IMG/VR virus record: IMGVR_UViG_3300021376_002797
Coordinates: 31,279-95,278 of that record
Length of the DNA: 64,000 nt
Origin: a virus
Reading direction: 5' to 3' (one strand)
Both the position numbers and the translations under genes were made by a program. Positions 1 to 64,000 of the stretch are shown here, piece after piece (position 1 is the stretch's first letter; each line of letters starts with the position of its first letter). The notes under the pieces are model-generated. The model was not told the DNA's origin. It worked only from the letters and a program-made list of their open reading frames with translations, and ran no database searches.

Positions 1-1340
1 ATGGAAGTAGCGGTACTAGTGGTTCAAGTGGCTCAAGCGGATTAAATGGAAGTAGCGGAACTTCAGGTTCTAGCGGAACTTCAGGTACTAGTGGAACATC
101 AGGTATTGATGGAACATCGGGAACATCGGGTACAAGTGGAACATCAGGTTCTAGCGGAACATCGGGAACTAGTGGTACTAGTGGAACATCAGGTTCTTCA
201 GGTATTAATGGAACATCGGGAACATCGGGTACACGTGGTACTAGTGGGACATCAGGATCTTCAGGGACAAGTGGTACTAGCGGCATATCAGGTAATGATG
301 GGGCAAATTCATCAAGATACATTTATGATAATGATGAATCGGCACCTGCAGATCCAGGATCAGCTCATTTTGTTGCCGACACTAACACTATTGGTAGTGT
401 GACAACGTTCTCAATTAGTAAAGACGATATAAATAATGTCGACTTATATGCGTGGTGGTTAGTTTTAGATGACCAAATTAATAACAAGAATAGACCGGCA
501 TTTTTACAAATTATAAGAGTTAATGATAATAGTAAATTTGGATATTTTCAAATTGATGGCATTGCTGATCAGGGAACTTATTTTGACTTAACTGTTACGT
601 ATTTAGCAGGTAACACGAGCTTACTCAATAAAACTGCGTTTACTATAACTTGGAATACGGACGGATCAAATGGAATTGATGGAACTAGTGGTACATCAGG
701 TAGTTCAGGAACAAGTGGTACTAGTGGAACATCAGGTATTAATGGAACATCGGGAACATCGGGTACACGTGGTACTAGCGGAAGTTCAGGTTCAAGTGGA
801 TTATCTGGTATTCATGCGGCAAGAATTCCAGGATCTGGTGGATTCATAAACGCATTAATGGTAACCAACCAACAGTTACTTTCAGTTGCACAAGGAGTAA
901 ATGCACTGAGATGTTTTCCATTTTTTCCAATGAAAACTTTTACAATAGTTAGTTATTCATTTAATGTTGTTACGGCAGTTGCAAGTTCAAATGCTAGAAT
1001 ATTATTTTATAGTGATCTAAACGGCGCTCCTGATACAAAATTACACGAGTCTGCAGACATATCCACAAGTACAACAGGTGTTAAGACAACTTCACAATCA
1101 TTCACATTCAATGCTGGGACAGCCTATTGGCTTTGCATTCAGACAAGTGCAGCTATTACCGTTAGTTGTTTTGGACACGCCGGAGGATTTGGTTGGGCTC
1201 AAACAACAGCAGGTACCCAACCAACAAATAGTATTTTATACACATACGCATTAGGTTCTGCACCATCAACGTTAACAACAACTGGTGCAAGTTATCCCTC
1301 AATAGGAGTTAACATTTTGCAATTAATATTCACTTTGTAA
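1..1340 (+). CDS. Gly-X-Ser (GTSG) collagen-like repeat fibre/virion surface protein, 5'-truncated by window
   Basis: Frame 3 is open from position 3 (GSSGTSGSSGSSGLNG...) into ORF 399..1340 with no stop. It has two (G-T/S-S)n blocks separated by globular domains and a beta-rich C-terminal domain. Confidence 0.8.
   Translation, partial: GSSGTSGSSGSSGLNGSSGTSGSSGTSGTSGTSGIDGTSGTSGTSGTSGSSGTSGTSGTSGTSGSSGINGTSGTSGTRGTSGTSGSSGTSGTSGISGNDGANSSRYIYDNDESAPADPGSAHFVADTNTIGSVTTFSISKDDINNVDLYAWWLVLDDQINNKNRPAFLQIIRVNDNSKFGYFQIDGIADQGTYFDLTVTYLAGNTSLLNKTAFTITWNTDGSNGIDGTSGTSGSSGTSGTSGTSGINGTSGTSGTRGTSGSSGSSGLSGIHAARIPGSGGFINALMVTNQQLLSVAQGVNALRCFPFFPMKTFTIVSYSFNVVTAVASSNARILFYSDLNGAPDTKLHESADISTSTTGVKTTSQSFTFNAGTAYWLCIQTSAAITVSCFGHAGGFGWAQTTAGTQPTNSILYTYALGSAPSTLTTTGASYPSIGVNILQLIFTL
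3..300 (+). repeat. 9-bp-period coding repeat (GGNACNTCN/GGNACNAGT) encoding Gly-Thr-Ser triplets; second block at ~670-810
   Basis: Directly visible degenerate tandem 9-mers. Confidence 0.9.
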
Positions 1341-1501
1341 TGAAAGTAAGACACGAAATATACGATGAAAATGGACTTGTAAGAGTTGAGTACATTGAAA
1401 TTGATGAGCCATCTATAGAGGAGTTGATTGCACAAAAAGAGGCTGAGTTATTGGCAATGTATGAAGAATTAGAAAAATTAAAGAAAAGTAGAGAAGTCTG
1501 A
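1340..1501 (+). CDS. small 53-aa coiled-coil protein (possible fibre-associated chaperone), not in ORF track
   Basis: ATG overlaps the fibre stop (TAATG); MKVRHEIYDENGLVRVEYIEIDEPSIEELIAQKEAELLAMYEELEKLKKSREV*. Confidence 0.7.
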   Translation: MKVRHEIYDENGLVRVEYIEIDEPSIEELIAQKEAELLAMYEELEKLKKSREV

Positions 1502-1503
1502 CA

Positions 1504-3777
1504 TTATTGATTTATAATTTTTTCTATTTCCGAAATGACCATTTCGGAAGTTATTTCTTTAGTACACTCAAATTGTCTATCAGTCCCTTTATGGTAAGGG
1601 CACCAATTCCAATCTCCGGCATTTAGTTTTTCTTTATTAAAACAACCGTGACAAACGTTTTCATTAATAACCCTGTGACAATTTGATGACATTTCTGCAA
1701 ACTTTTCACTAAAACCTGAAATTAACACTACAGGTAAGTCACATGCCCAAGCCAACCATGATAGTCCTGAACCTAAACCAATGAAGAATTCACACGATGG
1801 AAAATCCTCAATAAGTTCTTCTAACTTGTTACCTTTAAATTTAGTTGTACCCATCGGGTAAAAATTATCCATATAACCATCTTCTTCTTTGGAATAAACC
1901 ATGACTTCGTAACCAAGATTTCTTAAATAATTTACCACTTCTTGCCAACCACTTGGGTTATTCCAATATTTTGCCTGTGTTGTAGATTGCATACCTATAC
2001 CTACCTTTTTCTTTTTTGGTGCTTTACTTTTTTTTACGAGTGGTTTAACCTCATTATATTCCAAACCTAAAATATCAGAGGCTGTCTGTTGTAAAGGAAT
2101 ACTTTTAAAATCATTTGGGTGTAAGTTTTTGTTATAGTAATCACCATCATAGAACCAACCAATTCTATATATCGCATAAATATTATGAACCGACTCACCT
2201 GGATTAACAAACTTTATGTGTGGATATTGATCAATAAAAAGATGGTTCAAAAATGTCGAAACTATTAATTCACAGTTATGTTTTTTTCTAAATTCATCAA
2301 CATAAGGTATCCAAGCTAGCGAGTCACCTAAAGCAGAAGATTCAAAAGTTATCAAAACTCTTTGACCGGCAAGGTCTAAATCATATTCAAACCTATCTTC
2401 GTCATTCTCAGCAATTATTTTCCACGGAACAAAATACTGAAGACTTGTTTTAGCCCAGGTATTATTTTGTAAAGTCAAATTATAAACTACTTTTTGATTT
2501 TCAGTATCAATAAACTTAACATCAAAATCTTTTAGGGTATCTTTAATTTCTAAAAACGCGCCATCGTGAAACAATACTGAAAATTTTGGCTTAAGTTTTT
2601 TTATAGATTTGTTTGAGTTTATGTTATTATAAAAATCAACTAATTTATCTTTAAATTTAGCCTCATCATTTACTCCTACTTCTGTTCTATAGATTATTTT
2701 ATTTATGTTATCAGCAATATCACACTCTTTTACACAGTGAAATAATAGTATATCATCCTTATCAAACGGAATATGAGATTGGCTAAAATGACCCAATCCC
2801 CAATCATTCATATCAAGTAGAAAGTCTCCTGTTAAATTTGGATGTTGATAGAAAAAATTAACATCTTTTTCATTTCTAACATTCAGACCAACAGTAACAA
2901 GGTTTGGTGGCATTTTATGTTTCCAAAGTAGACAATTTAATAAAAGCTCATCGTGCAGAAACTCTGTTTTTCTAATTACTTGTATCTCATCAGAAAAACA
3001 TATTTGTTTCCATTCCCTAAACAGCTCTAAGTGAGTATGGTTGAATATAACTAAAAATGTTATACCATTAGGATAAGGTTGTTTGAAATTTTCTTGTTGA
3101 AATCCCATAAACTCAGAGACTTGTGGCCCTGGAATATACATACCATTAGTAATTACATAATTCCATCTTTGTTTTTGTATTATTGGACCTTCTGTAATAT
3201 GAGGAATATCAAATAACGAATCTATATTAGGTCTAACTAAAATATCGGAATCAATAAATACTGCTTTTTGAACCCCTCTCTCAATCGAATCAATAAAACA
3301 AGGAGGTTTCATAAACTGCATATACTGTGGATCCGACTCACCGTCAAAGTCTAATCTAATATTAGTAAGATTGGTAGATTTAATCCCACTATCATAATTT
3401 ATGTTATAATGAATTATTGGGATATTTGAATATCTTTCCAAACCATCAATCAATTTTTGAGTAATCCCCTCATACTTATCATTTGATATTAGTATATAAG
3501 CCTTTTCAATACCAATTGAAACATAATCATCTATCACCTTTACACCATTTTCATATACTCTTAAGTTCATTTTATTTTCTAAATCAACAGAATGAAATGG
3601 TGTATAGTTTAAGTCAATTATAATTTCTTGATTTGATTCAAAAGTATAATCATTAAATATTTTACTTTGATATGAAATACTTGTTAAAACCACTTTAGAT
3701 TTTACCGAATAACTTCTTAAATTAGTAATGGAAAGTTTATTATCTACTAATCTATATTTATATAACTTGCTCTGCAT
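1504..3777 (-). CDS. multidomain glycosyltransferase: GT-A-like domain fused to an Aah/TibC-type autotransporter O-heptosyltransferase domain
   Basis: FIDSDIL DxD motif; C-terminal SSALGDSLAW, FIGLGSGLSWLAW, VVLISGFS and four Cys (VCHGCFN..WCP..FECTK) like the Fe-binding site of the TibC family. ATG at 3777. Confidence 0.8.
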   Translation of the reverse strand: MQSKLYKYRLVDNKLSITNLRSYSVKSKVVLTSISYQSKIFNDYTFESNQEIIIDLNYTPFHSVDLENKMNLRVYENGVKVIDDYVSIGIEKAYILISNDKYEGITQKLIDGLERYSNIPIIHYNINYDSGIKSTNLTNIRLDFDGESDPQYMQFMKPPCFIDSIERGVQKAVFIDSDILVRPNIDSLFDIPHITEGPIIQKQRWNYVITNGMYIPGPQVSEFMGFQQENFKQPYPNGITFLVIFNHTHLELFREWKQICFSDEIQVIRKTEFLHDELLLNCLLWKHKMPPNLVTVGLNVRNEKDVNFFYQHPNLTGDFLLDMNDWGLGHFSQSHIPFDKDDILLFHCVKECDIADNINKIIYRTEVGVNDEAKFKDKLVDFYNNINSNKSIKKLKPKFSVLFHDGAFLEIKDTLKDFDVKFIDTENQKVVYNLTLQNNTWAKTSLQYFVPWKIIAENDEDRFEYDLDLAGQRVLITFESSALGDSLAWIPYVDEFRKKHNCELIVSTFLNHLFIDQYPHIKFVNPGESVHNIYAIYRIGWFYDGDYYNKNLHPNDFKSIPLQQTASDILGLEYNEVKPLVKKSKAPKKKKVGIGMQSTTQAKYWNNPSGWQEVVNYLRNLGYEVMVYSKEEDGYMDNFYPMGTTKFKGNKLEELIEDFPSCEFFIGLGSGLSWLAWACDLPVVLISGFSEKFAEMSSNCHRVINENVCHGCFNKEKLNAGDWNWCPYHKGTDRQFECTKEITSEMVISEIEKIINQ

Positions 3778-5332
3778 AAATAACACCCATTTTATTTTCT
3801 ATAATATAATCACCACAAGAAGGACTCCACTTAGATAATTTAAATTTAAAATTATTCTTTGTTAGTTTAGTAATTATATCCATTGCTTTATAATCATCAT
3901 TATTATGATATTCTATAATAAATCTTTTAACCTTTTTGATATTTTCATCTGTTATTGATTCAAAAAAATCATACTCAGCTCCTTCTATGTCAATCTTCAT
4001 TAAATCAATGAAATCTTCATCAACATAATCTTCAATGAATTTATTTGGAGTAATTGATTCAACAACTACTTTTTTACGATCGAGATTATTACCATTAGCA
4101 TCAACTTCATATAAAGAAGAAACAACAGAACCGATTCCAGGACTTAAATAAAATTCAATTTCACCGTTTTTGTTTGATATTGCCTTATCTATTATTCTAA
4201 TTTTAGAGTTATTACTCCATAGTTTATTTAAAATATCTACATTAGTAGAATCAGCCTCGACCATATAAGTTTTAATTCCTCTTTCAACAAAAGAAATACT
4301 TGACATTCCATAATTTGCACCAATATCAACATAATTTTTTATCAAAGTTATATCAAAGTCAAAAACATCATAGATACTCATATCATTAAAATCAGAAAAC
4401 TCGTTAAATTTAACTTCTTTATCTTTAATTAATTTAAACTTTTTTGATAAAGGATGCTTCCAATAAAAATCTTTGACTGAAATATTTTTAACAATAGTCT
4501 TTTCTTCTGTATAAATTTCCAAATAGTATCCATTTTTTGAACTTTTAACATTATGCATAAATGGAGGAACAATCCAAAAAGTAACTCCATTTGACAATCC
4601 AAAATCTCTATTTAAATAAATACAAACATCCGTGTAATAGTCAAAAATTCTTAAATGATACTCGCCATCAAGTGTAGATTTAATGAAAAATCTTTCTTCA
4701 TCTTCTGAATACCAAAATTCAACCTGACCATAATCATAAAATAGTCTATCAATTTTATTAACTCCATAAAATGATTTCTTATCAGAAAATGAATATATTC
4801 TACTTAATAAATTTTTTCTTCTCAAATCATACTCCCAACAGTTTTCTAATACATTATTTATAGAAAACATCTCATCAACCGTCTTATAAAATGTTATGTT
4901 TTCTAATAAGAAACCAACATTAGAATAAAAAGAGTTTGTGCATATCACATTACTTCCCCAATTACAGGAAACAAAATCACAACCATCTACTCTCCATTTT
5001 AGAAACTCATTAACATCATTAATTTCTATATCATAAGTTGCTTTATAAGTCCAGTCTATATTTTGTTCCTTTAAATGATTTAATGAAATTTCAATTAAAT
5101 TGCTTTCAGCCACTCCATGTGAATACTTTCTATCATCTACTATGTTTTTTGATTGGTAAAAATACCAATCACAAAGAGATTGTAGTTCAACATCAACAGG
5201 TGAGTGACTGGCTAATATTAAATAATAGTTTTCTCTTGATAGAATTCTAATATTTTCTTTTAATATTTCCAAACCCTCTTTGGAGTTGTGAAAATAAGTA
5301 ACGATAAATCCGGTTTTAGTGTCTGTCTTCAT
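3758..5332 (-). CDS. FkbM-family methyltransferase with N-terminal extension
   Basis: VDIGANYG SAM motif and LMKIDIEGAE motif. Confidence 0.85.
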   Translation of the reverse strand: MKTDTKTGFIVTYFHNSKEGLEILKENIRILSRENYYLILASHSPVDVELQSLCDWYFYQSKNIVDDRKYSHGVAESNLIEISLNHLKEQNIDWTYKATYDIEINDVNEFLKWRVDGCDFVSCNWGSNVICTNSFYSNVGFLLENITFYKTVDEMFSINNVLENCWEYDLRRKNLLSRIYSFSDKKSFYGVNKIDRLFYDYGQVEFWYSEDEERFFIKSTLDGEYHLRIFDYYTDVCIYLNRDFGLSNGVTFWIVPPFMHNVKSSKNGYYLEIYTEEKTIVKNISVKDFYWKHPLSKKFKLIKDKEVKFNEFSDFNDMSIYDVFDFDITLIKNYVDIGANYGMSSISFVERGIKTYMVEADSTNVDILNKLWSNNSKIRIIDKAISNKNGEIEFYLSPGIGSVVSSLYEVDANGNNLDRKKVVVESITPNKFIEDYVDEDFIDLMKIDIEGAEYDFFESITDENIKKVKRFIIEYHNNDDYKAMDIITKLTKNNFKFKLSKWSPSCGDYIIENKMGVIYAEQVI

Positions 5333-6944
5333 TGTGAATTTTATCTAAAATTGAATAGCCAGCCGATTGTTTAGTAACTGGAAACTCAAATATTCCTGTT
5401 TTATACTGATTTAATTTTTCAGAAAACAATAAATCAGTTACATTCCATTTACAAGTCTGATACATATTATCAATAACCTCAAATGAACGTTTTGGTATTA
5501 TATAAGCGTGTGCTCCGTAAAATTTATTAACAATCCAATAGTCCTGTTTTTTATCAACAATGTTAGTATTATTATGAAAACCAAAGGAGAACATCAATAA
5601 CTCCTCATTATTGTTAAGAACTTCACAAGCAAAATTCATTTTTTTAATAAACTCAGTATAACTAACATCAATAACAGCATCACACTCAAAAATTAGTATA
5701 AAATCACTATCAGTGTTTATACCCTGATAAAAAGCTGATTTATGAGCCAAATAACAACCATAATGACCAGGTGTTAATTTACCACCAGGTTCCAAAGAAA
5801 TCTTATCGGGATATTCACAGTTTTCAGCAGGAGGTAATTCAGTATATCTCTTGTTGATACAAGTGTTATAAGTTATTCCATAGTCAGAAAGTTTTGATAA
5901 GGAAATTAAAGAAGAAATTTCTCTATCACTATCAATATCGGTTAACATGTGGTAGGCTGATGTTTTGAAATTTTCTTTAGACTGCGCTACTTCTTTAGAC
6001 TGGATTTTTTTAGTCTGTGATTTTATACCTAAACTATGTTTGATTTTTTCAACATTTTCTTGTTTATTAGTTGATAAAAAACTAATATTTGGGTTATCGA
6101 AAATATTTGAATAATTTGGTAACCACTTCATTAAAATTGGTAAATTATAGTTAAGTGCCTCAGTTATACATAATGGTTTATTCTCGAGATTCGAGGTAAA
6201 TAAAAACAAATCACAAATAGTGTAAAATTTATAAACATCAGACCGCTCGCCCCAAACTCGGCAATTAGTAGGTTTATTTTCCATAAGTGGTTTCCAATAT
6301 GACTCAAAATTTCCTGCTTGATTTCCTAAAAAGTGAAACTGAACACTATCATCAAAACTTCTAGCTATTTCAAATATTTCTGCTTGATTTTTTCCAGGAG
6401 TAAATAGACCAACATTTAAGACATGTTTTTTGTTTGTATCAAGTCCTAATTCTGTTAAAAACATTCTTTTAATTTCATCACTTTTAACAGGATATTCAAT
6501 TAAGTCAAAGTCTGAGGACTTGTCAAAATATTGAAATAAATTATACTTTGAAACAAAAAGAGATTTATCAGGAGTCGTAATTTTTTCAGAATGGTTGAAT
6601 AAAGTTCCGTGAGTAGTTTCACAAATCTTATAGTCTGACTTGTATAGTATATCTAAATATTGATGAGGTATAAAAGTTTCAGGAAACTCTTCAAAGTGTA
6701 TAACATCTGGTTTTATTTCATCAACAACAGAAATAAACTTTTGTTTATCATCCATTGTAATTAATTTATTTCCAAGCAAAGACTGTATTTGAGTTCTCTG
6801 AACGACCAGTTGGCCTCCGGTTATATTATCCCATTCAATACACCAAATATCAAATTCGTTATTTAAAACTTCTATTTTTTTTAATAAAAATTGAGGCAAA
6901 CCACCTGTTGAAAGGTGTGGTGCGATGAAAAGGATCTTTTTCAT
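5316..6944 (-). CDS. bifunctional glycosyltransferase (GT4-like N-terminal plus GT25-like C-terminal)
   Basis: PHLSTGG, VGLFTPGKNQ, ENKPLCITEA (GT-B); HYGCYLAH, IFECDA, YGAHAYII (GT25). Confidence 0.8.
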   Translation of the reverse strand: MKKILFIAPHLSTGGLPQFLLKKIEVLNNEFDIWCIEWDNITGGQLVVQRTQIQSLLGNKLITMDDKQKFISVVDEIKPDVIHFEEFPETFIPHQYLDILYKSDYKICETTHGTLFNHSEKITTPDKSLFVSKYNLFQYFDKSSDFDLIEYPVKSDEIKRMFLTELGLDTNKKHVLNVGLFTPGKNQAEIFEIARSFDDSVQFHFLGNQAGNFESYWKPLMENKPTNCRVWGERSDVYKFYTICDLFLFTSNLENKPLCITEALNYNLPILMKWLPNYSNIFDNPNISFLSTNKQENVEKIKHSLGIKSQTKKIQSKEVAQSKENFKTSAYHMLTDIDSDREISSLISLSKLSDYGITYNTCINKRYTELPPAENCEYPDKISLEPGGKLTPGHYGCYLAHKSAFYQGINTDSDFILIFECDAVIDVSYTEFIKKMNFACEVLNNNEELLMFSFGFHNNTNIVDKKQDYWIVNKFYGAHAYIIPKRSFEVIDNMYQTCKWNVTDLLFSEKLNQYKTGIFEFPVTKQSAGYSILDKIHNEDRH

Positions 6945-6989
6945 AATAAAAATATATAAAAAAACAAAGGTAAAACAAAGTATTTATCT

Positions 6990-7058
6990 CAAAAAGATGC
7001 AGAACTTTTAGCAATGTATGAAGAATTAGAAAAATTAAAAAAAAGTAGAGATGAATAA
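6990..7058 (+). pseudogene. remnant second copy of the 3' end of the 1340..1501 gene
   Basis: Encodes QKDAELLAMYEELEKLKKSRDE*; 7011..7051 matches 1454..1494 at 40/41 nt. Confidence 0.75.
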
Positions 7059-7111
7059 AAGTAGAGATATTTGATATTTTATTTTCTTGTGTATTTATTA
7101 AATAAAGTTTT

Positions 7112-8143
7112 ATGGCTGACAAAAAAATATCTGAATTACCATATATTAGTGGTGGTCAAATTTCAGGAAACACTCTTGTTCCTTTAGTTACGTATTTTAG
7201 TGCGGTGTCAGGGAATACTGTACACACATATGTTTCAGATTTAGAAAATTATTTAACAAGTGGTATTACTGTTAGTGGTAATTATTTACCATTAAGTGGT
7301 GGGACAGTAACAGGTAGCACGAGTTTCCAAAGTGGATTAACGGCAACAACAATATCTGCAACAACGTATTTAAATTTACCACAATTTAGTGGAGGTTCAG
7401 GAAACTGTATAAATGATTTTTATGTGTCAAATATTCATTCGTGTTCACCATTAAGAATTAATCCGTTAAACGAAGGTAATGTTTATTTTGGGTTAACAAG
7501 TGGTATAACAATAGATCTAACAAACACTAGATTAGGTATTGGAACCGAGACACCTTCAGCAAACCTTGATGTTAGTGGAAAAATAAAAACAACAAATTTC
7601 CAAATGACATCAGGGGCAACCAATGGATATGTTTTAACATCGGACGCAAGTGGTAATGCGAGTTGGCAAACATCAAGTGGTGGGTCGTTTATTAGTGGTA
7701 ATCGAGGGGCTTTTTTATCAACGCAAGATCAAATTATTGCAAGTGCAGGACAGTTAAAATCTGTAAGTGCTGACACAACGGTTGTTAGTTCAGGTATTAC
7801 ATTATCTGCAAATACTAGATACATAATTTCTAATGTTGGAAATTATAATATACAATATACGGTTCAAGTACAAAAAACTTCACCAGTATTATCAAACACA
7901 TATATATGGATGCAAAAAAATGGAACGGATATTGCAAATTCAACAACTATTACAACATTAACAGGGGATACCATATTTAGAGTTGTTACAAAAAACTTTA
8001 TAGAAACTGTAACCACACCAAACACATATTATGAGTTATATTGGACCTCAGACGATAACGACACACAACTTGGTAAGGAAACAACACCACCATATGGTAT
8101 TCCGGCATCACCATCAGTTTATGTGACCATTAATCAAATTTAA
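7112..8143 (+). CDS. tail fibre/virion structural protein
   Basis: MADKKISEL N-terminus, YLPLSGGTVTG and RLGIGTETPSANLDVSG fibre motifs, beta-rich (C1q/BclA-like) C-terminus; TATTTAT upstream. Confidence 0.7.
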   Translation: MADKKISELPYISGGQISGNTLVPLVTYFSAVSGNTVHTYVSDLENYLTSGITVSGNYLPLSGGTVTGSTSFQSGLTATTISATTYLNLPQFSGGSGNCINDFYVSNIHSCSPLRINPLNEGNVYFGLTSGITIDLTNTRLGIGTETPSANLDVSGKIKTTNFQMTSGATNGYVLTSDASGNASWQTSSGGSFISGNRGAFLSTQDQIIASAGQLKSVSADTTVVSSGITLSANTRYIISNVGNYNIQYTVQVQKTSPVLSNTYIWMQKNGTDIANSTTITTLTGDTIFRVVTKNFIETVTTPNTYYELYWTSDDNDTQLGKETTPPYGIPASPSVYVTINQI

Positions 8144-8194
8144 AAAATATGATATTTAACTTCATTTATTTTTATATTTTCATATTTTTAATTT

Positions 8195-8674
8195 ATGAAA
8201 ATATTTGTTCAAATTGCGTCATATAGAGATCCTGAATTACTGCCCACAATTAGGGATTGTATAAGTAAGGCAAAATATCCTGAAAACTTAACTTTCTGTA
8301 TTTGTTGGTAAAGAGACGAAACAGAATCAATGGAAGAATTTACAAATGATGATAGATTTAAAATATTAGACTATCATTGGACACAAAGTAAAGGACTTTG
8401 TTGGGCTCGTTCAGAAATTCAAAAATTATGGAATAGTGAAGAATACACTATGCAATTGGATTCACACCATAGATTTATAGTAAATTGGGATGAAGAGTTA
8501 ATTGAAATGATAAAAATGACAGGCTCAGAAAAACCAATTATCACATCATATGCAGGCATGTATCGACCATCAGACAATCAATTATTAAATATTGAACCAT
8601 ACAAAATGAATGCGTCTAATTTCACACTAGGAGAGACAATTCTTTTTATGTTAAAACAAATACCTCTTGGGTAA
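8195..8674 (+). pseudogene. GlcNAc-transferase (Gnt1/GT60-like) pseudogene
   Basis: MKIFVQIASYRDPELLPTIRDC..CICW* with in-frame TAA at 8309-8311, continuing in frame to GLCWARS and MQLDSHHRF..WD; also 3'-truncated. Confidence 0.75.
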
Positions 8675-8701
8675 AATTTACAGGACTAACATCGTGATAG
8701 G

Positions 8702-9175
8702 TTAAAAAAAAACACGTTCTTTGCTACCAACTATTTGTTTATACCACATACCTTTATCATCTAACCAAACATAAGGATCATCAGGAATGTCGGTCCAACC
8801 ATGTTTTGTGTAGTATTCAAAATCTTTACGTAAAAGGTTTGCTCTATGAGATGAGTGAAATTCTTCACAACCTAACCAATTAGGTAAAATAAATTCACCT
8901 TCGATGACTTCATATTCCATGTTATTTTTAAAACCACGAGATTTCCACACGTCAATAGAGTCGTTGTAATATTGTTTAAGTGCGTTTACATAATCACGCC
9001 ACATTACAGAACACGGATGATTTAACCAACCCTTATATGGTTTACCATCTTTACGTAAACGACCTGTGATTGCTGATATAATTTGATAAGCCTCAACACG
9101 TTGTTTACCTAAACGTTTATTGTCTAATGATTCTAATGATTTTCTAAAATCTGAATAAGGAAGAAATGTTTGCAT
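8702..9175 (-). CDS. pyrimidine dimer DNA glycosylase/DenV-like (MSMEG_6728-family) protein
   Basis: MQTFLPY..LDNKRLGKQRVEAYQI, HPCSVMW, HSSHRANLLRKD. Confidence 0.8.
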   Translation of the reverse strand: MQTFLPYSDFRKSLESLDNKRLGKQRVEAYQIISAITGRLRKDGKPYKGWLNHPCSVMWRDYVNALKQYYNDSIDVWKSRGFKNNMEYEVIEGEFILPNWLGCEEFHSSHRANLLRKDFEYYTKHGWTDIPDDPYVWLDDKGMWYKQIVGSKERVFF

Positions 9176-9179
9176 AATA

Positions 9180-9211
9180 CAAAGATATAGTTTTTTTTTC
9201 TTTTATACAAA
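9180..9211 (-). promoter_or_regulatory. Bacteroidetes primary-sigma promoter (TTTG -33, TATCTTTG -7)
   Basis: TATCTTTG at 9187-9180 and TTTG at 9211-9208, 20-nt spacer. Confidence 0.7.
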
Positions 9212-9229
9212 CTTTTTTATTTATTGATA

Positions 9230-9237
9230 TATTTATA
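9230..9237 (+). promoter_or_regulatory. putative phage late promoter TATTTAT(A)
   Basis: Same motif at 7092, 10932, 13164, 15038, 19575, 20725, 21510, 27843, 29576, 30632, 32233, 34173 (+) and 37992, 42188 (-), shortly upstream of starts including scaffold and MCP. Confidence 0.6.
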
Positions 9238-9257
9238 TGTAAAAGAAATAAAAAATT

Positions 9258-9713
9258 ATGAAAAGAATTATTAGATTAACTGAATCGGATCTTACAAGAA
9301 TTGTAAGAAGAGTAATTAGCGAATCAGAAAAACCAGCAGCAAAGGATTATTTTGTTAACGAAAATTACACTTCAATGCCAGGAGGAACAAACTTTTATGC
9401 GGTAACAAGTGTTGGTGCAGCAACCCCAATTAATGATGCAAAAGGTAAAAGTTTCCAAGTAACAGTTTCAGGTGTTATGTATTATAGTAATAATGGTACA
9501 TGGCAAAAAACCGGTACCTTCAGTGAAACACTACAACACAGATGTGGTGCCAAATCTAACTTTTGGGCGGCAGAGTGGAATGGTGGTCTTCCAGAAGTAG
9601 ATACTGGATCTGCAGGATATGTATCAAAAATAGGTGGAGGATTAGAAACAGCGTCAAATACCTACTGTAATTCAAAAGGAGTTAAAAACCAATCAAGTAT
9701 GGGAATTATATAA
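9258..9713 (+). CDS. IRLTESDL-leader protein (putative head-targeted virion protein)
   Basis: MKRIIRLTESDLTRIVRRVISE leader shared with 13783 and 19623. Confidence 0.65.
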   Translation: MKRIIRLTESDLTRIVRRVISESEKPAAKDYFVNENYTSMPGGTNFYAVTSVGAATPINDAKGKSFQVTVSGVMYYSNNGTWQKTGTFSETLQHRCGAKSNFWAAEWNGGLPEVDTGSAGYVSKIGGGLETASNTYCNSKGVKNQSSMGII

Positions 9714-9731
9714 TAAAAAATTCGATAAAAT

Positions 9732-9760
9732 AAAAAAACCCTCTATGGAGGGTTTTTTAT
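9732..9760. terminator. bidirectional intrinsic terminator
   Basis: AAAAAACCCTC-TATG-GAGGGTTTTTT between convergent genes. Confidence 0.85.
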
Positions 9761-9780
9761 TTTATTAATAGAGTTCTTAA

Positions 9781-10332
9781 TTATTTGTCAAAGATACTTG
9801 TATTATTATCGTTGAACATTTCATTGAAGTCTCTTGTATCTACAGAGTATACCCCTTTGTATTCGTCACCATCCTTCCAAATAATTTGTAATTTAGGGTA
9901 GTTAGGGTTATCATTCAAGTTGATGATCATTACTTTTTCTGTGATATCATTGTAGTACCCTGTTTTATCTGTTACTGAAAACATTGCAAAATCAGTGTTA
10001 GATTTGATCATTTTAATATCTAAAATGTATGTTTTATCAACTACAGAATCATTTTCATCGTAGTCATAAAAATGATGACTTAATATGTTCTTATCAAAAT
10101 CAAAAGTATACATTTGGAATCCCTCGGTAATAGAATCACTAACTTTGTTTTTGAACGACCCAACAGACGTTGGAGATTCGGTATGATCAATTTGTTTAGT
10201 TGAATTAACAAAAATTTGTTTAGTTCCTGCCAAAGGTTGTGATTTTGGTCCTGTGAATACTCCTTTACTAACAAAAGATGAGAAAAGTACTACAGAAAAA
10301 AGTACGAAGATGGATTTGATGATTGTTTTCAT
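9781..10332 (-). CDS. exported protein with Sec signal peptide
   Basis: MKTIIKSIFVLFSVVLFSSF; promoter TATATTTG 10376-10369 and TTTG 10399-10396. Confidence 0.7.
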   Translation of the reverse strand: MKTIIKSIFVLFSVVLFSSFVSKGVFTGPKSQPLAGTKQIFVNSTKQIDHTESPTSVGSFKNKVSDSITEGFQMYTFDFDKNILSHHFYDYDENDSVVDKTYILDIKMIKSNTDFAMFSVTDKTGYYNDITEKVMIINLNDNPNYPKLQIIWKDGDEYKGVYSVDTRDFNEMFNDNNTSIFDK

Positions 10333-10457
10333 AGGTCTTTATTTTTTAGTTATTAATTATTTACAATACAAATATATAGCTTTTATTTTAATTTACAAAA
10401 ACAAAATTTATTTTTTTTTCTTTTTTTTATCCCCACCATATAGATGGGGATTTTAAT

Positions 10458-10865
10458 TGGTGGACCTAGAGGGCTCCGACTCCCTCGTCCGGATCATCTT
10501 GTTTAAAAGACGACTACATGTTTAGGTTGGCATTTTCTAATACCCCAAAATATTTGATTTTATCTTGATCAAAAACAAGTATGGTTTGTTCTTCACTATC
10601 GTAAACCAAAAACCAATAGACCACTCAATTTCGGGTTTAGTGGTAATCTACCTTAGTCACTCCTGTTCCTGAGCGTATGTGATCCGGCTCGCGTATCCGT
10701 AAACTTCTTAAGCTACAGTTACTTCTTGAGTTGAGATTAGACCCAAAGTCTCAAGGTTGTTTAGCACATTGCCATTTAAAATGTGAATCAGTTTTTAACG
10801 AGATTAATTCAGTCCCGACATGCTTCTTTTATTCAACCAATGCCCGTCAAATCCAATATAGGCCC
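10458..10865 (-). ncRNA. ssrA: tmRNA
   Basis: 5' GGGCCUA pairs with 3' UAGGUCC-ACCA, giving a 7-bp acceptor stem with G3-U70. GGAUUUGAC D-region; tag ORF 10773-10708 GNVLNNLETLGLISTQEVTVA*; TATCTTTG promoter at 10906-10899; hairpin at ~10430-10450 downstream. Confidence 0.93.
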
Positions 10866-10944
10866 CTATATCGTAATTTTATTTTCAAAGAACTTATACA
10901 AAGATAATATATTTGTTTTGATTATCCAATATATTTATATAAAT

Positions 10945-12123
10945 ATGTTGAGAAAAAAATTTATCTTTGAAACTGACGAAGAAAAAGATGTTGATGAAAT
11001 GTCTGACTATGAAAAAATCATACGTTTAGCAAAAGGTAGACTTAGTCCTCGTGAAGTTTATTTTGAAGATTCAAACGGTAAAGATTATGGTGACATTATT
11101 GAAGTCACTTATGATGGTATTATTTTTACTTTTGATGGTTTATCTGATTATTTACAATTCTTTTTTCCTGAAGAATATGAAGAAGGTAGTGATGGTGAAT
11201 ATGATGCAAGAAATTATGAAGCGATGTATTCAGGAAATTGGTCTTGGTATGAAGAGTTTTACGATAGGGATAGTCAAGATTGGGTAGAAGGGTATGTTAC
11301 AGAAAGATTTAGAAAAAACCATTTAGAATTAGTTAGAGATATTGCAAGATTTTTATCACCAACGATTTATACAAAACTTTCAAAAGTTTTAGAAGGAAAG
11401 GCGGAGTTTGATTCAGAATTAAATATTGAAATAAGAGATTTTTTAGATACAATAAATATTGGTGATGAAATAACAGAGGCTTATACAGATGCAAATCATG
11501 CGGCAATTGTAGACGAAGTACCAAAAGGAATTGAAGATACATATTGTGATTGTTTAAGAAATGTTGGTGTTGAAAGATATAGTCAAAAATATTGTTTTTG
11601 GAAATATGAAATGGATTGGGCTTCTTGTGTAATGTTATTTGCTCGTTTTGGTACCGACGAAGATAATTTTTTAGATCTACTATTTAATGCAATTAAAAAA
11701 GAAAATATTTCACATTTACCTGAGTATTATGAAATGCAGTATCAATTTTGGGACGCCGAAAAATTTGAAAGTACTTGGAATAGTGGTGTTGAAGAAGTAT
11801 TAGAAAGAAAATTAGAGGATATACAAACTAATACTGAAAATTATAATGAAAAATATAAAGAAATTATAGATAAAGTATCTCAAATTGGAGGAATTAATAA
11901 TTGGATCTCAACAAAAGATAAAAAATACCAAATTCTTATAGATGTTATAGATCCATCTACAGGTCAAATTACATATAAAATTAAAAAACCAAATGAATGG
12001 AACACTAAGGTAGGAAAAACAGATATTGATGGAATAATTAATATAATTTATAACGAAAAATTATTTAATATGATGGAGCACCTTGATAGATTTTCAATAC
12101 TTAGAAATAAGACGTTCCTTTAG
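10945..12123 (+). CDS. acidic hypothetical protein (likely late/virion)
   Basis: ATG at 10945 follows TATTTATA; the longer ORF-track start overlaps the tmRNA. Confidence 0.7.
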   Translation: MLRKKFIFETDEEKDVDEMSDYEKIIRLAKGRLSPREVYFEDSNGKDYGDIIEVTYDGIIFTFDGLSDYLQFFFPEEYEEGSDGEYDARNYEAMYSGNWSWYEEFYDRDSQDWVEGYVTERFRKNHLELVRDIARFLSPTIYTKLSKVLEGKAEFDSELNIEIRDFLDTINIGDEITEAYTDANHAAIVDEVPKGIEDTYCDCLRNVGVERYSQKYCFWKYEMDWASCVMLFARFGTDEDNFLDLLFNAIKKENISHLPEYYEMQYQFWDAEKFESTWNSGVEEVLERKLEDIQTNTENYNEKYKEIIDKVSQIGGINNWISTKDKKYQILIDVIDPSTGQITYKIKKPNEWNTKVGKTDIDGIINIIYNEKLFNMMEHLDRFSILRNKTFL

Positions 12124-13140
12124 TATCTCATATAAATACACCAAATCATCATCATTTATAAAAAGTGAATTACCATAAAAAATATCTGATATTGTAATAC
12201 CATCTTTTTCTTCAATAACATCGATGCTTTCTAATTGATGAACAGGGTAATCCTCAATTTCTTCATCGTCTTCAAATTGAAGTAATGAGTTCATAACTGT
12301 TTGTGGTGTATATACAATTGGTTTATATTCATACTTATATTTTTTCAAACCCAATTCTTTAACCATATTTAATCCTGCTGTAATTGCATTTTCAACATCT
12401 TCTATTGAAACAAATTCTTGATTTGAATGCATGTTATAATAACCACATGACATGTTGATACAACAAACATCAATTTTCTTTTTTAACTGTGATATGTCTG
12501 TATAAGGGTGAGATTGAACAAGCATTTCATTTTTAAATGCATTTTCAATAGCGTCAATTGATTTAATAAAAAATTCACTATCACGTTCAAATAAACGAAC
12601 TCCCGAGCATATCTCGGAGATTAAGTGATTACCAGGTGCGTCGTATTGTGTGATATACCCGACATCTTGTAAAAAGTTTTCATCACATTTTGAAGAACCG
12701 TGACAACCTGTTTCTTCTGAAACAAAAAGACCAATTTTTACTTTATCTAATGTTTTTAATAACTCTAAACAAATAAAAATACCACATTTATCATCACCAC
12801 CAATACCTGTTGGATTACCGTCTTCGGTGTAAGCTTTTAAACATGGAACCTCATCGTTACCAAACGATTTACCAAATGTATTTGGTCTAATTAGGTTTTC
12901 TTCTTTTACTATGATTTTATCTACTTTATGATGAACGGTGTCCGTGTGTGAAATAAACATTGGATAAAATTCACCTTCGTTTAATTCACCTTTAGTTGCA
13001 TATATATTCATCATACCATCTCGGTAGTAGGAGACGCCTGGAATTGTGTCTAATTCATTACAAAGATATTCTACCATATCTTCTTCTTGATATGTTTTAG
13101 AAGGGACAGATAATATTTCTTTGAATTTATTTATGTTCAT
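12094..13140 (-). CDS. M20/M28-clan zinc metallopeptidase
   Basis: SHTDTVH, GGDDKCG, SEETG, YYNMHS metal ligands. Confidence 0.8.
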   Translation of the reverse strand: MNINKFKEILSVPSKTYQEEDMVEYLCNELDTIPGVSYYRDGMMNIYATKGELNEGEFYPMFISHTDTVHHKVDKIIVKEENLIRPNTFGKSFGNDEVPCLKAYTEDGNPTGIGGDDKCGIFICLELLKTLDKVKIGLFVSEETGCHGSSKCDENFLQDVGYITQYDAPGNHLISEICSGVRLFERDSEFFIKSIDAIENAFKNEMLVQSHPYTDISQLKKKIDVCCINMSCGYYNMHSNQEFVSIEDVENAITAGLNMVKELGLKKYKYEYKPIVYTPQTVMNSLLQFEDDEEIEDYPVHQLESIDVIEEKDGITISDIFYGNSLFINDDDLVYLYEILKERLISKY

Positions 13141-13188
13141 TTAATTTTTTTATAAAGATAGTATATTTATATAATAAAAACAAAAAAT

Positions 13189-13773
13189 ATGAAAAATATT
13201 TTATCAAGTTTAAATGAATATAAAAAAAGAAGGATTTTAGAGATGCATACAAATAAAAAATCATTTTTATTTGAGGCTGTTGAAAATAAAACAGTTCAAT
13301 TGGATTGTGTCGCAAAAACGGTTAATGGTATTGTTGTTAGTCAGGCCGATTTATTGGCTAATTTATGTCCAGCAGCTAAAAATACAACAACCACACAAGC
13401 AGGTGCAGGTACAACACCTTTAGATACCTACGTTAGTAACATGGTTGATTGGAGAAGTAGTGTTATTAATGATAAACTTGCTTCTTTTGGGGGATCTAAA
13501 GTTAATGTTAGTGGGTCTGACAGTAATAAAATTGTTAGTTCGGTTTATATTGAAATGAAAAACCCGAAAGAGGACCCAAAAATGCAAAATTTAATAGCAA
13601 CACCTACATATAATTGTGTAGCTCAGGGTACTAATTTAGCGGGAAGCGCACAATATTACGACCTATATTTCAAAAAAGGTAGTCCTGAATATAATGAATT
13701 TATGGCCGCTTGTAAATTACAATGTCAGGCATCACAGAAAAAAATACAACAAGTTAAATATACAAAACAATAA
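13189..13773 (+). CDS. KNILSSLNE-leader protein (putative head-targeted)
   Basis: Leader MKNILSSLNEYKKRRILEMH shared with 15063; Cys motif shared with 13783. Confidence 0.65.
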   Translation: MKNILSSLNEYKKRRILEMHTNKKSFLFEAVENKTVQLDCVAKTVNGIVVSQADLLANLCPAAKNTTTTQAGAGTTPLDTYVSNMVDWRSSVINDKLASFGGSKVNVSGSDSNKIVSSVYIEMKNPKEDPKMQNLIATPTYNCVAQGTNLAGSAQYYDLYFKKGSPEYNEFMAACKLQCQASQKKIQQVKYTKQ

Positions 13774-13782
13774 ATAAATAAT

Positions 13783-14313
13783 ATGAAAAGAAAAATTAGA
13801 TTAACGGAATCAGAACTTTATAGATTAATAAGAAGGGTTATATCTGAACAAACAACAAAACAAGTAACAGTAACTGTTGATTGTACTGCAAAAACATTAG
13901 ACACAATGGCAATGACAGCACCAATGATTACTAAATACTGTACAGAGACGAAGGGTACAACAACTCAAACATTAGCTCAAGAATATAAAATGACTAGAAA
14001 GGATCAAATTATTTTAACAAGAGCCGAATTAGATTCAATTGGCGCCTTTAGTGCTGAGGTTATAATAGATAGTTCTGATAAAGTTTCAGGTGTTTCTTTT
14101 AAAATGAAAAAAGAATTAACTAACCCGTCAAGTATGGGTGGTGGTATTGCACAACCTTTTTATTCTACCGCCGATGGTGCAGGACAAGGAACAGGTAGAG
14201 TTGCGGGTGGAGTAACACAAATTAAACCGTATGTTGATGCGGGAGTAACGACTGCAGAAGCGGTAAGAAAATTAGGTGAAAAACAAGCTAAGGCTTCCCA
14301 AAGCTTTAAATAA
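13783..14313 (+). CDS. IRLTESEL-leader protein (putative head-targeted)
   Basis: MKRKIRLTESELYRLIRRVISE; TVDCTAKT resembles QLDCVAKT of 13189. Confidence 0.65.
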   Translation: MKRKIRLTESELYRLIRRVISEQTTKQVTVTVDCTAKTLDTMAMTAPMITKYCTETKGTTTQTLAQEYKMTRKDQIILTRAELDSIGAFSAEVIIDSSDKVSGVSFKMKKELTNPSSMGGGIAQPFYSTADGAGQGTGRVAGGVTQIKPYVDAGVTTAEAVRKLGEKQAKASQSFK

Positions 14314-14327
14314 AAAAACAATAATAA

Positions 14328-14358
14328 AAAAAAAGGAACCAATTTGGTTCCTTTTTTT
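14328..14358. terminator. bidirectional intrinsic terminator
   Basis: AAAAGGAACCA-ATT-TGGTTCCTTTT with A and T tails. Confidence 0.85.
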
Positions 14359-14959
14359 ATTTATATAACATTCTAATAACTTCTTTATCTATTTTAGATA
14401 ATTGTTGTGTTGTGGTGTAACCTTCGTAAAAGATACTATCTTCGTAAGTCCAAGAGTCGTTTGCTAAACCTAACGATTGTGTAATTTCTTCAATTATTGC
14501 ATGTTTTTTATCTAAAGATGAAACATCATTTCTAATAAAAATTTTTACATTATCGATAATAATAGTACCACTATAACTATAAATTAAACAATACCCATTA
14601 CAACTAACGTATTGTAACTGATTATAAACATATTTAGAGTTAAAATTATTAAAATCACCAAAATAAACAATTGAATTTGCTTCCGATTTATTTTTTACAA
14701 TTGTAATTTTTATACTACCAATTAATGTATTTAATTCTGTTATTAGACTTTTTACATTGATTAAATCTTGGTTAGTGTAGTAACCATCCAAATACATTTT
14801 AATATCTTTATCCCACTTTGTTATTTTATTAGTATTATCACCTTTCATTTGATCACTACCATAAGCAACCTCATTGAAATAAGATTTAATTTGTTCTTGT
14901 GTTTGACAAACAGAAAATAAAGTCATAAATAAAAATAAAGAAAGAATAAAAATTTTCAT
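14357..14959 (-). CDS. exported DUF2927-like zincin-fold protein
   Basis: Signal peptide MKIFILSLFLFMTLFSVC-Q; HAIIEEITQSLGLAND and SIFY motifs; promoter TAAGTTTG 14993-14986. Confidence 0.7.
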   Translation of the reverse strand: MKIFILSLFLFMTLFSVCQTQEQIKSYFNEVAYGSDQMKGDNTNKITKWDKDIKMYLDGYYTNQDLINVKSLITELNTLIGSIKITIVKNKSEANSIVYFGDFNNFNSKYVYNQLQYVSCNGYCLIYSYSGTIIIDNVKIFIRNDVSSLDKKHAIIEEITQSLGLANDSWTYEDSIFYEGYTTTQQLSKIDKEVIRMLYK

Positions 14960-15062
14960 ATGAGTTATATTAAATAATTATAATACAAACTTACGAAAAC
15001 TTTTTATATCTACAAAACTATTTTTTAAAAAAAGATATATTTATTAATAAAATACAAATTTT

Positions 15063-15842
15063 ATGAAAAATATTTTATCAAGTTTAAACGAATCTGAAAA
15101 AAGAAGGATTCTTGAGATGCATTATAGGACATCGGGTAGACATTATTTGAATGAACAAACACCAGACACAACACCAGCATTCCCAACATCCGGTGTTGAA
15201 AAGGATCTTAATTTTCCTGTGGATCAAAACATAATAACAAGCCTCAAGGTTAATACTAATGAATTTACAACAAAGGTACGAGTTACTTTTAATCACGATA
15301 CAGGGGCATCTACCGCAATGTTAGTTGGAACACCTAAAACAGGACCGTCAACGACATGGAAATCGTCATTTGATTGTAAATGTCCTACATCAACTAGTCC
15401 AGACGCAGATATAAGTTCAACTTACGGATTTATAGAAAAAACATCTGGTTTTAATGGAACTAAAGAAAATCTTAATGCCAATACTACAGTTTCAGGTCCA
15501 ATGATTCAAAAATGGATTAAGGAGAGATGTGTTGCGTATTTAAAAGATAAAAAAAAATGTGGACCAGTTCTTGCAACAAGAGGTGAACTGAACGCTCTTT
15601 ACACAAGGACAACACCAACGGATATTCAACCGGGTGACAGAAAAACAATTTGTACATTTGTTAGGGCAAAACAAGGATTTATTGGAATGGATTACCTTTA
15701 CGATCAAAGAAAAATAATGGATAATTTTCTAAGTAATATTGCATTTTATGCTCCTGGAACAGATCAAGAAACTTTTGATAACACTAGCTCTCAAGATTTA
15801 AGTGATAAAGGAGAACTATTTTGTAAAGGTTGGGGATTATAA
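15063..15842 (+). CDS. KNILSSLNE-leader Cys-rich protein (putative head-targeted)
   Basis: MKNILSSLNESEKRRILEMH..YLNE; six Cys. Confidence 0.65.
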   Translation: MKNILSSLNESEKRRILEMHYRTSGRHYLNEQTPDTTPAFPTSGVEKDLNFPVDQNIITSLKVNTNEFTTKVRVTFNHDTGASTAMLVGTPKTGPSTTWKSSFDCKCPTSTSPDADISSTYGFIEKTSGFNGTKENLNANTTVSGPMIQKWIKERCVAYLKDKKKCGPVLATRGELNALYTRTTPTDIQPGDRKTICTFVRAKQGFIGMDYLYDQRKIMDNFLSNIAFYAPGTDQETFDNTSSQDLSDKGELFCKGWGL

Positions 15843-15863
15843 ACCCAATAAAATAATAAAATT

Positions 15864-15889
15864 AACCCACCCCAATAAGGGTGGGTTTT
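15864..15889. terminator. intrinsic terminator between convergent genes
   Basis: AACCCACCC-CAATAA-GGGTGGGTT. Confidence 0.8.
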
Positions 15890-16339
15890 CTATTTACGTA
15901 AATTAAAATGATTTACAATTAACAATGTTGATTCATTATTTACAATATCATAAAATAAAAGATGAATGTATGAATCGTTATCATCTATATTAAATTTTGC
16001 GATAAAACTATAGGATATTTCTTTTTTATTTAATTTTATTTTTGATTCCACTGTAATACTATCATTATTTTTGATAACACTATCAATCTTGAATGTTCTT
16101 ATTTCTGTTTCAGTATTAGGGTAAGAACTTATTTTAAGTAAAGACGAATCTAAATCAAATATAAAAATTTCTTTTAGTTTTATGTCTTTTTCTGTTTCTG
16201 TGTAATCACAAATTGGTGTTTGAAACGAGGACCGACCTAATTTACCATATAAATCAACTCTATATATTTCAAATATGATTTTTTGTGAAAATGAAAAAAA
16301 GGATGTGAATACTAATAAAAATAAAAAAAAAGTTTTCAT
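15890..16339 (-). CDS. exported protein with Sec signal peptide
   Basis: MKTFFLFLLVFTSFFSFS-Q; promoter TATATTTG 16373-16366 and TTTG 16396-16393. Confidence 0.7.
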   Translation of the reverse strand: MKTFFLFLLVFTSFFSFSQKIIFEIYRVDLYGKLGRSSFQTPICDYTETEKDIKLKEIFIFDLDSSLLKISSYPNTETEIRTFKIDSVIKNNDSITVESKIKLNKKEISYSFIAKFNIDDNDSYIHLLFYDIVNNESTLLIVNHFNLRK

Positions 16340-16397
16340 AAATAGTTTATTAAATGATTATAATACAAATATATAAAAACTTTTAATATTTACAAAA

Positions 16398-18614
16398 CTA
16401 TTTTTTACGTTTTGTTGGTTTTTTTATTTTAACTTCAGTTTTTTTATCTTTTTCGTTATATGATAAAATGAATTTTGAACCTTTTTCAGGGTTGTCACTA
16501 ATTACTTTATCAGTAACCGCATCATCGACCCACTTTTGAATGGTTCTTTTCAATATACGAGCACCGAATCTAGTGTCAGTACCAACACCTATAATGTGTT
16601 TTTTTAATGTCTCATCGACCTCCAATTCAAAATCAATTAAAGAAACTCTTTCATACACTTTTTCAAGTTCCAAATCAACAATTTTTAATAGGTCGGTCTC
16701 ATTAAGATCTTTAAAATAAATAATTTCATCAAACCTATTTATAAATTCAGGTGCAAACTTTTTAAATAATTCTTTTTCTAATAGAGATTTTATCTCCTCT
16801 TCCTTTTTCTCAACTTTTGAATTTGTTGCAAATCCAACACCTGTACCAAAATCTTGAACTATCTTTGTTCCAACATTAGATGTCATTAAAATAATACAGT
16901 TTTTGAAATTGATTTTTCTTCCGTGACCATCAGTTAAAAATCCTTCATCTAACATTTGTAAAAATACGTTAAATATTTCAGGATGTGCCTTTTCAATCTC
17001 ATCTAACAAAATAACAGAATATGGTTTGTTTTTAATTTTATTTAAAAATGGTGATCCATCTTCATACCCAACATAGCCTGGTGATGTTCCTGTGAGTTTT
17101 GATGTTGCAATCTTATCTGAAAATTCACTCATATCTAATCTAATAAGTGCGTCTTCAGTATTAAACATATGTTTCGCTAATTGCTTAGCCAACTCAGTTT
17201 TACCAACACCTGAATTACCAATTAATAATCCACTAAATATTGGTTTTTTAGGGTCATTTAATCCGACCTTATTTCTTTGTATTGCTTTTGATATTTTTGC
17301 AACTGCATCATCTTGACCAATAACTTTTGTTGATAGCGTATCTTTGAGTGTTTTTAATTGTTCTGTCTCATCTGTTGATATTTTTGATATTGGTATTTTT
17401 GTAATAAGTGACGCGACATCATATACAATATCTTCTGTAACTTCTCTTTTGAATAAATTTCTATTTTTTTCAAATTCCGCCTTTTCTCTTTCTAAATCAT
17501 TCAAAACTTTTCTTTCCTTATCTCTAAGATTTGCCGCTTCCTCGTATCTTTGACTGTTTATTACTATAACCTTTTCTTCTTTGATTTCTTGAGCCTGTCT
17601 TTTTAAATCTTCAATAATTTCAGGTAATTTTATTTCAACTTGTGATCTAGCTCCAACCTCATCAATAATATCAAACGCCTTATCAGGAAACTCTCTATCT
17701 GTGATGTAACGGTCCGCTAACTCAACACATAGTTTTAATATATCATCACTATAAGTTACTTTATGGTGATCTTCATATCTATCTTTTGAATTTTGAAGTA
17801 TCTGTAAGGTCTCTTCTTTTGTTGAAGGGTCCACCATTACTTTTTGGAATCTCCTTTCAAGTGCACCATCTTTTTCAATATTTTTTCTATATTCTTCTAA
17901 AGTAGTTGCACCAATACATTGTAGTTCTCCTCTTGAAAGTGCAGGTTTAAATATATTTGAAGCATCCATCGATCCTGAGGCATTTCCCGCACCAATCATT
18001 GTATGGATTTCATCAATAAAAATTATAATATCGGGGTTATTGTATAATTCTTCCATAATCACTTTCATTCTTTCTTCAAATTGTCCTCTATATTTTGTTC
18101 CAGCAACAATTGATGTCATATCTAATGAAACAATCCTTTTACCTGATAAATTTTGAGGACAATCACCCTCAAATATTTTCTTTGCTAAACCTTCAACAAT
18201 TGCCGTTTTACCACAGTTATGTGAAACCACACCATTTGATATGTATTTTCTTTCATTATCTAACACCTCAAGATCAAAAGTATTATGAACACCAATCTCT
18301 TCTTTCTCAATAACCTCATGTAGGTTATTATCTTCAAAATAAATTGAGTTTCCAACATTTAAATTTTTTAATCTTAACCAATATGAATCATTCATAAATT
18401 CAACAAAATCATTATCACTTGTTTGCCCAACTTCAACTAAATGGTCTTCAGATCCTGAAAGTTCAGACCCGTTTGATAGTTTTATTTTAAAACAATTTTT
18501 ATTTTGTTTTTTATATAAATTACCAACAAGTTTATAACCCGACGGAGTTTTAATTTTGTATGTCCCACCTTCGTTTTTTACAAGGTTAAAAAATTCTTCA
18601 ATTTTAATTTTCAT
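16398..18614 (-). CDS. clpC: ClpC-type AAA+ ATPase C-terminal extein preceded by split intein C-fragment (133 aa)
   Basis: IntC: SEDH block B, FDLEV block F, VVSHN|C splice junction at 18216/18215. Extein: CGKTAIVEGLA, FIDEIH, UVR M-domain, GNSGVGKT, LLDEIEKAH, FGAR. Confidence 0.92.
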   Translation of the reverse strand: MKIKIEEFFNLVKNEGGTYKIKTPSGYKLVGNLYKKQNKNCFKIKLSNGSELSGSEDHLVEVGQTSDNDFVEFMNDSYWLRLKNLNVGNSIYFEDNNLHEVIEKEEIGVHNTFDLEVLDNERKYISNGVVSHNCGKTAIVEGLAKKIFEGDCPQNLSGKRIVSLDMTSIVAGTKYRGQFEERMKVIMEELYNNPDIIIFIDEIHTMIGAGNASGSMDASNIFKPALSRGELQCIGATTLEEYRKNIEKDGALERRFQKVMVDPSTKEETLQILQNSKDRYEDHHKVTYSDDILKLCVELADRYITDREFPDKAFDIIDEVGARSQVEIKLPEIIEDLKRQAQEIKEEKVIVINSQRYEEAANLRDKERKVLNDLEREKAEFEKNRNLFKREVTEDIVYDVASLITKIPISKISTDETEQLKTLKDTLSTKVIGQDDAVAKISKAIQRNKVGLNDPKKPIFSGLLIGNSGVGKTELAKQLAKHMFNTEDALIRLDMSEFSDKIATSKLTGTSPGYVGYEDGSPFLNKIKNKPYSVILLDEIEKAHPEIFNVFLQMLDEGFLTDGHGRKINFKNCIILMTSNVGTKIVQDFGTGVGFATNSKVEKKEEEIKSLLEKELFKKFAPEFINRFDEIIYFKDLNETDLLKIVDLELEKVYERVSLIDFELEVDETLKKHIIGVGTDTRFGARILKRTIQKWVDDAVTDKVISDNPEKGSKFILSYNEKDKKTEVKIKKPTKRKK

Positions 18615-18713
18615 ATTTTTTATTTAATTTTTTTTATTTCACATAGTTTCAATATTGTGACTATCTGCGTCAGAAACTTTTTCAATTTCAATCCAAGTAT
18701 CGCCTAAAACACA
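18216..18713 (-). mobile_element. naturally split intein, atypical split (IntN 24 aa at 18713-18642; IntC 133 aa at 18614-18216), no endonuclease
   Basis: GEPG|[12 protein letters not shown]...ETM* and MKIKIEE...SHN|CGKT; ligation restores Walker A GEPGCGKT. Confidence 0.9.
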
Positions 18714-18932
18714 ACCTGGTTCACCTAATATAATAGGGTTATTTTTCTTTCTTCTTGAAAGGATTTGTGCAATTCTATTAATCTCATTTTCTCTACCTAC
18801 AACAGGATCTAATTTTCCTTCTTCAGCTAGTTTTATAAGGTCTCTTGAAAAGTTATCTAAAACAGGGGTTTTAGTTTTTGTTTCTGTTTGTTTATTTTTT
18901 GATTTTTCCATATCGTCAAATGATTCAATCAT
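18639..18932 (-). CDS. clpC: ClpC N-extein (start of AAA1, no Clp N-domain) fused to split intein N-fragment
   Basis: [46 protein letters not shown] then CVLGDTWI. Confidence 0.9.
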
Positions 18933-19005
18933 AATAATCTTTTTAATTTTTTATTTGTTTAAAAGTTAATTAAATAAAGACCAATAATCAATATTTTTTA
19001 TTTTT

Positions 19006-19090
19006 TTGTCATCATGTCAGATATACTGACATTTTGTCATGTTATAATTTGAAAACATTAAAATTTACTTATTTGGCATTTATTTGGTGT
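19006..19090. promoter_or_regulatory. palindromic operator cluster plus sigma54-like TGGCA element between divergent clpC and UVR genes
   Basis: ATGTCAG-ATATA-CTGACAT 19014-19032, TGACA-TTT-TGTCA 19027-19039, TGGCA 19074-19078. Confidence 0.45.
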
Positions 19091-19129
19091 AAAATCTTAC
19101 CAAAATAAACTTATAAATAAAATAAAATT

Positions 19130-19495
19130 ATGTTTAGTAGAAATTTTGAAAAATTATTTAATGAACTATGGTCATCAGATCCATTTTTTAATGGTGATAA
19201 TTGGGAAAGAAAAAACTATAAGTCCGAAGATGGTAGTATTTCATTTACTTACATTACAAACAAACGAGGAGGACTGAATAAACAAGATGAAATATCATTA
19301 TTAAAACAAAAACTTGATATTGCAGTTGATGAACAAAATTTTGAGGAGGCGGTAGAACTCAGAGACAAAATTAAAAATTTAGAGAAAAATAAAGAAGAAT
19401 TTACAAAACTTAATAAAGAACTAGATGAATGTTTAAAAAAACAAGATTTTGAAAATGCAATCAAATTAAGAGATAAAATTAGAAGTTTAAAATAA
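19130..19495 (+). CDS. tandem UVR (UvrB/UvrC motif) protein, McsA-like candidate Clp adaptor
   Basis: AVDEQNFEEAVELRDKI and CLKKQDFENAIKLRDKI. Confidence 0.8.
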   Translation: MFSRNFEKLFNELWSSDPFFNGDNWERKNYKSEDGSISFTYITNKRGGLNKQDEISLLKQKLDIAVDEQNFEEAVELRDKIKNLEKNKEEFTKLNKELDECLKKQDFENAIKLRDKIRSLK

Positions 19496-19517
19496 AAATG
19501 TTCTTATTTTAGTTTTG

Positions 19518-19546
19518 AACCTGTCCGTGAGGATGGGTTTTTTTTT
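19518..19546 (+). terminator. intrinsic terminator
   Basis: AACCTGTCC-GTGA-GGATGGGTT followed by a T run. Confidence 0.7.
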
Positions 19547-19622
19547 GATTTATGGTTTTTTTTATTAATCGTTATATTTATTATAAAAAGATAATAAAAA
19601 AATAAAAATAACAAAAAAAATT

Positions 19623-19937
19623 ATGAAAAGAGTTATTAGATTAACAGAATCAGATCTTACAAGAATTGTAAGACGAGTTATTAAAGAATCAAAAGGGGTT
19701 ATAAATGAGGCGTATGAGCCTGGTGCCACATTCGAAGTGGGCGAAATAACATACACTATTGAAGGTAGAGGCACTTTAGGACCTAATGGAGAACAATGTT
19801 TTTTCACAATGCAATTCAATGGTGGCGGTAAAAGATATGACGTAAGTGAAAAAACAATCAATAATATTCAAGATGCGAATTTAAAAGCGACTCTTCAAAC
19901 TATTATGAGAACAGTAAAGAGAGAAATAGGTTGTTAA
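19623..19937 (+). CDS. IRLTESDL-leader protein (putative head-targeted)
   Basis: MKRVIRLTESDLTRIVRRVIKE..VINE. Confidence 0.65.
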   Translation: MKRVIRLTESDLTRIVRRVIKESKGVINEAYEPGATFEVGEITYTIEGRGTLGPNGEQCFFTMQFNGGGKRYDVSEKTINNIQDANLKATLQTIMRTVKREIGC

Positions 19938-20371
19938 TTTAAGATAAGTAAATTATTTTTATTTGCAAATTTTAAAGTCGTTGAGTTATAATCTTTTTCA
20001 AAATAAAATTGTTTTACACTTTTTTCATTCTTATTAAGATTAATAGTTAAACTAATATATATTTTTGATGAGGGGTCTGAAGATCCCTCATTGTATTTTA
20101 TATTAAATACGTTATAACTAATCGTATCAATTGATAATATTTTATCAACACTTTTGAATTTACCTAGTTTAGTTGTAATTATTTTTTTATCAAAATCAAT
20201 CATAAAAGTTTGATTTATATCAATATTAAATCCATTACCTAATAAATTTTTTTCACCGACATTACCAAAAGATGATGAAAAATTAAAACTGGAAACAATC
20301 ACAAAAATTGATTGGGACATTAAATTAAGTGATGCGATTGTAAATAATAAAGTTAAAATCAAATTTTTCAT
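19934..20371 (-). CDS. exported protein with Sec signal peptide
   Basis: MKNLILTLLFTIASLNLMS-Q; promoter TATATTTG 20412-20405; stop overlaps the partner's stop (TTAA). Confidence 0.7.
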   Translation of the reverse strand: MKNLILTLLFTIASLNLMSQSIFVIVSSFNFSSSFGNVGEKNLLGNGFNIDINQTFMIDFDKKIITTKLGKFKSVDKILSIDTISYNVFNIKYNEGSSDPSSKIYISLTINLNKNEKSVKQFYFEKDYNSTTLKFANKNNLLILN

Positions 20372-20464
20372 GAGGTTTAATTTTTTAGGTGAATAATTAT
20401 ACTACAAATATAATCATTTTTCTTGATTTAAAAAACTTTTCTAATATTTTTAGAATAAAAAATT

Positions 20465-20713
20465 ATGGCAATTAAAAGAACTGATATTAACGGAACCAAA
20501 ATTACTTGTGAAATAGAATCAAGTAACCTTAAAACAACTATATACGACACCGAATCTAATAAATTAATAGTGGAGTTCAAAAACGGATTTAAATACGAAT
20601 ACGATGAGGTCCCCCATAATATCTACGCACAGTTTAGATTATCGGATTCCCAAGGTAAATTTTTCAATACCCAAATTGCAAAAACATTCAAATACAAAAA
20701 ATTAGATAAATAA
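20465..20713 (+). CDS. KTSC domain protein
   Basis: SSNL..YD....L.VEFKNG..YEYDEVP......SDSQGKFFN..I. Confidence 0.85.
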   Translation: MAIKRTDINGTKITCEIESSNLKTTIYDTESNKLIVEFKNGFKYEYDEVPHNIYAQFRLSDSQGKFFNTQIAKTFKYKKLDK

Positions 20714-20735
20714 TTTTCACGCCATATTTATATAC

Positions 20736-21488
20736 ATGGCAAGTTCTGAAAAAATAATAAATAGTTTTTATCTTCAAGACGAATTTAACCCAAATGTGTG
20801 GGATAATTCCGACAATCCAAAAACGGTAAAACTAAAACCTGAAATTAGAGAAAGACTTTTAAGAGTTGCAAATCTTTTTATTGAATTTTTAGATACGGAT
20901 CTTTTTATTCAAGATGTCATTTTTGTAGGTTCACTTGTTGGTTACAATTGGAGTGAATTTTCCGATTTTGACATCCATATATTAATCGATCTTGATGAAT
21001 CAGAAAATAGAGAAATGACAGAAGAGTTGTTCAGACTTAAAAAAACAGTGTTTAACGCAGCTCACGACATTTTTATAAAGGGTTCTGAAACGGAATTATA
21101 TGTACAAGACGCAAATGAAAAAAATGAAAGTCAAGGGGTTTATTCTTTATTAAATGACGAGTGGTTAAAAATACCAAAAAAAGAAAATTTCAAAGTAGAT
21201 AAGAAAAAATTAATGACCAAAGTTGACCAATGGATGGATATTATTGATGGTGTTTTGGAAAATGCCGAAGATGAAGATATTGAAGATGCTGTTAAACTTG
21301 TAAAAAAATATAGAGAAAAATTAAGAAAATATAGAACTTGTGGATTACAAAAAGAGGGTGAATATTCTTATGAAAATTTGGTCTTTAAATTTTTAAGAAG
21401 AAACGGTTATATAGGAAAATTAGAAAACTTTAAAAACGAGTTTATAGATAAAAAACTATCTTTAGAACAAGAAAATAAAGAATACTAA
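20736..21488 (+). CDS. Pol-beta-superfamily nucleotidyltransferase
   Basis: GSLVGYNWSEFSDFDIH (GS..DxD) plus third acidic residue in ELYVQD. Confidence 0.75.
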   Translation: MASSEKIINSFYLQDEFNPNVWDNSDNPKTVKLKPEIRERLLRVANLFIEFLDTDLFIQDVIFVGSLVGYNWSEFSDFDIHILIDLDESENREMTEELFRLKKTVFNAAHDIFIKGSETELYVQDANEKNESQGVYSLLNDEWLKIPKKENFKVDKKKLMTKVDQWMDIIDGVLENAEDEDIEDAVKLVKKYREKLRKYRTCGLQKEGEYSYENLVFKFLRRNGYIGKLENFKNEFIDKKLSLEQENKEY

Positions 21489-21528
21489 ATAAATTACTAT
21501 TTATTGATATATTTATATATAAAAAACT

Positions 21529-21720
21529 ATGCCGACAACTGCTTGTACAGATAATTATTATAACACCGTAGTAGTAGGGTATGTCCCTGGAACAGGTGAT
21601 ACGGTAGGTCAAGTAGTAACATTTACTACACCTAAACCTGAATGGACAGACGCAAATAACCAACAGGCAAAACAGTGTAATGCAGTTGCTCTTGGCGGAT
21701 TTAATGGACTAAACAATTAA
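21529..21720 (+). CDS. small hypothetical late protein
   Basis: TATTTATA and A-rich leader; in line with the head operon. Confidence 0.6.
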   Translation: MPTTACTDNYYNTVVVGYVPGTGDTVGQVVTFTTPKPEWTDANNQQAKQCNAVALGGFNGLNN

Positions 21721-21732
21721 AAAAACAAAAAA

Positions 21733-23061
21733 ATGGCAGATTTAAAACCTTTAGGTAGTGAAAAATTACAAGGTATGGAAAAAATTAACCGTATCATGGA
21801 GATTGCTAGATATAAAGAAACACCTAAAAATTTAGTCAACGAAGTTTCATCAGTTGATTATACTATAACTTTGGCTGACGGTAAGACTTATGGTATAGTT
21901 AAAGAAAAATTAGGTTATATAATTAAAAGTGGATTGAATGAATCAACAATGGATTATGTTGATATTATGAGACACAGAAAACACTACAGGTCATATTCTG
22001 AAGCTATGAAAAAACTAAACTTGATGGCATCTGAAATCAATAGAGTTACAGGTTATGATGAAAATATTTCGTTAATTGGTGAGCAAACTGACTTAAAAAA
22101 AAAATTCGTATTAAAACTTCCTAAACCAAAAGCAGATAAACCCGCTGGAGAAACCACACCACCAGCACCTCCTACTGGTGATATGGGAGCACCACCTGCG
22201 TCTTCTGAACCCCCTGCACCTCCTGCCGGTGATATGGATATGGGTGCACCACCTGCACCTCCTGCCGGTGATATGGATATGGGTGCACCACCTACTGGTG
22301 ATACAGGAACACCACCAACAGACGATATGGGATCACCCAATGATGATAACATGGGAATGCCACCAACAGATGATATGGGAATGGCTGAAACACCTCCACC
22401 CCCTATGGATGATATAGGAATGGAAGACGAAGGTGAAGAAGAGCCACAAGGACCAACTGGTTTAAAATCAATTCAAAAATTAACAGGTAGATTAAGTCAA
22501 AAAATTCGTGCCTTTGAAAAAGAAAAGGGTATGGATTCTCAAGACATTAAATATGTTTTAAATTCAATAATTTCAGCATTAGAACTTGAAAACTTAGACG
22601 AAGACGATAAAGATGATATAATCTCTAAATTTGACGAGTCTGATGAGTATGGTGAAGAAGGTGCAGGAGAATTGGATTTAGGAGATGAAGATACAGGTAT
22701 AGAAGATAATATGGATATGGGTAATGATATGGGAGGTACTCCACCCCCACCACCAGCAAATAATATGATGGAATCAAAAGTAGATAAATTATTAAAATCA
22801 TACTTCAAAATTTCTGAAAAAGAAAAACCAATTTTAGAAGAAAAGAAAAAGAAAGACTTCTTAAAACAAAAACTACAAAGACTTGATGTAAAAAAAGAAT
22901 TTGTAAAATTAAGTGAAAGTTTATCACAATTAGAAGCGGCAAACGAATTTCACAAAAAATATAAAAACGCTAAATTTATTGGTAAAACAAATAAAGAAAA
23001 TTTAGTTTTTGTTGTTGAAGGAAAACAATATAGAATAACACCAAGAGGGAGGGTTATATGA
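21733..23061 (+). CDS. Pro/Asp/Met-rich low-complexity head-region protein
   Basis: PPAGDMDMGAPPA repeats; several L/I-x-E sites. Confidence 0.7.
   Translation: MADLKPLGSEKLQGMEKINRIMEIARYKETPKNLVNEVSSVDYTITLADGKTYGIVKEKLGYIIKSGLNESTMDYVDIMRHRKHYRSYSEAMKKLNLMASEINRVTGYDENISLIGEQTDLKKKFVLKLPKPKADKPAGETTPPAPPTGDMGAPPASSEPPAPPAGDMDMGAPPAPPAGDMDMGAPPTGDTGTPPTDDMGSPNDDNMGMPPTDDMGMAETPPPPMDDIGMEDEGEEEPQGPTGLKSIQKLTGRLSQKIRAFEKEKGMDSQDIKYVLNSIISALELENLDEDDKDDIISKFDESDEYGEEGAGELDLGDEDTGIEDNMDMGNDMGGTPPPPPANNMMESKVDKLLKSYFKISEKEKPILEEKKKKDFLKQKLQRLDVKKEFVKLSESLSQLEAANEFHKKYKNAKFIGKTNKENLVFVVEGKQYRITPRGRVI
22213..22290 (+). repeat. 39-bp tandem duplication in coding sequence
   Basis: CCTGCACCTCCTGCCGGTGATATGGATATGGGTGCACCA x2. 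Confidence 0.9.
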
Positions 23062-23477
23062 ATTTAGTTTATGTTAATGAATTAGGTCCTAACTATAAAG
23101 GTGATAATATATATGAGTTTATATTTTCTGATTTAGATGACGTGTGGGGAGATGATTGGGATGCAGAACCGGCATCAGGAAAACCATCACCTCCTGATAT
23201 TAACTATATAAAAAGAGTTGGGGCATTAAAAAATTCAGAAATTGAGTTAGAATTAATTCAAAACTCGGATTATTTTGGTGTTTACGACGCAATTGACGGT
23301 GTTATATCTTTAGCGTGGGAAAAGAGTGATAGTGATGAGATATTAATTAATAAAAGAAAAAGACTTGTTTTTCAATACGGAGAAAGTGTTGAAAGTGTTG
23401 AAAACAAATTATATGAACGAGACATCGTATTAAAATGGGAAAAAAACTTAGTACAAGATGAAACATATGAATCCTAA
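23058..23477 (+). CDS. hypothetical protein
   Basis: Coupled ORF in head operon (ATGA overlap). Confidence 0.7.
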   Translation: MNLVYVNELGPNYKGDNIYEFIFSDLDDVWGDDWDAEPASGKPSPPDINYIKRVGALKNSEIELELIQNSDYFGVYDAIDGVISLAWEKSDSDEILINKRKRLVFQYGESVESVENKLYERDIVLKWEKNLVQDETYES

Positions 23478-24231
23478 AATGGTTAGACTACTACATGAAG
23501 GGTTTTCTATCTCAACTTTAGAAAACTTAACTGAAGGTCAGTTAAATTTGTTGTATGAAAAGACTAAAAAGGTAAAAAAGGAACCTAAAGAGGCCGAACA
23601 AGTAACAAAAACTATTACCGCAACAAAATATAAACCCGAAGAAATAGCACAGTTTAAAAATCCTGATGGTTCCTATAGCATACCCCAATCTGAAGGGGAA
23701 GTAACGGAAAGAGCAAAATCAAAAAAACAACAACAGTTTTTTGGTATTGTAAGAGGTATGCAAAAAGGAGAAATACCTAAAAAAGGTGAAGCAGGAAAAA
23801 AAGCCAAAGAGATGGATCCTAAAGATGTTAAAGATTTTGCGTCAACAAAACACAAAGGTTTACCAAAAAAAGTTGAATCAAAAGAAGGTTCAGAAAAATT
23901 TATTCAAAAAGCAACTAAAAAAATAGAAAAAAAAGGAACTGAAGGCAAATTCGGTAGATGGTGTAAAAAAGAAGGTTTGGATTCTGACGGTGAAGTTACT
24001 AAAAAATGTATTTCAGCAGCAATGAAATCAGATGATCCTGCGGTTGTTAAAATGGCAAATTTTGCAAAAAACATCGGTGGTTTTAAAGGTTCAGAACACA
24101 AGAAAAAAACAGAGTCAAAAGAAAATGTAAAAAAACTTGAAGAAAACATTTTAAGACTTATTGAAGATTATTTACCTCCACATACAACAAAAGGTGAATT
24201 ATTAAGAACAATTAAAAGTATTAAAAGATAA
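23458..24231 (+). CDS. basic hypothetical protein (DUF3008-like segment)
   Basis: AKSKKQQQFFG and DVKDFASTKHKGLPKKV motifs. Confidence 0.6.
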   Translation: MKHMNPKMVRLLHEGFSISTLENLTEGQLNLLYEKTKKVKKEPKEAEQVTKTITATKYKPEEIAQFKNPDGSYSIPQSEGEVTERAKSKKQQQFFGIVRGMQKGEIPKKGEAGKKAKEMDPKDVKDFASTKHKGLPKKVESKEGSEKFIQKATKKIEKKGTEGKFGRWCKKEGLDSDGEVTKKCISAAMKSDDPAVVKMANFAKNIGGFKGSEHKKKTESKENVKKLEENILRLIEDYLPPHTTKGELLRTIKSIKR

Positions 24232-24234
24232 TGA

Positions 24235-26010
24235 ATGTCTTTATCAAGGGAACAAGCCTTATTGGAATACGCCAAATGTGTAAATGATACTCCTTACGCA
24301 CTTAAAACATATTTACAAACTTACGACAATACACAATCAAAATATGTCCCGTTAGAATTATTTATCGACCAAGTTACGTTAGTAAAGGATTATGATAGTT
24401 ACGAAGAGAACATCGCATTAAAATACCGTCAGGCTGGTGTTTCTACAGTAACATCAGCATGGGCATCAAAGAGGTTGGTATTTGCTAAAAAAGAAAAACC
24501 TGAAAAAATCCTGATAATTGCAAACAAAATGGACACTGCCGTTGAGATGGCAAATAAAGTAAGAGCGTTTGTAGATCAATGGCCGAAATGGATGGGTGTT
24601 GGTTTTTCTGTTGAAAAAAACTCACAAAGACATTTTAAACTAACAAACGGTTGTGAAGTGAAGGCGGTTGCAACATCAAAAGACGCTTTACGTGGTTATA
24701 CACCAACTATATTGATATTTGATGAGGCGGCATATATTAATGCCGACGAAGACTTTTGGTCTGCATGTATGGCGTCTCTTTCAACCGGAGGTAAAGTTAT
24801 AGTAATATCAACACCAAATGGATTCGACCCAATTTATTATTCTATATATAGTCAGTCTGTTAAAGGTATGAATGACTTTAGAATTACTGAAATGTATTGG
24901 TTTAGGGATCCTAGATATTCTAAAGATTTAAAACTCATTAAATGTCGTGATATTGTGCATTATATGTTAAATAGGGCCGACTATAAAGATGAAGAAATAA
25001 CCATTGATTATGGTAACATTAAAGTTAATGAAAGAAACTTTGAAGAAATTAAACAAAAAATAGAAAATGGTGGGTATAAGGCTTATAGTTCATGGTTTGA
25101 GGCCATGGCTAAAAAGTTAAAATTTGATAGAAGGAAAATATCACAAGAACTTGAATGTAACTTCTTAGGTTCAGGAGATAATGTAATTCCTGCAGAAACT
25201 ATGAAAAAAATTAAAGATAAACATATTAAAGAACCTGAAAATAAATTTATGGGTGGAGTTCTATGGCAATGGAAAGAACCTGTTGCCGATCACCGATATA
25301 TAATGGGTATGGACGTTTCACGAGGCGATAGTGAAGATTTTACAACATTTACTATTATTGATTTTGATGAAAGAGAACAGGTTTTGGAATATTTAGGAAA
25401 GGTTCCACCTGATGTTGTGGCAGAAATTGCATATAAATGGGCAACCATGTATAATGCATTTATTGTGACCGATATTACAGGAGGTATGGGTGTTGCAACA
25501 TCAAGAAAACTACAAGAACTAGGATATAAAAATTTATATGTCGATGGAGTGAATCCCACAGATAAATGGAAATGGGACCCTAAAGCAAACGAAAAGATAC
25601 CAGGAATTAATTTTAATTCCAAAAGAGTTCAAATTGTTGCGGCATTTGAAGAAGCGTTAAGACACGATTTTGGTGTTAGGTCTCAAAGATTATATAATGA
25701 ATTAAACACATTTGTTTATGTAAACGGTAGGCCTGATCACCAAAAAGGGCAACACGATGATTTGATTATGTCATTAGCAATGGCTTTATATGTTGCAGAA
25801 ACATCTTTTTCAAAATTAGAAAAAGCAACGGAACACGCAAAGGCAATGATTGATTCGTGGACAACGGATAAAAATGAATATAAAGATTCCTCGGCCAATT
25901 TTAATCCCGGTTTACCTGTTATGACAGGATTACACGAATACTCTAGTGGTCAGGTTAGTAAAAGTGATTATGAAAAGTATTTATGGTTATTCGGAGGAAA
26001 AAGAGTTTAG
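24235..26010 (+). CDS. terminase large subunit (T4 gp17-like)
   Basis: KYRQAGVST Walker A-like, IFDEAA Walker B, STPNG, GMDVSRG and HDDLIM nuclease motifs. Confidence 0.95.
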   Translation: MSLSREQALLEYAKCVNDTPYALKTYLQTYDNTQSKYVPLELFIDQVTLVKDYDSYEENIALKYRQAGVSTVTSAWASKRLVFAKKEKPEKILIIANKMDTAVEMANKVRAFVDQWPKWMGVGFSVEKNSQRHFKLTNGCEVKAVATSKDALRGYTPTILIFDEAAYINADEDFWSACMASLSTGGKVIVISTPNGFDPIYYSIYSQSVKGMNDFRITEMYWFRDPRYSKDLKLIKCRDIVHYMLNRADYKDEEITIDYGNIKVNERNFEEIKQKIENGGYKAYSSWFEAMAKKLKFDRRKISQELECNFLGSGDNVIPAETMKKIKDKHIKEPENKFMGGVLWQWKEPVADHRYIMGMDVSRGDSEDFTTFTIIDFDEREQVLEYLGKVPPDVVAEIAYKWATMYNAFIVTDITGGMGVATSRKLQELGYKNLYVDGVNPTDKWKWDPKANEKIPGINFNSKRVQIVAAFEEALRHDFGVRSQRLYNELNTFVYVNGRPDHQKGQHDDLIMSLAMALYVAETSFSKLEKATEHAKAMIDSWTTDKNEYKDSSANFNPGLPVMTGLHEYSSGQVSKSDYEKYLWLFGGKRV

Positions 26011-26048
26011 TTTAATTTTTATCTGACTATTTTTAAAATAAAAAAAAT

Positions 26049-27842
26049 ATGGCACAAGAAAAATATACGGTTTGGCAAAGGTTAGGTAGAGTGTTCGGTC
26101 CTAATTCAACAATGGACCAACAACCACCTGTTTTTAAATTCGATAAAAAAGAATTATTAAAAACAACAAACAAGCAAGAATATGAAACTGAAAAATTACA
26201 GTCTCAACAAACAATGTACATTGGTAAGCAATGGCAAAAAGTAGAAAGTAATTTATATCAACAAGCGGTTTATTATGAACCAACAAGAATGGCGTCATAT
26301 TATGATTATGAATCTATGGAGTATACTCCTGAGATTTCTGCCGCTTTGGATGTATATGCTGAAGAATCGACTACACCTGACCAAGATGGTTATATTTTAA
26401 GAGTCTATTCAGAATCGAAAAGAATCAAACAAGTGTTAACAGATCTTTTTACAAATAAGTTAGATATAAACACTAATTTACCTATGTGGATAAGAAACAC
26501 ATGTAAATTCGGTGATAATTTTATTTATTTAAAATTGGACCCTGAAAATGGTGTTGTAGGTTGTCAACAATTACCAAATATCCAAATAGAAAGATTGGAA
26601 AAGGGTATGAGATTCCAGCCCGACAAGTATTCACAAGAAATGGAAAATGATGCGTTAAAATTTGTTTGGAAAGAAAAAAACATGGAATTCAACACATGGG
26701 AAATTGGCCATTTTAGAATTTTAGGTGACGATAGAAAATTACCATACGGAACTTCAATGTTAGAAAAAGCGAGACGTATTTGGAAACAATTACTTCTATG
26801 TGAAGATGCCATGTTAATATATCGTTTATCGAGAGCACCTGAAAGAAGAGTTTTTAAAGTATTTGTTGGTAATATGGATGACAAAGATGTTGATGCATAC
26901 GTACAAAAAGTTGCAAGTAAATTTAAAAGAGACCAAATATTAGATTCAAAGACAGGTAATGTGGATATGAGATATAATCAAATGGCGGTTGACCAAGATT
27001 ATTTTATTCCTGTTAGAGATCCAGCAGCATCAAATCCTATAGAAACATTGGCAGGTGCTGCAAACATGGCAGAAATTGCAGATATCGAATATATTCAAAA
27101 GAAATTAGTTACAGCATTAAGAATACCTAAGGCTTATTTAGGTTTTGAAGAAGCGGTTGGTGATGGTAAAAATTTATCATTATTAGATATTAGATTTGCA
27201 AGAACAATTAATAGAATACAAAAATCTATGATTGCAGAATTAAATAAAATTGCAATTATACATTTATTTTTATTAGGATTTGAAGATGAATTAACAAACT
27301 TTACATTATCATTAAATAACCCATCCAAACAAGGTGAATTATTGTCATTAGAGATTTGGAAAGAAAAAATAACACTATATAAAGATGCGACCGCAGAGAT
27401 TGCAAAATCATTATCACCTGTTTCAGCATCTTGGGCTAAAAAACATATATTAGGATTTTCGGATGAAGAAATCAGATTAGATGTTCAACAACAAAGAGTC
27501 GAGCGAGCAGTTTATGCTGAGTTAGAAAAAACTGCAGAAGTTATTACAAAAACAGGTTTATTTGATAATATCGACAAACTTTATGGTAAAAAAGAGGGTG
27601 AACCTGCGGGAGATGCCGCCGCAGCAGGTGCACCACCTGAAGGAGGGGCACCACCACCACCTGAATCAGGAGAAGAAGCACCACCACCACCTGCAATGCC
27701 AACAGAAAGATTAGTTAGAAAAGATTTAGATTTATTATTAGAAGAAACCTTAATTAGTGGTTCTGACTACATGGATTTATCTAAAGGAAGACTATCTTTG
27801 GACTTAATTGATAAAAAATTGAAAGATTTAATCGATAAGTAA
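26049..27842 (+). CDS. portal protein (T4 gp20-like)
   Basis: EDAMLIYRLSRAPERRVFKV, DYFIPVR, ALRIPKAYL. Confidence 0.95.
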   Translation: MAQEKYTVWQRLGRVFGPNSTMDQQPPVFKFDKKELLKTTNKQEYETEKLQSQQTMYIGKQWQKVESNLYQQAVYYEPTRMASYYDYESMEYTPEISAALDVYAEESTTPDQDGYILRVYSESKRIKQVLTDLFTNKLDINTNLPMWIRNTCKFGDNFIYLKLDPENGVVGCQQLPNIQIERLEKGMRFQPDKYSQEMENDALKFVWKEKNMEFNTWEIGHFRILGDDRKLPYGTSMLEKARRIWKQLLLCEDAMLIYRLSRAPERRVFKVFVGNMDDKDVDAYVQKVASKFKRDQILDSKTGNVDMRYNQMAVDQDYFIPVRDPAASNPIETLAGAANMAEIADIEYIQKKLVTALRIPKAYLGFEEAVGDGKNLSLLDIRFARTINRIQKSMIAELNKIAIIHLFLLGFEDELTNFTLSLNNPSKQGELLSLEIWKEKITLYKDATAEIAKSLSPVSASWAKKHILGFSDEEIRLDVQQQRVERAVYAELEKTAEVITKTGLFDNIDKLYGKKEGEPAGDAAAAGAPPEGGAPPPPESGEEAPPPPAMPTERLVRKDLDLLLEETLISGSDYMDLSKGRLSLDLIDKKLKDLIDK

Positions 27843-27863
27843 TATTTATATATAAAAAATATT

Positions 27864-28595
27864 ATGAGTACTTTTGGGAACATCAAAACAAACATAGAAA
27901 ATACTGCGGTAGAATTGGCTAAAAAATCAAGTTTTAAAAGATTTATTAGTGAATTCAATTGGTTAGTTTTAAAAAATAAAGACCTTTCTGAGTTATACTA
28001 CATTTATGATGATTTATCATCTAAAAACGGAATATCGGAAGACATTGCAAATGAATACATCAATGAATCTATAGAATATTCACAAATATTAATAGAAAAT
28101 CAAACAAGAAACATTAACCAATTAAATCTTTGGATTAACTCTTGGAATGAATCAATAGAAAATAATTACTCAGACATAGACAATGCAATTTATAAAAATG
28201 GGATAAAAAATTTAGAGTCAATTTTAGAATCCAAAAAAAATATTAAAAATATTATAACAAAAGAAGAAAAAATAAAAAACATTACTAAAAGTGTAAAAAT
28301 ACCAATTTCTTCTATGGTGAAAATTGCTAACCAAAATTTAAAAAAGGAAGTTGAAAATTTAAATGAAAACGATAAAAAAGAATTACAAGAAGTTTTAAAT
28401 TTAACTAACGAGGATTTAAAAGAAAATTTCAATAACTTGAAAAAAGTGGTGTTGGAAAATTTGAAAGGGTCTATTAACGAATCAACTGATAGTGATTTAC
28501 AAAACACCATAAATGAAACAATTAATAAGATTAAGGAATCTAAATGTAGTCATTATGATTATTATAAATTAAAAAAATTAAATTCAGGATTATGA
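27864..28595 (+). CDS. hypothetical head-region protein
   Basis: 243-aa ORF after portal with TATTTATA. Confidence 0.7.
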   Translation: MSTFGNIKTNIENTAVELAKKSSFKRFISEFNWLVLKNKDLSELYYIYDDLSSKNGISEDIANEYINESIEYSQILIENQTRNINQLNLWINSWNESIENNYSDIDNAIYKNGIKNLESILESKKNIKNIITKEEKIKNITKSVKIPISSMVKIANQNLKKEVENLNENDKKELQEVLNLTNEDLKENFNNLKKVVLENLKGSINESTDSDLQNTINETINKIKESKCSHYDYYKLKKLNSGL

Positions 28596-28846
28596 TAAAA
28601 TTTTTCAAATCATTACTCGGTTCGGGCACCCAAACACTTTCTTCAAAAAGATTTACAGGAATTATTTGTGTTATTTCGTTAGTTATTGCACTATTTGTTT
28701 CTATGTTTTCTGGAGGTAAATATTGTGCTAACGACGGATTGGTTGAGGTAGTTGGTTTATTAGCATTCGGGTCTTTGGGATTAACCTCAACAGAGTCTAT
28801 TTTTGGAAAAAAATACGACAGTGATAAAAATCAAGAATCCAATTGA
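28592..28846 (+). CDS. small two-TM membrane protein (holin-like)
   Basis: SSKRF followed by two hydrophobic helices. Confidence 0.55.
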   Translation: MIKFFKSLLGSGTQTLSSKRFTGIICVISLVIALFVSMFSGGKYCANDGLVEVVGLLAFGSLGLTSTESIFGKKYDSDKNQESN

Positions 28847-29019
28847 TTCTTTTGTTTATATTTTGCTTTTTTAATCTGAGCCCTTCTTTTTACGGAGGGT
28901 TTTTTATATTCTTGTCTTTCTTGTAGTTTTTGAATTTGTTTAGTTTTATATATTTTAAATTTATATAACTTTAAGGCCTGCTCAATCGACTTTTCATTTT
29001 TTACTTCAACTATAATCAT
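28831..29019 (-). CDS. rpsU: ribosomal protein bS21
   Basis: MIIVEVKNEKSIEQALKLYKFK...ERQEYKKPSVKRR..KKAKY; true ATG at 29019. Confidence 0.9.
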   Translation of the reverse strand: MIIVEVKNEKSIEQALKLYKFKIYKTKQIQKLQERQEYKKPSVKRRAQIKKAKYKQKNQLDS

Positions 29020-29125
29020 AAATTTTTTTGGTTTGAAATATAAATATAAGTAATTTTTCAAATTTTGACAACATATAAAAATTTTATTATAATTGTAAAA
29101 AACATAAACTTGTAAGGTATGAAAA

Positions 29126-29575
29126 ATGAAAAAAGGAAAAACATCAAAATTAAACATTTTTGATGATGCAAAATGTCACTACGGAACAGTGGACTCAAAA
29201 GAATTAAGATCACTGTATATAGTATTACAAACATGGGTAGAACCAATAGTCGATGGGGAAAATTGGACAAAAATAACAGGATTAATTAAAAGACAAATTT
29301 TACACACATTATTGGAAGTCGTTGATTTTACAACTTTTGAAAAAAAACAAATAGTTGATTTAGATTTAAGAACAAGCGGAATCCAAAGAAACAAAAAAAG
29401 TTTTTTAAACTTAGAAATTACATTATTTGTTCATAATAATAAAACAGATTTTAAATCACTAATTTTACGTTCAAAATTAAAAAAAATCATATCATCAGTA
29501 TATCATGATGATTTAAAAAAATCAAAGTATTTTACTTTAAGCCTTACAAAAAATAAAGAAACACAATTAATATAA
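29126..29575 (+). CDS. hypothetical protein
   Basis: 149-aa ORF between bS21 and the prohead protease. Confidence 0.7.
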   Translation: MKKGKTSKLNIFDDAKCHYGTVDSKELRSLYIVLQTWVEPIVDGENWTKITGLIKRQILHTLLEVVDFTTFEKKQIVDLDLRTSGIQRNKKSFLNLEITLFVHNNKTDFKSLILRSKLKKIISSVYHDDLKKSKYFTLSLTKNKETQLI

Positions 29576-29595
29576 TATTTATCATAAAAAACATT

Positions 29596-30306
29596 ATGAA
29601 AATATTAGGACCAAATGATACAGGTAAGGGCATCCTTGTCGAATGGGATGCCGGAGTTATTAACCCACATGAATATAGAAACAGGCAAGTAATAAAAGAA
29701 TCTTACGGTCAGTTAGACTATTCTAAACCCTTTGTTTTTTATGCAACTTTACAAAAATACGGTGTTCCAAATAGAAACGGGAGAATATACCCAAAAAAAA
29801 TTCTTGAAAGGGAAGCAGAAAAATATAAGGAAATGATTAATCGCGGTATGTCGATATCCGAACTTAACCACCCTGAATCTTCACTTATTGATTTAGATAG
29901 GGTTGCACATCTCATAACCGACGTATGGTGGGAAGATAATATATTAATGGGTAAAATTAAATTATTAACTTCACCAGGCTTTCATGAAAGAGGTATTATT
30001 TCATCTAAAGGCGATGTTGCGGCAAATATGATGAGACAAGGTGTAACTATGGGGGTCTCTTCTCGTGGTGTCGGATCACTAGTCAAAAAAGGGGAACAAA
30101 ATGAAGTTCAGGATGACTTTGAATTGATTTGTTTTGACTTAGTTTCTTCTCCGTCAACACCTGGAGCATATCTTTATTTAAATAAAGAAGATAGACCAAA
30201 ATATGAAGAAAAACTTACTGAGCACGAAAATATAGAAATTTCATCAAATCCTTTAGGTAAATCTGTTGACTTAATGAGAAGATTATCCGATTATTTGGAT
30301 AAATAA
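29596..30306 (+). CDS. prohead core protease (T4 gp21-like)
   Basis: NRNGRIYP, ELNHPE, GVSSRGVGS, FDLVSSPS. Confidence 0.95.
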   Translation: MKILGPNDTGKGILVEWDAGVINPHEYRNRQVIKESYGQLDYSKPFVFYATLQKYGVPNRNGRIYPKKILEREAEKYKEMINRGMSISELNHPESSLIDLDRVAHLITDVWWEDNILMGKIKLLTSPGFHERGIISSKGDVAANMMRQGVTMGVSSRGVGSLVKKGEQNEVQDDFELICFDLVSSPSTPGAYLYLNKEDRPKYEEKLTEHENIEISSNPLGKSVDLMRRLSDYLDK

Positions 30307-30318
30307 AAAAATTGAATT

Positions 30319-30528
30319 ATGGATGAAAAATATTTTGTAGCAAGAGTAACAACCGATATGGTCGATGAAAACACAGGAAAAGTCAAAAAAATTAAAGAAG
30401 AAAAATTGGTTAGAGCCTTTTCACCAACAGACGTTGAAGCAAAAATCACAAAGGCTTATGAAACTTACAAAATGGATTGGAGAATTACTGCGGTTGTAGA
30501 AAGTAAAATTGATGAAGTAATCGAATAA
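30319..30528 (+). CDS. small protein, DUF4494-like
   Basis: YF.ARV....DENTGKVKKIKEEKLVRAFSPTDVEAKI pattern. Confidence 0.5.
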   Translation: MDEKYFVARVTTDMVDENTGKVKKIKEEKLVRAFSPTDVEAKITKAYETYKMDWRITAVVESKIDEVIE

Positions 30529-30557
30529 AAAAACTAAAAAAAATATAAATTGTTTTT

Positions 30558-30584
30558 CGAGGTGACCTTACAGTCACCTTTTTT
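30558..30584 (+). terminator. intrinsic terminator
   Basis: AGGTGAC-CTTACA-GTCACCT followed by TTTTT. Confidence 0.75.
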
Positions 30585-30680
30585 ATTTTATTCTATTTTT
30601 TCTAAACCCCTAACTTTTTACAACATTGATATATTTATTGATAAATAAACGATTAGCGTAATGCAAATTTATTGAAGAAC

Positions 30681-32207
30681 ATGGAAAATAGTAAATCGAT
30701 AGTTGAAAACACTTTATTACAAATTAAAGCGGTTGAAGATGCTATCAGCGAAAACGCAAAAGGAATACTTGCTTCAACAATGAAGGAAGAAATCAGCGAA
30801 CTTGTAAGAGAATCATTAGGTTCTAAAAAAAGAAAAATTCGCGAACAAGAAGAAAACGAACCTGAAGCAGAAGTAGATGCTGAGGTTGAAACTGAAGAGG
30901 ATCCGGAAGGAACAGAAGAACCTGAAGTTGATGTCGATGTCGATGTTGATGATGAGGGTGAAGAGCCTATGATGGGTCAAGAACCTGTGATGGGTGATAA
31001 TGAGATGCCTCCGTTAGATATGACATCTGCACCTATGAGTGACGTACTTAAAGTATTTAAAGCGATGGGTGATCAAGATGGTATTATTGTTGCCAAAGAT
31101 GAAGACGATTTTTATCTTAAAGATGGTGAAAATGAATATATTATAAGAACGGGAGCCGATGAAACAAATACTCAAACACAAATGGGACAAACGATGGCAG
31201 AGAGTGTTTTGTATGAATTAGTTTTGAATGAAGATTCAGTACCTCAAGCAGATTTTAATGAAGATTTAGATACGTTTGGAAGTGATTTTGAAAATTTAGA
31301 AACTCACATAGAAGAAGACGATTCAATTTATGAATTAAATTTTAATGAGGGTGAAACTTACGAAGAAGTAGATGGCGTTTCTTGGTACGAGGATTTAGGC
31401 GAAGAAGAATACAACGAACAAAAACGAGATTCTATGATGTCTGAACAACCTAATGTTCCACCTACATACGAAGTCGATATGGACGAATTAGCAAATGTAA
31501 TGGAATCGTTCAAGGATAAAGGAATTGGGGTGGGTAAAGCTAAATTTTCTTACGAAAAACAAAAGGGAGGTTTTAAAGAAGACAAAAAATATGCTGGAAA
31601 AACATCATCTAAAGGTCCTAAATTTAATTACCCTAAAATCAAACATGGAGTTACTGAAACTGAAATGGATGAGGAGGAATTCGAAGGATGGGACAGAGAA
31701 GAAAACGAGGGTATGATGATGGAACCTAAAGAAGCATCAAGAACTATGACATATAGAAGGAGAGCTGAAAGAGGTAGAGTGACCGCACCTAAACAAGTAA
31801 GAAAAGAGTCAGTAGATGTTGAATTAAATTTATTGAGAGAGAAAAATGAAGAATATAAAAAGGCTTTAGATTTCTTTAGAACTAAATTAAATGAAGTTGC
31901 GGTCTTTAATTCAAACTTAGCATATTCCACAAGATTGTTCACAGAACATTCAACTACAAAACAAGAAAAAATAAATATTTTAAGAAGATTTGACGGAGTT
32001 GAGTCTTTGAAAGAATCAAAAAACCTTTACCAATCAATTAAAAAAGAATTAGATGGAAATACTAATGTTGGTGTTGTGACTGAATCTATACAGAGAAAAG
32101 TTGTTAAAACACCACAAACAGGTTCCGCAGCTAATTTAATTGAAAGTAAAACTTATGAGAATCCACAATTCTTGAGAATGAAGGATTTGATGACAAAAAT
32201 TAAATAA
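30681..32207 (+). CDS. prohead scaffold/core protein (gp22-like)
   Basis: Very acidic, coiled-coil C-terminus, lies between protease and MCP. Confidence 0.8.
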   Translation: MENSKSIVENTLLQIKAVEDAISENAKGILASTMKEEISELVRESLGSKKRKIREQEENEPEAEVDAEVETEEDPEGTEEPEVDVDVDVDDEGEEPMMGQEPVMGDNEMPPLDMTSAPMSDVLKVFKAMGDQDGIIVAKDEDDFYLKDGENEYIIRTGADETNTQTQMGQTMAESVLYELVLNEDSVPQADFNEDLDTFGSDFENLETHIEEDDSIYELNFNEGETYEEVDGVSWYEDLGEEEYNEQKRDSMMSEQPNVPPTYEVDMDELANVMESFKDKGIGVGKAKFSYEKQKGGFKEDKKYAGKTSSKGPKFNYPKIKHGVTETEMDEEEFEGWDREENEGMMMEPKEASRTMTYRRRAERGRVTAPKQVRKESVDVELNLLREKNEEYKKALDFFRTKLNEVAVFNSNLAYSTRLFTEHSTTKQEKINILRRFDGVESLKESKNLYQSIKKELDGNTNVGVVTESIQRKVVKTPQTGSAANLIESKTYENPQFLRMKDLMTKIK

Positions 32208-32282
32208 AAATAAACTTTTTTAAAAAACTGTATATTTATATACATAAAATAAAAAAAATAAACTCTAATTAAAAATAAAAAA

Positions 32283-34079
32283 ATGGGAGCATTATTAGAA
32301 TCAGGTCTTGTTGGTAACATAGGTTTGAAACACCTTAAAGTTATCAAAGAAGATACAATTAACAAATGGGATAGATTAGGATTCCTAGACGGTCTTAAAG
32401 GACACGTTAAAGAGAACATGGCACAATTATATGAAAATCAAGCATCTCACCTAATTAACGAAGCGGCTGCGACTGATAGCTCAGGTTCATTTGAAACTGT
32501 AGTTTTCCCAATCGTAAGACGCGTATTTTCTAAATTATTGGCTAATGATTTAGTATCAGTACAAGCAATGAACTTACCTATCGGTAAATTGTTCTACTTC
32601 GTACCTAAAATTCAAAGTTATCAAGCGGCAGGATCAAACTCTATTGATCATTATCCACCAATCGGCGGACCAACTTCTCCAAATTCAGATCCTACTCAAG
32701 GGTACACTGACGGAAGTAAAAACCTTTATGATAGATTTTACGAAGGAAATGAAGCCGGATTAGATCCTGCAGGTCTTTTCGATTATTCAAAAGGTTCTTA
32801 TACTGCTATTACTTCAACCGCAGTACAAACAGTTGCATGGTCTAACGGTTCTTTAGTACAATCAGGATACACAACAGGTGAATATAGAAAAGTTCTTTTA
32901 GCACTTTCAGGATTTTCTTCAGCAGGTGCTGGAAAACTTATCGGACCTGATGGTCAAGAAATGGATAACGAAGCGTTCCTTTCAGACTTAACTATCAACG
33001 CTGTAAGTTCTGGGGCGTTCTCAGGAGCTGGTTCAGGTAACCTATTATTTAGAGTAGTAACTCAAAAATATGGTAAAGGTATCGTACAATATGGTTCTCA
33101 AGCAACTACAACATGGTCTTCAACAGGTAATGGAGGATCTTATGATGATATTTGTGACCAAGCAGGTATTATCTACTTAGAAGTTGATTTACAAGTTCCT
33201 TGTTCAATCGGAGCAAACTCTTTAGATGGTTACTCAGGTTTAACTACAACTGTCGCTGGTACAACAACTGCAGGTTCTCAATTTGAAGCAACTTATAGAA
33301 GATACAAAGAATTGGAATTTGAAGACAAAATTGGTGAAGTTTCTTTTGACCTTGAGTCAGTTACTGTTTCTGTTACAGAAAGAAAACTAAGAGCGCAATG
33401 GTCACCTGAATTGGCACAAGACGTTTCTGCATTCCATAACATCGACGCTGAGGCTGAATTAACAGCTTTATTGTCTGAACAAGTGGCAGCAGAAATCGAT
33501 AGAGAAATCTTGAGAGACCTTAGAAAAGGAGCAGCTTGGAACCTAAGATGGGATTACAACGGATGGAAAAGAGGTACTGCTTCTAACCCATTAACTCAAT
33601 ACACACAAAAAGATTGGAATCAAACTTTGATTACAGCAATCAACCAAATTTCAGCACAAATCCACAAGTCTACATTAAGAGGTGGAGCTAACTGGATTGT
33701 TGTTTCTTCTGAGATTTCTGCAATCTTTGATGATTTAGAATACTTCCACGTATCTAACGCGTCTCCTGAGCAAGATCAATACAATATGGGTATTGAAAGA
33801 GTTGGTACATTGGCAGGAAGATACCAAGTGTATAGAGACCCTTACTTCCCACCAAATACAGTATTGTTGGGTCACAAAGGTTCTTCATTGTTAGACACAG
33901 GGTACGTTTACGCACCGTATGTTCCTCTACAATTGACACCTACTATGTATAACCCATTCAACTTCACGCCTATCAAAGGTATTATGACCAGATACGCTAA
34001 GAAGATGGTAAATAATCGCTTCTACGGACGAATTACCGTTGATGGTGTTAGAACGTTTGATTTAAGAGAATTGAGATAA
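32283..34079 (+). CDS. major capsid protein (T4 gp23-like)
   Basis: VSVQAMNLPIGKLFY, RKLRAQWSPELAQD, AEIDREIL, YAPYVPL, GIMTRY. Confidence 0.97.
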   Translation: MGALLESGLVGNIGLKHLKVIKEDTINKWDRLGFLDGLKGHVKENMAQLYENQASHLINEAAATDSSGSFETVVFPIVRRVFSKLLANDLVSVQAMNLPIGKLFYFVPKIQSYQAAGSNSIDHYPPIGGPTSPNSDPTQGYTDGSKNLYDRFYEGNEAGLDPAGLFDYSKGSYTAITSTAVQTVAWSNGSLVQSGYTTGEYRKVLLALSGFSSAGAGKLIGPDGQEMDNEAFLSDLTINAVSSGAFSGAGSGNLLFRVVTQKYGKGIVQYGSQATTTWSSTGNGGSYDDICDQAGIIYLEVDLQVPCSIGANSLDGYSGLTTTVAGTTTAGSQFEATYRRYKELEFEDKIGEVSFDLESVTVSVTERKLRAQWSPELAQDVSAFHNIDAEAELTALLSEQVAAEIDREILRDLRKGAAWNLRWDYNGWKRGTASNPLTQYTQKDWNQTLITAINQISAQIHKSTLRGGANWIVVSSEISAIFDDLEYFHVSNASPEQDQYNMGIERVGTLAGRYQVYRDPYFPPNTVLLGHKGSSLLDTGYVYAPYVPLQLTPTMYNPFNFTPIKGIMTRYAKKMVNNRFYGRITVDGVRTFDLRELR

Positions 34080-34101
34080 TCAAAATCTTAAAATAACCTA
34101 C

Positions 34102-34129
34102 AAAGGAGACAAGATATTGTCTCCTTTTT
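34102..34129 (+). terminator. intrinsic terminator after MCP
   Basis: AAAGGAGACAA-GATA-TTGTCTCCTTTTTT. Confidence 0.9.
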
Positions 34130-34183
34130 TATTTTTTTATATTTACTATATGTTTTTTGGTAAAATGTATTATATTTATAATT

Positions 34184-34861
34184 ATGAAGAAAATAGAACT
34201 AATTAAAGAAGAAATAGATAAAATTTTAAAAATGTATAATGAAGAATTATTTGGTTCTCACACTATTTCACAAAAAACGGGCATTAGTAAGCCAACAATC
34301 TTAAAGATTTTAAAAGAAAATGGTGTTATTATGGGCCCATCAGGTAGAAGAAATATTGGGGGTAAAAAAGTTGCAGATAAAAAATGGAGGGACAAAAATA
34401 AAGATTATATGTGTAATAAATCCAAAAATTGGTACGAACAAAACAAAGAACACAGAAAACAATATTTAAAAGAATACCGTGAAAAAAACATAGACAAAAT
34501 TCGTGAAACAAAAAAAAACTACGAAAAAATACGTAAAGCGACTGATCCAATTTATAAACTAATATCCAACTTCAGAACGGCAATCTATCAAGTATTAAAA
34601 GAAAACAAAGTCCAAAAAAAAGGACACTATTTTGACATACTTAAATATTCGCCAGAAAACTTAGTAGGACATTTAGAAAGTAAATTTAAAGATAATATGA
34701 CTTGGGACAATTATGGTGAATGGCACGTAGACCATATAAAACCAATATCATCGTTTCAAATAACAGAAATTGGTGATAAAGAATTTATGTCTTGTTGGTC
34801 GTTAGACAACCTTCAACCATTGTGGAATAATGATAATATCCGAAAATCAAATAAATTATAA
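34184..34861 (+). CDS. free-standing HNH homing endonuclease with N-terminal HTH
   Basis: MTWDNYGEWHVDHIKP...NLQPLW..DNIRKSNK; HTH-like TISQKTGISKPTILKIL. Confidence 0.8.
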   Translation: MKKIELIKEEIDKILKMYNEELFGSHTISQKTGISKPTILKILKENGVIMGPSGRRNIGGKKVADKKWRDKNKDYMCNKSKNWYEQNKEHRKQYLKEYREKNIDKIRETKKNYEKIRKATDPIYKLISNFRTAIYQVLKENKVQKKGHYFDILKYSPENLVGHLESKFKDNMTWDNYGEWHVDHIKPISSFQITEIGDKEFMSCWSLDNLQPLWNNDNIRKSNKL

Positions 34862-34875
34862 TAAAATTAATGTGA

Positions 34876-35334
34876 ATGAATAGATGGGATATGTTTGAAA
34901 GGTTGTTTACATCGGTAATTGCGGTAGCTCAACCTTTCATCATTTATTTCCTATACGGTGACAATCAAGCAATATCTAGAGTATGGGACACACCATTACA
35001 ACCTTTATTTATTATCACAAACGCACTTGTTAGTTTTTTCTTTTTCAAATTACCAAAATGGAGAATACCCGCAACACTACTACTTCTTTTAACTTCTTTT
35101 TCTGTTACTGACCATTTTATATTACATAATATTTTTGCAATACTATTTTTTATTTTCTCTGCAGTTTCTTTATGGAGTATAAAAAAGTTTAGATATTATT
35201 TTTTTATATTTTTAATGTCTGCAATTTTTTTATTTGACGGATTATTTTGGGCTGAGACTTGTGGTATAATATCATTAGTATTTTATCATACACATTTGAC
35301 CATATATAGATATTTATTAGAAAAAAAAAGATGA
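34876..35334 (+). CDS. multi-pass membrane protein
   Basis: Five to six hydrophobic segments. Confidence 0.7.
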   Translation: MNRWDMFERLFTSVIAVAQPFIIYFLYGDNQAISRVWDTPLQPLFIITNALVSFFFFKLPKWRIPATLLLLLTSFSVTDHFILHNIFAILFFIFSAVSLWSIKKFRYYFFIFLMSAIFLFDGLFWAETCGIISLVFYHTHLTIYRYLLEKKR

Positions 35335-36041
35335 ACGTCAATAGAATAGTTAAAGGTATAATAAATGAATTAACCTCATCAAGGTATGGTGGTTATTATA
35401 ATGGACCACTAACTATGGGTGAAGTTTATTGGGACAAAGAAGAGTTGGGTCCATTTACTAAAAAAGTTTCAGATTTTTTTAATTCGGATTTAGAGTATGA
35501 TAGTTATGACGGTGCAATGGATTCACATAAAAAAAACTCTAAAAAATTAGAGTCAAAATCACGTAAAATTTCAAAATACAATAAAACACACAAACAACTT
35601 AGTGACGAAGAAGGCGGAATAGTCAATCAAACACCGGGTAAGGGTAAAAGAATTGTTCCGGTTAACGAATGGGTTAATTTAAACAACATACCATTAAATG
35701 AAGATTTGGCCGTTTGGTTTGGTAAAAAGAAAAAACCCAAAGGTTCAAAACAACCAAAAGGACCTTGGGTTGATATTTGTAGAAAAGTTGACGGTAAACA
35801 TCCACCTTGTGGTAGGTCTGACGCGAGTACTGGATCATATCCTAAATGTAGAGCGGCAGGAGTTGCCAGTAAAATGTCTGATTCACAAAAAAGATCGGCT
35901 TGTCAACAAAAAAGAAGAGCGGAAAAAAAAGATACACAATCAGGAAAAGGACAAAAACCTGTGATGACATCTTACAAACCGAAAAAGACCCAAAAAGAAT
36001 CCATAGATATTATTGTAAGAAATATTTTATCAAGTCTTTAA
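35331..36041 (+). CDS. hypothetical basic Cys-containing protein (likely head-associated)
   Basis: LNEDLAVWF..KGPWVDIC..CGR..YPKC; IINE leader and C-terminal RNILSSL. Confidence 0.65.
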   Translation: MNVNRIVKGIINELTSSRYGGYYNGPLTMGEVYWDKEELGPFTKKVSDFFNSDLEYDSYDGAMDSHKKNSKKLESKSRKISKYNKTHKQLSDEEGGIVNQTPGKGKRIVPVNEWVNLNNIPLNEDLAVWFGKKKKPKGSKQPKGPWVDICRKVDGKHPPCGRSDASTGSYPKCRAAGVASKMSDSQKRSACQQKRRAEKKDTQSGKGQKPVMTSYKPKKTQKESIDIIVRNILSSL

Positions 36042-36493
36042 CAATAAGCCCCTGAACAATGTTTTTTACCATCTAAACCTTTAATTTTTCCTTTACATAC
36101 TTGAACGGCATAACCATTTGCATAGGCGCTCGGGTACACATCAAATTTTGCTTTAGCTGCCGATTTACCTCTAGCACAAAGTTTAGTTCCTGTTTTTTTA
36201 CGACCTTCTTCAATCATGTCCTCATCTTCCTCTTCTTCGTATTCATTTTCACCTTCTATTTCGTTTTTTAAAAAATCGAAAACTTGATCCATATTATTTT
36301 TTGCTTCAGCAATATGGTCTTGCGCCCAATCATGACCATCATCTAAAATAGATTCAATTTCATCTTGATCCATGTCCAATAACATCTCACACTGCCTTTT
36401 AATTTGTTCTAAATTTGAAAAGAACATGTATCTACTTGAGTGTTTTTTTTCTTCTTCTCTTAGCACTTTTCTAATAATTTGATTTATATTCAT
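36038..36493 (-). CDS. hypothetical protein (YPSAYAN motif)
   Basis: NINQIIRKVLREE leader; KLCARGKSAAKAKFDVYPSAYANGYAVQVCKG. Confidence 0.65.
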   Translation of the reverse strand: MNINQIIRKVLREEEKKHSSRYMFFSNLEQIKRQCEMLLDMDQDEIESILDDGHDWAQDHIAEAKNNMDQVFDFLKNEIEGENEYEEEEDEDMIEEGRKKTGTKLCARGKSAAKAKFDVYPSAYANGYAVQVCKGKIKGLDGKKHCSGAYC

Positions 36494-36494
36494 A

Positions 36495-37976
36495 TCACAT
36501 TTTATTTACTATTTGGAACTGAAGTTCCCTTTTATATGTATCCACATTTTTATCTGTGTTAACTTTAATATCCACATAATACTCGTTTGGTATTTTATCT
36601 CTCGTGTCAAATACAAAATAATACCCGTCAGGTGTTTTATTAACCTTTGTCCATTCTTGAACTTGTACTTCGGTATTTGCGCCTTCTTTGACGTATATAC
36701 GATAATAAACGTCAACACTTTCTAAAACTTGAGATGAGGTGTAGGCCTGTTTAATAGTCAAATTAACTTTTCTAATATCGGTATTTAATACTTTTTCATT
36801 TTGTTTAATCCCACCTACATTGAACCCGAATATTTTAGGTTTACTCGTTGTAGTCCCTATCTGGTAATTACCGTTTGTTTTCAAAACTGCAAATTCATTT
36901 TCTACATCATCCAATGATGTACCGTTAATTGATAACCCTCCCCAAACGTCATTAAACAAACAAGGAATACTATCTGAAGTTAAATTATTAACATTAACTT
37001 TGTATACTCCTTTTGTGACTAAACATGTGGTAAGTGCGGTAAATCCACTAATCTCATCACCATTAGAATCTAATATATCTACTGTGGGTAATGAGTCCAA
37101 ATTTATTGGATTTCCGTTTTCATAAACGTATAAATATAAATTATTATTTGAATTGGCGTAAAAACTATTTCTATCATCATTTATATAATCATCATATGTT
37201 GTTTCTAAAAAGGGTTCATAAAATGTTTGGGTGTGAGGAGAGAAAAAACCAACAGAGTAATTTTCTGTTAGACCTGAAATATTTTCAACTTCAGGATAAA
37301 ATGCAATACCCCATCCTGTAACCCCCGTAGTACCACCACTTAATATTGAATTTATTTCATTTGTCATATCGAACTCAATATCTTCATCACCAAATTCAAA
37401 ATGTTGTGTATCTACAATTGTAAGTGCCGAGTAATTAACACCACTCCCTGTTACGGAATTTTCATTATTATAAATACCGTTAGTTGACCACCCACTTATT
37501 GTTGTTCTTTCAAACCAGTTTGAAGGTCTTTGGGAAAAAGATCTATCATTCAAGTTAGTTACACCGAAATCATAATAATCGTAACCAACACCCGAATCCC
37601 AATTTTGTGGATTTCCTGTCGATCCTGAAGTTTTAGGTATTCTAAATAAAATTAAATCAAATGAAGTTGCTCTTCTTCTTCCTTGTGAAGTTTTATCATT
37701 GAATAACTCTTTATCAAAAAAAGAAGTATTTTTCATTTTTAAAGAGTGAGTTAAACCACTATAACCATTACAACTAAGGGATATTGTATTGTCTGTTATT
37801 TTTTCATTCAAAATTGTTAAATCAATATTGAAAATATAACGACTATACCCCAAAGGAACTGCAACGTTATCAACCCTACCATAAAATAATTCAACAATGG
37901 GATTTCTTCCCGTGTTAGTGTAGGAATTGTCTATTAATGTGTTAGATTTATTAAAATAGGATCTATGTATTGACAT
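36495..37976 (-). CDS. putative virion structural protein
   Basis: Beta-rich 493 aa; late motif at 37992-37998. Confidence 0.6.
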   Translation of the reverse strand: MSIHRSYFNKSNTLIDNSYTNTGRNPIVELFYGRVDNVAVPLGYSRYIFNIDLTILNEKITDNTISLSCNGYSGLTHSLKMKNTSFFDKELFNDKTSQGRRRATSFDLILFRIPKTSGSTGNPQNWDSGVGYDYYDFGVTNLNDRSFSQRPSNWFERTTISGWSTNGIYNNENSVTGSGVNYSALTIVDTQHFEFGDEDIEFDMTNEINSILSGGTTGVTGWGIAFYPEVENISGLTENYSVGFFSPHTQTFYEPFLETTYDDYINDDRNSFYANSNNNLYLYVYENGNPINLDSLPTVDILDSNGDEISGFTALTTCLVTKGVYKVNVNNLTSDSIPCLFNDVWGGLSINGTSLDDVENEFAVLKTNGNYQIGTTTSKPKIFGFNVGGIKQNEKVLNTDIRKVNLTIKQAYTSSQVLESVDVYYRIYVKEGANTEVQVQEWTKVNKTPDGYYFVFDTRDKIPNEYYVDIKVNTDKNVDTYKRELQFQIVNKM

Positions 37977-37999
37977 TCAAGTATTTTTATTATAAATAC

Positions 38000-39577
38000 T
38001 TAGTTAATCCGAATATTACTATTTAAAACTTTTTGATATGCTTCTTGCATTTTTTTTAATACATCATCTGTTGAAATACTTGAAGACCTACATATAGGAC
38101 TTGGTGGTAACATCGGATATGGGTGATCGTGAGTTATTAAAAAGTTTACAATTAATTGTAATAGTTCCATCAATTCCTCACCCCTAACTGTTGATGATGT
38201 ATTTGGTGAAATTATATCATTAAAAGTATTACCCGTTATTCCATAAATCGTACCATTCAAATTTATCGGGTCTTTACCTGGTATTGTACTTTTATGACTC
38301 AATAAAAATAATTGGTCTGCACCTAAAGTAGCTACCGTATTATCTCCTTTTACCACCGTGGCGGGTACTACAATTTCTTGTACTTTATTAAAAGGCTCAG
38401 GTTGTTTGAAATTTTTATAAACATCACCATAACCGGGTGTTAAATCTGTTGCTGTTACAATTGTTGAGTTTATTAATCTCGACATATTATCAACAGATAT
38501 TAAATCAATATTACCCGATAGATTTGATAATACATTTCTTATTTGTTCACCAGGTCTATAATAAAAAGGAAATTGTTGATCTTTTTGTATATTACAAAAA
38601 GTAGGATCATCGTGAAACTTTCTTACTGTACCAACTATTAATTGAACAAATTCTTCAAATGTTTTTGCTTGTATGTTCAAATTATATACAATACCATATG
38701 TGCTTTGTCCCGATAATTTGGTGTCATAATCGAAAAAACCAACTTGAGTCTCAAAAGAGTTGTTTGAGGGTAATTGAATTATTCTAACTCCTCCACTGAA
38801 AACATCTACTTGGGTGTTCATGGTTGTACAATAATATTCTATTAAAAATTTTAATTGATCTTTTCTATCTACCAATTTAGTAAAAGATTGTGGTTCTCCG
38901 TATTTTACTGTGTCGGTTAATTTAGAAAGTTGTAAAAACGCTCTGTTATTATTAATTACAGGTATTTCACCCCTCTGATAATCAAAATGTTTACCAGACC
39001 TTAATAATACATCATTTTGTTTGATTATTAAATCAGAATTACCCCTACCATTTATTGATATATCTATTGGTTCAGAAAATACACCAGACTTAGATGGGTC
39101 TTTATAAGTTCCGTCAATGTTTTTAATATTTGGGACACTTATTGGTGAATTTTCATATCCGTCATCTAAATGTATTTTTGATGATCTAAAATCTTCACCT
39201 CCGATATACAAAGGGGAAGAGAAAGGTGCAGACATGTAAAACTTATTTCTACCCGTTGTTCTTTTTCTATCAAAGTAAAAAATCATCACCCTATCTCCTG
39301 GTTTTGGTACTTGATTGATAAAATAAGGTAAAAACGGTAAATGAACCCAAGGATCTTTAGGTGACCAATTCCCAATTGTTTCCTTATCGGAATCAGGTTC
39401 CCATCCACTTTTTTTTGCAGACTTTTCTATTTGTTCAATATTTTTTAGATTGATTGGTTTTATCCTTGCTCTACCTAACATTAAAGGGTCTTCATTATTA
39501 ACACAAACCCCCCAGTAGAAGTTTTGTGTCATATCTTGTGAAAACGAATCTGTGGTTTGTATTTCTCCTTTAGACAT
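38000..39577 (-). CDS. baseplate hub/central spike protein (gp5/Vgr OB-fold)
   Basis: GVCVNNEDPLMLGRARI and VPKPGDRV OB-fold; C-terminal HDH spike-tip motif. Confidence 0.75.
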   Translation of the reverse strand: MSKGEIQTTDSFSQDMTQNFYWGVCVNNEDPLMLGRARIKPINLKNIEQIEKSAKKSGWEPDSDKETIGNWSPKDPWVHLPFLPYFINQVPKPGDRVMIFYFDRKRTTGRNKFYMSAPFSSPLYIGGEDFRSSKIHLDDGYENSPISVPNIKNIDGTYKDPSKSGVFSEPIDISINGRGNSDLIIKQNDVLLRSGKHFDYQRGEIPVINNNRAFLQLSKLTDTVKYGEPQSFTKLVDRKDQLKFLIEYYCTTMNTQVDVFSGGVRIIQLPSNNSFETQVGFFDYDTKLSGQSTYGIVYNLNIQAKTFEEFVQLIVGTVRKFHDDPTFCNIQKDQQFPFYYRPGEQIRNVLSNLSGNIDLISVDNMSRLINSTIVTATDLTPGYGDVYKNFKQPEPFNKVQEIVVPATVVKGDNTVATLGADQLFLLSHKSTIPGKDPINLNGTIYGITGNTFNDIISPNTSSTVRGEELMELLQLIVNFLITHDHPYPMLPPSPICRSSSISTDDVLKKMQEAYQKVLNSNIRIN

Positions 39578-39773
39578 TTTTTGTTCTATTATTTATTTCA
39601 TCCAATAATTTATTATAACTACTTTCTGTCGAATCTAAATGGTGTGTTAATTTCATAATTAAAGATTTAGTCTTTTCGAAGTCTTCAGATAGAAATTTTA
39701 AAGCACTCGTTAAATCTTTATTAGATTTATTTTTATAATTTTTTATAATCTCAATTAGTTCTTTCGTTTTCAT
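39570..39773 (-). CDS. small coiled-coil hypothetical protein
   Basis: ATG at 39773 (MKTKELIEII...), coupled to neighbours. Confidence 0.65.
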   Translation of the reverse strand: MKTKELIEIIKNYKNKSNKDLTSALKFLSEDFEKTKSLIMKLTHHLDSTESSYNKLLDEINNRTKNV

Positions 39774-39774
39774 A

Positions 39775-41805
39775 TTAATAAGATTTTCCCCATCCTTTTG
39801 TTGGTTGGGTAGTCCCCGGTCCGGCACCAAATGGTGGTACAATTACTTTCAATGGCGGTATTAGAATTTCAGTTCTACCATTTTGTTTATTTTCTTTACT
39901 TTGTCCCTTTATTTTAGATTTAGTAAACAAATTCATTAAATTTGGTGTTCCGTCAGGATTATCGTCTGTTGGTAATCCTGCGTTTTGTAAATTCTCTATT
40001 ACATTAGCATAACTTCTTGTGTCAGACGCTCCACCCAAAAATTGTGCACCAGCTAGTGCAAATAACGGTAACCCTAAATTAAACTGACTGAGACCCAAAT
40101 TTAGTAATTTTAATAATTCATCTAAAACACTTTTACAGTTTCTGTAATCAATCACTGCCTGACCAACAACAAAAAGAATGTAAACTATATTTGCATACAT
40201 TGAAAGTTGTGTATCTTTTGCTTCTTTTGCAATATCTAAAAGGATACTCTCAACTAAAAGTTTAATATTTTTCTTAACTAAAGAAAAAATTTGTTCTATG
40301 AAAATGGCAATAACTCTTCTTATAAAACATAGAAGAAATTTTTTAAATTTTTTAAAAAAATCAGTTACGTCCTCAAATAATTCGTTTAAAAATGCAGAAC
40401 CATTAGAAATTATCGCCTTTATCATTATTATAAACCCTAACATTACTTTTGGTGTTAAAATTGCTTTAACTAAATTTGCCGGTAAGTTCAAAAGAAATTC
40501 TAATAATAATGATTCGTTAATATCTATATTTGGTCCTAAAAGTTGTTGCCATTTTGGATCTTCAGAGATGGAATCAATACCTTCAAAGAATTTATTTATT
40601 TTTTCTTGTGCCTTATTTTCTTTAATTACGTCGTCTAAAATTTGTGTGGTTGCCTGTACATTGACAGGTAAATTAACCTCATCGCAATCTTTAAATGTTA
40701 CTAAACCATTAACTTTTAGTTCTGTTTTAAAATCAATTTCTAATAAATCTTGTGGCGAAAGCTCAAAAAAAGAATCATCGATTAAATCCAAATCACTTAA
40801 TTTACCACTACCAGATATATCTATTTTTTTTGACGGATCAGAACAAATACCCATTAATCTTTTAACAAATTTTATAAATTTTTCAAGATCACTTAATTCA
40901 TCTGCTGGTGTGTTTAACCCTATTTGTATTGCTCCCATAAGTTGGGACATAATGGATTGTATTAATCCGTTTAAATCAAATATTTCAATACTACCAAAAT
41001 AATCTCTTAAAAAATCACTAATTTTTGTTCGATTTAATGATTGATTTAATAATGTTATTTTAAAATAATCATCATATTCTGTTAAGTTAGTAGTCGGGTT
41101 TGTATATTGGTTTACATATTGTATGTCAAAAAGTTGAGCCCCTGATGATCCAATATATGATTGTCCATACTGTTGTTGAAATGATTGTGGAGAAATTAAT
41201 CTATTATAAAGTTCTCTATTCATTGAATAAGGAACTTGACCATTTTGAGTGGTTTCAAACTCATACATATATTTACCATATTGATCATCAGGAGAAATCT
41301 TTAAAATTTTAAACAAGTCTAAATGTTTTAATTTTATATAGATGGGTATATTTACCATATCTTGGTACGATTGTTCTTCAGAACAACCAATAGTGTCAGT
41401 AATACATTCTATAAAAATATCAGTGAATTTTGCTTTAGTATTTTCTACCGCCAATAAAAAAATATTACCTAAAATTTTACTTGTCTTTAGGTTTCCTATT
41501 CTTCCTGATTTATTTTTGGATTTTTTTCTTGAATTTTCTCCTGACTTTTCTCCATAACCTATAGTTGTTTTATATAAATCAATTAATGATTCATAAAGAC
41601 CTGGTTCTTCAGAACTTCTTTTTTTATTTTTATTTTTTTGTAAATCTTTTAATTTTTTCTTAACGTCTTTACTGGTCAATGTATTTTTTTCTTTTGTTTG
41701 ATCCTTCTTTCTTTTTTTTTCTGATTGATTATTTTGCACAACGGTTTTGTAAGCGGAAACCTTACTTTTTATGTTATCTAAATCATTTTTATTATCCAAT
41801 CCCAT
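39775..41805 (-). CDS. large hypothetical protein (possibly tail/baseplate)
   Basis: 676-aa ORF in operon with the gp5-like gene. Confidence 0.65.
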   Translation of the reverse strand: MGLDNKNDLDNIKSKVSAYKTVVQNNQSEKKRKKDQTKEKNTLTSKDVKKKLKDLQKNKNKKRSSEEPGLYESLIDLYKTTIGYGEKSGENSRKKSKNKSGRIGNLKTSKILGNIFLLAVENTKAKFTDIFIECITDTIGCSEEQSYQDMVNIPIYIKLKHLDLFKILKISPDDQYGKYMYEFETTQNGQVPYSMNRELYNRLISPQSFQQQYGQSYIGSSGAQLFDIQYVNQYTNPTTNLTEYDDYFKITLLNQSLNRTKISDFLRDYFGSIEIFDLNGLIQSIMSQLMGAIQIGLNTPADELSDLEKFIKFVKRLMGICSDPSKKIDISGSGKLSDLDLIDDSFFELSPQDLLEIDFKTELKVNGLVTFKDCDEVNLPVNVQATTQILDDVIKENKAQEKINKFFEGIDSISEDPKWQQLLGPNIDINESLLLEFLLNLPANLVKAILTPKVMLGFIIMIKAIISNGSAFLNELFEDVTDFFKKFKKFLLCFIRRVIAIFIEQIFSLVKKNIKLLVESILLDIAKEAKDTQLSMYANIVYILFVVGQAVIDYRNCKSVLDELLKLLNLGLSQFNLGLPLFALAGAQFLGGASDTRSYANVIENLQNAGLPTDDNPDGTPNLMNLFTKSKIKGQSKENKQNGRTEILIPPLKVIVPPFGAGPGTTQPTKGWGKSY

Positions 41806-41807
41806 AA

Positions 41808-42182
41808 TTAAATTTTGTAACCATCGCTAAACGAATCTTTATTTAAATCTTTTTGTATCAAAGTCTGTAATAAACTATCATCAACATCAGATAAAGAAAA
41901 ATCAGAATCTTTATCACTGTTTTGAGATTTTTCCCAAATTGAGGATTGTAGTTTTGATAAACTCAACTTTTTTTCTATTGTGTCGTTAATTATTTTTTGT
42001 TGTTCCTTTATAACGGGACCAATTAATGTCATGTCTTCGGCCTCTTTAAGCATTGACAACATTTTGTTTTGAATTCGTAATGCGGTAGATCTTTGCTCAA
42101 CCAACTCATTATAAATTTCTTGCATTAAAGAAAGTACAGAATCTTTATTTAACGATATCTCTTTTTTTCTATTTCTATTCAT
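41808..42182 (-). CDS. coiled-coil hypothetical protein
   Basis: ORF with late motif at 42188-42194. Confidence 0.65.
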   Translation of the reverse strand: MNRNRKKEISLNKDSVLSLMQEIYNELVEQRSTALRIQNKMLSMLKEAEDMTLIGPVIKEQQKIINDTIEKKLSLSKLQSSIWEKSQNSDKDSDFSLSDVDDSLLQTLIQKDLNKDSFSDGYKI

Positions 42183-42196
42183 AATTAATAAATATT

Positions 42197-42934
42197 TTAA
42201 TACTGATTATTTATTTTTCTGACAGTTTCAATATATAATGTTTTGTATTTTTTTAAATAAATTCTTATTTCTTTTGTGTTAAGATTTGTCATTTCTCTCA
42301 AAGTTAAAAGAACAACATTCTTGTTGAACTTATTATTATCATTACCAATAAAAATATTTCCATAGTTGTCAAATAAATCAATAAGTGCAACCCCTAATTT
42401 TGATTCGTTTTCATTTAGTCTTGAATCTTCTACATAATTTTTTAAATCAATCAAAAACAATTCAATTATTTTTTCTGCGCCTATTTTTTCGAATTCCATA
42501 TAATATACCATATCAGGTCTATTTTCTAAACTGGCTGAAATATCCTCATATGAAATTTTTCTGTTCATATCTTTTTGGTCTTTTTGGATTTGCCCCATTA
42601 AATAATTTTTGCAAATGGTACCAAAATATGAATATGCTTTTTTGTTTTTTGCCGGTCTAAATTTATCCACTTTAGTCATAAGAAAAGAATGTGTGTCTGT
42701 GTGGATGTCTTTATAATCCATATCTTTTCTATATAACTTATACCTTCTGATTATAGATTCTATCATCTTATCTAAAGGGTCTCTAAGAAATTCATTATAT
42801 ATTTCTTCTTTTTCTTCACGAGATTCGGCGGTGATGTATTTTTTCACCGCCTCTTCTTCACGGACATCAAAATAATTTGTTTTTTTTACCGTCTTTTGCT
42901 TTTCGATGCTGTTTTCATCATGGTTTAACTGCAT
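42197..42934 (-). CDS. phage RNA polymerase sigma factor (gp55-like late sigma)
   Basis: KTNYFD..EE and KFRPAKNKKAYSYFGTICKNYL, a region-2-like motif. Confidence 0.7.
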   Translation of the reverse strand: MQLNHDENSIEKQKTVKKTNYFDVREEEAVKKYITAESREEKEEIYNEFLRDPLDKMIESIIRRYKLYRKDMDYKDIHTDTHSFLMTKVDKFRPAKNKKAYSYFGTICKNYLMGQIQKDQKDMNRKISYEDISASLENRPDMVYYMEFEKIGAEKIIELFLIDLKNYVEDSRLNENESKLGVALIDLFDNYGNIFIGNDNNKFNKNVVLLTLREMTNLNTKEIRIYLKKYKTLYIETVRKINNQY

Positions 42935-43746
42935 TAAACATCTTGTGGTTCATATTTTATGTTTCTATCAGATGTAAAAAAATGTTCTTTTTTTGCTACA
43001 TCTAACCAAAAGGTTATTTCATTATCAGAAATCTTTTCTTGACCAAATTTATAATTCCAAAAAATAGAACCTTCTCTCATGTTTGTATGTTTATAACCAA
43101 TTCTAGGAATTGTCATAATTTTAATAGAATTGTAAGTTAATCTCAATAAAAACTCATACACAAAAGTAAGTTTTATTGATGGTTTGAATCCTCCATTATT
43201 TTCGAAAATTGATTTTTTTAAAACCATACCTGATGATTGAAAATTTTGGTATGTTAATAACACATCATTTGTTAAATAACCCATTTCGGTATTTAAACTT
43301 ACTGCAAATGTGGCTTCATTAGTAAACCCCGCAAAAAGCCCTTTTTCATCAGTGTCTACAACTAAGGGTAAAAAGGCTTCGACTTCAGGGTATGACTCTG
43401 TAAATCTTTTTACATTTTTGAACCATATTGATGAGTACTCATCATCAAACTCTAAAATAGATACCCATTTACTCTTTGCGTTTTTAACTCCCATATTAAC
43501 TTGGGTTGCGAAATCTTTTGATCCACTATTTTCAACTAAACTAACACTTAGGTTACCAAAATCATAGTTTTTTAAAATATTAACAAGACTTTCTTCTTGT
43601 GTGTGTACAATTACCAACTCATTAATGTCTACCGTTTGGTTTTGTAACGATTTGATTGATCTTTCTAACAGTTCTTCAAATGATCTGTGTTTTGAAGACT
43701 CAATAGGTAAAATTACCGATACGTCTAATTTTTGTTTTTCTTCCAT
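42934..43746 (-). CDS. GT2 glycosyltransferase
   Basis: VSVILPI, NMGVKNAKSKWVSILEFDD. Confidence 0.8.
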   Translation of the reverse strand: MEEKQKLDVSVILPIESSKHRSFEELLERSIKSLQNQTVDINELVIVHTQEESLVNILKNYDFGNLSVSLVENSGSKDFATQVNMGVKNAKSKWVSILEFDDEYSSIWFKNVKRFTESYPEVEAFLPLVVDTDEKGLFAGFTNEATFAVSLNTEMGYLTNDVLLTYQNFQSSGMVLKKSIFENNGGFKPSIKLTFVYEFLLRLTYNSIKIMTIPRIGYKHTNMREGSIFWNYKFGQEKISDNEITFWLDVAKKEHFFTSDRNIKYEPQDV

Positions 43747-43747
43747 G

Positions 43748-44812
43748 TTATTTTTCTTCTGATATTTTAAGTTTATCTAATTGTTCTGTGAACAAATCAT
43801 GTCTAGTTTCAAAGTAATCGTTAAATGTATTTATAACCTGATCTTCAAAAACTTCTTTTTTATTATAATTGGATGATGTTTTTTGCATTTCAATATATAG
43901 TTCATCATTAATATTATCTTCTAACCAGTTTTGTGTGAAATTTGCAGCAACATCAACAATGTCATTAAATTCTTGTGTCCACACACCATTCATATCACTC
44001 ATCCATTCTGGTTTTAGTGCTGGTATTTTACCAATTACAGGTGTATTAGATGACATAGACTCTAATGGGTATGTACCAAAACCTGACTCATAATCTACCC
44101 AAATCGATAAATAAGATTCTTTTAAAAATTTAGCAAAATCCTCCTGTTTAATACCTCTCATGTCCCTAAAAGTAATCCATCTATATTGTGGGTATTTTAA
44201 ATAAAAAGTTTTGATTATTTTTGCAGTATCCCTTTGTTCTCTCGTGTGTATTGCGATAATTGGTTTGGAAGGTTTTTCTTTTTTTGTAAAGAATTCGCTG
44301 ATGTATGGCTCAATAATGTCATAACTAACTCCTCTCATTATTTCTGACAAATGTTTTTTTTGTGTTTCGTTTGTTGTAATACATTTAATAAATCCATATT
44401 GAGACCAAGAAACGCCAGGAGGTAATGTTTCTAACATGTGGTCATACGCTTGACATAAAACAATTTTTCCACAAGGAAAACTTTTTAATTGGTCCATAAC
44501 ATGTCCATAAATTTCAGGAATAACAATGAAATCTTCGGGTGAAATAGCCAAATTCTGACCTTCAATTGGTTGGTGAGGTAACTCCATGTACTTAGGATCT
44601 AACCATTCTGAAACACCTTTGTAGTCGTTGGCTTCATGAATAATAATAGAATTATATCCATTATTTTTCAAAGTTAATGCTATGTCATAGATATATTTAA
44701 TAGACGCCTTGGGATTACCTTTAGTGTCTTGAACTAAAAAATATAATCTTGCATTTTTGTTTTTTAAGTTTTCAATTGATTTCTCAATTTTTTCTAATTT
44801 TTCTAATTCCAT
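43748..44812 (-). CDS. GT-B (GT4-like) glycosyltransferase
   Basis: VIPEIY and SGFGTYPLESM..TPVIG. Confidence 0.7.
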   Translation of the reverse strand: MELEKLEKIEKSIENLKNKNARLYFLVQDTKGNPKASIKYIYDIALTLKNNGYNSIIIHEANDYKGVSEWLDPKYMELPHQPIEGQNLAISPEDFIVIPEIYGHVMDQLKSFPCGKIVLCQAYDHMLETLPPGVSWSQYGFIKCITTNETQKKHLSEIMRGVSYDIIEPYISEFFTKKEKPSKPIIAIHTREQRDTAKIIKTFYLKYPQYRWITFRDMRGIKQEDFAKFLKESYLSIWVDYESGFGTYPLESMSSNTPVIGKIPALKPEWMSDMNGVWTQEFNDIVDVAANFTQNWLEDNINDELYIEMQKTSSNYNKKEVFEDQVINTFNDYFETRHDLFTEQLDKLKISEEK

Positions 44813-44815
44813 TTT

Positions 44816-45103
44816 TTAAAACTTTTTAAGTATTTTATTTATTAATAGAGTATTGAATGATATCTTGAAAGGTATGGTTAAGTTTTTTGATCCATGTAAC
44901 CCCAAACTTTCATCCAAGTCTTCTCTTTCTGTTAATATTACCTCGATCAAACTTTTAAAAGTTTCAAATCTTGTAACGCTTATTTGTTGTTCAGGTGTTT
45001 CTGTTTCTCCTGAGACAACGGGTAATACTGATTTTTCATAACTAACTTGCTTTTCTAATTCATCAATATCAATGTAATAATTTTCTCCTAAAAATTCTAA
45101 CAT
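44816..45103 (-). CDS. hypothetical protein
   Basis: Coupled ORF in operon. Confidence 0.65.
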   Translation of the reverse strand: MLEFLGENYYIDIDELEKQVSYEKSVLPVVSGETETPEQQISVTRFETFKSLIEVILTEREDLDESLGLHGSKNLTIPFKISFNTLLINKILKKF

Positions 45104-45105
45104 AT

Positions 45106-45747
45106 TTATAATTTTTTTAACACTTCGTCAAATTCTTTCAATGTATTTATTTCATATTCACAATCGACACTTTTATTGTAATTCGTATTATATTTGATAA
45201 CAATTTTACCTTTCGGTTTTTCTAATAATAAGATAGGATTTGCCGTAAGTAAAATATCAATTTCATCCCACATTGAATTTATTGTTGAATTTGAGTAAAA
45301 TTTAACCTTTTCCAATAGGCATCCGAACTTAGATAAGAAAAATAAAGATGCTGGTTTTGATTTACCCATCTCGTCAGAAACAATCAATAATTCATTATTA
45401 TCTCTATATTTTAAATAAATTTCATTAAGATCATTAAAAGTAAAAGTTTCAGTAGAACCCGCATGACCAAAAATTTGCATAGCAAAATCTTCATACATAA
45501 ATTCGTATAATTCATTTTCATCAATAAATTTGAAGTGATCTATTAAATTTAATGTTGTAACATCACTTAAAATTTTATATTCAAACTCTTCAGGTGTTGA
45601 TATCTCTTCGGTATTTCCCGATATGTCTAACTCAAAAGTTTTACTATCGTCATTTTTTTCTTCAATCATATGTTTTTCATATAATTGAGTAAACTTACCA
45701 ATAGTGTCCCTTAACACTCCATTAATTTCAATCCCTATTCTCTTCAT
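45106..45747 (-). CDS. HAD-fold 5'-nucleotidase-like protein with degenerate motif I
   Basis: IGIEINGVLRD in place of DxDGV. Confidence 0.55.
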   Translation of the reverse strand: MKRIGIEINGVLRDTIGKFTQLYEKHMIEEKNDDSKTFELDISGNTEEISTPEEFEYKILSDVTTLNLIDHFKFIDENELYEFMYEDFAMQIFGHAGSTETFTFNDLNEIYLKYRDNNELLIVSDEMGKSKPASLFFLSKFGCLLEKVKFYSNSTINSMWDEIDILLTANPILLLEKPKGKIVIKYNTNYNKSVDCEYEINTLKEFDEVLKKL

Positions 45748-46462
45748 ATTTTTTTAATATTCTACTAATTAGTGGATTCCTTACCACATCCTCATCCCTA
45801 AACTCAAATACCCCTACATCATTTACATCATTAAACTTTCTAATTGCGTCATAAAGACCTGATTGTTTTTTGTCTTTATAACGGTCAGTTTGTTCAATGT
45901 CTCCTGATATAAAGAATTTACTATTGAAACCTATTCTTGTCAATAGTAATTTCATCTGATTTGGGCTTGAGTTTTGCGCTTCCTCAAATATTAAAATTGT
46001 ATTATCTATATTCATTCCTCTCATATATGCTAAAGCAAATACCTCAATAATTTCAGCGTCCTTTAATTTTTCTCTTGCATCTTTACCTATAATTTTGTTT
46101 AATAGATAATAAGATGGGAAAATGTATGGATCTAATTTTTCTTCTAAATTACCGGGTAATGAACCAAGTTTTTCTTCTGCCTCAACTGCTGGTCTAACAA
46201 TAACAAGTTTTTCATAATGATTGGTTGGGTCCATTAATAAATCTACGGCAGCTTTCATTGCTATATATGATTTACCAACACCAGCAGGTCCTGAACAAAT
46301 AGTTATTTGATTATTTTTTAAAAGGTTATAATAATGTTCTTGATTCTCTGTAAGAAATTTATTTTTTACTTTTTTTTTGATAACTGAATTTATAAAATCT
46401 TTTCTTGAAAAGGGTTTGGATTCTTGTTCTTCAGATTGTTGTTGTGGTTTTTTTCTTGTCAT
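45728..46462 (-). CDS. phoH: PhoH-family ATPase
   Basis: GPAGVGKS, RPAVEAEEKLGSLPG, YMRG, EEAQN, GDIEQTD, VVRNPL. Confidence 0.95.
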   Translation of the reverse strand: MTRKKPQQQSEEQESKPFSRKDFINSVIKKKVKNKFLTENQEHYYNLLKNNQITICSGPAGVGKSYIAMKAAVDLLMDPTNHYEKLVIVRPAVEAEEKLGSLPGNLEEKLDPYIFPSYYLLNKIIGKDAREKLKDAEIIEVFALAYMRGMNIDNTILIFEEAQNSSPNQMKLLLTRIGFNSKFFISGDIEQTDRYKDKKQSGLYDAIRKFNDVNDVGVFEFRDEDVVRNPLISRILKKYEENRD

Positions 46463-46463
46463 A

Positions 46464-47378
46464 TTATTTTCTTATAATATTATAGTTGTTTTCAAAATAT
46501 TCAATAGTTTCTTTTAAACCTTCATAAAGCGGTGTGAATTTAAAATCAGGTAAATATTTTTTTATTTTTGAATTGTCACTTGGTTTTCTAAATTGCCCCT
46601 CTGGTTTTTCTTTATCCCAAATAATATTACCCTTGTAATTCATAATTTCTATTATAACATCAACAACATCTTTTATTGATATTTCATCAGATGTTGAAAG
46701 TATTATAGGTTCACTTTCTTCGTAGTTGTCTAAAACCCATTCTGTTAGTTTTGCAACATCACGGCTAAATATAAACTCCCTTAATGGTTTACCTGAACCC
46801 CAAATAATAAAATCTGTTTTATTTTCTCTTGCTAAGTAACATTTATGAATTAATGAAGGAATTACGTGTCCATTTACAATATCGTAATTGTCGTTTGGTC
46901 CGTAAATGTTTGTTGGAATTACTGATTTGTAATTTAATCCATATTGTTCTTTGTATGCTCTAATTTGTACATCTGCCATTCTTTTTGCATAAGCGTATGC
47001 ATCATTTGAAAAATGTGGGGGACCTAAATGTATTTTTGATTCAGTAAGGGGATATTCTACATTATTTGGAAAAATACAAGTAGATAAAAAAGCCACAAGA
47101 TTTTTTATATTATGTTGTCTTGATGATTCAATAACATTTGTATTAATCATAATATTATCATAGAAAAACTTACCCTTATGGTTCATATTTCCGCCAACAC
47201 CACCAACTTTACCTGCACAATGTATGATACTATCAAAATTATTTAACCCAACTAACGTGTTGACTTCTGAGGTTATTCTAATGTCAACCTCTTTAGATGT
47301 TGGTTTAAAGTATTTATCTCCAATAAATTCTGATCCAACCAAACCATAACCACCGGTAACTAATATCTTATTTTGCAT
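46464..47378 (-). CDS. fcl: GDP-L-fucose synthase
   Basis: TGGYGLVG, KVGGVGGN, LSTCIFP, YAYAKR, PTNIYGPND, GSGKPLREF. Confidence 0.93.
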   Translation of the reverse strand: MQNKILVTGGYGLVGSEFIGDKYFKPTSKEVDIRITSEVNTLVGLNNFDSIIHCAGKVGGVGGNMNHKGKFFYDNIMINTNVIESSRQHNIKNLVAFLSTCIFPNNVEYPLTESKIHLGPPHFSNDAYAYAKRMADVQIRAYKEQYGLNYKSVIPTNIYGPNDNYDIVNGHVIPSLIHKCYLARENKTDFIIWGSGKPLREFIFSRDVAKLTEWVLDNYEESEPIILSTSDEISIKDVVDVIIEIMNYKGNIIWDKEKPEGQFRKPSDNSKIKKYLPDFKFTPLYEGLKETIEYFENNYNIIRK

Positions 47379-48345
47379 AGTAATCTAACCAATATTCAAT
47401 CATTTCATCTAACATAGTTTCAAATGTGTATTTAGGTTCCCATCCCAATTTGTTTTTTAACTTTGAGGAATCTCCTTTTAAATCATGTAATTCTTCGGGT
47501 CTGAAATGTTTTTCATCAATAACCACATAGTCTTCATAATTTAAATTTAACTTTTTAAAAGTGTAATCACATAGTTCTTTAACTGAATGAGATACACCTG
47601 TGGAACAAACATAATCTTCAGGATTTTCAGATTGTAACATTAACCACATCGCTTCGACATAATCCTTAGCGTGGCCCCAATCTCTTGATGCCGACAAATT
47701 ACCTAAATGTAATTTATCTTGTAGTCCTAAACTAATTCTAACCGCAGCCTTTACGACTTTATTTGTTACAAAATTAGTTCCCCGTCTTGGTGATTCGTGA
47801 TTAAACAAAATCCCATTCCATATTTTCATACCATAAGAATTTCTATAGTTTCTACAAATATTATATGAAAATACTTTAGCACAACCATAAGGTGATACTG
47901 GATTCATTGATGTCGTTTCTCTTTGATATCCGTCGTCATCAATAGTATTACCAAACATTTCTGAGGAAGATGCTTGATATATCTTTGAATGTGGTGAAAC
48001 CATTCTTACCGCCTCTAATAAATTTAAAGTCCCTAAACCTGTTGCATTTGCGGTGTAAATTGGTTGGTCAAAACTAATTCTTACGTGTGATTGAGCTGCT
48101 AAATTATAAACTTCATATGGCTGTATTAGTGAAATTACTCTGACTAATGATGCCATATCTGTTAAATCAGCATACTCTAAATTTACTAAATTTTGCTCTC
48201 TTAAGTGTTCAATTCTACTTGATTGGGTTTCTGAAACTGAATTTCTCTTAACTATACCCCAAACCTCATAGTTTTTACTAATTAGTAATTCGGCCAAGTA
48301 TGACCCATCCTGACCATTTATACCGGTTATTAACGCTTTTTTCAT
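47368..48345 (-). CDS. gmd: GDP-mannose 4,6-dehydratase
   Basis: ITGINGQDGSYLAE, AAQSHVRISF, QASSSEMFG, LFNHESPRRG, RDWGHAKDYV. Confidence 0.96.
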   Translation of the reverse strand: MKKALITGINGQDGSYLAELLISKNYEVWGIVKRNSVSETQSSRIEHLREQNLVNLEYADLTDMASLVRVISLIQPYEVYNLAAQSHVRISFDQPIYTANATGLGTLNLLEAVRMVSPHSKIYQASSSEMFGNTIDDDGYQRETTSMNPVSPYGCAKVFSYNICRNYRNSYGMKIWNGILFNHESPRRGTNFVTNKVVKAAVRISLGLQDKLHLGNLSASRDWGHAKDYVEAMWLMLQSENPEDYVCSTGVSHSVKELCDYTFKKLNLNYEDYVVIDEKHFRPEELHDLKGDSSKLKNKLGWEPKYTFETMLDEMIEYWLDYYAK

Positions 48346-48385
48346 ATATTTTTTAAAAATACACGTAAAAACAATAAAGGTCAAG

Positions 48386-48694
48386 TTAATATTTTGAAAA
48401 AAAATCGGTGTCTGTTATACCTTTATCATCTATATAGTAATCGGCAGATATTTTAACACCCACCCTTAATTTATGATATTTCACACCCCAATTACTAAGT
48501 TGCTTTTCAGTTTTTTTATACCAATCTATTTTCGACTCAGAACCTCTAGCTGTTTCAATGATTATTGTATGACCATTATCAAATAGTTCATTAACTAGCT
48601 CAATCCTACTTTGGTAGGGTTCTGAATTTTCATAATTTAATCCATTAAGTTTACATAATGTACCATCTAAATCAAAACAATAAATTTTACTCAC
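48386..48694 (-). CDS. small HAD phosphatase (capsule-biosynthesis type)
   Basis: FDLDGTLC, TARG, YYIDDK. Confidence 0.85.
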   Translation of the reverse strand: MSKIYCFDLDGTLCKLNGLNYENSEPYQSRIELVNELFDNGHTIIIETARGSESKIDWYKKTEKQLSNWGVKYHKLRVGVKISADYYIDDKGITDTDFFSKY

Positions 48695-49535
48695 CTCTTA
48701 AAGTTTTTCTTTTTGATAATTCGCTTTTAATAACTTCTCTTGGGCCATAACCATTACCACTAGCTATCTCAATATCTCTAATACCTTTTATTAGTTTTAT
48801 TAACCCACTAGGTTCAACTGAAGCCATTTGGTCACTACCCCATATTGATCTATCTAATGTGATATGTCTTTCAATCCATGTCGCACCTAATGTTGTTGCT
48901 GCAAAAGTTGTTGTTAACCCAAATTCATGTCCACTATAACCTATTTCTTTGTTAGGGTATTTTTCAGTTAACCATTTAATATAACCTAAATTTAATTCGT
49001 CTATTGGTGATGGGTAAGTTGAATTTGTATGAAAAATCAAATCTGGTTCACAAATATTTATACATTTAACAATTTCTTCTTCAGTACTCATGCCAGTTGA
49101 AATCATTAAATAATCAGATTTTTCTTTTGCGTATTTAATCAATTCGTCATTAGTTATTAATGCAGATGGTATTTTCATCATTATTTTTTCTTCATCATTA
49201 AATTTAGTAGTATATTGACTCATAAAATCAACTGAACCTAAATCCCACACAGATGCAAACCAACCTATTTTCTTTTCTCTACAATACCTATCAATTTCAT
49301 CATATTCTTCTTTACCAAATTCTATTTTATGTTTATATTCTAAATAAGTCATTTCACCCCATGGTGTTGATTTAATTTTATTTTTTTCATCCTTTGGAAC
49401 ACAAACATCTGGATTTCTTTTTTGAAATTTGACGTAATCACATTTTGCTATAACAGCAACGTCAATTAATTTTTTTGTCATTTCTAATGAACCATTGTGG
49501 TTTATACCTATTTCACCAATAATTTTTGTTTTCAT
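48687..49535 (-). CDS. neuB: NeuB-family nonulosonate synthase (no SAF domain)
   Basis: GEIGINHNG, VKFQKR, ISTGMS, GYSGHE, IERHITLD. Confidence 0.9.
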   Translation of the reverse strand: MKTKIIGEIGINHNGSLEMTKKLIDVAVIAKCDYVKFQKRNPDVCVPKDEKNKIKSTPWGEMTYLEYKHKIEFGKEEYDEIDRYCREKKIGWFASVWDLGSVDFMSQYTTKFNDEEKIMMKIPSALITNDELIKYAKEKSDYLMISTGMSTEEEIVKCINICEPDLIFHTNSTYPSPIDELNLGYIKWLTEKYPNKEIGYSGHEFGLTTTFAATTLGATWIERHITLDRSIWGSDQMASVEPSGLIKLIKGIRDIEIASGNGYGPREVIKSELSKRKTLRGE

Positions 49536-50179
49536 AATAATTTTTCTATTAATTTTAAATCGTCTATAGTATCAACTTGAAAGCTTTTTGAATAAGGCAT
49601 TTCAATTATACCAACGTTATTGTTATATCTTAATTTATTTTTGATTAATGATTCTTTTTTTGTTATATAAAAAGCACCATTTTCAACAAATAATTCTTTA
49701 ATTTCTTGTCTCATTGGTCTGTTATTAACATCCCAGTTATGTGGAGTTATTTTATTATCAATGTTTTCCCATCTTGGTAACCAATGTTCTTTATAGCCGC
49801 TAAATACTGAATCAAAATTATTATTTAAAATTAATTCAATACCTTCGTTTATATAATCATGAGTTAATAATGGAGAAGTAGCTTGTATAAAAACTAAAAC
49901 ATCAAAGTCAACATTGTCTGAAAAATATAATAACGCTTCTTCACTTTTACTAAAGTCAGTTGATATTTCTTTTGGCCTAATAAGAATATTAGCACCATTC
50001 ATTTTACTAACATTAGCTATTTCTTCATCATCAGTGCAAACCCATGTTTCATTAACTTTTGAGTTTATTGATGCGTCTATAGTGTAATTAATCATTGGTT
50101 TTCCTTTCAACGGATAAATGTTTTTCCTAGGAATACCTTTCGATCCACCTCTAGCCAAAATTACTGAAACTATTTTCAT
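49532..50179 (-). CDS. neuA: CMP-nonulosonate synthetase (acylneuraminate cytidylyltransferase)
   Basis: LARGGSKGIPRKN, QATSPL, ENGAFY. Confidence 0.9.
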   Translation of the reverse strand: MKIVSVILARGGSKGIPRKNIYPLKGKPMINYTIDASINSKVNETWVCTDDEEIANVSKMNGANILIRPKEISTDFSKSEEALLYFSDNVDFDVLVFIQATSPLLTHDYINEGIELILNNNFDSVFSGYKEHWLPRWENIDNKITPHNWDVNNRPMRQEIKELFVENGAFYITKKESLIKNKLRYNNNVGIIEMPYSKSFQVDTIDDLKLIEKLL

Positions 50180-50298
50180 TAATTTAATGGTTTATAAATT
50201 ACATTATATTCAAAACTTAAAAAACTAATCATTTTTTCTTCAATATAACCATTTTTATATAATTTTTAATATAAGTCAAAATAAGATATTTTATCCAT
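50179..50298 (-). pseudogene. degraded gene remnant
   Basis: MDKISYFDLY*KLYKNGYIEEKMISFLSFEYNVIYKPLN*; its stop overlaps the neuA ATG as in coupled genes. Confidence 0.4.
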
Positions 50299-50317
50299 AA
50301 TTGTTTTTTAACTTTTG

Positions 50318-50716
50318 TTATTTATTATTATTTTTAATTTTTAAAAATTCGTTATAATCAAAAATATAATCATTTATGTCATATTCTGTTGAGCAAACTA
50401 CAATGATTTCTGAATTAATATCCATAAATTCTTGACTGTCCCATATTAATTCTGGGATTAGTATGGCCTCACCTTGTGTTAACGTTATTTTTTCTTTTTT
50501 AGTTCCATCATCTAAAAAAACATCCACAATTCCTTTACTACAAATTAAAAATTGTTTTGTAGTAAAATGAGAATGGCAGCCTCTAATTAATCCGGTTGGA
50601 ACATCTTTAACTATGAAAAATCTTTTCGGTTCAAATTCTAATTCATTAAATTCGAATGGTAATAATAAACCTCTCTCATCTAAAAAATTTTTTAATTTTA
50701 TTTTTTTATTTTCCAT
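50318..50716 (-). CDS. FdtA/WxcM-like sugar 3,4-ketoisomerase (cupin)
   Basis: DERGLL, RGCHSH, EYDINDYIFDY. Confidence 0.85.
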   Translation of the reverse strand: MENKKIKLKNFLDERGLLLPFEFNELEFEPKRFFIVKDVPTGLIRGCHSHFTTKQFLICSKGIVDVFLDDGTKKEKITLTQGEAILIPELIWDSQEFMDINSEIIVVCSTEYDINDYIFDYNEFLKIKNNNK

Positions 50717-51635
50717 TTTTGTATTCGTTTACTTTATCAAAAATATAATAAATTTCAGAATTAGTTAATAGTTCATGGAATGGAATTGAAACCGTTAATT
50801 TTGATTTTTCTTCTGAGTTAGGGCAATTTGCGTCATGTTTTAAATAAACTGGATGTAAATGCATTGATTCATAATGAATACCGCAAGAAATATCACTATT
50901 TTTCATAAAGTTAATAAATTTATCTCGTTTATTAACTTCTATCCTATATAAGTGGTTGCTGGTATTATCATACCCAAGTTCTTTATTGTATAATTCTCTA
51001 ATTGTTTTTAATTTTTCTAACTTATCAGAATATAAATTAAAATTTTTAAGTGCTATATCACATTGCATTGAATTCATATACATTTTATAACCGACAAAAT
51101 TAATTTTTCTTTCCCAGTTATTTGGTGAATATGACATACCATTTAAAGCTAATTCTTTTAATTTTTTAATTTTTTCAAAATCATCTGATACAATCATTCC
51201 GCCATCACAACTACCAACTGGTTTGGTTGGGTAAAAACTAAAAATCATTAAATCATTTGAATTACATTCTTTTTTAAATTGGTCTTTTTCTAGTTTTTGA
51301 GCTGAGTCGATAACTTTATAATCACCAAAATCATGTAACAAATAAGAATCACCAACCCAATTAACATCGTCATAAAATTCATAATCATTTCCAGAGGTTA
51401 TAATAGCATTTAAAACAACTGGTGGTATCATACTAGGTACTTTAATTGAAAGTCCTTTATACTCCGTTAATAATAAGAAAATAGCACTAGTTGCACTATT
51501 AAACGTTGCAGCGTATTTAGCACCAACATAATTAGCAATAGTTTCTTCAAATTCGTTTACAATTTTATCATGTAATAAATTTGAATACTTACTAGTATCT
51601 ATAATATGATTATTTAAATTAAATAAGTTAATCAT
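50706..51635 (-). CDS. DegT/DnrJ sugar aminotransferase (FdtB-like)
   Basis: NSATSA, DSAQ, SFYPTKPVGSCDGG, GIHY. Confidence 0.88.
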   Translation of the reverse strand: MINLFNLNNHIIDTSKYSNLLHDKIVNEFEETIANYVGAKYAATFNSATSAIFLLLTEYKGLSIKVPSMIPPVVLNAIITSGNDYEFYDDVNWVGDSYLLHDFGDYKVIDSAQKLEKDQFKKECNSNDLMIFSFYPTKPVGSCDGGMIVSDDFEKIKKLKELALNGMSYSPNNWERKINFVGYKMYMNSMQCDIALKNFNLYSDKLEKLKTIRELYNKELGYDNTSNHLYRIEVNKRDKFINFMKNSDISCGIHYESMHLHPVYLKHDANCPNSEEKSKLTVSIPFHELLTNSEIYYIFDKVNEYKNGK

Positions 51636-51636
51636 A

Positions 51637-52332
51637 TTATATTATAATAAATTCTAAACTTGTTATTAAACTGTTAGGTGTCCCATTGTATAAGTCGATA
51701 CCACCATTTTTAAATAAATTTCTATAAGAAGCATATGTGTTATCTAAATTTGCTAGGTTTTGTCTTTCCATCTGTTCACCTTGTTCTTTGTTATAAACAT
51801 TAAACCATTCGTTATAACCCATTCTAACTAAAACACTTTCTGATTCTTCATAAAAATGTTTTGATTGATTAACATGGTTAACCCAACTATGGTCAATACC
51901 CATAATAATAACTTCATTTATATTTTCTTCTTTAGCGACAAGATAACCAATTTGTAACCCTATTTGTGAAACACTTATATACGAATCAACGTTATTTGGT
52001 AATGTTTCTGGGAAATGACCATTTTCAGACCAAAAAATAACTTCATTATTTTTAAACAGTCCGTTATCTTCAACCAAAGGTTTTTGGTCTATATGAACCA
52101 TTATTTTTGTTGAACTATTTAATTTTTCTTCGCATTCTTTAAACCAAGCTACTCCCATATCATAACTAATAGGATGATGTAAATTTCCAAAAATATGATA
52201 TTTAATATTCATATTCTGAAATTCTGGATGAACAAAAAAATTACTAATTGTAACACAAGGACTATCTTTTATTTTTTTTAAATCTTGGTCCTTAATAGAT
52301 GGGCCGCAAGCAAATACATAGCAAGTTTTCAT
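51637..52332 (-). CDS. DUF115/Maf-like nonulosonate-transferase-fold protein
   Basis: CYVFACGPSI, IIMGIDH, HFY motifs. Confidence 0.6.
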   Translation of the reverse strand: MKTCYVFACGPSIKDQDLKKIKDSPCVTISNFFVHPEFQNMNIKYHIFGNLHHPISYDMGVAWFKECEEKLNSSTKIMVHIDQKPLVEDNGLFKNNEVIFWSENGHFPETLPNNVDSYISVSQIGLQIGYLVAKEENINEVIIMGIDHSWVNHVNQSKHFYEESESVLVRMGYNEWFNVYNKEQGEQMERQNLANLDNTYASYRNLFKNGGIDLYNGTPNSLITSLEFIII

Positions 52333-53198
52333 ATATAATATTTTTTATAAGTTTCTATTGTTTCGTTAAAGTAATCATCATATAATGATTTAATTTGTTG
52401 GTATTTCATAAATTCTTGATTATTAGGTTCATTAGTTGCCTCATAATTGTTTTTATCAAAATTTGGTTTGAATTTCATAAAATGAACAAATATTAATTTT
52501 TGTGGTTTACCGTTATAGATAATTTCTTTATTTTCATCAGTAAAATTAGAATAATCATATAAATGAAAATTAAATGGTGCACCGTGACCTAATTTTTTGT
52601 CAATTACACATAATTCTTTTTCATACTTAGGTAAAAATAATTCTAAATATTTTTGGTCGCCACATCTACCATGACTTCTGTGATATTCATGATTTTTAGT
52701 TTTATTAAGTGACCACCAATAATTAATTGATTCATTACCTATATTATCATTTTTAAAATAAACAATCCCAACATTGAAATCACCAACTCTGCTACCATAA
52801 AAAGTATGTCTATGTCTTATTAAACCAATTGATTTATCACCTATTTCATCATATATTGTATCTAAATCATTGTAAAAATATAAATCAGAATCACAGTATA
52901 AAACAGAATCTAAATTGTTTAATAATTTCATTGTAAAGTATGATGCTAAACTCCAACAAAATTCATCATATTTTAACTCATTTTTAGTGTTTAACAATTC
53001 ATTATCGGTTGTTAAATAATTGTTTAAATTATAAATTACTAAATTTTCTAAATTTAAATTTTTTAATTTTTGATAAGCTAAATCATCTAAACAAAGATAA
53101 TGTAAAGTAAAATCACCAGCATTCTTAATTAGTGATTCATATAAAACTAAACCTTTTAATAGATAGTTGTTATCTGAAAGTGTGCATAAATGTCTCAT
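52329..53198 (-). CDS. GT-A glycosyltransferase (paralog of 53973..54857)
   Basis: YCDSDLYF, FNVGIVYF, GDQKYLE. Confidence 0.75.
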   Translation of the reverse strand: MRHLCTLSDNNYLLKGLVLYESLIKNAGDFTLHYLCLDDLAYQKLKNLNLENLVIYNLNNYLTTDNELLNTKNELKYDEFCWSLASYFTMKLLNNLDSVLYCDSDLYFYNDLDTIYDEIGDKSIGLIRHRHTFYGSRVGDFNVGIVYFKNDNIGNESINYWWSLNKTKNHEYHRSHGRCGDQKYLELFLPKYEKELCVIDKKLGHGAPFNFHLYDYSNFTDENKEIIYNGKPQKLIFVHFMKFKPNFDKNNYEATNEPNNQEFMKYQQIKSLYDDYFNETIETYKKYYI

Positions 53199-54001
53199 AA
53201 TTTTTTAAAAATATATCCTTTGTATGCTGACGTATTAATTCTTGGAGCAAAACCTCTACCACCTAAAGCGTCAAAACTTTTTAAATGCTCATATCCATTA
53301 TCGACAACATAATTTATAAATTTATATTCACCAAAAAACCAGCATGGGTATATTGCTTTATAAATGTCTGGTGGTACTATTTGTATTGACAATCTATCTT
53401 TGTCACCGTCAATCATTGACATTCTATCTAATAGAATCCAATCAAACTTATAATCAAAAACAGATGTTAATATTTCTTCTGTGTTTTTAATGTACGGAAA
53501 AACACCCGAACTAATAAAACAATTTGGTTTAGTTTCGGCTAAACACTCATCAATAGTATAATAAAATTTAATATTATCATCCTCAAAAATTTCTTTACCA
53601 GTAGTAACAAAATTTCCTTGTTCGATAATGTTCCATCTAACTTTATAATCTTTTAAATATTTTTTTAATTGAAAAAAGGTTGTACCTAATGACCCACCAA
53701 AATCGATTAAATTAATTTCATTGTTTATCGCAGTTTTTTTAATCCATTCCAACAATTCAAAAGCATATTCTGGTTCACCAACTATGATGCAGCCATCCCT
53801 TTCGTAAATATCTTCTCTATCTTTGGTTGTTAATAATATATTCTTAACTTGTTCTAAAATGCATTCGTCTGAATAACCAGTACATTCTTTTTCAGCGTCA
53901 TCCCATGTAGGGTAATCACCACTCCACCAATAACCATGTTTATTGATTTGTTCGTTATAAAATTCACTCATGTTAAATTTTGTATTTATTTTTGGTTTCA
54001 A
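53195..54001 (-). CDS. SAM methyltransferase (TIGR04325-like)
   Basis: YERDG, IDFGGSLG, WNIIEQ, YPCWFF. Confidence 0.75.
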   Translation of the reverse strand: MKPKINTKFNMSEFYNEQINKHGYWWSGDYPTWDDAEKECTGYSDECILEQVKNILLTTKDREDIYERDGCIIVGEPEYAFELLEWIKKTAINNEINLIDFGGSLGTTFFQLKKYLKDYKVRWNIIEQGNFVTTGKEIFEDDNIKFYYTIDECLAETKPNCFISSGVFPYIKNTEEILTSVFDYKFDWILLDRMSMIDGDKDRLSIQIVPPDIYKAIYPCWFFGEYKFINYVVDNGYEHLKSFDALGGRGFAPRINTSAYKGYIFKKL

Positions 54002-54857
54002 TTAATTTATTAAAATAATCATTATAATATTCATATATCCTAGGATGTCTTAAATGTGAGTTATTCCATTCACCTTCTCTGTCTACTTTAAATGTGTTGT
54101 TTTCATAGTTTGGTGTAAAGTGAGAAAAATGTATAAATAACATTTTTTGTCTTTTACCACCCCAATCTATGTAATCACCATCATAACCATATAATGTAAA
54201 ATTCCATGGTGCACCATGACCTATTTCACTGTCAATAACGCAAACATTATCTTCACCGAATATAGGTCCAAACCCTTCCAAATAAACTTGGTCGCCAACT
54301 CTGCCATATTCAGCAAACCATTCGTTTGTTGGGTCCATCACACAATCTCTCCACCATTTTAAGCATTTATAACCTATTTCGTTATTTTTAAAATAAACAA
54401 CACCTACGTTATAACCACCGACATGATGTCCTATTGGTACATGTCTATGTAACATTATACCTATACTTTTATCGCCAATTGTTTTAATAATAGAATTAGG
54501 GTCATCATAAAAAATAATGTCTGAATCAACATATAAAACATCCGCTAAATTATATTTTTTAATAACATATTCAGTGAAAAACGAGCCAAGTGCAAAACAA
54601 TATGTACATTCATGTGAATTTGGTTTATAATCTGTATTCTTTTTTAAAGTTTCAAAATCTTCATCGTTTTCAAATTCTTTTATGCTTATTGGAATTACAT
54701 TTTTATTGTTAATTTCATTTAATTTATTTAAACTATCATCATCCATACAAAAATAATATATGTTTATATCGGTTGCTGAGAATTTAGTTAGTGAGTCAAT
54801 TAATAATAAACCATTTATTAAAAAGTTTTTGTCAGATAAAGTACATATGTTAATCAT
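53973..54857 (-). CDS. GT-A glycosyltransferase
   Basis: YVDSDIIF, YNVGVVYF, GDQVYLE, GAPWN. Confidence 0.75.
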   Translation of the reverse strand: MINICTLSDKNFLINGLLLIDSLTKFSATDINIYYFCMDDDSLNKLNEINNKNVIPISIKEFENDEDFETLKKNTDYKPNSHECTYCFALGSFFTEYVIKKYNLADVLYVDSDIIFYDDPNSIIKTIGDKSIGIMLHRHVPIGHHVGGYNVGVVYFKNNEIGYKCLKWWRDCVMDPTNEWFAEYGRVGDQVYLEGFGPIFGEDNVCVIDSEIGHGAPWNFTLYGYDGDYIDWGGKRQKMLFIHFSHFTPNYENNTFKVDREGEWNNSHLRHPRIYEYYNDYFNKLIETKNKYKI

Positions 54858-55659
54858 TATTATTTATTTTTTTATAGATTAAATCATCGGCTATTAAATA
54901 TTTTTTAGCTAATTCATAATTAGTTTTTATTACTTCTAATTTACTGAAATAATTATTTAAAGTCAATGTATTTTTCATTTTTTTTAAATCGTTTATATCG
55001 TCAAAAATAATAAATCCATCCAAATCAAAAAATTCACATATAGAAGGACAACCCCAGTATATTGGTATCGTACCAGTTATTAAACAATCTATTAATTTTT
55101 CAGTAAAATAATAATCTTTTTTAACATTTTCAATTATGACGCTATATCTGTAATCTTTTAAACCTTCTGATTTATTTTCAATTTGGTTATTGAATCCGTA
55201 CACATCTAAATTATCAATAACATCGCTAAATGCTATTTCATGTCTTAATCTATGGCCATATGTTGATTTTTTGGCTGATAAAATAATTGAAGTGTCTTTT
55301 GTCTTTTCGTGTATTATCCTATTTTCTTCTTCAATCCAACAACCACCAATTGGTACCAACACAAATTTTTCAGACAAGTTTAATAATTCTTTATCAAAAG
55401 TAAAAATTTTATCGAACTTTTCAAAATTGTCTTTTATGTATTCATATGCATGTGGTGTTATTGCTGGTGATTCTAATAACCATGCGAATTTTTTAACGCC
55501 ATTTATATTATCAACAAATTTTAATGTTGTGTCAGTCATAACAATATGGTCACCTATTTTATCCCTTACCCATTTAAATTCTGTAGGTTTATTATACCAA
55601 CTAGATGAATGAGCGTGAGAAAAAATATTATCTAAAATATATAATTCACTTTTTAACAT
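54850..55659 (-). CDS. GT10 alpha-1,3-fucosyltransferase-like
   Basis: YRYSVIIEN..DYYFTEKLIDC..GTIPIYWG. Confidence 0.85.
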   Translation of the reverse strand: MLKSELYILDNIFSHAHSSSWYNKPTEFKWVRDKIGDHIVMTDTTLKFVDNINGVKKFAWLLESPAITPHAYEYIKDNFEKFDKIFTFDKELLNLSEKFVLVPIGGCWIEEENRIIHEKTKDTSIILSAKKSTYGHRLRHEIAFSDVIDNLDVYGFNNQIENKSEGLKDYRYSVIIENVKKDYYFTEKLIDCLITGTIPIYWGCPSICEFFDLDGFIIFDDINDLKKMKNTLTLNNYFSKLEVIKTNYELAKKYLIADDLIYKKINNND

Positions 55660-56257
55660 ACAACGCATCTCCCCAAGTTCCACCATCCCAAGTCGTTTCA
55701 ACTCTTTCAAATCCGTATTGACCTAAAAACATATCTAAATCTTCTATTCTGGCACAACCTTTATATAGTTCAGCCCTATTAACTTCAGTCATTATGTAGT
55801 CAATATTTTTAAGATATTCAGATCCCCCTTTAAAAACCTCTAGTTCATAACCTTGTACATCAACATTGATAAAATTATAGTTTTCTTTATCTTTTATGAA
55901 ATTATCTAACTTTGTAATTTTAACTTTTTCTCTTCCATTAAATTGAATGTTGGGGTGTTGAATTAAATGGTATTCTGGTTCCAAGACCGAACTTGATTGT
56001 CCTTCATTTATTGTTTCAGTATACATCTCAACTTCACCTTCAATGTTTCCGAGAGCGGTATTAATAATAATTGCCGACTCGCCAACATTTTGTTTAAGCC
56101 TGTTAAATGTTTTTTGTACAGGTTCAAAAAACATAACATTTGATATTCCTAATTTTTGATAGGTACCAAATTCTTGACCAACATGTGCCCCGATGTGTAA
56201 AACACCTTTTATTTTAAGGCCATACTTTAACTTTAAATTTTCTAAATTTAACAACAT
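55646..56257 (-). CDS. FkbM-family methyltransferase
   Basis: HIGAHVG, FEP, DVQGYELEV, WGDALY. Confidence 0.88.
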   Translation of the reverse strand: MLLNLENLKLKYGLKIKGVLHIGAHVGQEFGTYQKLGISNVMFFEPVQKTFNRLKQNVGESAIIINTALGNIEGEVEMYTETINEGQSSSVLEPEYHLIQHPNIQFNGREKVKITKLDNFIKDKENYNFINVDVQGYELEVFKGGSEYLKNIDYIMTEVNRAELYKGCARIEDLDMFLGQYGFERVETTWDGGTWGDALYVKK

Positions 56258-56261
56258 AATT

Positions 56262-57071
56262 TTAAATTATTAATTTATTGTTTTCATATTTGACTTTTAT
56301 TTTTTTCCAATCATTCTCATATATTGAATGGTAGTCTTTTTCGCCTTTAGGTCCAAACCAAACTGACGGAACAAATACTTTTTTATCTTTATTTGTATTA
56401 AGATAAGAACCCCACCAAGAAAATGAAGAGTTACACATAATATTATGATTACATAAACTCATCGCCCAAAGTTCTTCATAATCTTCTAACCCATCAACAA
56501 CTATTGAGTTTTTATAGGTTAAGTTTTCCTTTACCCATTCTTTATCATTTGAAAAAATAAAAACGTTTGAATGTTCAAGTTGACTTATACATTCATCAAA
56601 ATAACTTTTGTCTAAAACCGGTAAAATTTCAGATATCCCTAAATAGTCGCCTCTTCTTACATGAATTGAAACTGAATTTTTATTGAATATTTCAGGGTAT
56701 AAATTTTTTATTTTGTTTTTAAATTCTTCGGTTGGTAAAAACATTTCTTGTATTTCTTTTTTAAAATTTAAAAAGTTTTCACTACTTTGAAAATAACCAT
56801 AAAATTCAGTTGGTTCTGTGTAAGTATATTCAGTTTCATAGTGAGCCCAAGTAATCTCATTAATTCTTTTTGTTGGTATTTTAATATAATCAAAATTTAT
56901 ATTTCTAAATATGTTATTTTGATATTTTGTTGGTTGATTACCTTCCATTGGAATAAAAGCAACATTATTAAAAATAACTGATGTATTACTTTTTAATCCT
57001 TCTGCCGTTGCTTTTGCAATTTGAAACATTTGGTTACCCAAACCACCCATTAAATGACTTGTTAAAAACAT
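56262..57071 (-). CDS. GT11 alpha-1,2-fucosyltransferase
   Basis: GGLGNQMFQ, GYFQS, HVRRGDY, NSSFSWW. Confidence 0.92.
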   Translation of the reverse strand: MFLTSHLMGGLGNQMFQIAKATAEGLKSNTSVIFNNVAFIPMEGNQPTKYQNNIFRNINFDYIKIPTKRINEITWAHYETEYTYTEPTEFYGYFQSSENFLNFKKEIQEMFLPTEEFKNKIKNLYPEIFNKNSVSIHVRRGDYLGISEILPVLDKSYFDECISQLEHSNVFIFSNDKEWVKENLTYKNSIVVDGLEDYEELWAMSLCNHNIMCNSSFSWWGSYLNTNKDKKVFVPSVWFGPKGEKDYHSIYENDWKKIKVKYENNKLII

Positions 57072-57115
57072 TTTTTTATGATAAAATAATTAAATTTGAA
57101 ATAAATGATTATTAA

Positions 57116-57430
57116 AATTTCACCTCATTTGAATTAGAAATTGTATGTAAAATACTTAAAGATAATACAATCTTTTTTTTAGATGGTCATTTCTCTGCTG
57201 GTAATACTGGTAGAGGAATAAAAGATTGTCCATTATATTAAGAATTAGAATCAATAAATAAATATTTTAAAAATACAGGAATAATTATTATTGATGATAT
57301 GAGATTAATGGGAAATATATATTCAGATATCGATCGTGATCATATATTAAAAATTTTACAAGATAGAATAATTTCATATACATATATGGAATCAGTTATT
57401 GTTGAAAATGATAGATTAATTTCTTTCTAA
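57116..57430 (+). pseudogene. methyltransferase fragment with in-frame stop
   Basis: [37 protein letters not shown]; TAA at 57239; no start; opposite strand to the cluster. Confidence 0.65.
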
Positions 57431-57434
57431 AATA

Positions 57435-58193
57435 TTAAAAATAAACATATAAATTATCTTTTCCAGTTTGTGGATATTCTTTTTCACATGTAACATTTTT
57501 ATTTTTAAATTTATATACTTCAACAGAATTCCAAAAATTCCAAATTAAAAATCCGTGAGATATAAATGGATCTACTACTTTTTCTGCATATAAATCTTGT
57601 AAATTCATAGAAAGTTCAGATAATGCATAATTACTTATTAAAAAACTATCTTTATTTAAATATATATTTTCATCATTTAAATTAATTGCATTTATTGAAA
57701 TATTATGTGCATCTAAATATTTTACTTGAAGTTTCATTGCTTCATCTAAATCAAACATTGAATAAGAATTAATAGTAATATTAAATAATGATGATAAATT
57801 ATATAAAAATAAACATAATCCACCATATCCTCCACCAATTTCAACAATGTCAATATTATTTAAATTGAGTTTTTTCATATATTCTAAAATTAATAAGGAT
57901 TGAAAAATATATCTTAAATTAGATGGTGAACAACAACAAAAATTTTCAAAATTTTCTTTAATTGTTTTACCATATTTATCATTTAAAATACATAAATCAA
58001 TAAAAAAATCCTTATTATTATTATAAATTAAATTAAATTTTTCTTGAATTAATGATAAATATTCTAACCCAATTGAAAATGAAACATGCTCTAAAATCAT
58101 TGTATATGATTTATCACTTTTAAAAAACCATTCATTTTTATCTAATAATAGATTTTCTAAAATACTTTTTTGATATAAATTCCAGGTAAACAT
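57435..58193 (-). CDS. putative sugar O-methyltransferase
   Basis: SPSNLRY, IVEIGGGYGG, LISNYALSE; extremely AT-rich. Confidence 0.75.
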   Translation of the reverse strand: MFTWNLYQKSILENLLLDKNEWFFKSDKSYTMILEHVSFSIGLEYLSLIQEKFNLIYNNNKDFFIDLCILNDKYGKTIKENFENFCCCSPSNLRYIFQSLLILEYMKKLNLNNIDIVEIGGGYGGLCLFLYNLSSLFNITINSYSMFDLDEAMKLQVKYLDAHNISINAINLNDENIYLNKDSFLISNYALSELSMNLQDLYAEKVVDPFISHGFLIWNFWNSVEVYKFKNKNVTCEKEYPQTGKDNLYVYF

Positions 58194-58199
58194 ATATTA

Positions 58200-58478
58200 T
58201 AATATATTTATGGCTATTATTTATTAAAATATTTTCCAATTTATTTCGCAATGGATAAAAATTAATTTTATCATTACATTTTTTAACACCTCCTAAAAAT
58301 ATATCCCAATTGTCATTTGATTCCAAATAAGATAACAACTTTTTTAGTCTATTTTCAAAATTACTCCTTCCAGTATAATTACATATTTCATATTTTTCCT
58401 TCGCCATCCTTACACATTTCTTAAAACTTAAAAAACATCCAATTCCTCCATTTTCATGCCTAATTGCTTCTACAAAAT
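58200..58478 (-). pseudogene. GT25-like glycosyltransferase fragment (frameshifted)
   Basis: FVEAIRHENGGIGCF then frameshift to ..KKCVRMAKEK..WDIFLGG. Confidence 0.5.
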
Positions 58479-59216
58479 TTAATTGAATAATCTTTGATAC
58501 TTTGGTCTATTTATTATAATTTGATATGTTCTAAACTGTTCGTGTGGTCCTCCAGCAGCACTACCTTGTTTGTGGTCATTTCTTGGGTTGTCCCCATTAT
58601 AAACCAATAATATTTTTGGTATAAATTCATAATGTTTTTCTCCTGCCATTTCTACCATAGGAAAAGTATATGCAACATCAGCGCCTGAAATAAAATAAGA
58701 CCCATCATCATATTTTAAAGAATCTTGATCTATATTTCTCCATAAATGTGTTTTCCAAGTCCTTAAATGTGAAAATTGGAATCGATCTGTTCTTATAGTG
58801 TCGGGATTTGCTTTTGCTGAAAACCCCAAATGTCCATTTATCCAAACCCAACTTCCATTAGTTAACCACAAATTTTTATTAGATTCATATTTATTATTTA
58901 TGTAATCTAATACGTTTTCATCGTAGAACCAATCATCACCATCGAGTTCAATAATTATATCTTCATCGTAAAACAATTCTTCGTTTCTAAAAAGCTCATC
59001 CATATTTCTAAGTTTAAACTTTTTTTCAGTGTTTTGAATTAGTACAAACCTATCATCACCATTAATTAAATTTTTAATTATTTCAACAGTGTTATCTGTT
59101 GATAAGTCATCAACCAAAAAAACTTTATAATTTGTGAATTTTTGATTTTTAATTGAAGTAATACATTTTTCTATATAATCCCCAACATTCCAAAAACATG
59201 TTACTATTTTAATCAT
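58479..59216 (-). CDS. GT2 glycosyltransferase
   Basis: VDDLSTDNT, LDGDDW, SHLRTWK. Confidence 0.85.
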   Translation of the reverse strand: MIKIVTCFWNVGDYIEKCITSIKNQKFTNYKVFLVDDLSTDNTVEIIKNLINGDDRFVLIQNTEKKFKLRNMDELFRNEELFYDEDIIIELDGDDWFYDENVLDYINNKYESNKNLWLTNGSWVWINGHLGFSAKANPDTIRTDRFQFSHLRTWKTHLWRNIDQDSLKYDDGSYFISGADVAYTFPMVEMAGEKHYEFIPKILLVYNGDNPRNDHKQGSAAGGPHEQFRTYQIIINRPKYQRLFN

Positions 59217-59412
59217 TTAAAATTTTTATATATTCTTCTTTTATTTTTTTTGCGACTTCATTTATATCTTCGGGTAAGTTATATTTTTCTTTATTCAAAA
59301 TATATCCATTTTCATCCACATTGTAAATCCATCCTGGTTTTTCACAAAGCCAACCTTCAATTGTTCTCCTACCTAAAAGTATTCCTGCCGTCTCAGAACA
59401 GTTTTTAACAAA
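59209..59412 (-). pseudogene. C-terminal fragment of a GT-B-like protein truncated at the junction
   Basis: TAGILLGRRTIEGWLCEKPG resembles a GT-B C-terminal E-motif; coupled to the GT2 start, with no N-terminal part. Confidence 0.5.
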
Positions 59413-59454
59413 CATCTTTTTCACAATACTCCGAAATTTCTCTTTTGTATTATG

Positions 59455-59475
59455 TAAGCGAAATCAAATCAAGAC
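59455..59475 (+). repeat. exact 21-bp direct repeat, copy 1 (copy 2 at 60476..60496)
   Basis: TAAGCGAAATCAAATCAAGAC. Confidence 0.9.
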
Positions 59476-60173
59476 CTCGGCTTTGCCGCGTTTGAAACAA
59501 TCAAATACGAGAGAAATACGCCAAAGAAATTCTTGGAAAAGAGGTCAAGTACGTTGTAGATAGTGTTTTTTAGTGTGTAAGGCAGCACGGCGACAATGCC
59601 GTACAGGGACCAAAACACCATGAAATACACATATATTTTCAGGCTGGTGTTATTTATAGTCATATTTGCATCATTTGCAACAAATCTCTCATATATGATG
59701 TAGAAATAAGCGATGAACGGCACGAAGCCGAGAGCAACGCCGGCGACCAGCGGAAGGACGCCCACCTCTCCCAAGTACCCGAACAATAGCATGAGCCAGT
59801 TTAGCGCGAGGATCTGTGTGACGGGCACCGCATTTTCTCTCAAAATTTGGATTAAAGAAGGCGAATCATTGCCTTTATCTGTGTTGTTCAGGTAAATGAT
59901 GTAGGCGATCATCGTTACAAGCATGGTGGGCGTGGTGATGGCCCAGTCGGCGTAGCGCTTGGGCGTGATGTTTTTCACGCGGTCAATGTTGTAGTAGAGC
60001 CACGCATAAAACGAGCCCTCCACGGCTTGCACCGCGACTTCCAAGCCAAGAAGCTGCTTGATGACCTTCATGCCAGGCACTGTTTTAACAAACAGCGCCA
60101 TTACTTCAATAATGCCGGTGACGAGTTGCACCACGATAGAGAACCAAAGGGACGAGTGTAACAGCGAATTCAT
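59469..60173 (-). CDS. type-1 microbial rhodopsin, NCLDV group I viral rhodopsin-like
   Basis: 7 TM; RYADWAITTPTMLVT (D-T-T at BR 85/89/96); TM2 LEVAVQAVE glutamates; GYLGE; LDLFSKN retinal Lys; much higher GC than flanks. Confidence 0.92.
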   Translation of the reverse strand: MNSLLHSSLWFSIVVQLVTGIIEVMALFVKTVPGMKVIKQLLGLEVAVQAVEGSFYAWLYYNIDRVKNITPKRYADWAITTPTMLVTMIAYIIYLNNTDKGNDSPSLIQILRENAVPVTQILALNWLMLLFGYLGEVGVLPLVAGVALGFVPFIAYFYIIYERFVANDANMTINNTSLKIYVYFMVFWSLYGIVAVLPYTLKNTIYNVLDLFSKNFFGVFLSYLIVSNAAKPRS

Positions 60174-60205
60174 TTATTTTATGAATATATAATTAAATAA
60201 AATAT

Positions 60206-60421
60206 TCAACATGACGGAATTAAAACGGGGTCGCGGTGTTCTTGTGACGAATCACTCAATAATGACTCGTTTGTATATGCCCCCCACAACAACACCCCGC
60301 CCGCCACGATAAACACAACCGAAAACTCCCGGTCGCTTGGATATTCCCGTATAAATAAAAACAGCGCCGTGAGGAAAAGCACAAGGAATGCGACCACCGA
60401 TACGATGCGTTTCACCTCCAT
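60206..60421 (-). CDS. small two-TM membrane protein
   Basis: MEVKRIVSVVAFLVLFLTALFLF..FSVVFIVAGGVLLWG; same elevated GC as the rhodopsin gene. Confidence 0.6.
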   Translation of the reverse strand: MEVKRIVSVVAFLVLFLTALFLFIREYPSDREFSVVFIVAGGVLLWGAYTNESLLSDSSQEHRDPVLIPSC

Positions 60422-60475
60422 TCTGTAATACAACGATATATTTTTTTTGACTCCGCTGATTCCATTCCATTCCAT

Positions 60476-60496
60476 TAAGCGAAATCAAATCAAGAC
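60476..60496 (+). repeat. exact 21-bp direct repeat, copy 2
   Basis: TAAGCGAAATCAAATCAAGAC. Confidence 0.9.
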
Positions 60497-61287
60497 AAAG
60501 AGAAAATAGTTCCTTTACAGACTGGACACTCAAATTTTTTATTGAATTTTGAATAACATTCAGAGCAAGTAACATTGTGATTACATGGATTGAATGTTAA
60601 ATTTTTTTTATTTGAATAACACATGATGCATTGTTCCTCTTGATCATTTGTCTTTTCCAAGATTAAATTGGCAGGTAAAGATAATGCGCATGTTGGATTA
60701 TTGGAACTATTGGAACTAACAACAATTACGCCAACATCCATTGTCATCCTATTGTAAAATCCACGATATCCTAAACGGGCTGATTCATTATCACAAATTC
60801 TTACTCTTGTTGAATCGGTTCTTTCATAGTAAACACTATTATTTTCATTTCTTGAAATACTGAATATGATATTCGGTTGTAAATTATCAATCTCTATTTC
60901 TGTTATATCCCTTGCATGAGGTGGATATGCTAGAGGTGTTGAATATTTGGAAACATATGTTTTTTTCTGTTTATCATCGTACATAAAATCATAATATGCC
61001 CAAACTTGATAATTTCTCGCTGAATGCCAATCAACTGGATTCATATCAAGTAAAAATACTTGAACATCATCAAAATCTGCTATTGGTAGAACAATACTTC
61101 CATCACTAATGTATGTTGGCAAATATGGATCGTTGTATTTTCTATAAACTGACAGTTCATTTGTGGTTACAGGTGTTTGTGGATAATGTGTTGTTATATT
61201 TACTCTATTTTTGAAATTTTTAAAAGCTTGTATTTGATCAGGATTTGCATGTTGCCATGCTCCGTTTTGTTTTATTTTTATTTGCAT
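60490..61287 (-). CDS. C3HC4 RING-finger protein (eukaryote/NCLDV-type E3 ligase candidate)
   Basis: CIMC..PCNH..CSEC..CPVC. Confidence 0.85.
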   Translation of the reverse strand: MQIKIKQNGAWQHANPDQIQAFKNFKNRVNITTHYPQTPVTTNELSVYRKYNDPYLPTYISDGSIVLPIADFDDVQVFLLDMNPVDWHSARNYQVWAYYDFMYDDKQKKTYVSKYSTPLAYPPHARDITEIEIDNLQPNIIFSISRNENNSVYYERTDSTRVRICDNESARLGYRGFYNRMTMDVGVIVVSSNSSNNPTCALSLPANLILEKTNDQEEQCIMCYSNKKNLTFNPCNHNVTCSECYSKFNKKFECPVCKGTIFSLS

Positions 61288-61377
61288 AATATTAATAATA
61301 TTTATAATTAATTATTGTTTAAATCAATTATAATCAAAAAAATTACAACAAATAAATGCACTTTCCGTCGTAATCAA

Positions 61378-61761
61378 TTACAGAATGGTGAATGACTTCT
61401 CTTCAAATATTGCACTATGAGTAATTTGGTTAATCCGGTGTTTGATTCTCATTCGTTCATCATTTGTTTTATAAACGCCACGTGCAAGTTCAATGAAACA
61501 CTCGTCAAATACTCTTACTCTTTCTTTTTCTCTAATATCATCCTCAATTTTCCAAAGTTTTTTGTTTATCATTAGCAATGCTTCAAGTTCATTTTTAACT
61601 TCAGGGAATGTATTGATGATTTCTTTTACCAATTCACTCATGTTGTTTAATTCTTTTGCAACATTCTTTTTTTGTGATGCATTTTCTATTTTTTCAATCT
61701 TTATATTCAAAATACTGTATTTATCTATTATTTCTCCATATGAAGTTAAAACATAAGCCAT
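61378..61761 (-). CDS. DUF6165-like protein
   Basis: SYGEIIDKYSILNIK, NKKLWKIEDDIREKE, ARGVYKTNDER, EEKSF. Confidence 0.7.
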   Translation of the reverse strand: MAYVLTSYGEIIDKYSILNIKIEKIENASQKKNVAKELNNMSELVKEIINTFPEVKNELEALLMINKKLWKIEDDIREKERVRVFDECFIELARGVYKTNDERMRIKHRINQITHSAIFEEKSFTIL

Positions 61762-61825
61762 TTAACTTCATTCGCACAATATTTTTAAATTGTTTTGAAT
61801 ATTTATCCCTATTACAATTTAATTT

Positions 61826-62005
61826 TTATATGCCGTTGATCATTTCAAAATGAGCAATGTGGTCGGTGATTTCATACCGGGCTATGTCGTTGTTCCATTG
61901 GCCCACAATTCGTTTGGTCACCGGATCATGCAGCGTAGAGAAAGTGTGGTCAGGCAACTTGCAAATATCGTAATTGATGCCGTTGATTTGAAGAGGATAG
62001 TACAT
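61826..62005 (-). pseudogene. short higher-GC coding fragment
   Basis: YYPLQINGINYDICKLPDH..DPVTKRIVGQW; GC rises sharply relative to flanks. Confidence 0.35.
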
Positions 62006-62522
62006 TCCAAATGATAAAATATTTTCAGAAGTAATAAAATTATTAAATTGATATAATATAAATGAAAGAAAAAATATTTTATGAAATATCTGCAATTAAT
62101 TTTGATGATGATAAAATTATTTATAAAAATTATAATTCATTAATGATACACAGTGGAATGGGGGGCAATGAGATTTGCTGGATTTCGTAGAGAAATCTCA
62201 TATTCTTTACAAGAGGATGATATAACAGAAATTCCAAATGAATTTTATAAAGAAAAAGTTGTTCCAAAGAATGATTTGATTTGTGGAATTTCACAGGAAG
62301 TGATAATATTTGGATTGGATATACCAAAAAAGGTTCAGTGTATTCAGCCATAATATCATGCCATGAACTAAATAAAAGAGTGTTTGATATTACTTACACT
62401 GACAAATTTATGTGGAATAACTTTATTAAATTAAGTTAAAAATAATTTACTTATCACATAACCTCTAAAAATATCTATATAAAATTAATATTTAAAGAAA
62501 ATTTATAATAATAAATATATTA

Positions 62523-63137
62523 ATGAATTTTCCAATTGAAGTAAATTTATATAATAACACACATATAATAGTTATAGATGATATAAAATTTGATTTAATT
62601 TGTCTTTTAGGAATTGAAGATGAAGATAAAAATGATATTAAAGATGATTTTTTTATAAATAAATGTTTTGGTAATAATATTACTAAAGAAGAACTAATAA
62701 TAGAATATGATAAATTATATAAAATATATAAAGTTTTTCAGTTTAAATTTGATATTTTAACAGATAAAGTATTATTAAACGATATAATTAAACGTAATCT
62801 ATATGAATTTAAAGAAAATTTTTATATCAAAAAATATACAAATAAATGGTATTTATATGAAATTAATGATACCATCGTATTTTATCCAAATGGAATAAAA
62901 AAAATTGGCATAAATAAGTTTTTATGTTATAATAATAAATATTATTATGTATCTCACATTGATGATTATTCATTAACAGAATTGATTAAAAAACTAAATG
63001 ATAATGATAGTTGTTTAATTTACGAAGATAATCAAGGTCATGGAATAGATGTATCTTCAAAAGATTATGGTTTATTATTTTCTACTTTCCCTGGTACTGT
63101 AGAAGAATTTAATGAGTATTTTACAGCAATTGATTAA
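62523..63137 (+). CDS. hypothetical protein (very AT-rich)
   Basis: 204-aa ORF. Confidence 0.6.
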   Translation: MNFPIEVNLYNNTHIIVIDDIKFDLICLLGIEDEDKNDIKDDFFINKCFGNNITKEELIIEYDKLYKIYKVFQFKFDILTDKVLLNDIIKRNLYEFKENFYIKKYTNKWYLYEINDTIVFYPNGIKKIGINKFLCYNNKYYYVSHIDDYSLTELIKKLNDNDSCLIYEDNQGHGIDVSSKDYGLLFSTFPGTVEEFNEYFTAID

Positions 63138-63181
63138 GACTATTCTATCTTTACACCTTTGCACATTTAAAATGCTCATTT

Positions 63182-63688
63182 TTATATTATATTTTTTAAA
63201 AAATTAATAATTTGTGATGAAGTAGATAAAGTGTATTTTAATTCTGTGACATAATTATTATAATCAATATTATATTCTTTTTTTAAATCTTCTATATTTT
63301 TAAAATTAGATGGCAATTTATTTTTATTAAAATTTAAAATTATATTATTTTTATTTTTACAAATATAATTTAATAATCTTGTATTATATTGTATAAATAA
63401 TTGTTTTAGAGATATCTTTATAAAAAATTTAAAATTTGTTTTTAGTGGATAAATAATTAATTTATTATTTATATAAATATCTAAATAACCAACTAATAAA
63501 TTTATTTTATTTTCATCAAGTTTATTAATTTTATTATCAATAAATTTTATAAATTCCTTATTATTTTTAATTTTTTTTTTAAATTCTTCAGTCCAATCAT
63601 CTAAATCAATTACATTATAATCTTTTTTAAATAAATTTCCAATATAAGTTTTACCTGAACCAGATGTTCCAGCAATATGAATTATCAT
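63182..63688 (-). CDS. P-loop kinase-like protein
   Basis: IHIAGTSGSGKT, IDLDD. Confidence 0.75.
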   Translation of the reverse strand: MIIHIAGTSGSGKTYIGNLFKKDYNVIDLDDWTEEFKKKIKNNKEFIKFIDNKINKLDENKINLLVGYLDIYINNKLIIYPLKTNFKFFIKISLKQLFIQYNTRLLNYICKNKNNIILNFNKNKLPSNFKNIEDLKKEYNIDYNNYVTELKYTLSTSSQIINFLKNII

Positions 63689-63858
63689 TATATAATTATA
63701 TATTTTATATTTTTTTGAAAATAGCTGTAATTAAATTGAAATAAATATTAATAATAATAATAACAAACAATCATTATGTCAAACGAAGTAATAAAACAAA
63801 TAAACCAAATTAACCTAAAAAATTGAATATTTTAACAACTAAAAAAAGAAAGAATAAA

Positions 63859-64000
63859 ATGGAACCAAAATACGTTGAAAATTTGTCAGAGCCGTGGTTT
63901 ACACTAATCCAACTTGGATTGAAGACAGCTGAAGGAAGAAGAAACAAAGGAATATTTAAAGAGATGAAAGTCGGTGATATTATTGAGTGGAAAAATGATG
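63859..64000 (+). CDS. ASCH-domain protein, 3'-truncated by window
   Basis: MEPKYVENLSEPWFTLIQLGLKTAEGRRNKG..KVGDII (GxKxxExR); AAAATTGA at 63819-63826. Confidence 0.75.
   Translation, partial: MEPKYVENLSEPWFTLIQLGLKTAEGRRNKGIFKEMKVGDIIEWKND

Follow-up and report, generated by a model that had tools for sequence, protein, structure and literature searches.

The stretch of DNA analysed here (the window; 64,000 nucleotides) lies inside a 95-kb record from a T4-like phage of Bacteroidota. This record encodes a T4-type head gene set (terminase, gp20 portal, S77/gp21 protease and gp23 capsid protein), with the prohead core serine protease (Peptidase_S77, T4 gp21-like; 85.4 bits, cut-off 27) at 29596..30306 and the major capsid protein (Gp23 family) at 32283..34079, both on the + strand. 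The window also contains four cassettes, each consisting of one or two + strand genes with a conserved N-terminal leader (the cargo genes) facing a single − strand gene with a signal peptide (the partner gene). This four-fold layout, already proposed in the initial annotation, was confirmed by the open reading frames, the hairpins and the promoter-like motifs, and the cassette is almost certainly real.

In the first cassette, a leader A cargo gene (9258..9713, + strand, 151 aa), whose body has a cysteine pair conserved in its family and adopts an α+β fold unmatched in the PDB, faces a 183-aa partner that starts with a signal peptide or membrane anchor (9781..10332, − strand). The orthologue of this partner in a related locus (L001) is still paired with the orthologue of the cargo. 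The second cassette has two cargo genes on the + strand, one with leader B (13189..13773, 194 aa), the body of which is 74% identical to a leader A protein of a relative (L081), and one with leader A (13783..14313, 176 aa). Their bodies are paralogous, so that the earlier description of the cargo bodies as largely unrelated does not apply to these two. The partner (14357..14959, − strand, 200 aa) carries a signal peptide and a DUF2927 domain (PF11150; 94.8 bits, cut-off 26.2). In the third cassette, the leader B cargo (15063..15842, + strand, 259 aa, six cysteines) is 41% identical to a cargo of another relative (L100), and the two partners are orthologous. The partner in the window (15890..16339, − strand, 149 aa) begins with a signal peptide that has Gln at its cleavage site and continues as a predicted 9-strand up-and-down β-barrel. 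The fourth cassette associates a leader A cargo (19623..19937, + strand, 104 aa, two cysteines) with a partner of 145 aa (19934..20371, − strand) whose signal peptide is followed by Gln. It lies between two conserved genes; in relatives, this slot is empty or contains one or two cassettes, the content of which varies. As first noticed, three partners have a Gln after the signal peptide, at or adjoining the predicted cleavage site.

Three pairs meet at a bidirectional hairpin terminator (9733..9758, between cargo 9258 and its partner; 14328..14358, between cargo 13783 and the DUF2927 partner; 15864..15887, between cargo 15063 and the β-barrel partner) and the fourth at overlapping stops (19934-19937), as the initial annotation had it. 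The + strand genes do share a late-promoter-like motif: TATATTTAT is found on the + strand at 9228..9236, 13162..13170, 15036..15044 and 19573..19581, i.e. 27-50 nt upstream of cargo 9258, of the pair 13189 and 13783, and of cargos 15063 and 19623. This 9-mer has just 15 + strand copies in the 95-kb genome, among them those upstream of genes 30681 and 34184 and the one at 32231, in front of the capsid gene 32283; because the capsid gene has the same motif, we classed the cargo genes as late. On the − strand, a Bacteroidota-type TAnnTTTG promoter element is found in front of each of the four partners, at a distance of 34-44 nt: at 10369..10376 (44 nt from the ATG), at 20405..20412 (41 nt from the ATG), and in the regions 14986..15020 (two elements, at −34 and −61) and 16366..16400 (two elements, upstream of partner 15890-16339), which are clearly homologous to each other. 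The same division is seen in related loci, where ATATTTAT precedes 43 of 49 cargo genes and TAnnTTTG precedes 37 of 49 partners, each cross-combination (cargo motif at the partner, partner motif at the cargo) being found only once in 49. The two promoter classes suggest that the two proteins would be made at different times.

Then, we considered the leaders. Among the window genes, the leader copies differ at synonymous sites, and conservation therefore acts at the protein level. About 25 genes of the genome have related leaders, most of them in tandem arrays without an exported partner. Leader A is invariant in front of bodies sharing down to ~30% identity; it stands at the head of 9,012 protein clusters, nearly always from residue 1, and has no Pfam coverage in these clusters. 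Orthologous bodies bear either leader A or leader B, the leader types having been swapped. The leaders are 22-31 aa long; the T4 capsid-targeting sequence has about 10 aa and is not known to be related to them in sequence, a difference that counts against the head-targeting reading. Every leader type terminates in I/L-x-E, mostly followed by Q (122 of 248 leader A proteins have Q directly after this boundary), and [IL]xEQ is 7-fold enriched at N-termini in this genome. T4-type prohead proteases cut after Glu, and T4 Alt is cleaved at ITE and LTE motifs (PMC5694885); the leader end thus fits a gp21-type cleavage site. An S77 protease gene is present here and in 5 out of 5 large records with leader A, and the leader is modelled, with low confidence, as a detached helix. 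Together with the leader swaps, these features support, at the level of sequence, the earlier idea that the leader would target the protein to the head and be cleaved there. Two further points count against this reading: in some proteins the leader is repeated once more internally, and the ~25 leader proteins of the 95-kb genome, some of which have 500-900 aa, would be a large load for the capsid interior.

The cargo bodies have no signal peptides. Their cysteines are nevertheless more often even than odd in number (63:19, vs. 197:254 for other phage proteins; 87:26 in an independent set), and this parity points to disulfides, in line with the disulfide-bonded cargo initially put forward. The parity, the conserved cysteine pair of the 9258 family and a PG_binding_1 domain in two other leader-bearing proteins agree with a putative envelope destination. 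None of the cassette cargos matched a known toxin or enzyme domain, and nothing in the data points to toxicity. On the partner side, at least 25 sequence-unrelated families share the cassette architecture in related loci. They include a small predicted β-barrel, DUF2927 proteins and intact rhomboids that retain the catalytic Ser and His motifs, and some (rhomboid proteases, DUF2927) look like enzymes rather than small binders.

To place the pairing in a broader context, we used 104 related IMG/VR loci. In this set, 37 of 64 signal-peptide genes lie tail-to-tail with a leader gene, vs. 21 of 1282 for the remaining genes. The evidence is overwhelming at this scale (p = 7e-40, with an odds ratio of 82), although the counts come from related phages and are not independent. 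Inside the window alone, which has 5 convergent junctions, the pairing is weak evidence (p ~0.2). Cargo and partner had been expected to co-vary across related phages, and they do so strongly, with few exceptions: cargo is homologous in 19 of 35 cassette pairs with homologous partners, vs. 14 of 2801 with unrelated partners, a contrast confounded by linkage and shared descent. Whole cassettes are also duplicated, and in the paralogous cassettes of a single phage both genes have diverged. One clear reassortment was found, a DUF2927 partner 89% identical to that of the window lying beside a non-homologous cargo. In three loci (L009, L021, L047), the partner is 90% identical and the cargo only ~30%, which indicates uneven rates, not tight co-evolution.

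These observations could also be explained by regional co-localisation, the products not interacting directly. In that case, the leader genes and the genes for exported proteins would be fast-turnover accessory genes of the same hypervariable slots, their convergence would only reflect that late genes occupy one strand and host-promoter genes the opposite one, with bidirectional terminators in common, and their co-variation that two-gene segments are physically linked and duplicated in tandem. The weak statistic of the window, the tandem arrays of leader genes without partner, the reassorted DUF2927 partner and the relatedness of the loci all agree with this explanation. However, the association is specific to leader genes, which represent 37 of the 47 convergent neighbours of signal-peptide genes but 13% of all genes, and it recurs across the many partner families and with several leader types. 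Moreover, a cargo family keeps its DUF2927 subclade at only 32% identity and through a change of leader type, and partners are rarely without an adjacent leader gene. Co-localisation alone is rather unlikely, and the two genes of a cassette probably form one functional unit.

The cassette pairing, recurrent in many related phages, looks like a so far undescribed module of virion cargo and envelope antagonist, akin to superinfection exclusion. We give a probability of about 40% to virion-packaged cargo faced by an early envelope partner that would act on its cognate cargo, by analogy with T4 Spackle and gp5. Each cassette would be a co-inherited functional pair with genes from different expression classes. 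The modular leader (A, B or another type) of the late + strand product would direct it into the T4-like prohead core, where the S77 protease would remove it, just as T4 internal proteins lose their capsid-targeting sequence. The mature cargo, often disulfide-bonded, would exit the virion at infection and act in the oxidising cell envelope, although T4 internal proteins go to the cytoplasm and not to the periplasm, which counts against envelope delivery. The − strand product, an exported or membrane protein (small β-barrel, DUF2927 protein or rhomboid protease), is presumably early because it is read from a host-type Bacteroidota promoter. It might bind or cleave the cognate cargo delivered by later kin virions, resulting in superinfection exclusion or self-protection. 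In the convergent layout, the conserved 5' ends (leader; promoter and signal peptide) are on the outer sides and the variable parts inside, so that cassettes could be exchanged as units.

T4 Spackle, which is produced early and inhibits the virion lysozyme gp5 in the periplasm (PMC7677548), and P22 SieA, an inner-membrane protein directed against the ejection proteins gp16 and gp20 (PMC10883804), both ensure superinfection exclusion. The suggested likeness is that of an exported or membrane phage protein, made before progeny virions, whose target in the envelope is a protein delivered by virions of the same phage type; the one partner modelled here is a β-barrel. In T4 and P22, the gene pairs are non-adjacent, with one pair per phage and no polymorphic cassettes, whereas several convergent, exchangeable pairs of many unrelated families occur per genome here. 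Polymorphic toxin/immunity loci (CDI, Rhs, T6SS) likewise combine a constant N-terminal delivery module and a variable C-terminal part with a tightly linked, co-varying variable second gene, whole cassettes being duplicated and exchanged. In contrast, the partner here is convergent under another promoter class instead of co-transcribed downstream, it is exported rather than matched to the compartment of the toxin in the producer, no toxin domain is recognised, and orphans are common among cargo genes and rare among partners, whereas the opposite holds for toxin-immunity systems. The initial effector/immunity reading is favoured by the recurrent architecture, the co-variation and the joint duplication, and in its strict form weakened by the partner-less leader genes, the reassortment and the enzyme-like partners.

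A cooperative pair, in which a partner that is enzyme-like in several families would process, activate or dock the cargo in the envelope, is a less probable explanation than simple co-localisation. Such a pair could act at release, or at lysis once the holin has acted, for envelope breakdown or host-surface remodelling and not for antagonism. The catalytic motifs of the rhomboids, DUF2927 as one partner family, the peptidoglycan-binding domains of two leader proteins and the disulfide signature are consistent with it, but a single essential lysis function does not account for several different cassettes per genome and sometimes empty slots, the many leader genes lacking a partner would be unexplained if cargo required one, and the differing promoter classes suggest different production times. 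It is even more doubtful that the leader is a tag for another phage machine, e.g. the ClpC-like unfoldase and UVR-motif adaptor encoded among the cassettes, or for a non-Sec export route late in infection, with partners meeting cargo produced in the same cell: ClpC and UVR genes are flanked by cassettes here and in relatives, ClpC occurs in 5/5 large records with leader A and cargo without signal peptides shows disulfide parity, but the ClpC co-occurrence is confounded with clade membership and equalled by that of the S77 protease, an I/L-x-E boundary common to leaders that differ elsewhere is expected of a gp21-type protease site, and no export machinery was identified.

The virion-cargo reading brings the leader proteins close to the T4 internal proteins IPI, IPII and IPIII, which also carry a conserved short N-terminal leader on highly diverse, otherwise unrelated proteins (PMC3012670, PMC5694885), the capsid-targeting sequence being the sole common part of T-even internal proteins (PMC3012670). 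Homologues of gp20, gp21 and gp23 are encoded here too, the leader ends in the site type cut by gp21-type proteases, and the loci are hypervariable in both cases. The differences lie in the longer leaders of several interchangeable types, their number (~25 genes per genome, ~9,000 leader A clusters), the disulfide signature of the bodies and the exported partner to which a subset is genetically linked; in the present phage, packaging and cleavage are putative. In giant phages, an identical N-terminal propeptide containing Glu-ending protease motifs is found on paralogous ejection proteins of the head (SPN3US gp53/gp54, phiKZ inner-body proteins; PMC5694885). These are a few paralogues in one phage, whereas the leader described here is found on thousands of unrelated bodies in phages of ~95 to 296 kb.

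All the elements listed in the initial annotation were found in the window. Five + strand genes carry one of the two conserved leaders, either leader A, close to MKRIIRLTESDLTRIVRRVIxE, or leader B, containing ILSSLNE and KRRILEMH, and four − strand genes start with signal-peptide-like sequences. They form four cassettes in which one or two leader genes (cargo genes, named by their start) lie tail-to-tail with an exported partner gene: 9258/9781, 13189+13783/14357, 15063/15890 and 19623/19934. As had been described, bidirectional hairpins separate three of these pairs and overlapping stops the fourth, and the regions upstream of the partners starting at 14959 and 16339 are homologous. The cargo bodies (proteins minus leader) are however not all "largely unrelated", those of 13189 and 13783 being paralogues. 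The motif TATATTTAT, with only 15 occurrences on the + strand of the genome, was found 27–50 nt upstream of every cargo gene or gene pair and also precedes the capsid gene and two of its head-region neighbours, while TAnnTTTG lies 34–44 nt upstream of each of the four partners. In the whole genome, about 25 genes start with a related leader, most of them in the left arm and without partners, the largest encoding proteins of 524–910 aa. Within the window, four of the five convergent junctions are leader/signal-peptide pairs (P ~ 0.2). As this pairing is no more than expected by chance, we examined related IMG/VR loci.

A total of 79 loci with leader A and 25 loci anchored on the conserved UVR-motif gene (19130-19495) were fetched from IMG/VR. 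In close relatives, the slot between the UVR-motif gene and a conserved 82-aa gene (20465) holds 0, 1 or 2 cassettes, each with one or two leader genes followed by one opposite-strand exported-protein gene, and the contents vary between phages. The same holds for the slot upstream of the ClpC-like gene. After dereplication, leader-like genes represent 13% and signal-peptide genes 4.8% of all genes. In these loci, which are related and therefore not phylogenetically independent, 37 of 64 signal-peptide genes are tail-to-tail with a leader gene, vs. 21 of 1282 other genes (odds ratio 82, P = 7e-40). When only convergent junctions are considered, 37 of 47 signal-peptide genes face a leader gene vs. 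21 of 286 other genes, and a by-eye reading of the list, including leader types missed by the patterns, gives about 49/62. By BLAST, the partners form no fewer than 25 unrelated families, which means that the rule is not a single inherited gene pair. The cassette architecture is almost certainly real.

The upstream motifs also separate the two sides of the cassettes. In 49 dereplicated cassettes, ATATTTAT was found within 80 nt upstream of the first cargo gene in 43 cases and of the partner in one (29% of other genes), and TAnnTTTG upstream of the first cargo gene in one case and of the partner in 37 (12% of other genes). From these motifs, the cargo one being common to the capsid gene, the cargo is probably late and the partner probably early. 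Among 14 non-redundant close-clade cassettes, the outer edges (nucleotide identity of 88% in leader A, 70% and 67% in the regions upstream of the cargo and of the partner, 65% in the partner signal-peptide region) are better conserved than the interior (57–59%). Two partners of one related locus (L089) have their first 25 residues in common and diverge beyond. Because the two genes converge, their conserved 5′ ends lie at the cassette borders and their variable parts in the middle, a layout that would let homologous recombination swap whole cassettes. Even if the mechanism discussed below is wrong, this architecture provides a robust annotation signal, i.e. a signal-peptide gene with a host-type promoter, tail-to-tail with a leader gene behind a late-type motif.

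We then clustered cargo bodies (leader removed) and mature partners separately, and the resulting families map nearly one-to-one. Orthologues of 9258/9781 and 15063/15890 were found, again as pairs, in two related loci (L001 and L100), three cassettes combine cargo family 2 with rhomboid-domain partners, and three loci (L080, L083 and L100) each carry two paralogous cassettes in which both genes have diverged. The expected co-variation of cargo and partner was observed as a strong tendency with exceptions: the cargos are homologous in 19 of 35 pairs of cassettes with homologous partners vs. 14 of 2801 pairs with unrelated partners, and two of the 16 misses involve the conserved ClpC gene as neighbour, which serves as a natural control. 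Among the exceptions, a second DUF2927 partner in L081 is 89% identical to that of the window and faces a cargo without detectable homology, and in L009, L021 and L047 the partners are about 90% identical, their cargos being about 30% identical or undetectable as homologues. Such cases would suit a mere co-localisation of leader and exported-protein genes, and linkage and segmental duplication could explain much of the co-variation. However, the pairing persists at low identity and across leader swaps (the L008, L032 and L096 cargos, 32–52% identical and with different leader types, all face one DUF2927 subclade), which argues for more than linkage or duplication. Mere co-localisation is in our view unlikely, and the two genes probably constitute a functional unit of some kind. 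Moreover, hardly any partner lacks a leader gene beside it, whereas most leader genes have no partner; this asymmetry suggests that the partner depends on the cargo for its function, and not the reverse.

The four partners of the window showed no homology to each other by BLAST, and hhalign gave probabilities of only 1–3% between the 15890 family and 19934 or 9781; as far as their sequences tell, they are unrelated. The product of 14357-14959 contains a DUF2927 domain (PF11150; residues 22–200, 94.8 bits vs. a cut-off of 26.2), whose conserved motif can be read as resembling a metzincin signature with two His positions replaced. The model of the 15890-16339 product (pLDDT 79) has a signal peptide followed by a 9-strand up-and-down β-barrel resembling calycin, avidin and small outer-membrane barrels (VIA Z 6–8.8), with Foldseek E-values of about 5e-3 to LolA, lipocalin and TbpB. 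We regard this predicted barrel as a generic binding fold and not as a family assignment; the family itself is small and phage-restricted (21 homologues). In related loci, rhomboid-domain membrane proteins (PF01694) occupy the partner position in some cassettes (L100:8322-9074, L100:10061-10648 and L081:9002-9589). The rhomboid partners of L081 and L100 score 57.9 and 37.8 bits vs. a cut-off of 22.6, and keep the catalytic Ser motif and the His-x-x-Gly-x-x-x-Gly motif. Phage rhomboids coupled to one specific cargo family are unusual. Another partner family of the relatives is weakly CAP-like. Signal peptides and host-type TAnnTTTG promoters are consistent with the partners being early exported or membrane proteins.

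The cargo bodies have no signal peptides. Among cysteine-bearing bodies of the viral loci, the number of cysteines is even in 53 and odd in 17 leader A proteins, and even in 10 and odd in 2 leader B proteins, compared with 197 even and 254 odd for the other proteins of the same loci (P = 3e-8, Fisher test). An independent metagenome set of leader-A bodies gave 87 even and 26 odd (P = 1e-12). Even parity is characteristic of proteins with disulfide bonds and points to an oxidising compartment, and the disulfide-bonded cargo initially proposed is thus supported. No toxin or enzymatic effector domain of Pfam or PHROGs was detected in any cassette cargo. DUF2927 was the only match of the nine window cassette proteins against these two databases, ten long cassette cargos from relatives gave no Pfam match above cut-off, and 88 diverse leader-A proteins gave no meaningful one. 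The AlphaFold2 model of 9258 comprises a separate leader helix (residues 9–21, pLDDT ~55) and, behind it, a compact α+β domain predicted with confidence (pLDDT ~90). Fold searches with this model found no convincing match (best Foldseek PDB E-value 0.1, VIA-align wide Z 4.1, BFVD E-value 0.02) and the ESM Atlas no usable one. In the part of the genome left of the window (L106), two large leader-bearing late proteins of 524 and 541 aa (L106:1252-2826 and L106:3401-5026, i.e. genome 19252-20826 and 21401-23026) have a PG_binding_1 peptidoglycan-binding domain and no signal peptide.

The source is a single IMG/VR virus record of 95,278 bp (28–30% G+C), whose bases 31279-95278 make up the window. 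Its T4-type head module includes a large terminase (24235-26010), a gp20-type portal (Portal_T4; 26049-27842), a gp21-like Peptidase_S77 prohead protease (29596-30306; 85.4 bits) and a Gp23-family major capsid protein (32283-34079), so that protease, portal and capsid protein of T4 type are all encoded in the genome. The nearest cultured phages (capsid protein, ~42% identity) are Microcystis phage Mel-JY01 and Flavobacterium phage vB_FspM_immuto; close uncultured relatives are 97–100 kb in size and more distant ones up to 290 kb. The host is probably a member of the Bacteroidota, given the TAnnTTTG elements, the Flavobacterium phage relative and the Gln found after signal peptides, known as the 'Q-rule' of this phylum (PMC5837995, PMC10653852).

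We propose, with a probability of about 0.4, that the late leader-tagged proteins would enter the prohead and have their leaders trimmed by the S77 protease, and that the trimmed cargo would leave the virion upon infection and act in the envelope, where the early exported partner of a resident phage would bind or cleave the cognate cargo of later kin virions. Exported antagonists of virion proteins have precedents that are not linked cassettes, namely T4 Spackle, which acts against the gp5 lysozyme (PMC7677548), and P22 SieA, which acts against the P22 ejection proteins (PMC10883804). A further reading is tentative and, to our mind, rather unlikely: the cassettes would be a polymorphic self-recognition system of phages, combining a virion-delivered, leader-targeted, disulfide-bonded cargo with an early cognate receptor or protease of the periplasm or membrane. 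An infected cell would in this way single out the entry proteins of kin virions for detection or destruction, resulting in exclusion or, as in T-even lysis inhibition, in a signal that times lysis. Leader A would act across a large clade of aquatic Bacteroidota phages as a general signal for capsid loading. That cargo and partner instead form a cooperative pair we consider improbable.

The proposed prohead loading is consistent with the properties of the leader. In 28 homologues of 9258, 16 of the first 22 positions are invariant, including E22, and I20 is nearly so, while the body has about 30% identity and two nearly invariant cysteines. Since the leader codons vary at synonymous positions, selection acts at the protein level, and a DNA- or RNA-level cause of the conservation was set aside. 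A leader-A profile built from 22 N-termini matched 9,012 clusters (E ≤ 0.001) among 1.84 billion representatives clustered at 50% identity, nearly always from residue 1. In some proteins, namely the metagenome proteins P0019, P0030, P0034, P0036 and P0047 and the top matches of this profile, leader A occurs twice, at the N-terminus and internally, with a different body after each copy; if both copies were cleaved at their ends, these proteins would be polyprotein-like cargos. The leaders are modular: the body of a leader-A protein of L081 (A189) is 74% identical over 163 residues to that of 13189, which has leader B. All leader types end with I/L-x-E, mostly followed by Q (Gln follows leader A in 122 of 248 proteins), and [IL]xEQ is 7.4-fold enriched at residues 6–45 in this genome (P = 3e-6), where it marks 11 leader-type genes. 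This end matches, as a candidate site, the L/I-x-E motif of T4-type prohead proteases, which cut after Glu (PMC5694885), as at the processing sites ITE-6 and LTE-619 of T4 Alt (PMC5694885). A capsid-targeting sequence, removed afterwards, brings T4 internal proteins to the prohead core (PMC5694885, PMC3012670). One may speculate that an N-terminal Gln left on the mature cargo by leader removal would mirror the Q-rule seen in extracytoplasmic proteins of the host. The S77 protease is present in five of five large records carrying leader A that were searched, and so is the ClpC-like unfoldase; this co-occurrence fits the model without discriminating. That the leader serves another machine, such as this unfoldase, agrees equally with these counts and is very improbable given the protease-type leader end; in the self-recognition reading, the unfoldase might instead help to load leader-A proteins into the capsid. 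Four near-complete records of 272–296 kb (L001, L031, L050 and L063), roughly three times as large as this genome, likewise contain leader A, the S77 protease and the ClpC-like gene, so that the leader system extends over phages of about 95–296 kb. A likeness to double-glycine bacteriocin leaders was rejected, as leader A has no Gly-Gly site and the bodies (80–900 aa) are too large.

The leaders share with T4-type capsid-targeting sequences a short conserved extreme N-terminus on otherwise unrelated proteins. The T4 sequence has about 10 aa, and the leaders described here are longer (22–31 aa). With polymorphic effector/immunity loci, to which the initial annotation compared them, the cassettes share a constant delivery module, a variable body and an adjacent co-varying second gene. 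The likeness does not extend to a co-directional, co-transcribed downstream immunity gene, the genes here being convergent, with a bidirectional terminator between them and different promoter motifs. Capsid-targeting leaders, exclusion proteins and polymorphic effector-immunity logic are thus components with known analogues. By contrast, no Pfam or PHROG family covers the leader, a full-text literature search for its core string found no paper, and we found no description in the literature of this leader or of convergent cassettes of leader cargo and exported partner. Megablast of the region and tblastn of two cargo proteins and of the leader against 50,697 phage records gave no match. If the proposed mechanism is true, about 9,000 clusters without Pfam or PHROG family would be virion cargo with recognisable loading and cleavage signals, and the leader could also serve to bring foreign proteins into these capsids. 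Superinfection exclusion or self-protection would be encoded as exchangeable effector/antagonist cassettes, extending the logic of bacterial polymorphic toxin-immunity systems to virus-virus competition. The role of many secreted proteins of Bacteroidota phages would also become directly testable, because a candidate ligand is encoded next door.

Finally, several neighbouring genes deserve mention. At the start of the head module, 21733-23061 encodes a conserved 442-aa protein without Pfam or PHROG family, with a leader-like helix close to the N-terminus and a long repeat region rich in Pro, Asp, Met and Gly, which could be a scaffold or core component. Within the same module, a ribosomal protein S21 homologue (PF01165, E = 5e-10; 28831-29157, − strand) is kept at the same position in relatives as a 62-aa gene. 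An M42/M20-like aminopeptidase gene (12094-13140, − strand) convergently overlaps the 3′ end of 10783-12123 and also adjoins the cassettes in relatives. The ClpC-like gene of the window (16398-18932, − strand) has an intein-like insert inside its first Walker A region and reads as two ORFs (18639-18932 and 16398-18614), whereas it is uninterrupted (678 aa) in relatives such as L081 and L100.

Follow-up and report, generated by a model that had tools for sequence, protein, structure and literature searches.

How does a large uncultured phage make a ClpC-type unfoldase when the coding sequence is broken inside the loop that binds ATP? In the stretch of DNA analysed here (the window, 64,000 nt, positions 31,279-95,278 of IMGVR_UViG_3300021376_002797), the unfoldase is encoded by two adjoining minus-strand genes, and the break between them falls inside the first ATP-binding loop, the Walker A motif of the D1 module. 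A first-pass annotation of the sequence had described a ClpC-type ATPase cut in the D1 Walker A by an atypically split intein, with a 24-residue N-terminal half (IntN) after GEPG and a 133-residue C-terminal half (IntC) carrying SEDH and SHN ahead of CGKT. The gene layout agrees with that description to the base:

18639-18932, minus strand: gene 1, 97 aa, made up of a 73-aa N-extein ending in ...ILGEPG and the 24-aa IntN, followed by TGA
18714-18932, minus strand: N-extein, residues 1-73 of the ClpC-like ATPase, covering the D1 module from its start to the Walker A GEPG
18642-18713, minus strand: IntN, 24 residues with Cys1, block A (CVLGDT), strand beta2 and an acidic tail with a conserved His
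18639-18641, minus strand: stop codon TGA of gene 1
18615-18638, minus strand: spacer, 24 nt, A-rich, with an in-frame TAA inside; relatives have a free-standing nuclease gene of ~1.2 kb here
16398-18614, minus strand: gene 2, 738 aa, made up of the 133-aa IntC ending in VVSHN, then CGKT and the remainder (605-aa C-extein)
18216-18614, minus strand: IntC, 133 residues with a strand, helix alpha1 (EEFFNL...), block B (SEDH), blocks F and G, and the end SHN
16401-18215, minus strand: C-extein, 605 residues from CGKT, covering what remains of D1, then a short M-domain, D2 (VGF loop) and the D2-small domain
16398-16400, minus strand: stop codon of gene 2

We consider it highly probable that a class-1 intein inserted at GEPG/CGKT (the slash marks the insertion point) and split after beta2 into a 24-residue IntN and a 133-residue IntC trans-splices a ClpC-like AAA+ unfoldase, and that the locus is a fractured-gene homing element now lacking its nuclease. 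On evidence that is wholly computational, the split intein of the window is a real selfish element that almost certainly splices in trans.

Judged from its sequence motifs, the window intein is of class 1, with Cys1, a block-B His, a penultimate His, a terminal Asn and a +1 Cys. Cys1 directly abuts GEPG and was kept in all alleles examined. In an alignment of 40 family members the catalytic columns were invariant or nearly invariant: in block B (SEDH) the His was invariant and the Ser nearly so, and in block G, where ...VVSHN is followed by CGKT with Cys at +1, the terminal Asn was invariant and the penultimate His nearly so. IntC scored above the cut-off of the NCBIfam intein_Cterm model (17.0 bits, cut-off 15.6) and, among PDB sequences, matched the gp41-1 intein (E = 3.7e-6) and the VidaL intein (E = 1.7e-3). 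The NCBIfam model for intein N-termini scored under its cut-off, Pfam gave no intein domain match in gene 2, and no PHROGs family matched IntC.

The predicted structure is that of an intein. For modelling, the two halves were joined as an artificial read-through in which TGA and TAA were taken as Gly, a modelling device and not a claim about the biology. The resulting AF2 model had a pLDDT of 84.6 and a pTM of 0.80, with disorder only in the IntN tail and the linker. Foldseek identified a HINT fold, with 64 PDB matches at E <= 0.001 and inteins or BIL domains in the top ranks; the best match was VidaL (6vgv, E = 1e-10, TM 0.88 on the target), with the gp41-1 and DnaB inteins next. Two types of atypical split have been defined (PMC13014065). 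In the S1 type (VidaL, PolB16 OarG) IntN is short (15-37 residues) and the break lies after beta2 and before helix alpha1, and in the S2 type (AceL-TerL, GOS-TerL) the break lies beyond alpha1, which thus belongs to IntN. In our model a strand is predicted at residues 17-24, within IntN, and alpha1 at residues 48-58, within IntC; the codons for alpha1 (EEFFNLVKNE) are at the start of gene 2, and IntC residue 2 aligns in sequence with VidaL chain residue 25. The model thus assigns the window intein to the S1 type of VidaL and PolB16, broken after beta2 and before alpha1. An S2 split was rejected, since alpha1 sits in IntC. IntN reaches 24 residues because an acidic, His-containing tail of ~10 residues follows beta2. 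IntC contains an insertion of ~13 residues after block B that is absent from most family members.

The exteins belong to a ClpC-like protein with two AAA+ modules and a short M-domain. N-extein residues 9-74 match the NCBIfam ClpB/ClpA/ClpK models, and the N-extein is collinear with intein-free alleles. In the C-extein of gene 2, Pfam recognized AAA, AAA_lid_9, AAA_2 and ClpB_D2-small. This part aligned with S. aureus ClpC (6em9) in one stretch (E = 9e-176), whereas ClpB required two stretches. In D2, the loop GVGF corresponds in the alignment to FAGF of S. aureus ClpC, the loop that we take to dock ClpP in the ClpC family. No Clp_N match was obtained in Pfam and NCBIfam searches, and the N-extein begins ~20 residues ahead of D1; with this domain absent, we call the protein ClpC-like and not a full ClpC. 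Its NCBIfam equivalog scores were all under the cut-offs. The 95-kb record, whose estimated completeness is 32%, contained no ClpP gene.

Comparison with related phages, suggested in the first-pass annotation as a search for contiguous or intein-free alleles, uncovered both intein-free and unsplit forms of the site. In 75 related phage contigs the site is free of an intein and a single uninterrupted ORF reads GEPGCGKT or GEPGVGKT, with extein identity to the window of up to 98%; the intein-free site has the DNA sequence ...GGTGAACCAGGT/TGTGGTAAAAC... Since these relatives are collinear across GEPGCGKT, the splice junction is fixed, and the product that the annotation had expected of trans-splicing, GEPGCGKT, would restore exactly what they read across the junction. 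The same split was found in ~30 related phage contigs representing at least 15 distinct alleles, and the break point was identical in all split alleles examined. Their IntN has 24 residues (rarely 18-26), a length that 12 or more distinct alleles share along with the motif, and their IntC sequences are 60-83% identical. The spacers between the halves vary widely (6, 7, 11, 24, 29, 71, 121, 279, 360 and ~1205-1237 nt) and place the halves in differing frames. The acidic His-containing tail of IntN (KVS, then D or N, x3 and H) is conserved in the split alleles and absent from the unsplit one, a mini-intein (L105) that is the sole relative of its kind found. Among the classified loci, 75 rows are intein-free and 20 intein-bearing; intein alleles are scattered over the extein tree, in which the window is nested among three intein-free alleles (96% support). 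The window IntC shares only 82-83% identity with that of the nearest intein-bearing relative found. A second intein copy was not found in the 95-kb record, and searches of viral contigs gave no related loci for two distant family members (P0060 and P0014).

Relatives also carry a probable means of mobility. A free-standing nuclease gene of ~390 residues lies between the halves in L004, L007-L010, L013-L016, L112, L113, L118 and L147, and it is decaying in others, surviving as fragments in L005 and as a 360-nt remnant in L011. No such gene is present at the window split, where there is only the 24-nt spacer, and split alleles free of a nuclease occur in several distinct lineages (the window, L002, L012, L098, L111, L119 and L120). 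Set against its relatives, the window is thus a nuclease-less derivative or variant of a fractured gene. The nuclease was named from the annotations of its homologues (PF04480, PF18741 or Vsr names) and from VIA-align comparisons, in which the C-terminal domain of its model (residues 275-390) gave Z scores of 8.6 with I-Bth0305I (3r3p) and 7.9 with Vsr (1cw0); the modelled enzyme would accordingly be described as Vsr/I-Bth0305I-like. Foldseek with the whole model reached a probability of 0.99 at E = 0.3, with no match at E < 0.001. Pfam gave no match to the ~390-residue protein, PHROGs no more than a weak match to 'Holliday junction resolvase' (E = 4.8e-5), and a profile search of PDB sequences only T7 endonuclease I (E = 0.1). 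The patchy spread of the intein among intein-free alleles, together with the nuclease gene of the relatives, points to an ordinary selfish homing element. With that gene deleted in the window phage, the split intein cannot home by its own nuclease; it is still needed for making ClpC.

We propose the following route to an intact protein. The adjoining genes are probably co-transcribed: the 24-nt interval contains no terminator-like site, and a scan for sigma-70 promoters (22 sites, 19.7 expected from shuffled sequence) was uninformative on transcription. The net charges of IntN (-5) and of the N-terminal part of IntC (+8) are complementary, and the acidic IntN would dock on this basic region and so complete the HINT fold. 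The assembled intein would then join the exteins in trans, giving a ClpC-like protein of 678 residues with its P-loop intact.

The pattern of substitution shows constraint on both halves. Among alleles, IntC had a pN of 0.10-0.28 against a pS of 0.52-0.78, IntN was also constrained, and in both intein halves and both exteins pN was well under pS. Between the window exteins and the nearest intein-free alleles dN/dS was 0.02-0.10 at a pS of 0.30-0.55. In most of the pairs compared, synonymous change approaches saturation, which makes the dN/dS values rough. With this in mind, these comparisons indicate that both halves of the split intein are maintained by selection across lineages. They bear on the reading that the locus is a decaying pseudogene, in which fracture of the intein was followed by loss of the nuclease, splicing of the halves has ceased and the phage manages without ClpC. 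Such an outcome is conceivable for a window that lacks the nuclease, given that this gene is decaying in relatives, that intein-free alleles predominate and that the closest intein-bearing relative is so distant. We nevertheless consider it very unlikely and rejected it: both ORFs are intact, each with its own ATG and A-rich leader, the full set of catalytic residues is present, purifying selection acts on both intein halves across lineages, the window exteins show low dN/dS despite their divergence from the nearest relatives, and nuclease-less split alleles recur.

The first-pass annotation had also raised the idea of a post-translational switch, in which conditional trans-splicing, dependent for example on timing or, via Cys1 and Cys+1, on redox state, would regulate ClpC. 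We found no support for this and regard it as highly improbable. The short gap lacking a terminator-like site makes separate expression of the halves unlikely, close phage relatives manage without the intein, L105 carries the same intein unsplit, and the homing nuclease of the relatives, with the patchy distribution, accounts for the intein without any benefit to the phage. These points outweigh the attractions of the idea, namely that unspliced halves interrupted in the catalytic P-loop would not, from the role of Walker A, be an active D1, that a Cys1-Cys+1 disulphide is possible in principle, and that the IntN tail is conserved without explanation. Practically negligible, and rejected here as it had been in the annotation, is the chance of an assembly or sequencing artefact or of a single ORF read through stop-codon recoding or frameshifting: the window genes do share one reading frame, but the halves are separated by in-frame stops of two kinds, TGA and TAA, both genes read normally with table 11, and independent metagenome assemblies show other frames and spacers of 6 to ~1240 nt, often with a whole gene between.

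The split intein of the window may have wider kin. Nearly all the matches tabulated lie at the unusual P-loop position G/xGK followed by S or T, in many unrelated ATPases, and in 45 of the 57 representative matches tabulated (57 of 76 matches; clusters at 50% identity) IntC begins no later than residue 30 of the ORF. It is possible, though we put this forward tentatively and as the less probable case, that the window intein belongs to a large clade of naturally split inteins of the S1 type, apparently not yet catalogued, that are sited in P-loops, mobilised by Vsr-like nucleases and assembled through the IntN tail. Free-standing nucleases of the Vsr-like kind appear to mobilise this clade, and the conserved acidic His-containing tail may serve specifically for association, enabling so short an IntN to work in trans. 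If true, the clade would offer a ready panel of natural short-IntN inteins and a natural series of a nuclease breaking, and re-fusing into, an intein.

An element of this kind is already known and is common in metagenomes; its ClpC host is new to the literature searched. We found no published report of an intein in ClpC, ClpB or any other Clp/Hsp100 ATPase in the open-access literature, and the word Clp is absent from the text of Dassa et al. 2009 (PMC2677866). Split inteins with a short IntN are wanted for protein semisynthesis and labelling, and natural ones with an IntN of a size suited to synthesis are few: VidaL, PolB16 OarG, AceL-TerL and GOS-TerL (PMC13014065). The window intein adds a Cys-dependent S1-type example with an IntN of 24 residues and a +1 context, CGK, that is a common P-loop motif, and its use as a candidate ligation tool is a reasonable suggestion. 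At this one site the alleles run from empty through an unsplit mini-intein to split with an intact nuclease, split with a decaying nuclease and split without one, an unusually complete record of the homing cycle and of how split inteins arose, as Dassa et al. 2009 (PMC2677866) had proposed.

Dassa, London, Stoddard, Schueler-Furman and Pietrokovski (2009, PMC2677866) described fractured genes, in which, as here, a split intein interrupts the gene for a phage enzyme. Their free-standing nuclease between the halves is matched in the relatives but not in the window; some of their loci lack a nuclease or an intein, and one exception has a different break point. The window break lies at the S1 site and not in the usual endonuclease-insertion region. 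VidaL (6vgv/6vgw, 16-residue IntN, S1 according to PMC13014065) shares with the window intein Cys-dependent class 1 chemistry, a break after beta2 and before alpha1 that leaves alpha1 in IntC, and an origin in phage-like metagenomic DNA. The two are only ~21% identical, and the window intein differs in its host protein (ClpC, not that of VidaL), in its 24-residue IntN, longer by the acidic tail of ~10 residues with the conserved His after beta2, and in the ~13-residue IntC insertion after block B. The gp41-1 intein (PDB 6qaz), which among solved structures gave the best match in sequence and the second-best in fold, likewise comes from a fractured phage gene. Unlike the window intein it has a canonical split, the IntN being long and the IntC short. 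AceL-TerL and GOS-TerL, to the first of which the annotation had likened the window intein, do share a short IntN (25 residues, 24 here), a long IntC, Cys-dependence and a phage origin; the comparison stands for the short IntN and gives way to VidaL as nearest relative, since AceL-TerL and GOS-TerL are split after alpha1 (S2, PMC13014065) and sit in a terminase and not a Clp protein. The Walker A motif of P-loop ATPases is the commonest kind of intein site, and classic P-loop inteins such as mycobacteriophage TerL1-a (PMC5050341) likewise lie inside it. They are inserted at GK/T, between the invariant Lys and Thr, whereas the family of the window intein is inserted two residues earlier, at G/xGKT, which places its splicing nucleophile at a variable position of the P-loop.

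The ClpC-like ATPase of the window is encoded by two adjacent minus-strand genes in a common reading frame, broken within the D1 Walker A motif at an intein whose pieces end one gene and begin the other. The ORF list and the sequence gave:

18639-18932, minus strand: gene 1, 97 residues; residues 1-73 are the start of a Clp/Hsp100 ATPase D1 module ending at GEPG (NCBIfam ClpB, ClpA and ClpK models match residues 9-74), and the last 24 are the N-terminal intein piece (IntN), followed by a TGA stop.
16398-18614, minus strand: gene 2, 738 residues; the first 133 are the C-terminal intein piece (IntC), with block B (SEDH) and C-terminal VVSHN, followed by a 605-residue Clp ATPase portion that begins CGKT (Pfam AAA, AAA_lid_9, AAA_2 and ClpB_D2-small).

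The 24-nt A-rich spacer between them contains an in-frame TAA. The 24- and 133-residue lengths and the shared frame were verified by script and by translation, and the coordinates and strings in the first-pass annotation were all correct against these sources. The source record is a 95-kb IMG/VR virus of 32% estimated completeness. The window consists of phage DNA for structural and replication functions (GC about 29%), with PHROGs matches to a terminase large subunit (24235-26010, plus), a portal (26049-27842, plus) and a major head protein (32283-34079, plus); ARAGORN found no tRNA or tmRNA genes across 1-64000.

IntC exceeded the NCBIfam cut-off for the intein C-terminal model and, among PDB sequences, matched the gp41-1 (E = 3.7e-6) and VidaL (E = 1.7e-3) inteins. 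Viral contigs were searched with the window C-extein (the ClpC-like part of gene 2), a comparison with related phages that the first-pass annotation had suggested. In 75 of the 80 loci recovered there was one uninterrupted gene, reading ...ILGEPGCGKTAIVEGL..., or GEPGVGKT in more distant alleles, with a shared MIES... N-terminus; the allele nearest to the window C-extein (98% identity) has no intein. Because these alleles read through the junction, excision and ligation would give precisely GEPGCGKT, the product predicted earlier. Of the 75 intein-free alleles (L017-L096), 66 carry a Cys codon (TGT or TGC) at the Walker A residue that varies (window 18213-18215), and the nine most distant encode the usual Val. 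This Cys may have been left behind by an earlier intein that was precisely lost, or may be what a site needs before the intein can invade it.

The C-extein aligned with ClpC structures in a single stretch including the short M-domain (S. aureus 6em9, E = 9e-176), the ClpB alignment took two stretches, and the FAGF loop of ClpC aligned with GVGF of the window. Since neither gene has a Clp_N domain by Pfam or NCBIfam or reaches an NCBIfam equivalog cut-off, "N-domain-less ClpC-like" is the accurate name. No ClpP was found in the partial 95-kb record. A 121-residue gene oriented divergently from clpC (19130-19495, plus), with no PHROG match, carries two EEAVELRDKIK-like (UVR-like) repeats and could encode a ClpC partner; in related loci L004, L007 and L013 a similar gene precedes clpC, also on the other strand.

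Very probably, the two genes are co-expressed and their halves assemble and trans-splice to a ClpC-like ATPase. The adjacent genes, with no terminator-like site on the coding strand between them, would be expressed together; IntN and IntC would then assemble and trans-splice to a 678-residue ATPase with an intact D1 P-loop.

Searching viral contigs with IntC and with a family profile showed the same intein interrupting ClpC genes in about 30 phage contigs, representing at least 15 distinct alleles with 60-83% IntC identity. A same-strand ORF of 390 residues fills the IntN-IntC gap in L004, L007-10, L013-16, L112, L113, L118 and L147, and by length alone L122 and L129 have a gap of its size; it is in pieces in L005, reduced to a 360-nt remnant in L011, and gone in the window, L002, L012, L098, L111, L119 and L120. 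This ORF has no Pfam match, and some of its database homologues are named very-short-patch-repair endonuclease or carry PF04480 or PF18741. In its AlphaFold2 model (pLDDT 87.6), the C-terminal domain (residues 275-390) best matched the I-Bth0305I catalytic domain (3r3p; a middling Z of 8.6, rmsd 3.7 over 88 residues), followed by the similarly middling Vsr 1cw0 and DUF559-like 3hrl (both Z 7.9). Relatives with this putative nuclease have the "fractured gene" arrangement, in which a free-standing Vsr-like nuclease lies between split intein halves, mainly in phage (Dassa et al., 2009), and the window allele is a derivative after nuclease loss.

We considered whether that derivative is a decaying pseudogene, which is improbable given both the recurrence of nuclease-less alleles and the selection data. 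A 40-sequence alignment kept every catalytic column (Cys1, block-B Ser and His, block-F Asp, penultimate His, terminal Asn and +1 nucleophile). By Nei-Gojobori counts, pN was below pS for IntC (0.10-0.28 versus 0.52-0.78, ratio about 0.05-0.3) and IntN (0.04-0.30 versus 0.37-0.79), a clear direction although the ratios are rough, synonymous sites being near saturation. Against the five nearest intein-free alleles (pS 0.30-0.55), dN/dS was 0.02-0.04 for the window C-extein and 0.04-0.10 for the N-extein (the ClpC-like part of gene 1), values that would not be expected of a dead gene.

The post-translational switch proposed in the first-pass annotation is likewise unlikely: nothing supports conditional splicing, the intein is missing from close relatives, and its presence is accounted for by a selfish nuclease. 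On a maximum-likelihood C-extein tree (quick search only), intein-bearing alleles were scattered, well-supported branches requiring at least four changes, and the window nested among three intein-free alleles (96% support), as expected for a homing element gained and lost. Sequencing error and stop-codon recoding, already discounted earlier, and a frameshift can be dismissed because relatives show the same split with IntN and IntC in different frames and gaps of 6, 7, 11, 24, 29, 71, 121, 279 and 360 nt, or about 1205-1237 nt where a gene occupies the gap. IntN is nearly always its own ORF, extending 24 residues past GEPG (three alleles have 18 or 26), and the starting point of IntC is constant.

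L105 (2530-2985) holds the same ClpC intein as an unsplit mini-intein (...EKISDK-ICQ-KIKIKDFF...) without the IntN tail, either an ancestral state or a re-fusion. In other ATPases (locus L130 and proteins P0010, P0025 and P0039), extra residues join IntN and IntC in one ORF; in L130 (about 2501-3106) a nuclease remnant, PDF...VEVK, is fused in frame where the split would fall, and in P0039 a Cys-rich, NUMOD-like stretch is fused ahead of IntC. Such forms resemble intermediate stages in the merging of a nuclease with an intein.

Atypically split inteins in fractured genes are an element type already known; we found no report of an intein in ClpC or Hsp100 in the open-access literature. The interest of this one lies mainly in its use as a candidate protein-ligation tool and in a clean series of alleles that illustrates the homing cycle. 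For modelling, 18186-18743 was translated with TGA and TAA as Gly, solely a device for joining the halves by a 9-residue linker, and AlphaFold2 was run with the 40-sequence family alignment (pLDDT 84.6, pTM 0.80; disorder limited to the IntN tail and linker). Foldseek placed the model among inteins, with VidaL first (6vgv, E = 1e-10, TM 0.88 on target), then gp41-1, DnaB, NrdJ-1 and others. In the model, intein residues 7-14 form a strand supplied by IntN, and IntC opens with a short strand that helix alpha1 (EEFFNLVKNE) follows. Position 25 of the fused VidaL chain aligns with IntC residue 2. Natural atypical splits fall right after beta2 (S1; VidaL, PolB16) or after alpha1 (S2; AceL-TerL, GOS-TerL) (PMC13014065). 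With alpha1 in IntC, the window intein belongs to the S1 type, so its closest known relative is VidaL and not AceL-TerL, the likeness drawn previously.

The 24-residue IntN owes its greater length, relative to the 16-residue VidaL IntN, to an acidic tail that includes a conserved His (window 18642-18671; S-D/N-x3-H-N/K-I/F-E-x-M, modelled as disordered). The tail motif, KVS-D/N-x3-H-N/K-I/F..., persists from allele to allele and recurs in family members that lie in other host genes (P0025, L130). Candidate roles for the tail are docking of the halves or, for the nuclease gene, a signal at the DNA level; net charge is -5 for IntN and +8 over IntC residues 1-50, which would fit electrostatically assisted docking. 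When 1.84 billion representative proteins were searched with IntC in HMMER, 76 matched, 57 of which were tabulated. IntC starts within the first 30 ORF residues in 45 of the 57, which are therefore split too, and (C/T/S)GK(S/T) opens the resumed extein in nearly all 57. Across many unrelated ATPases the family therefore occupies one P-loop position, between G and xGK(S/T), two residues upstream of the "classic" P-loop intein site between GK and T (PMC5050341).
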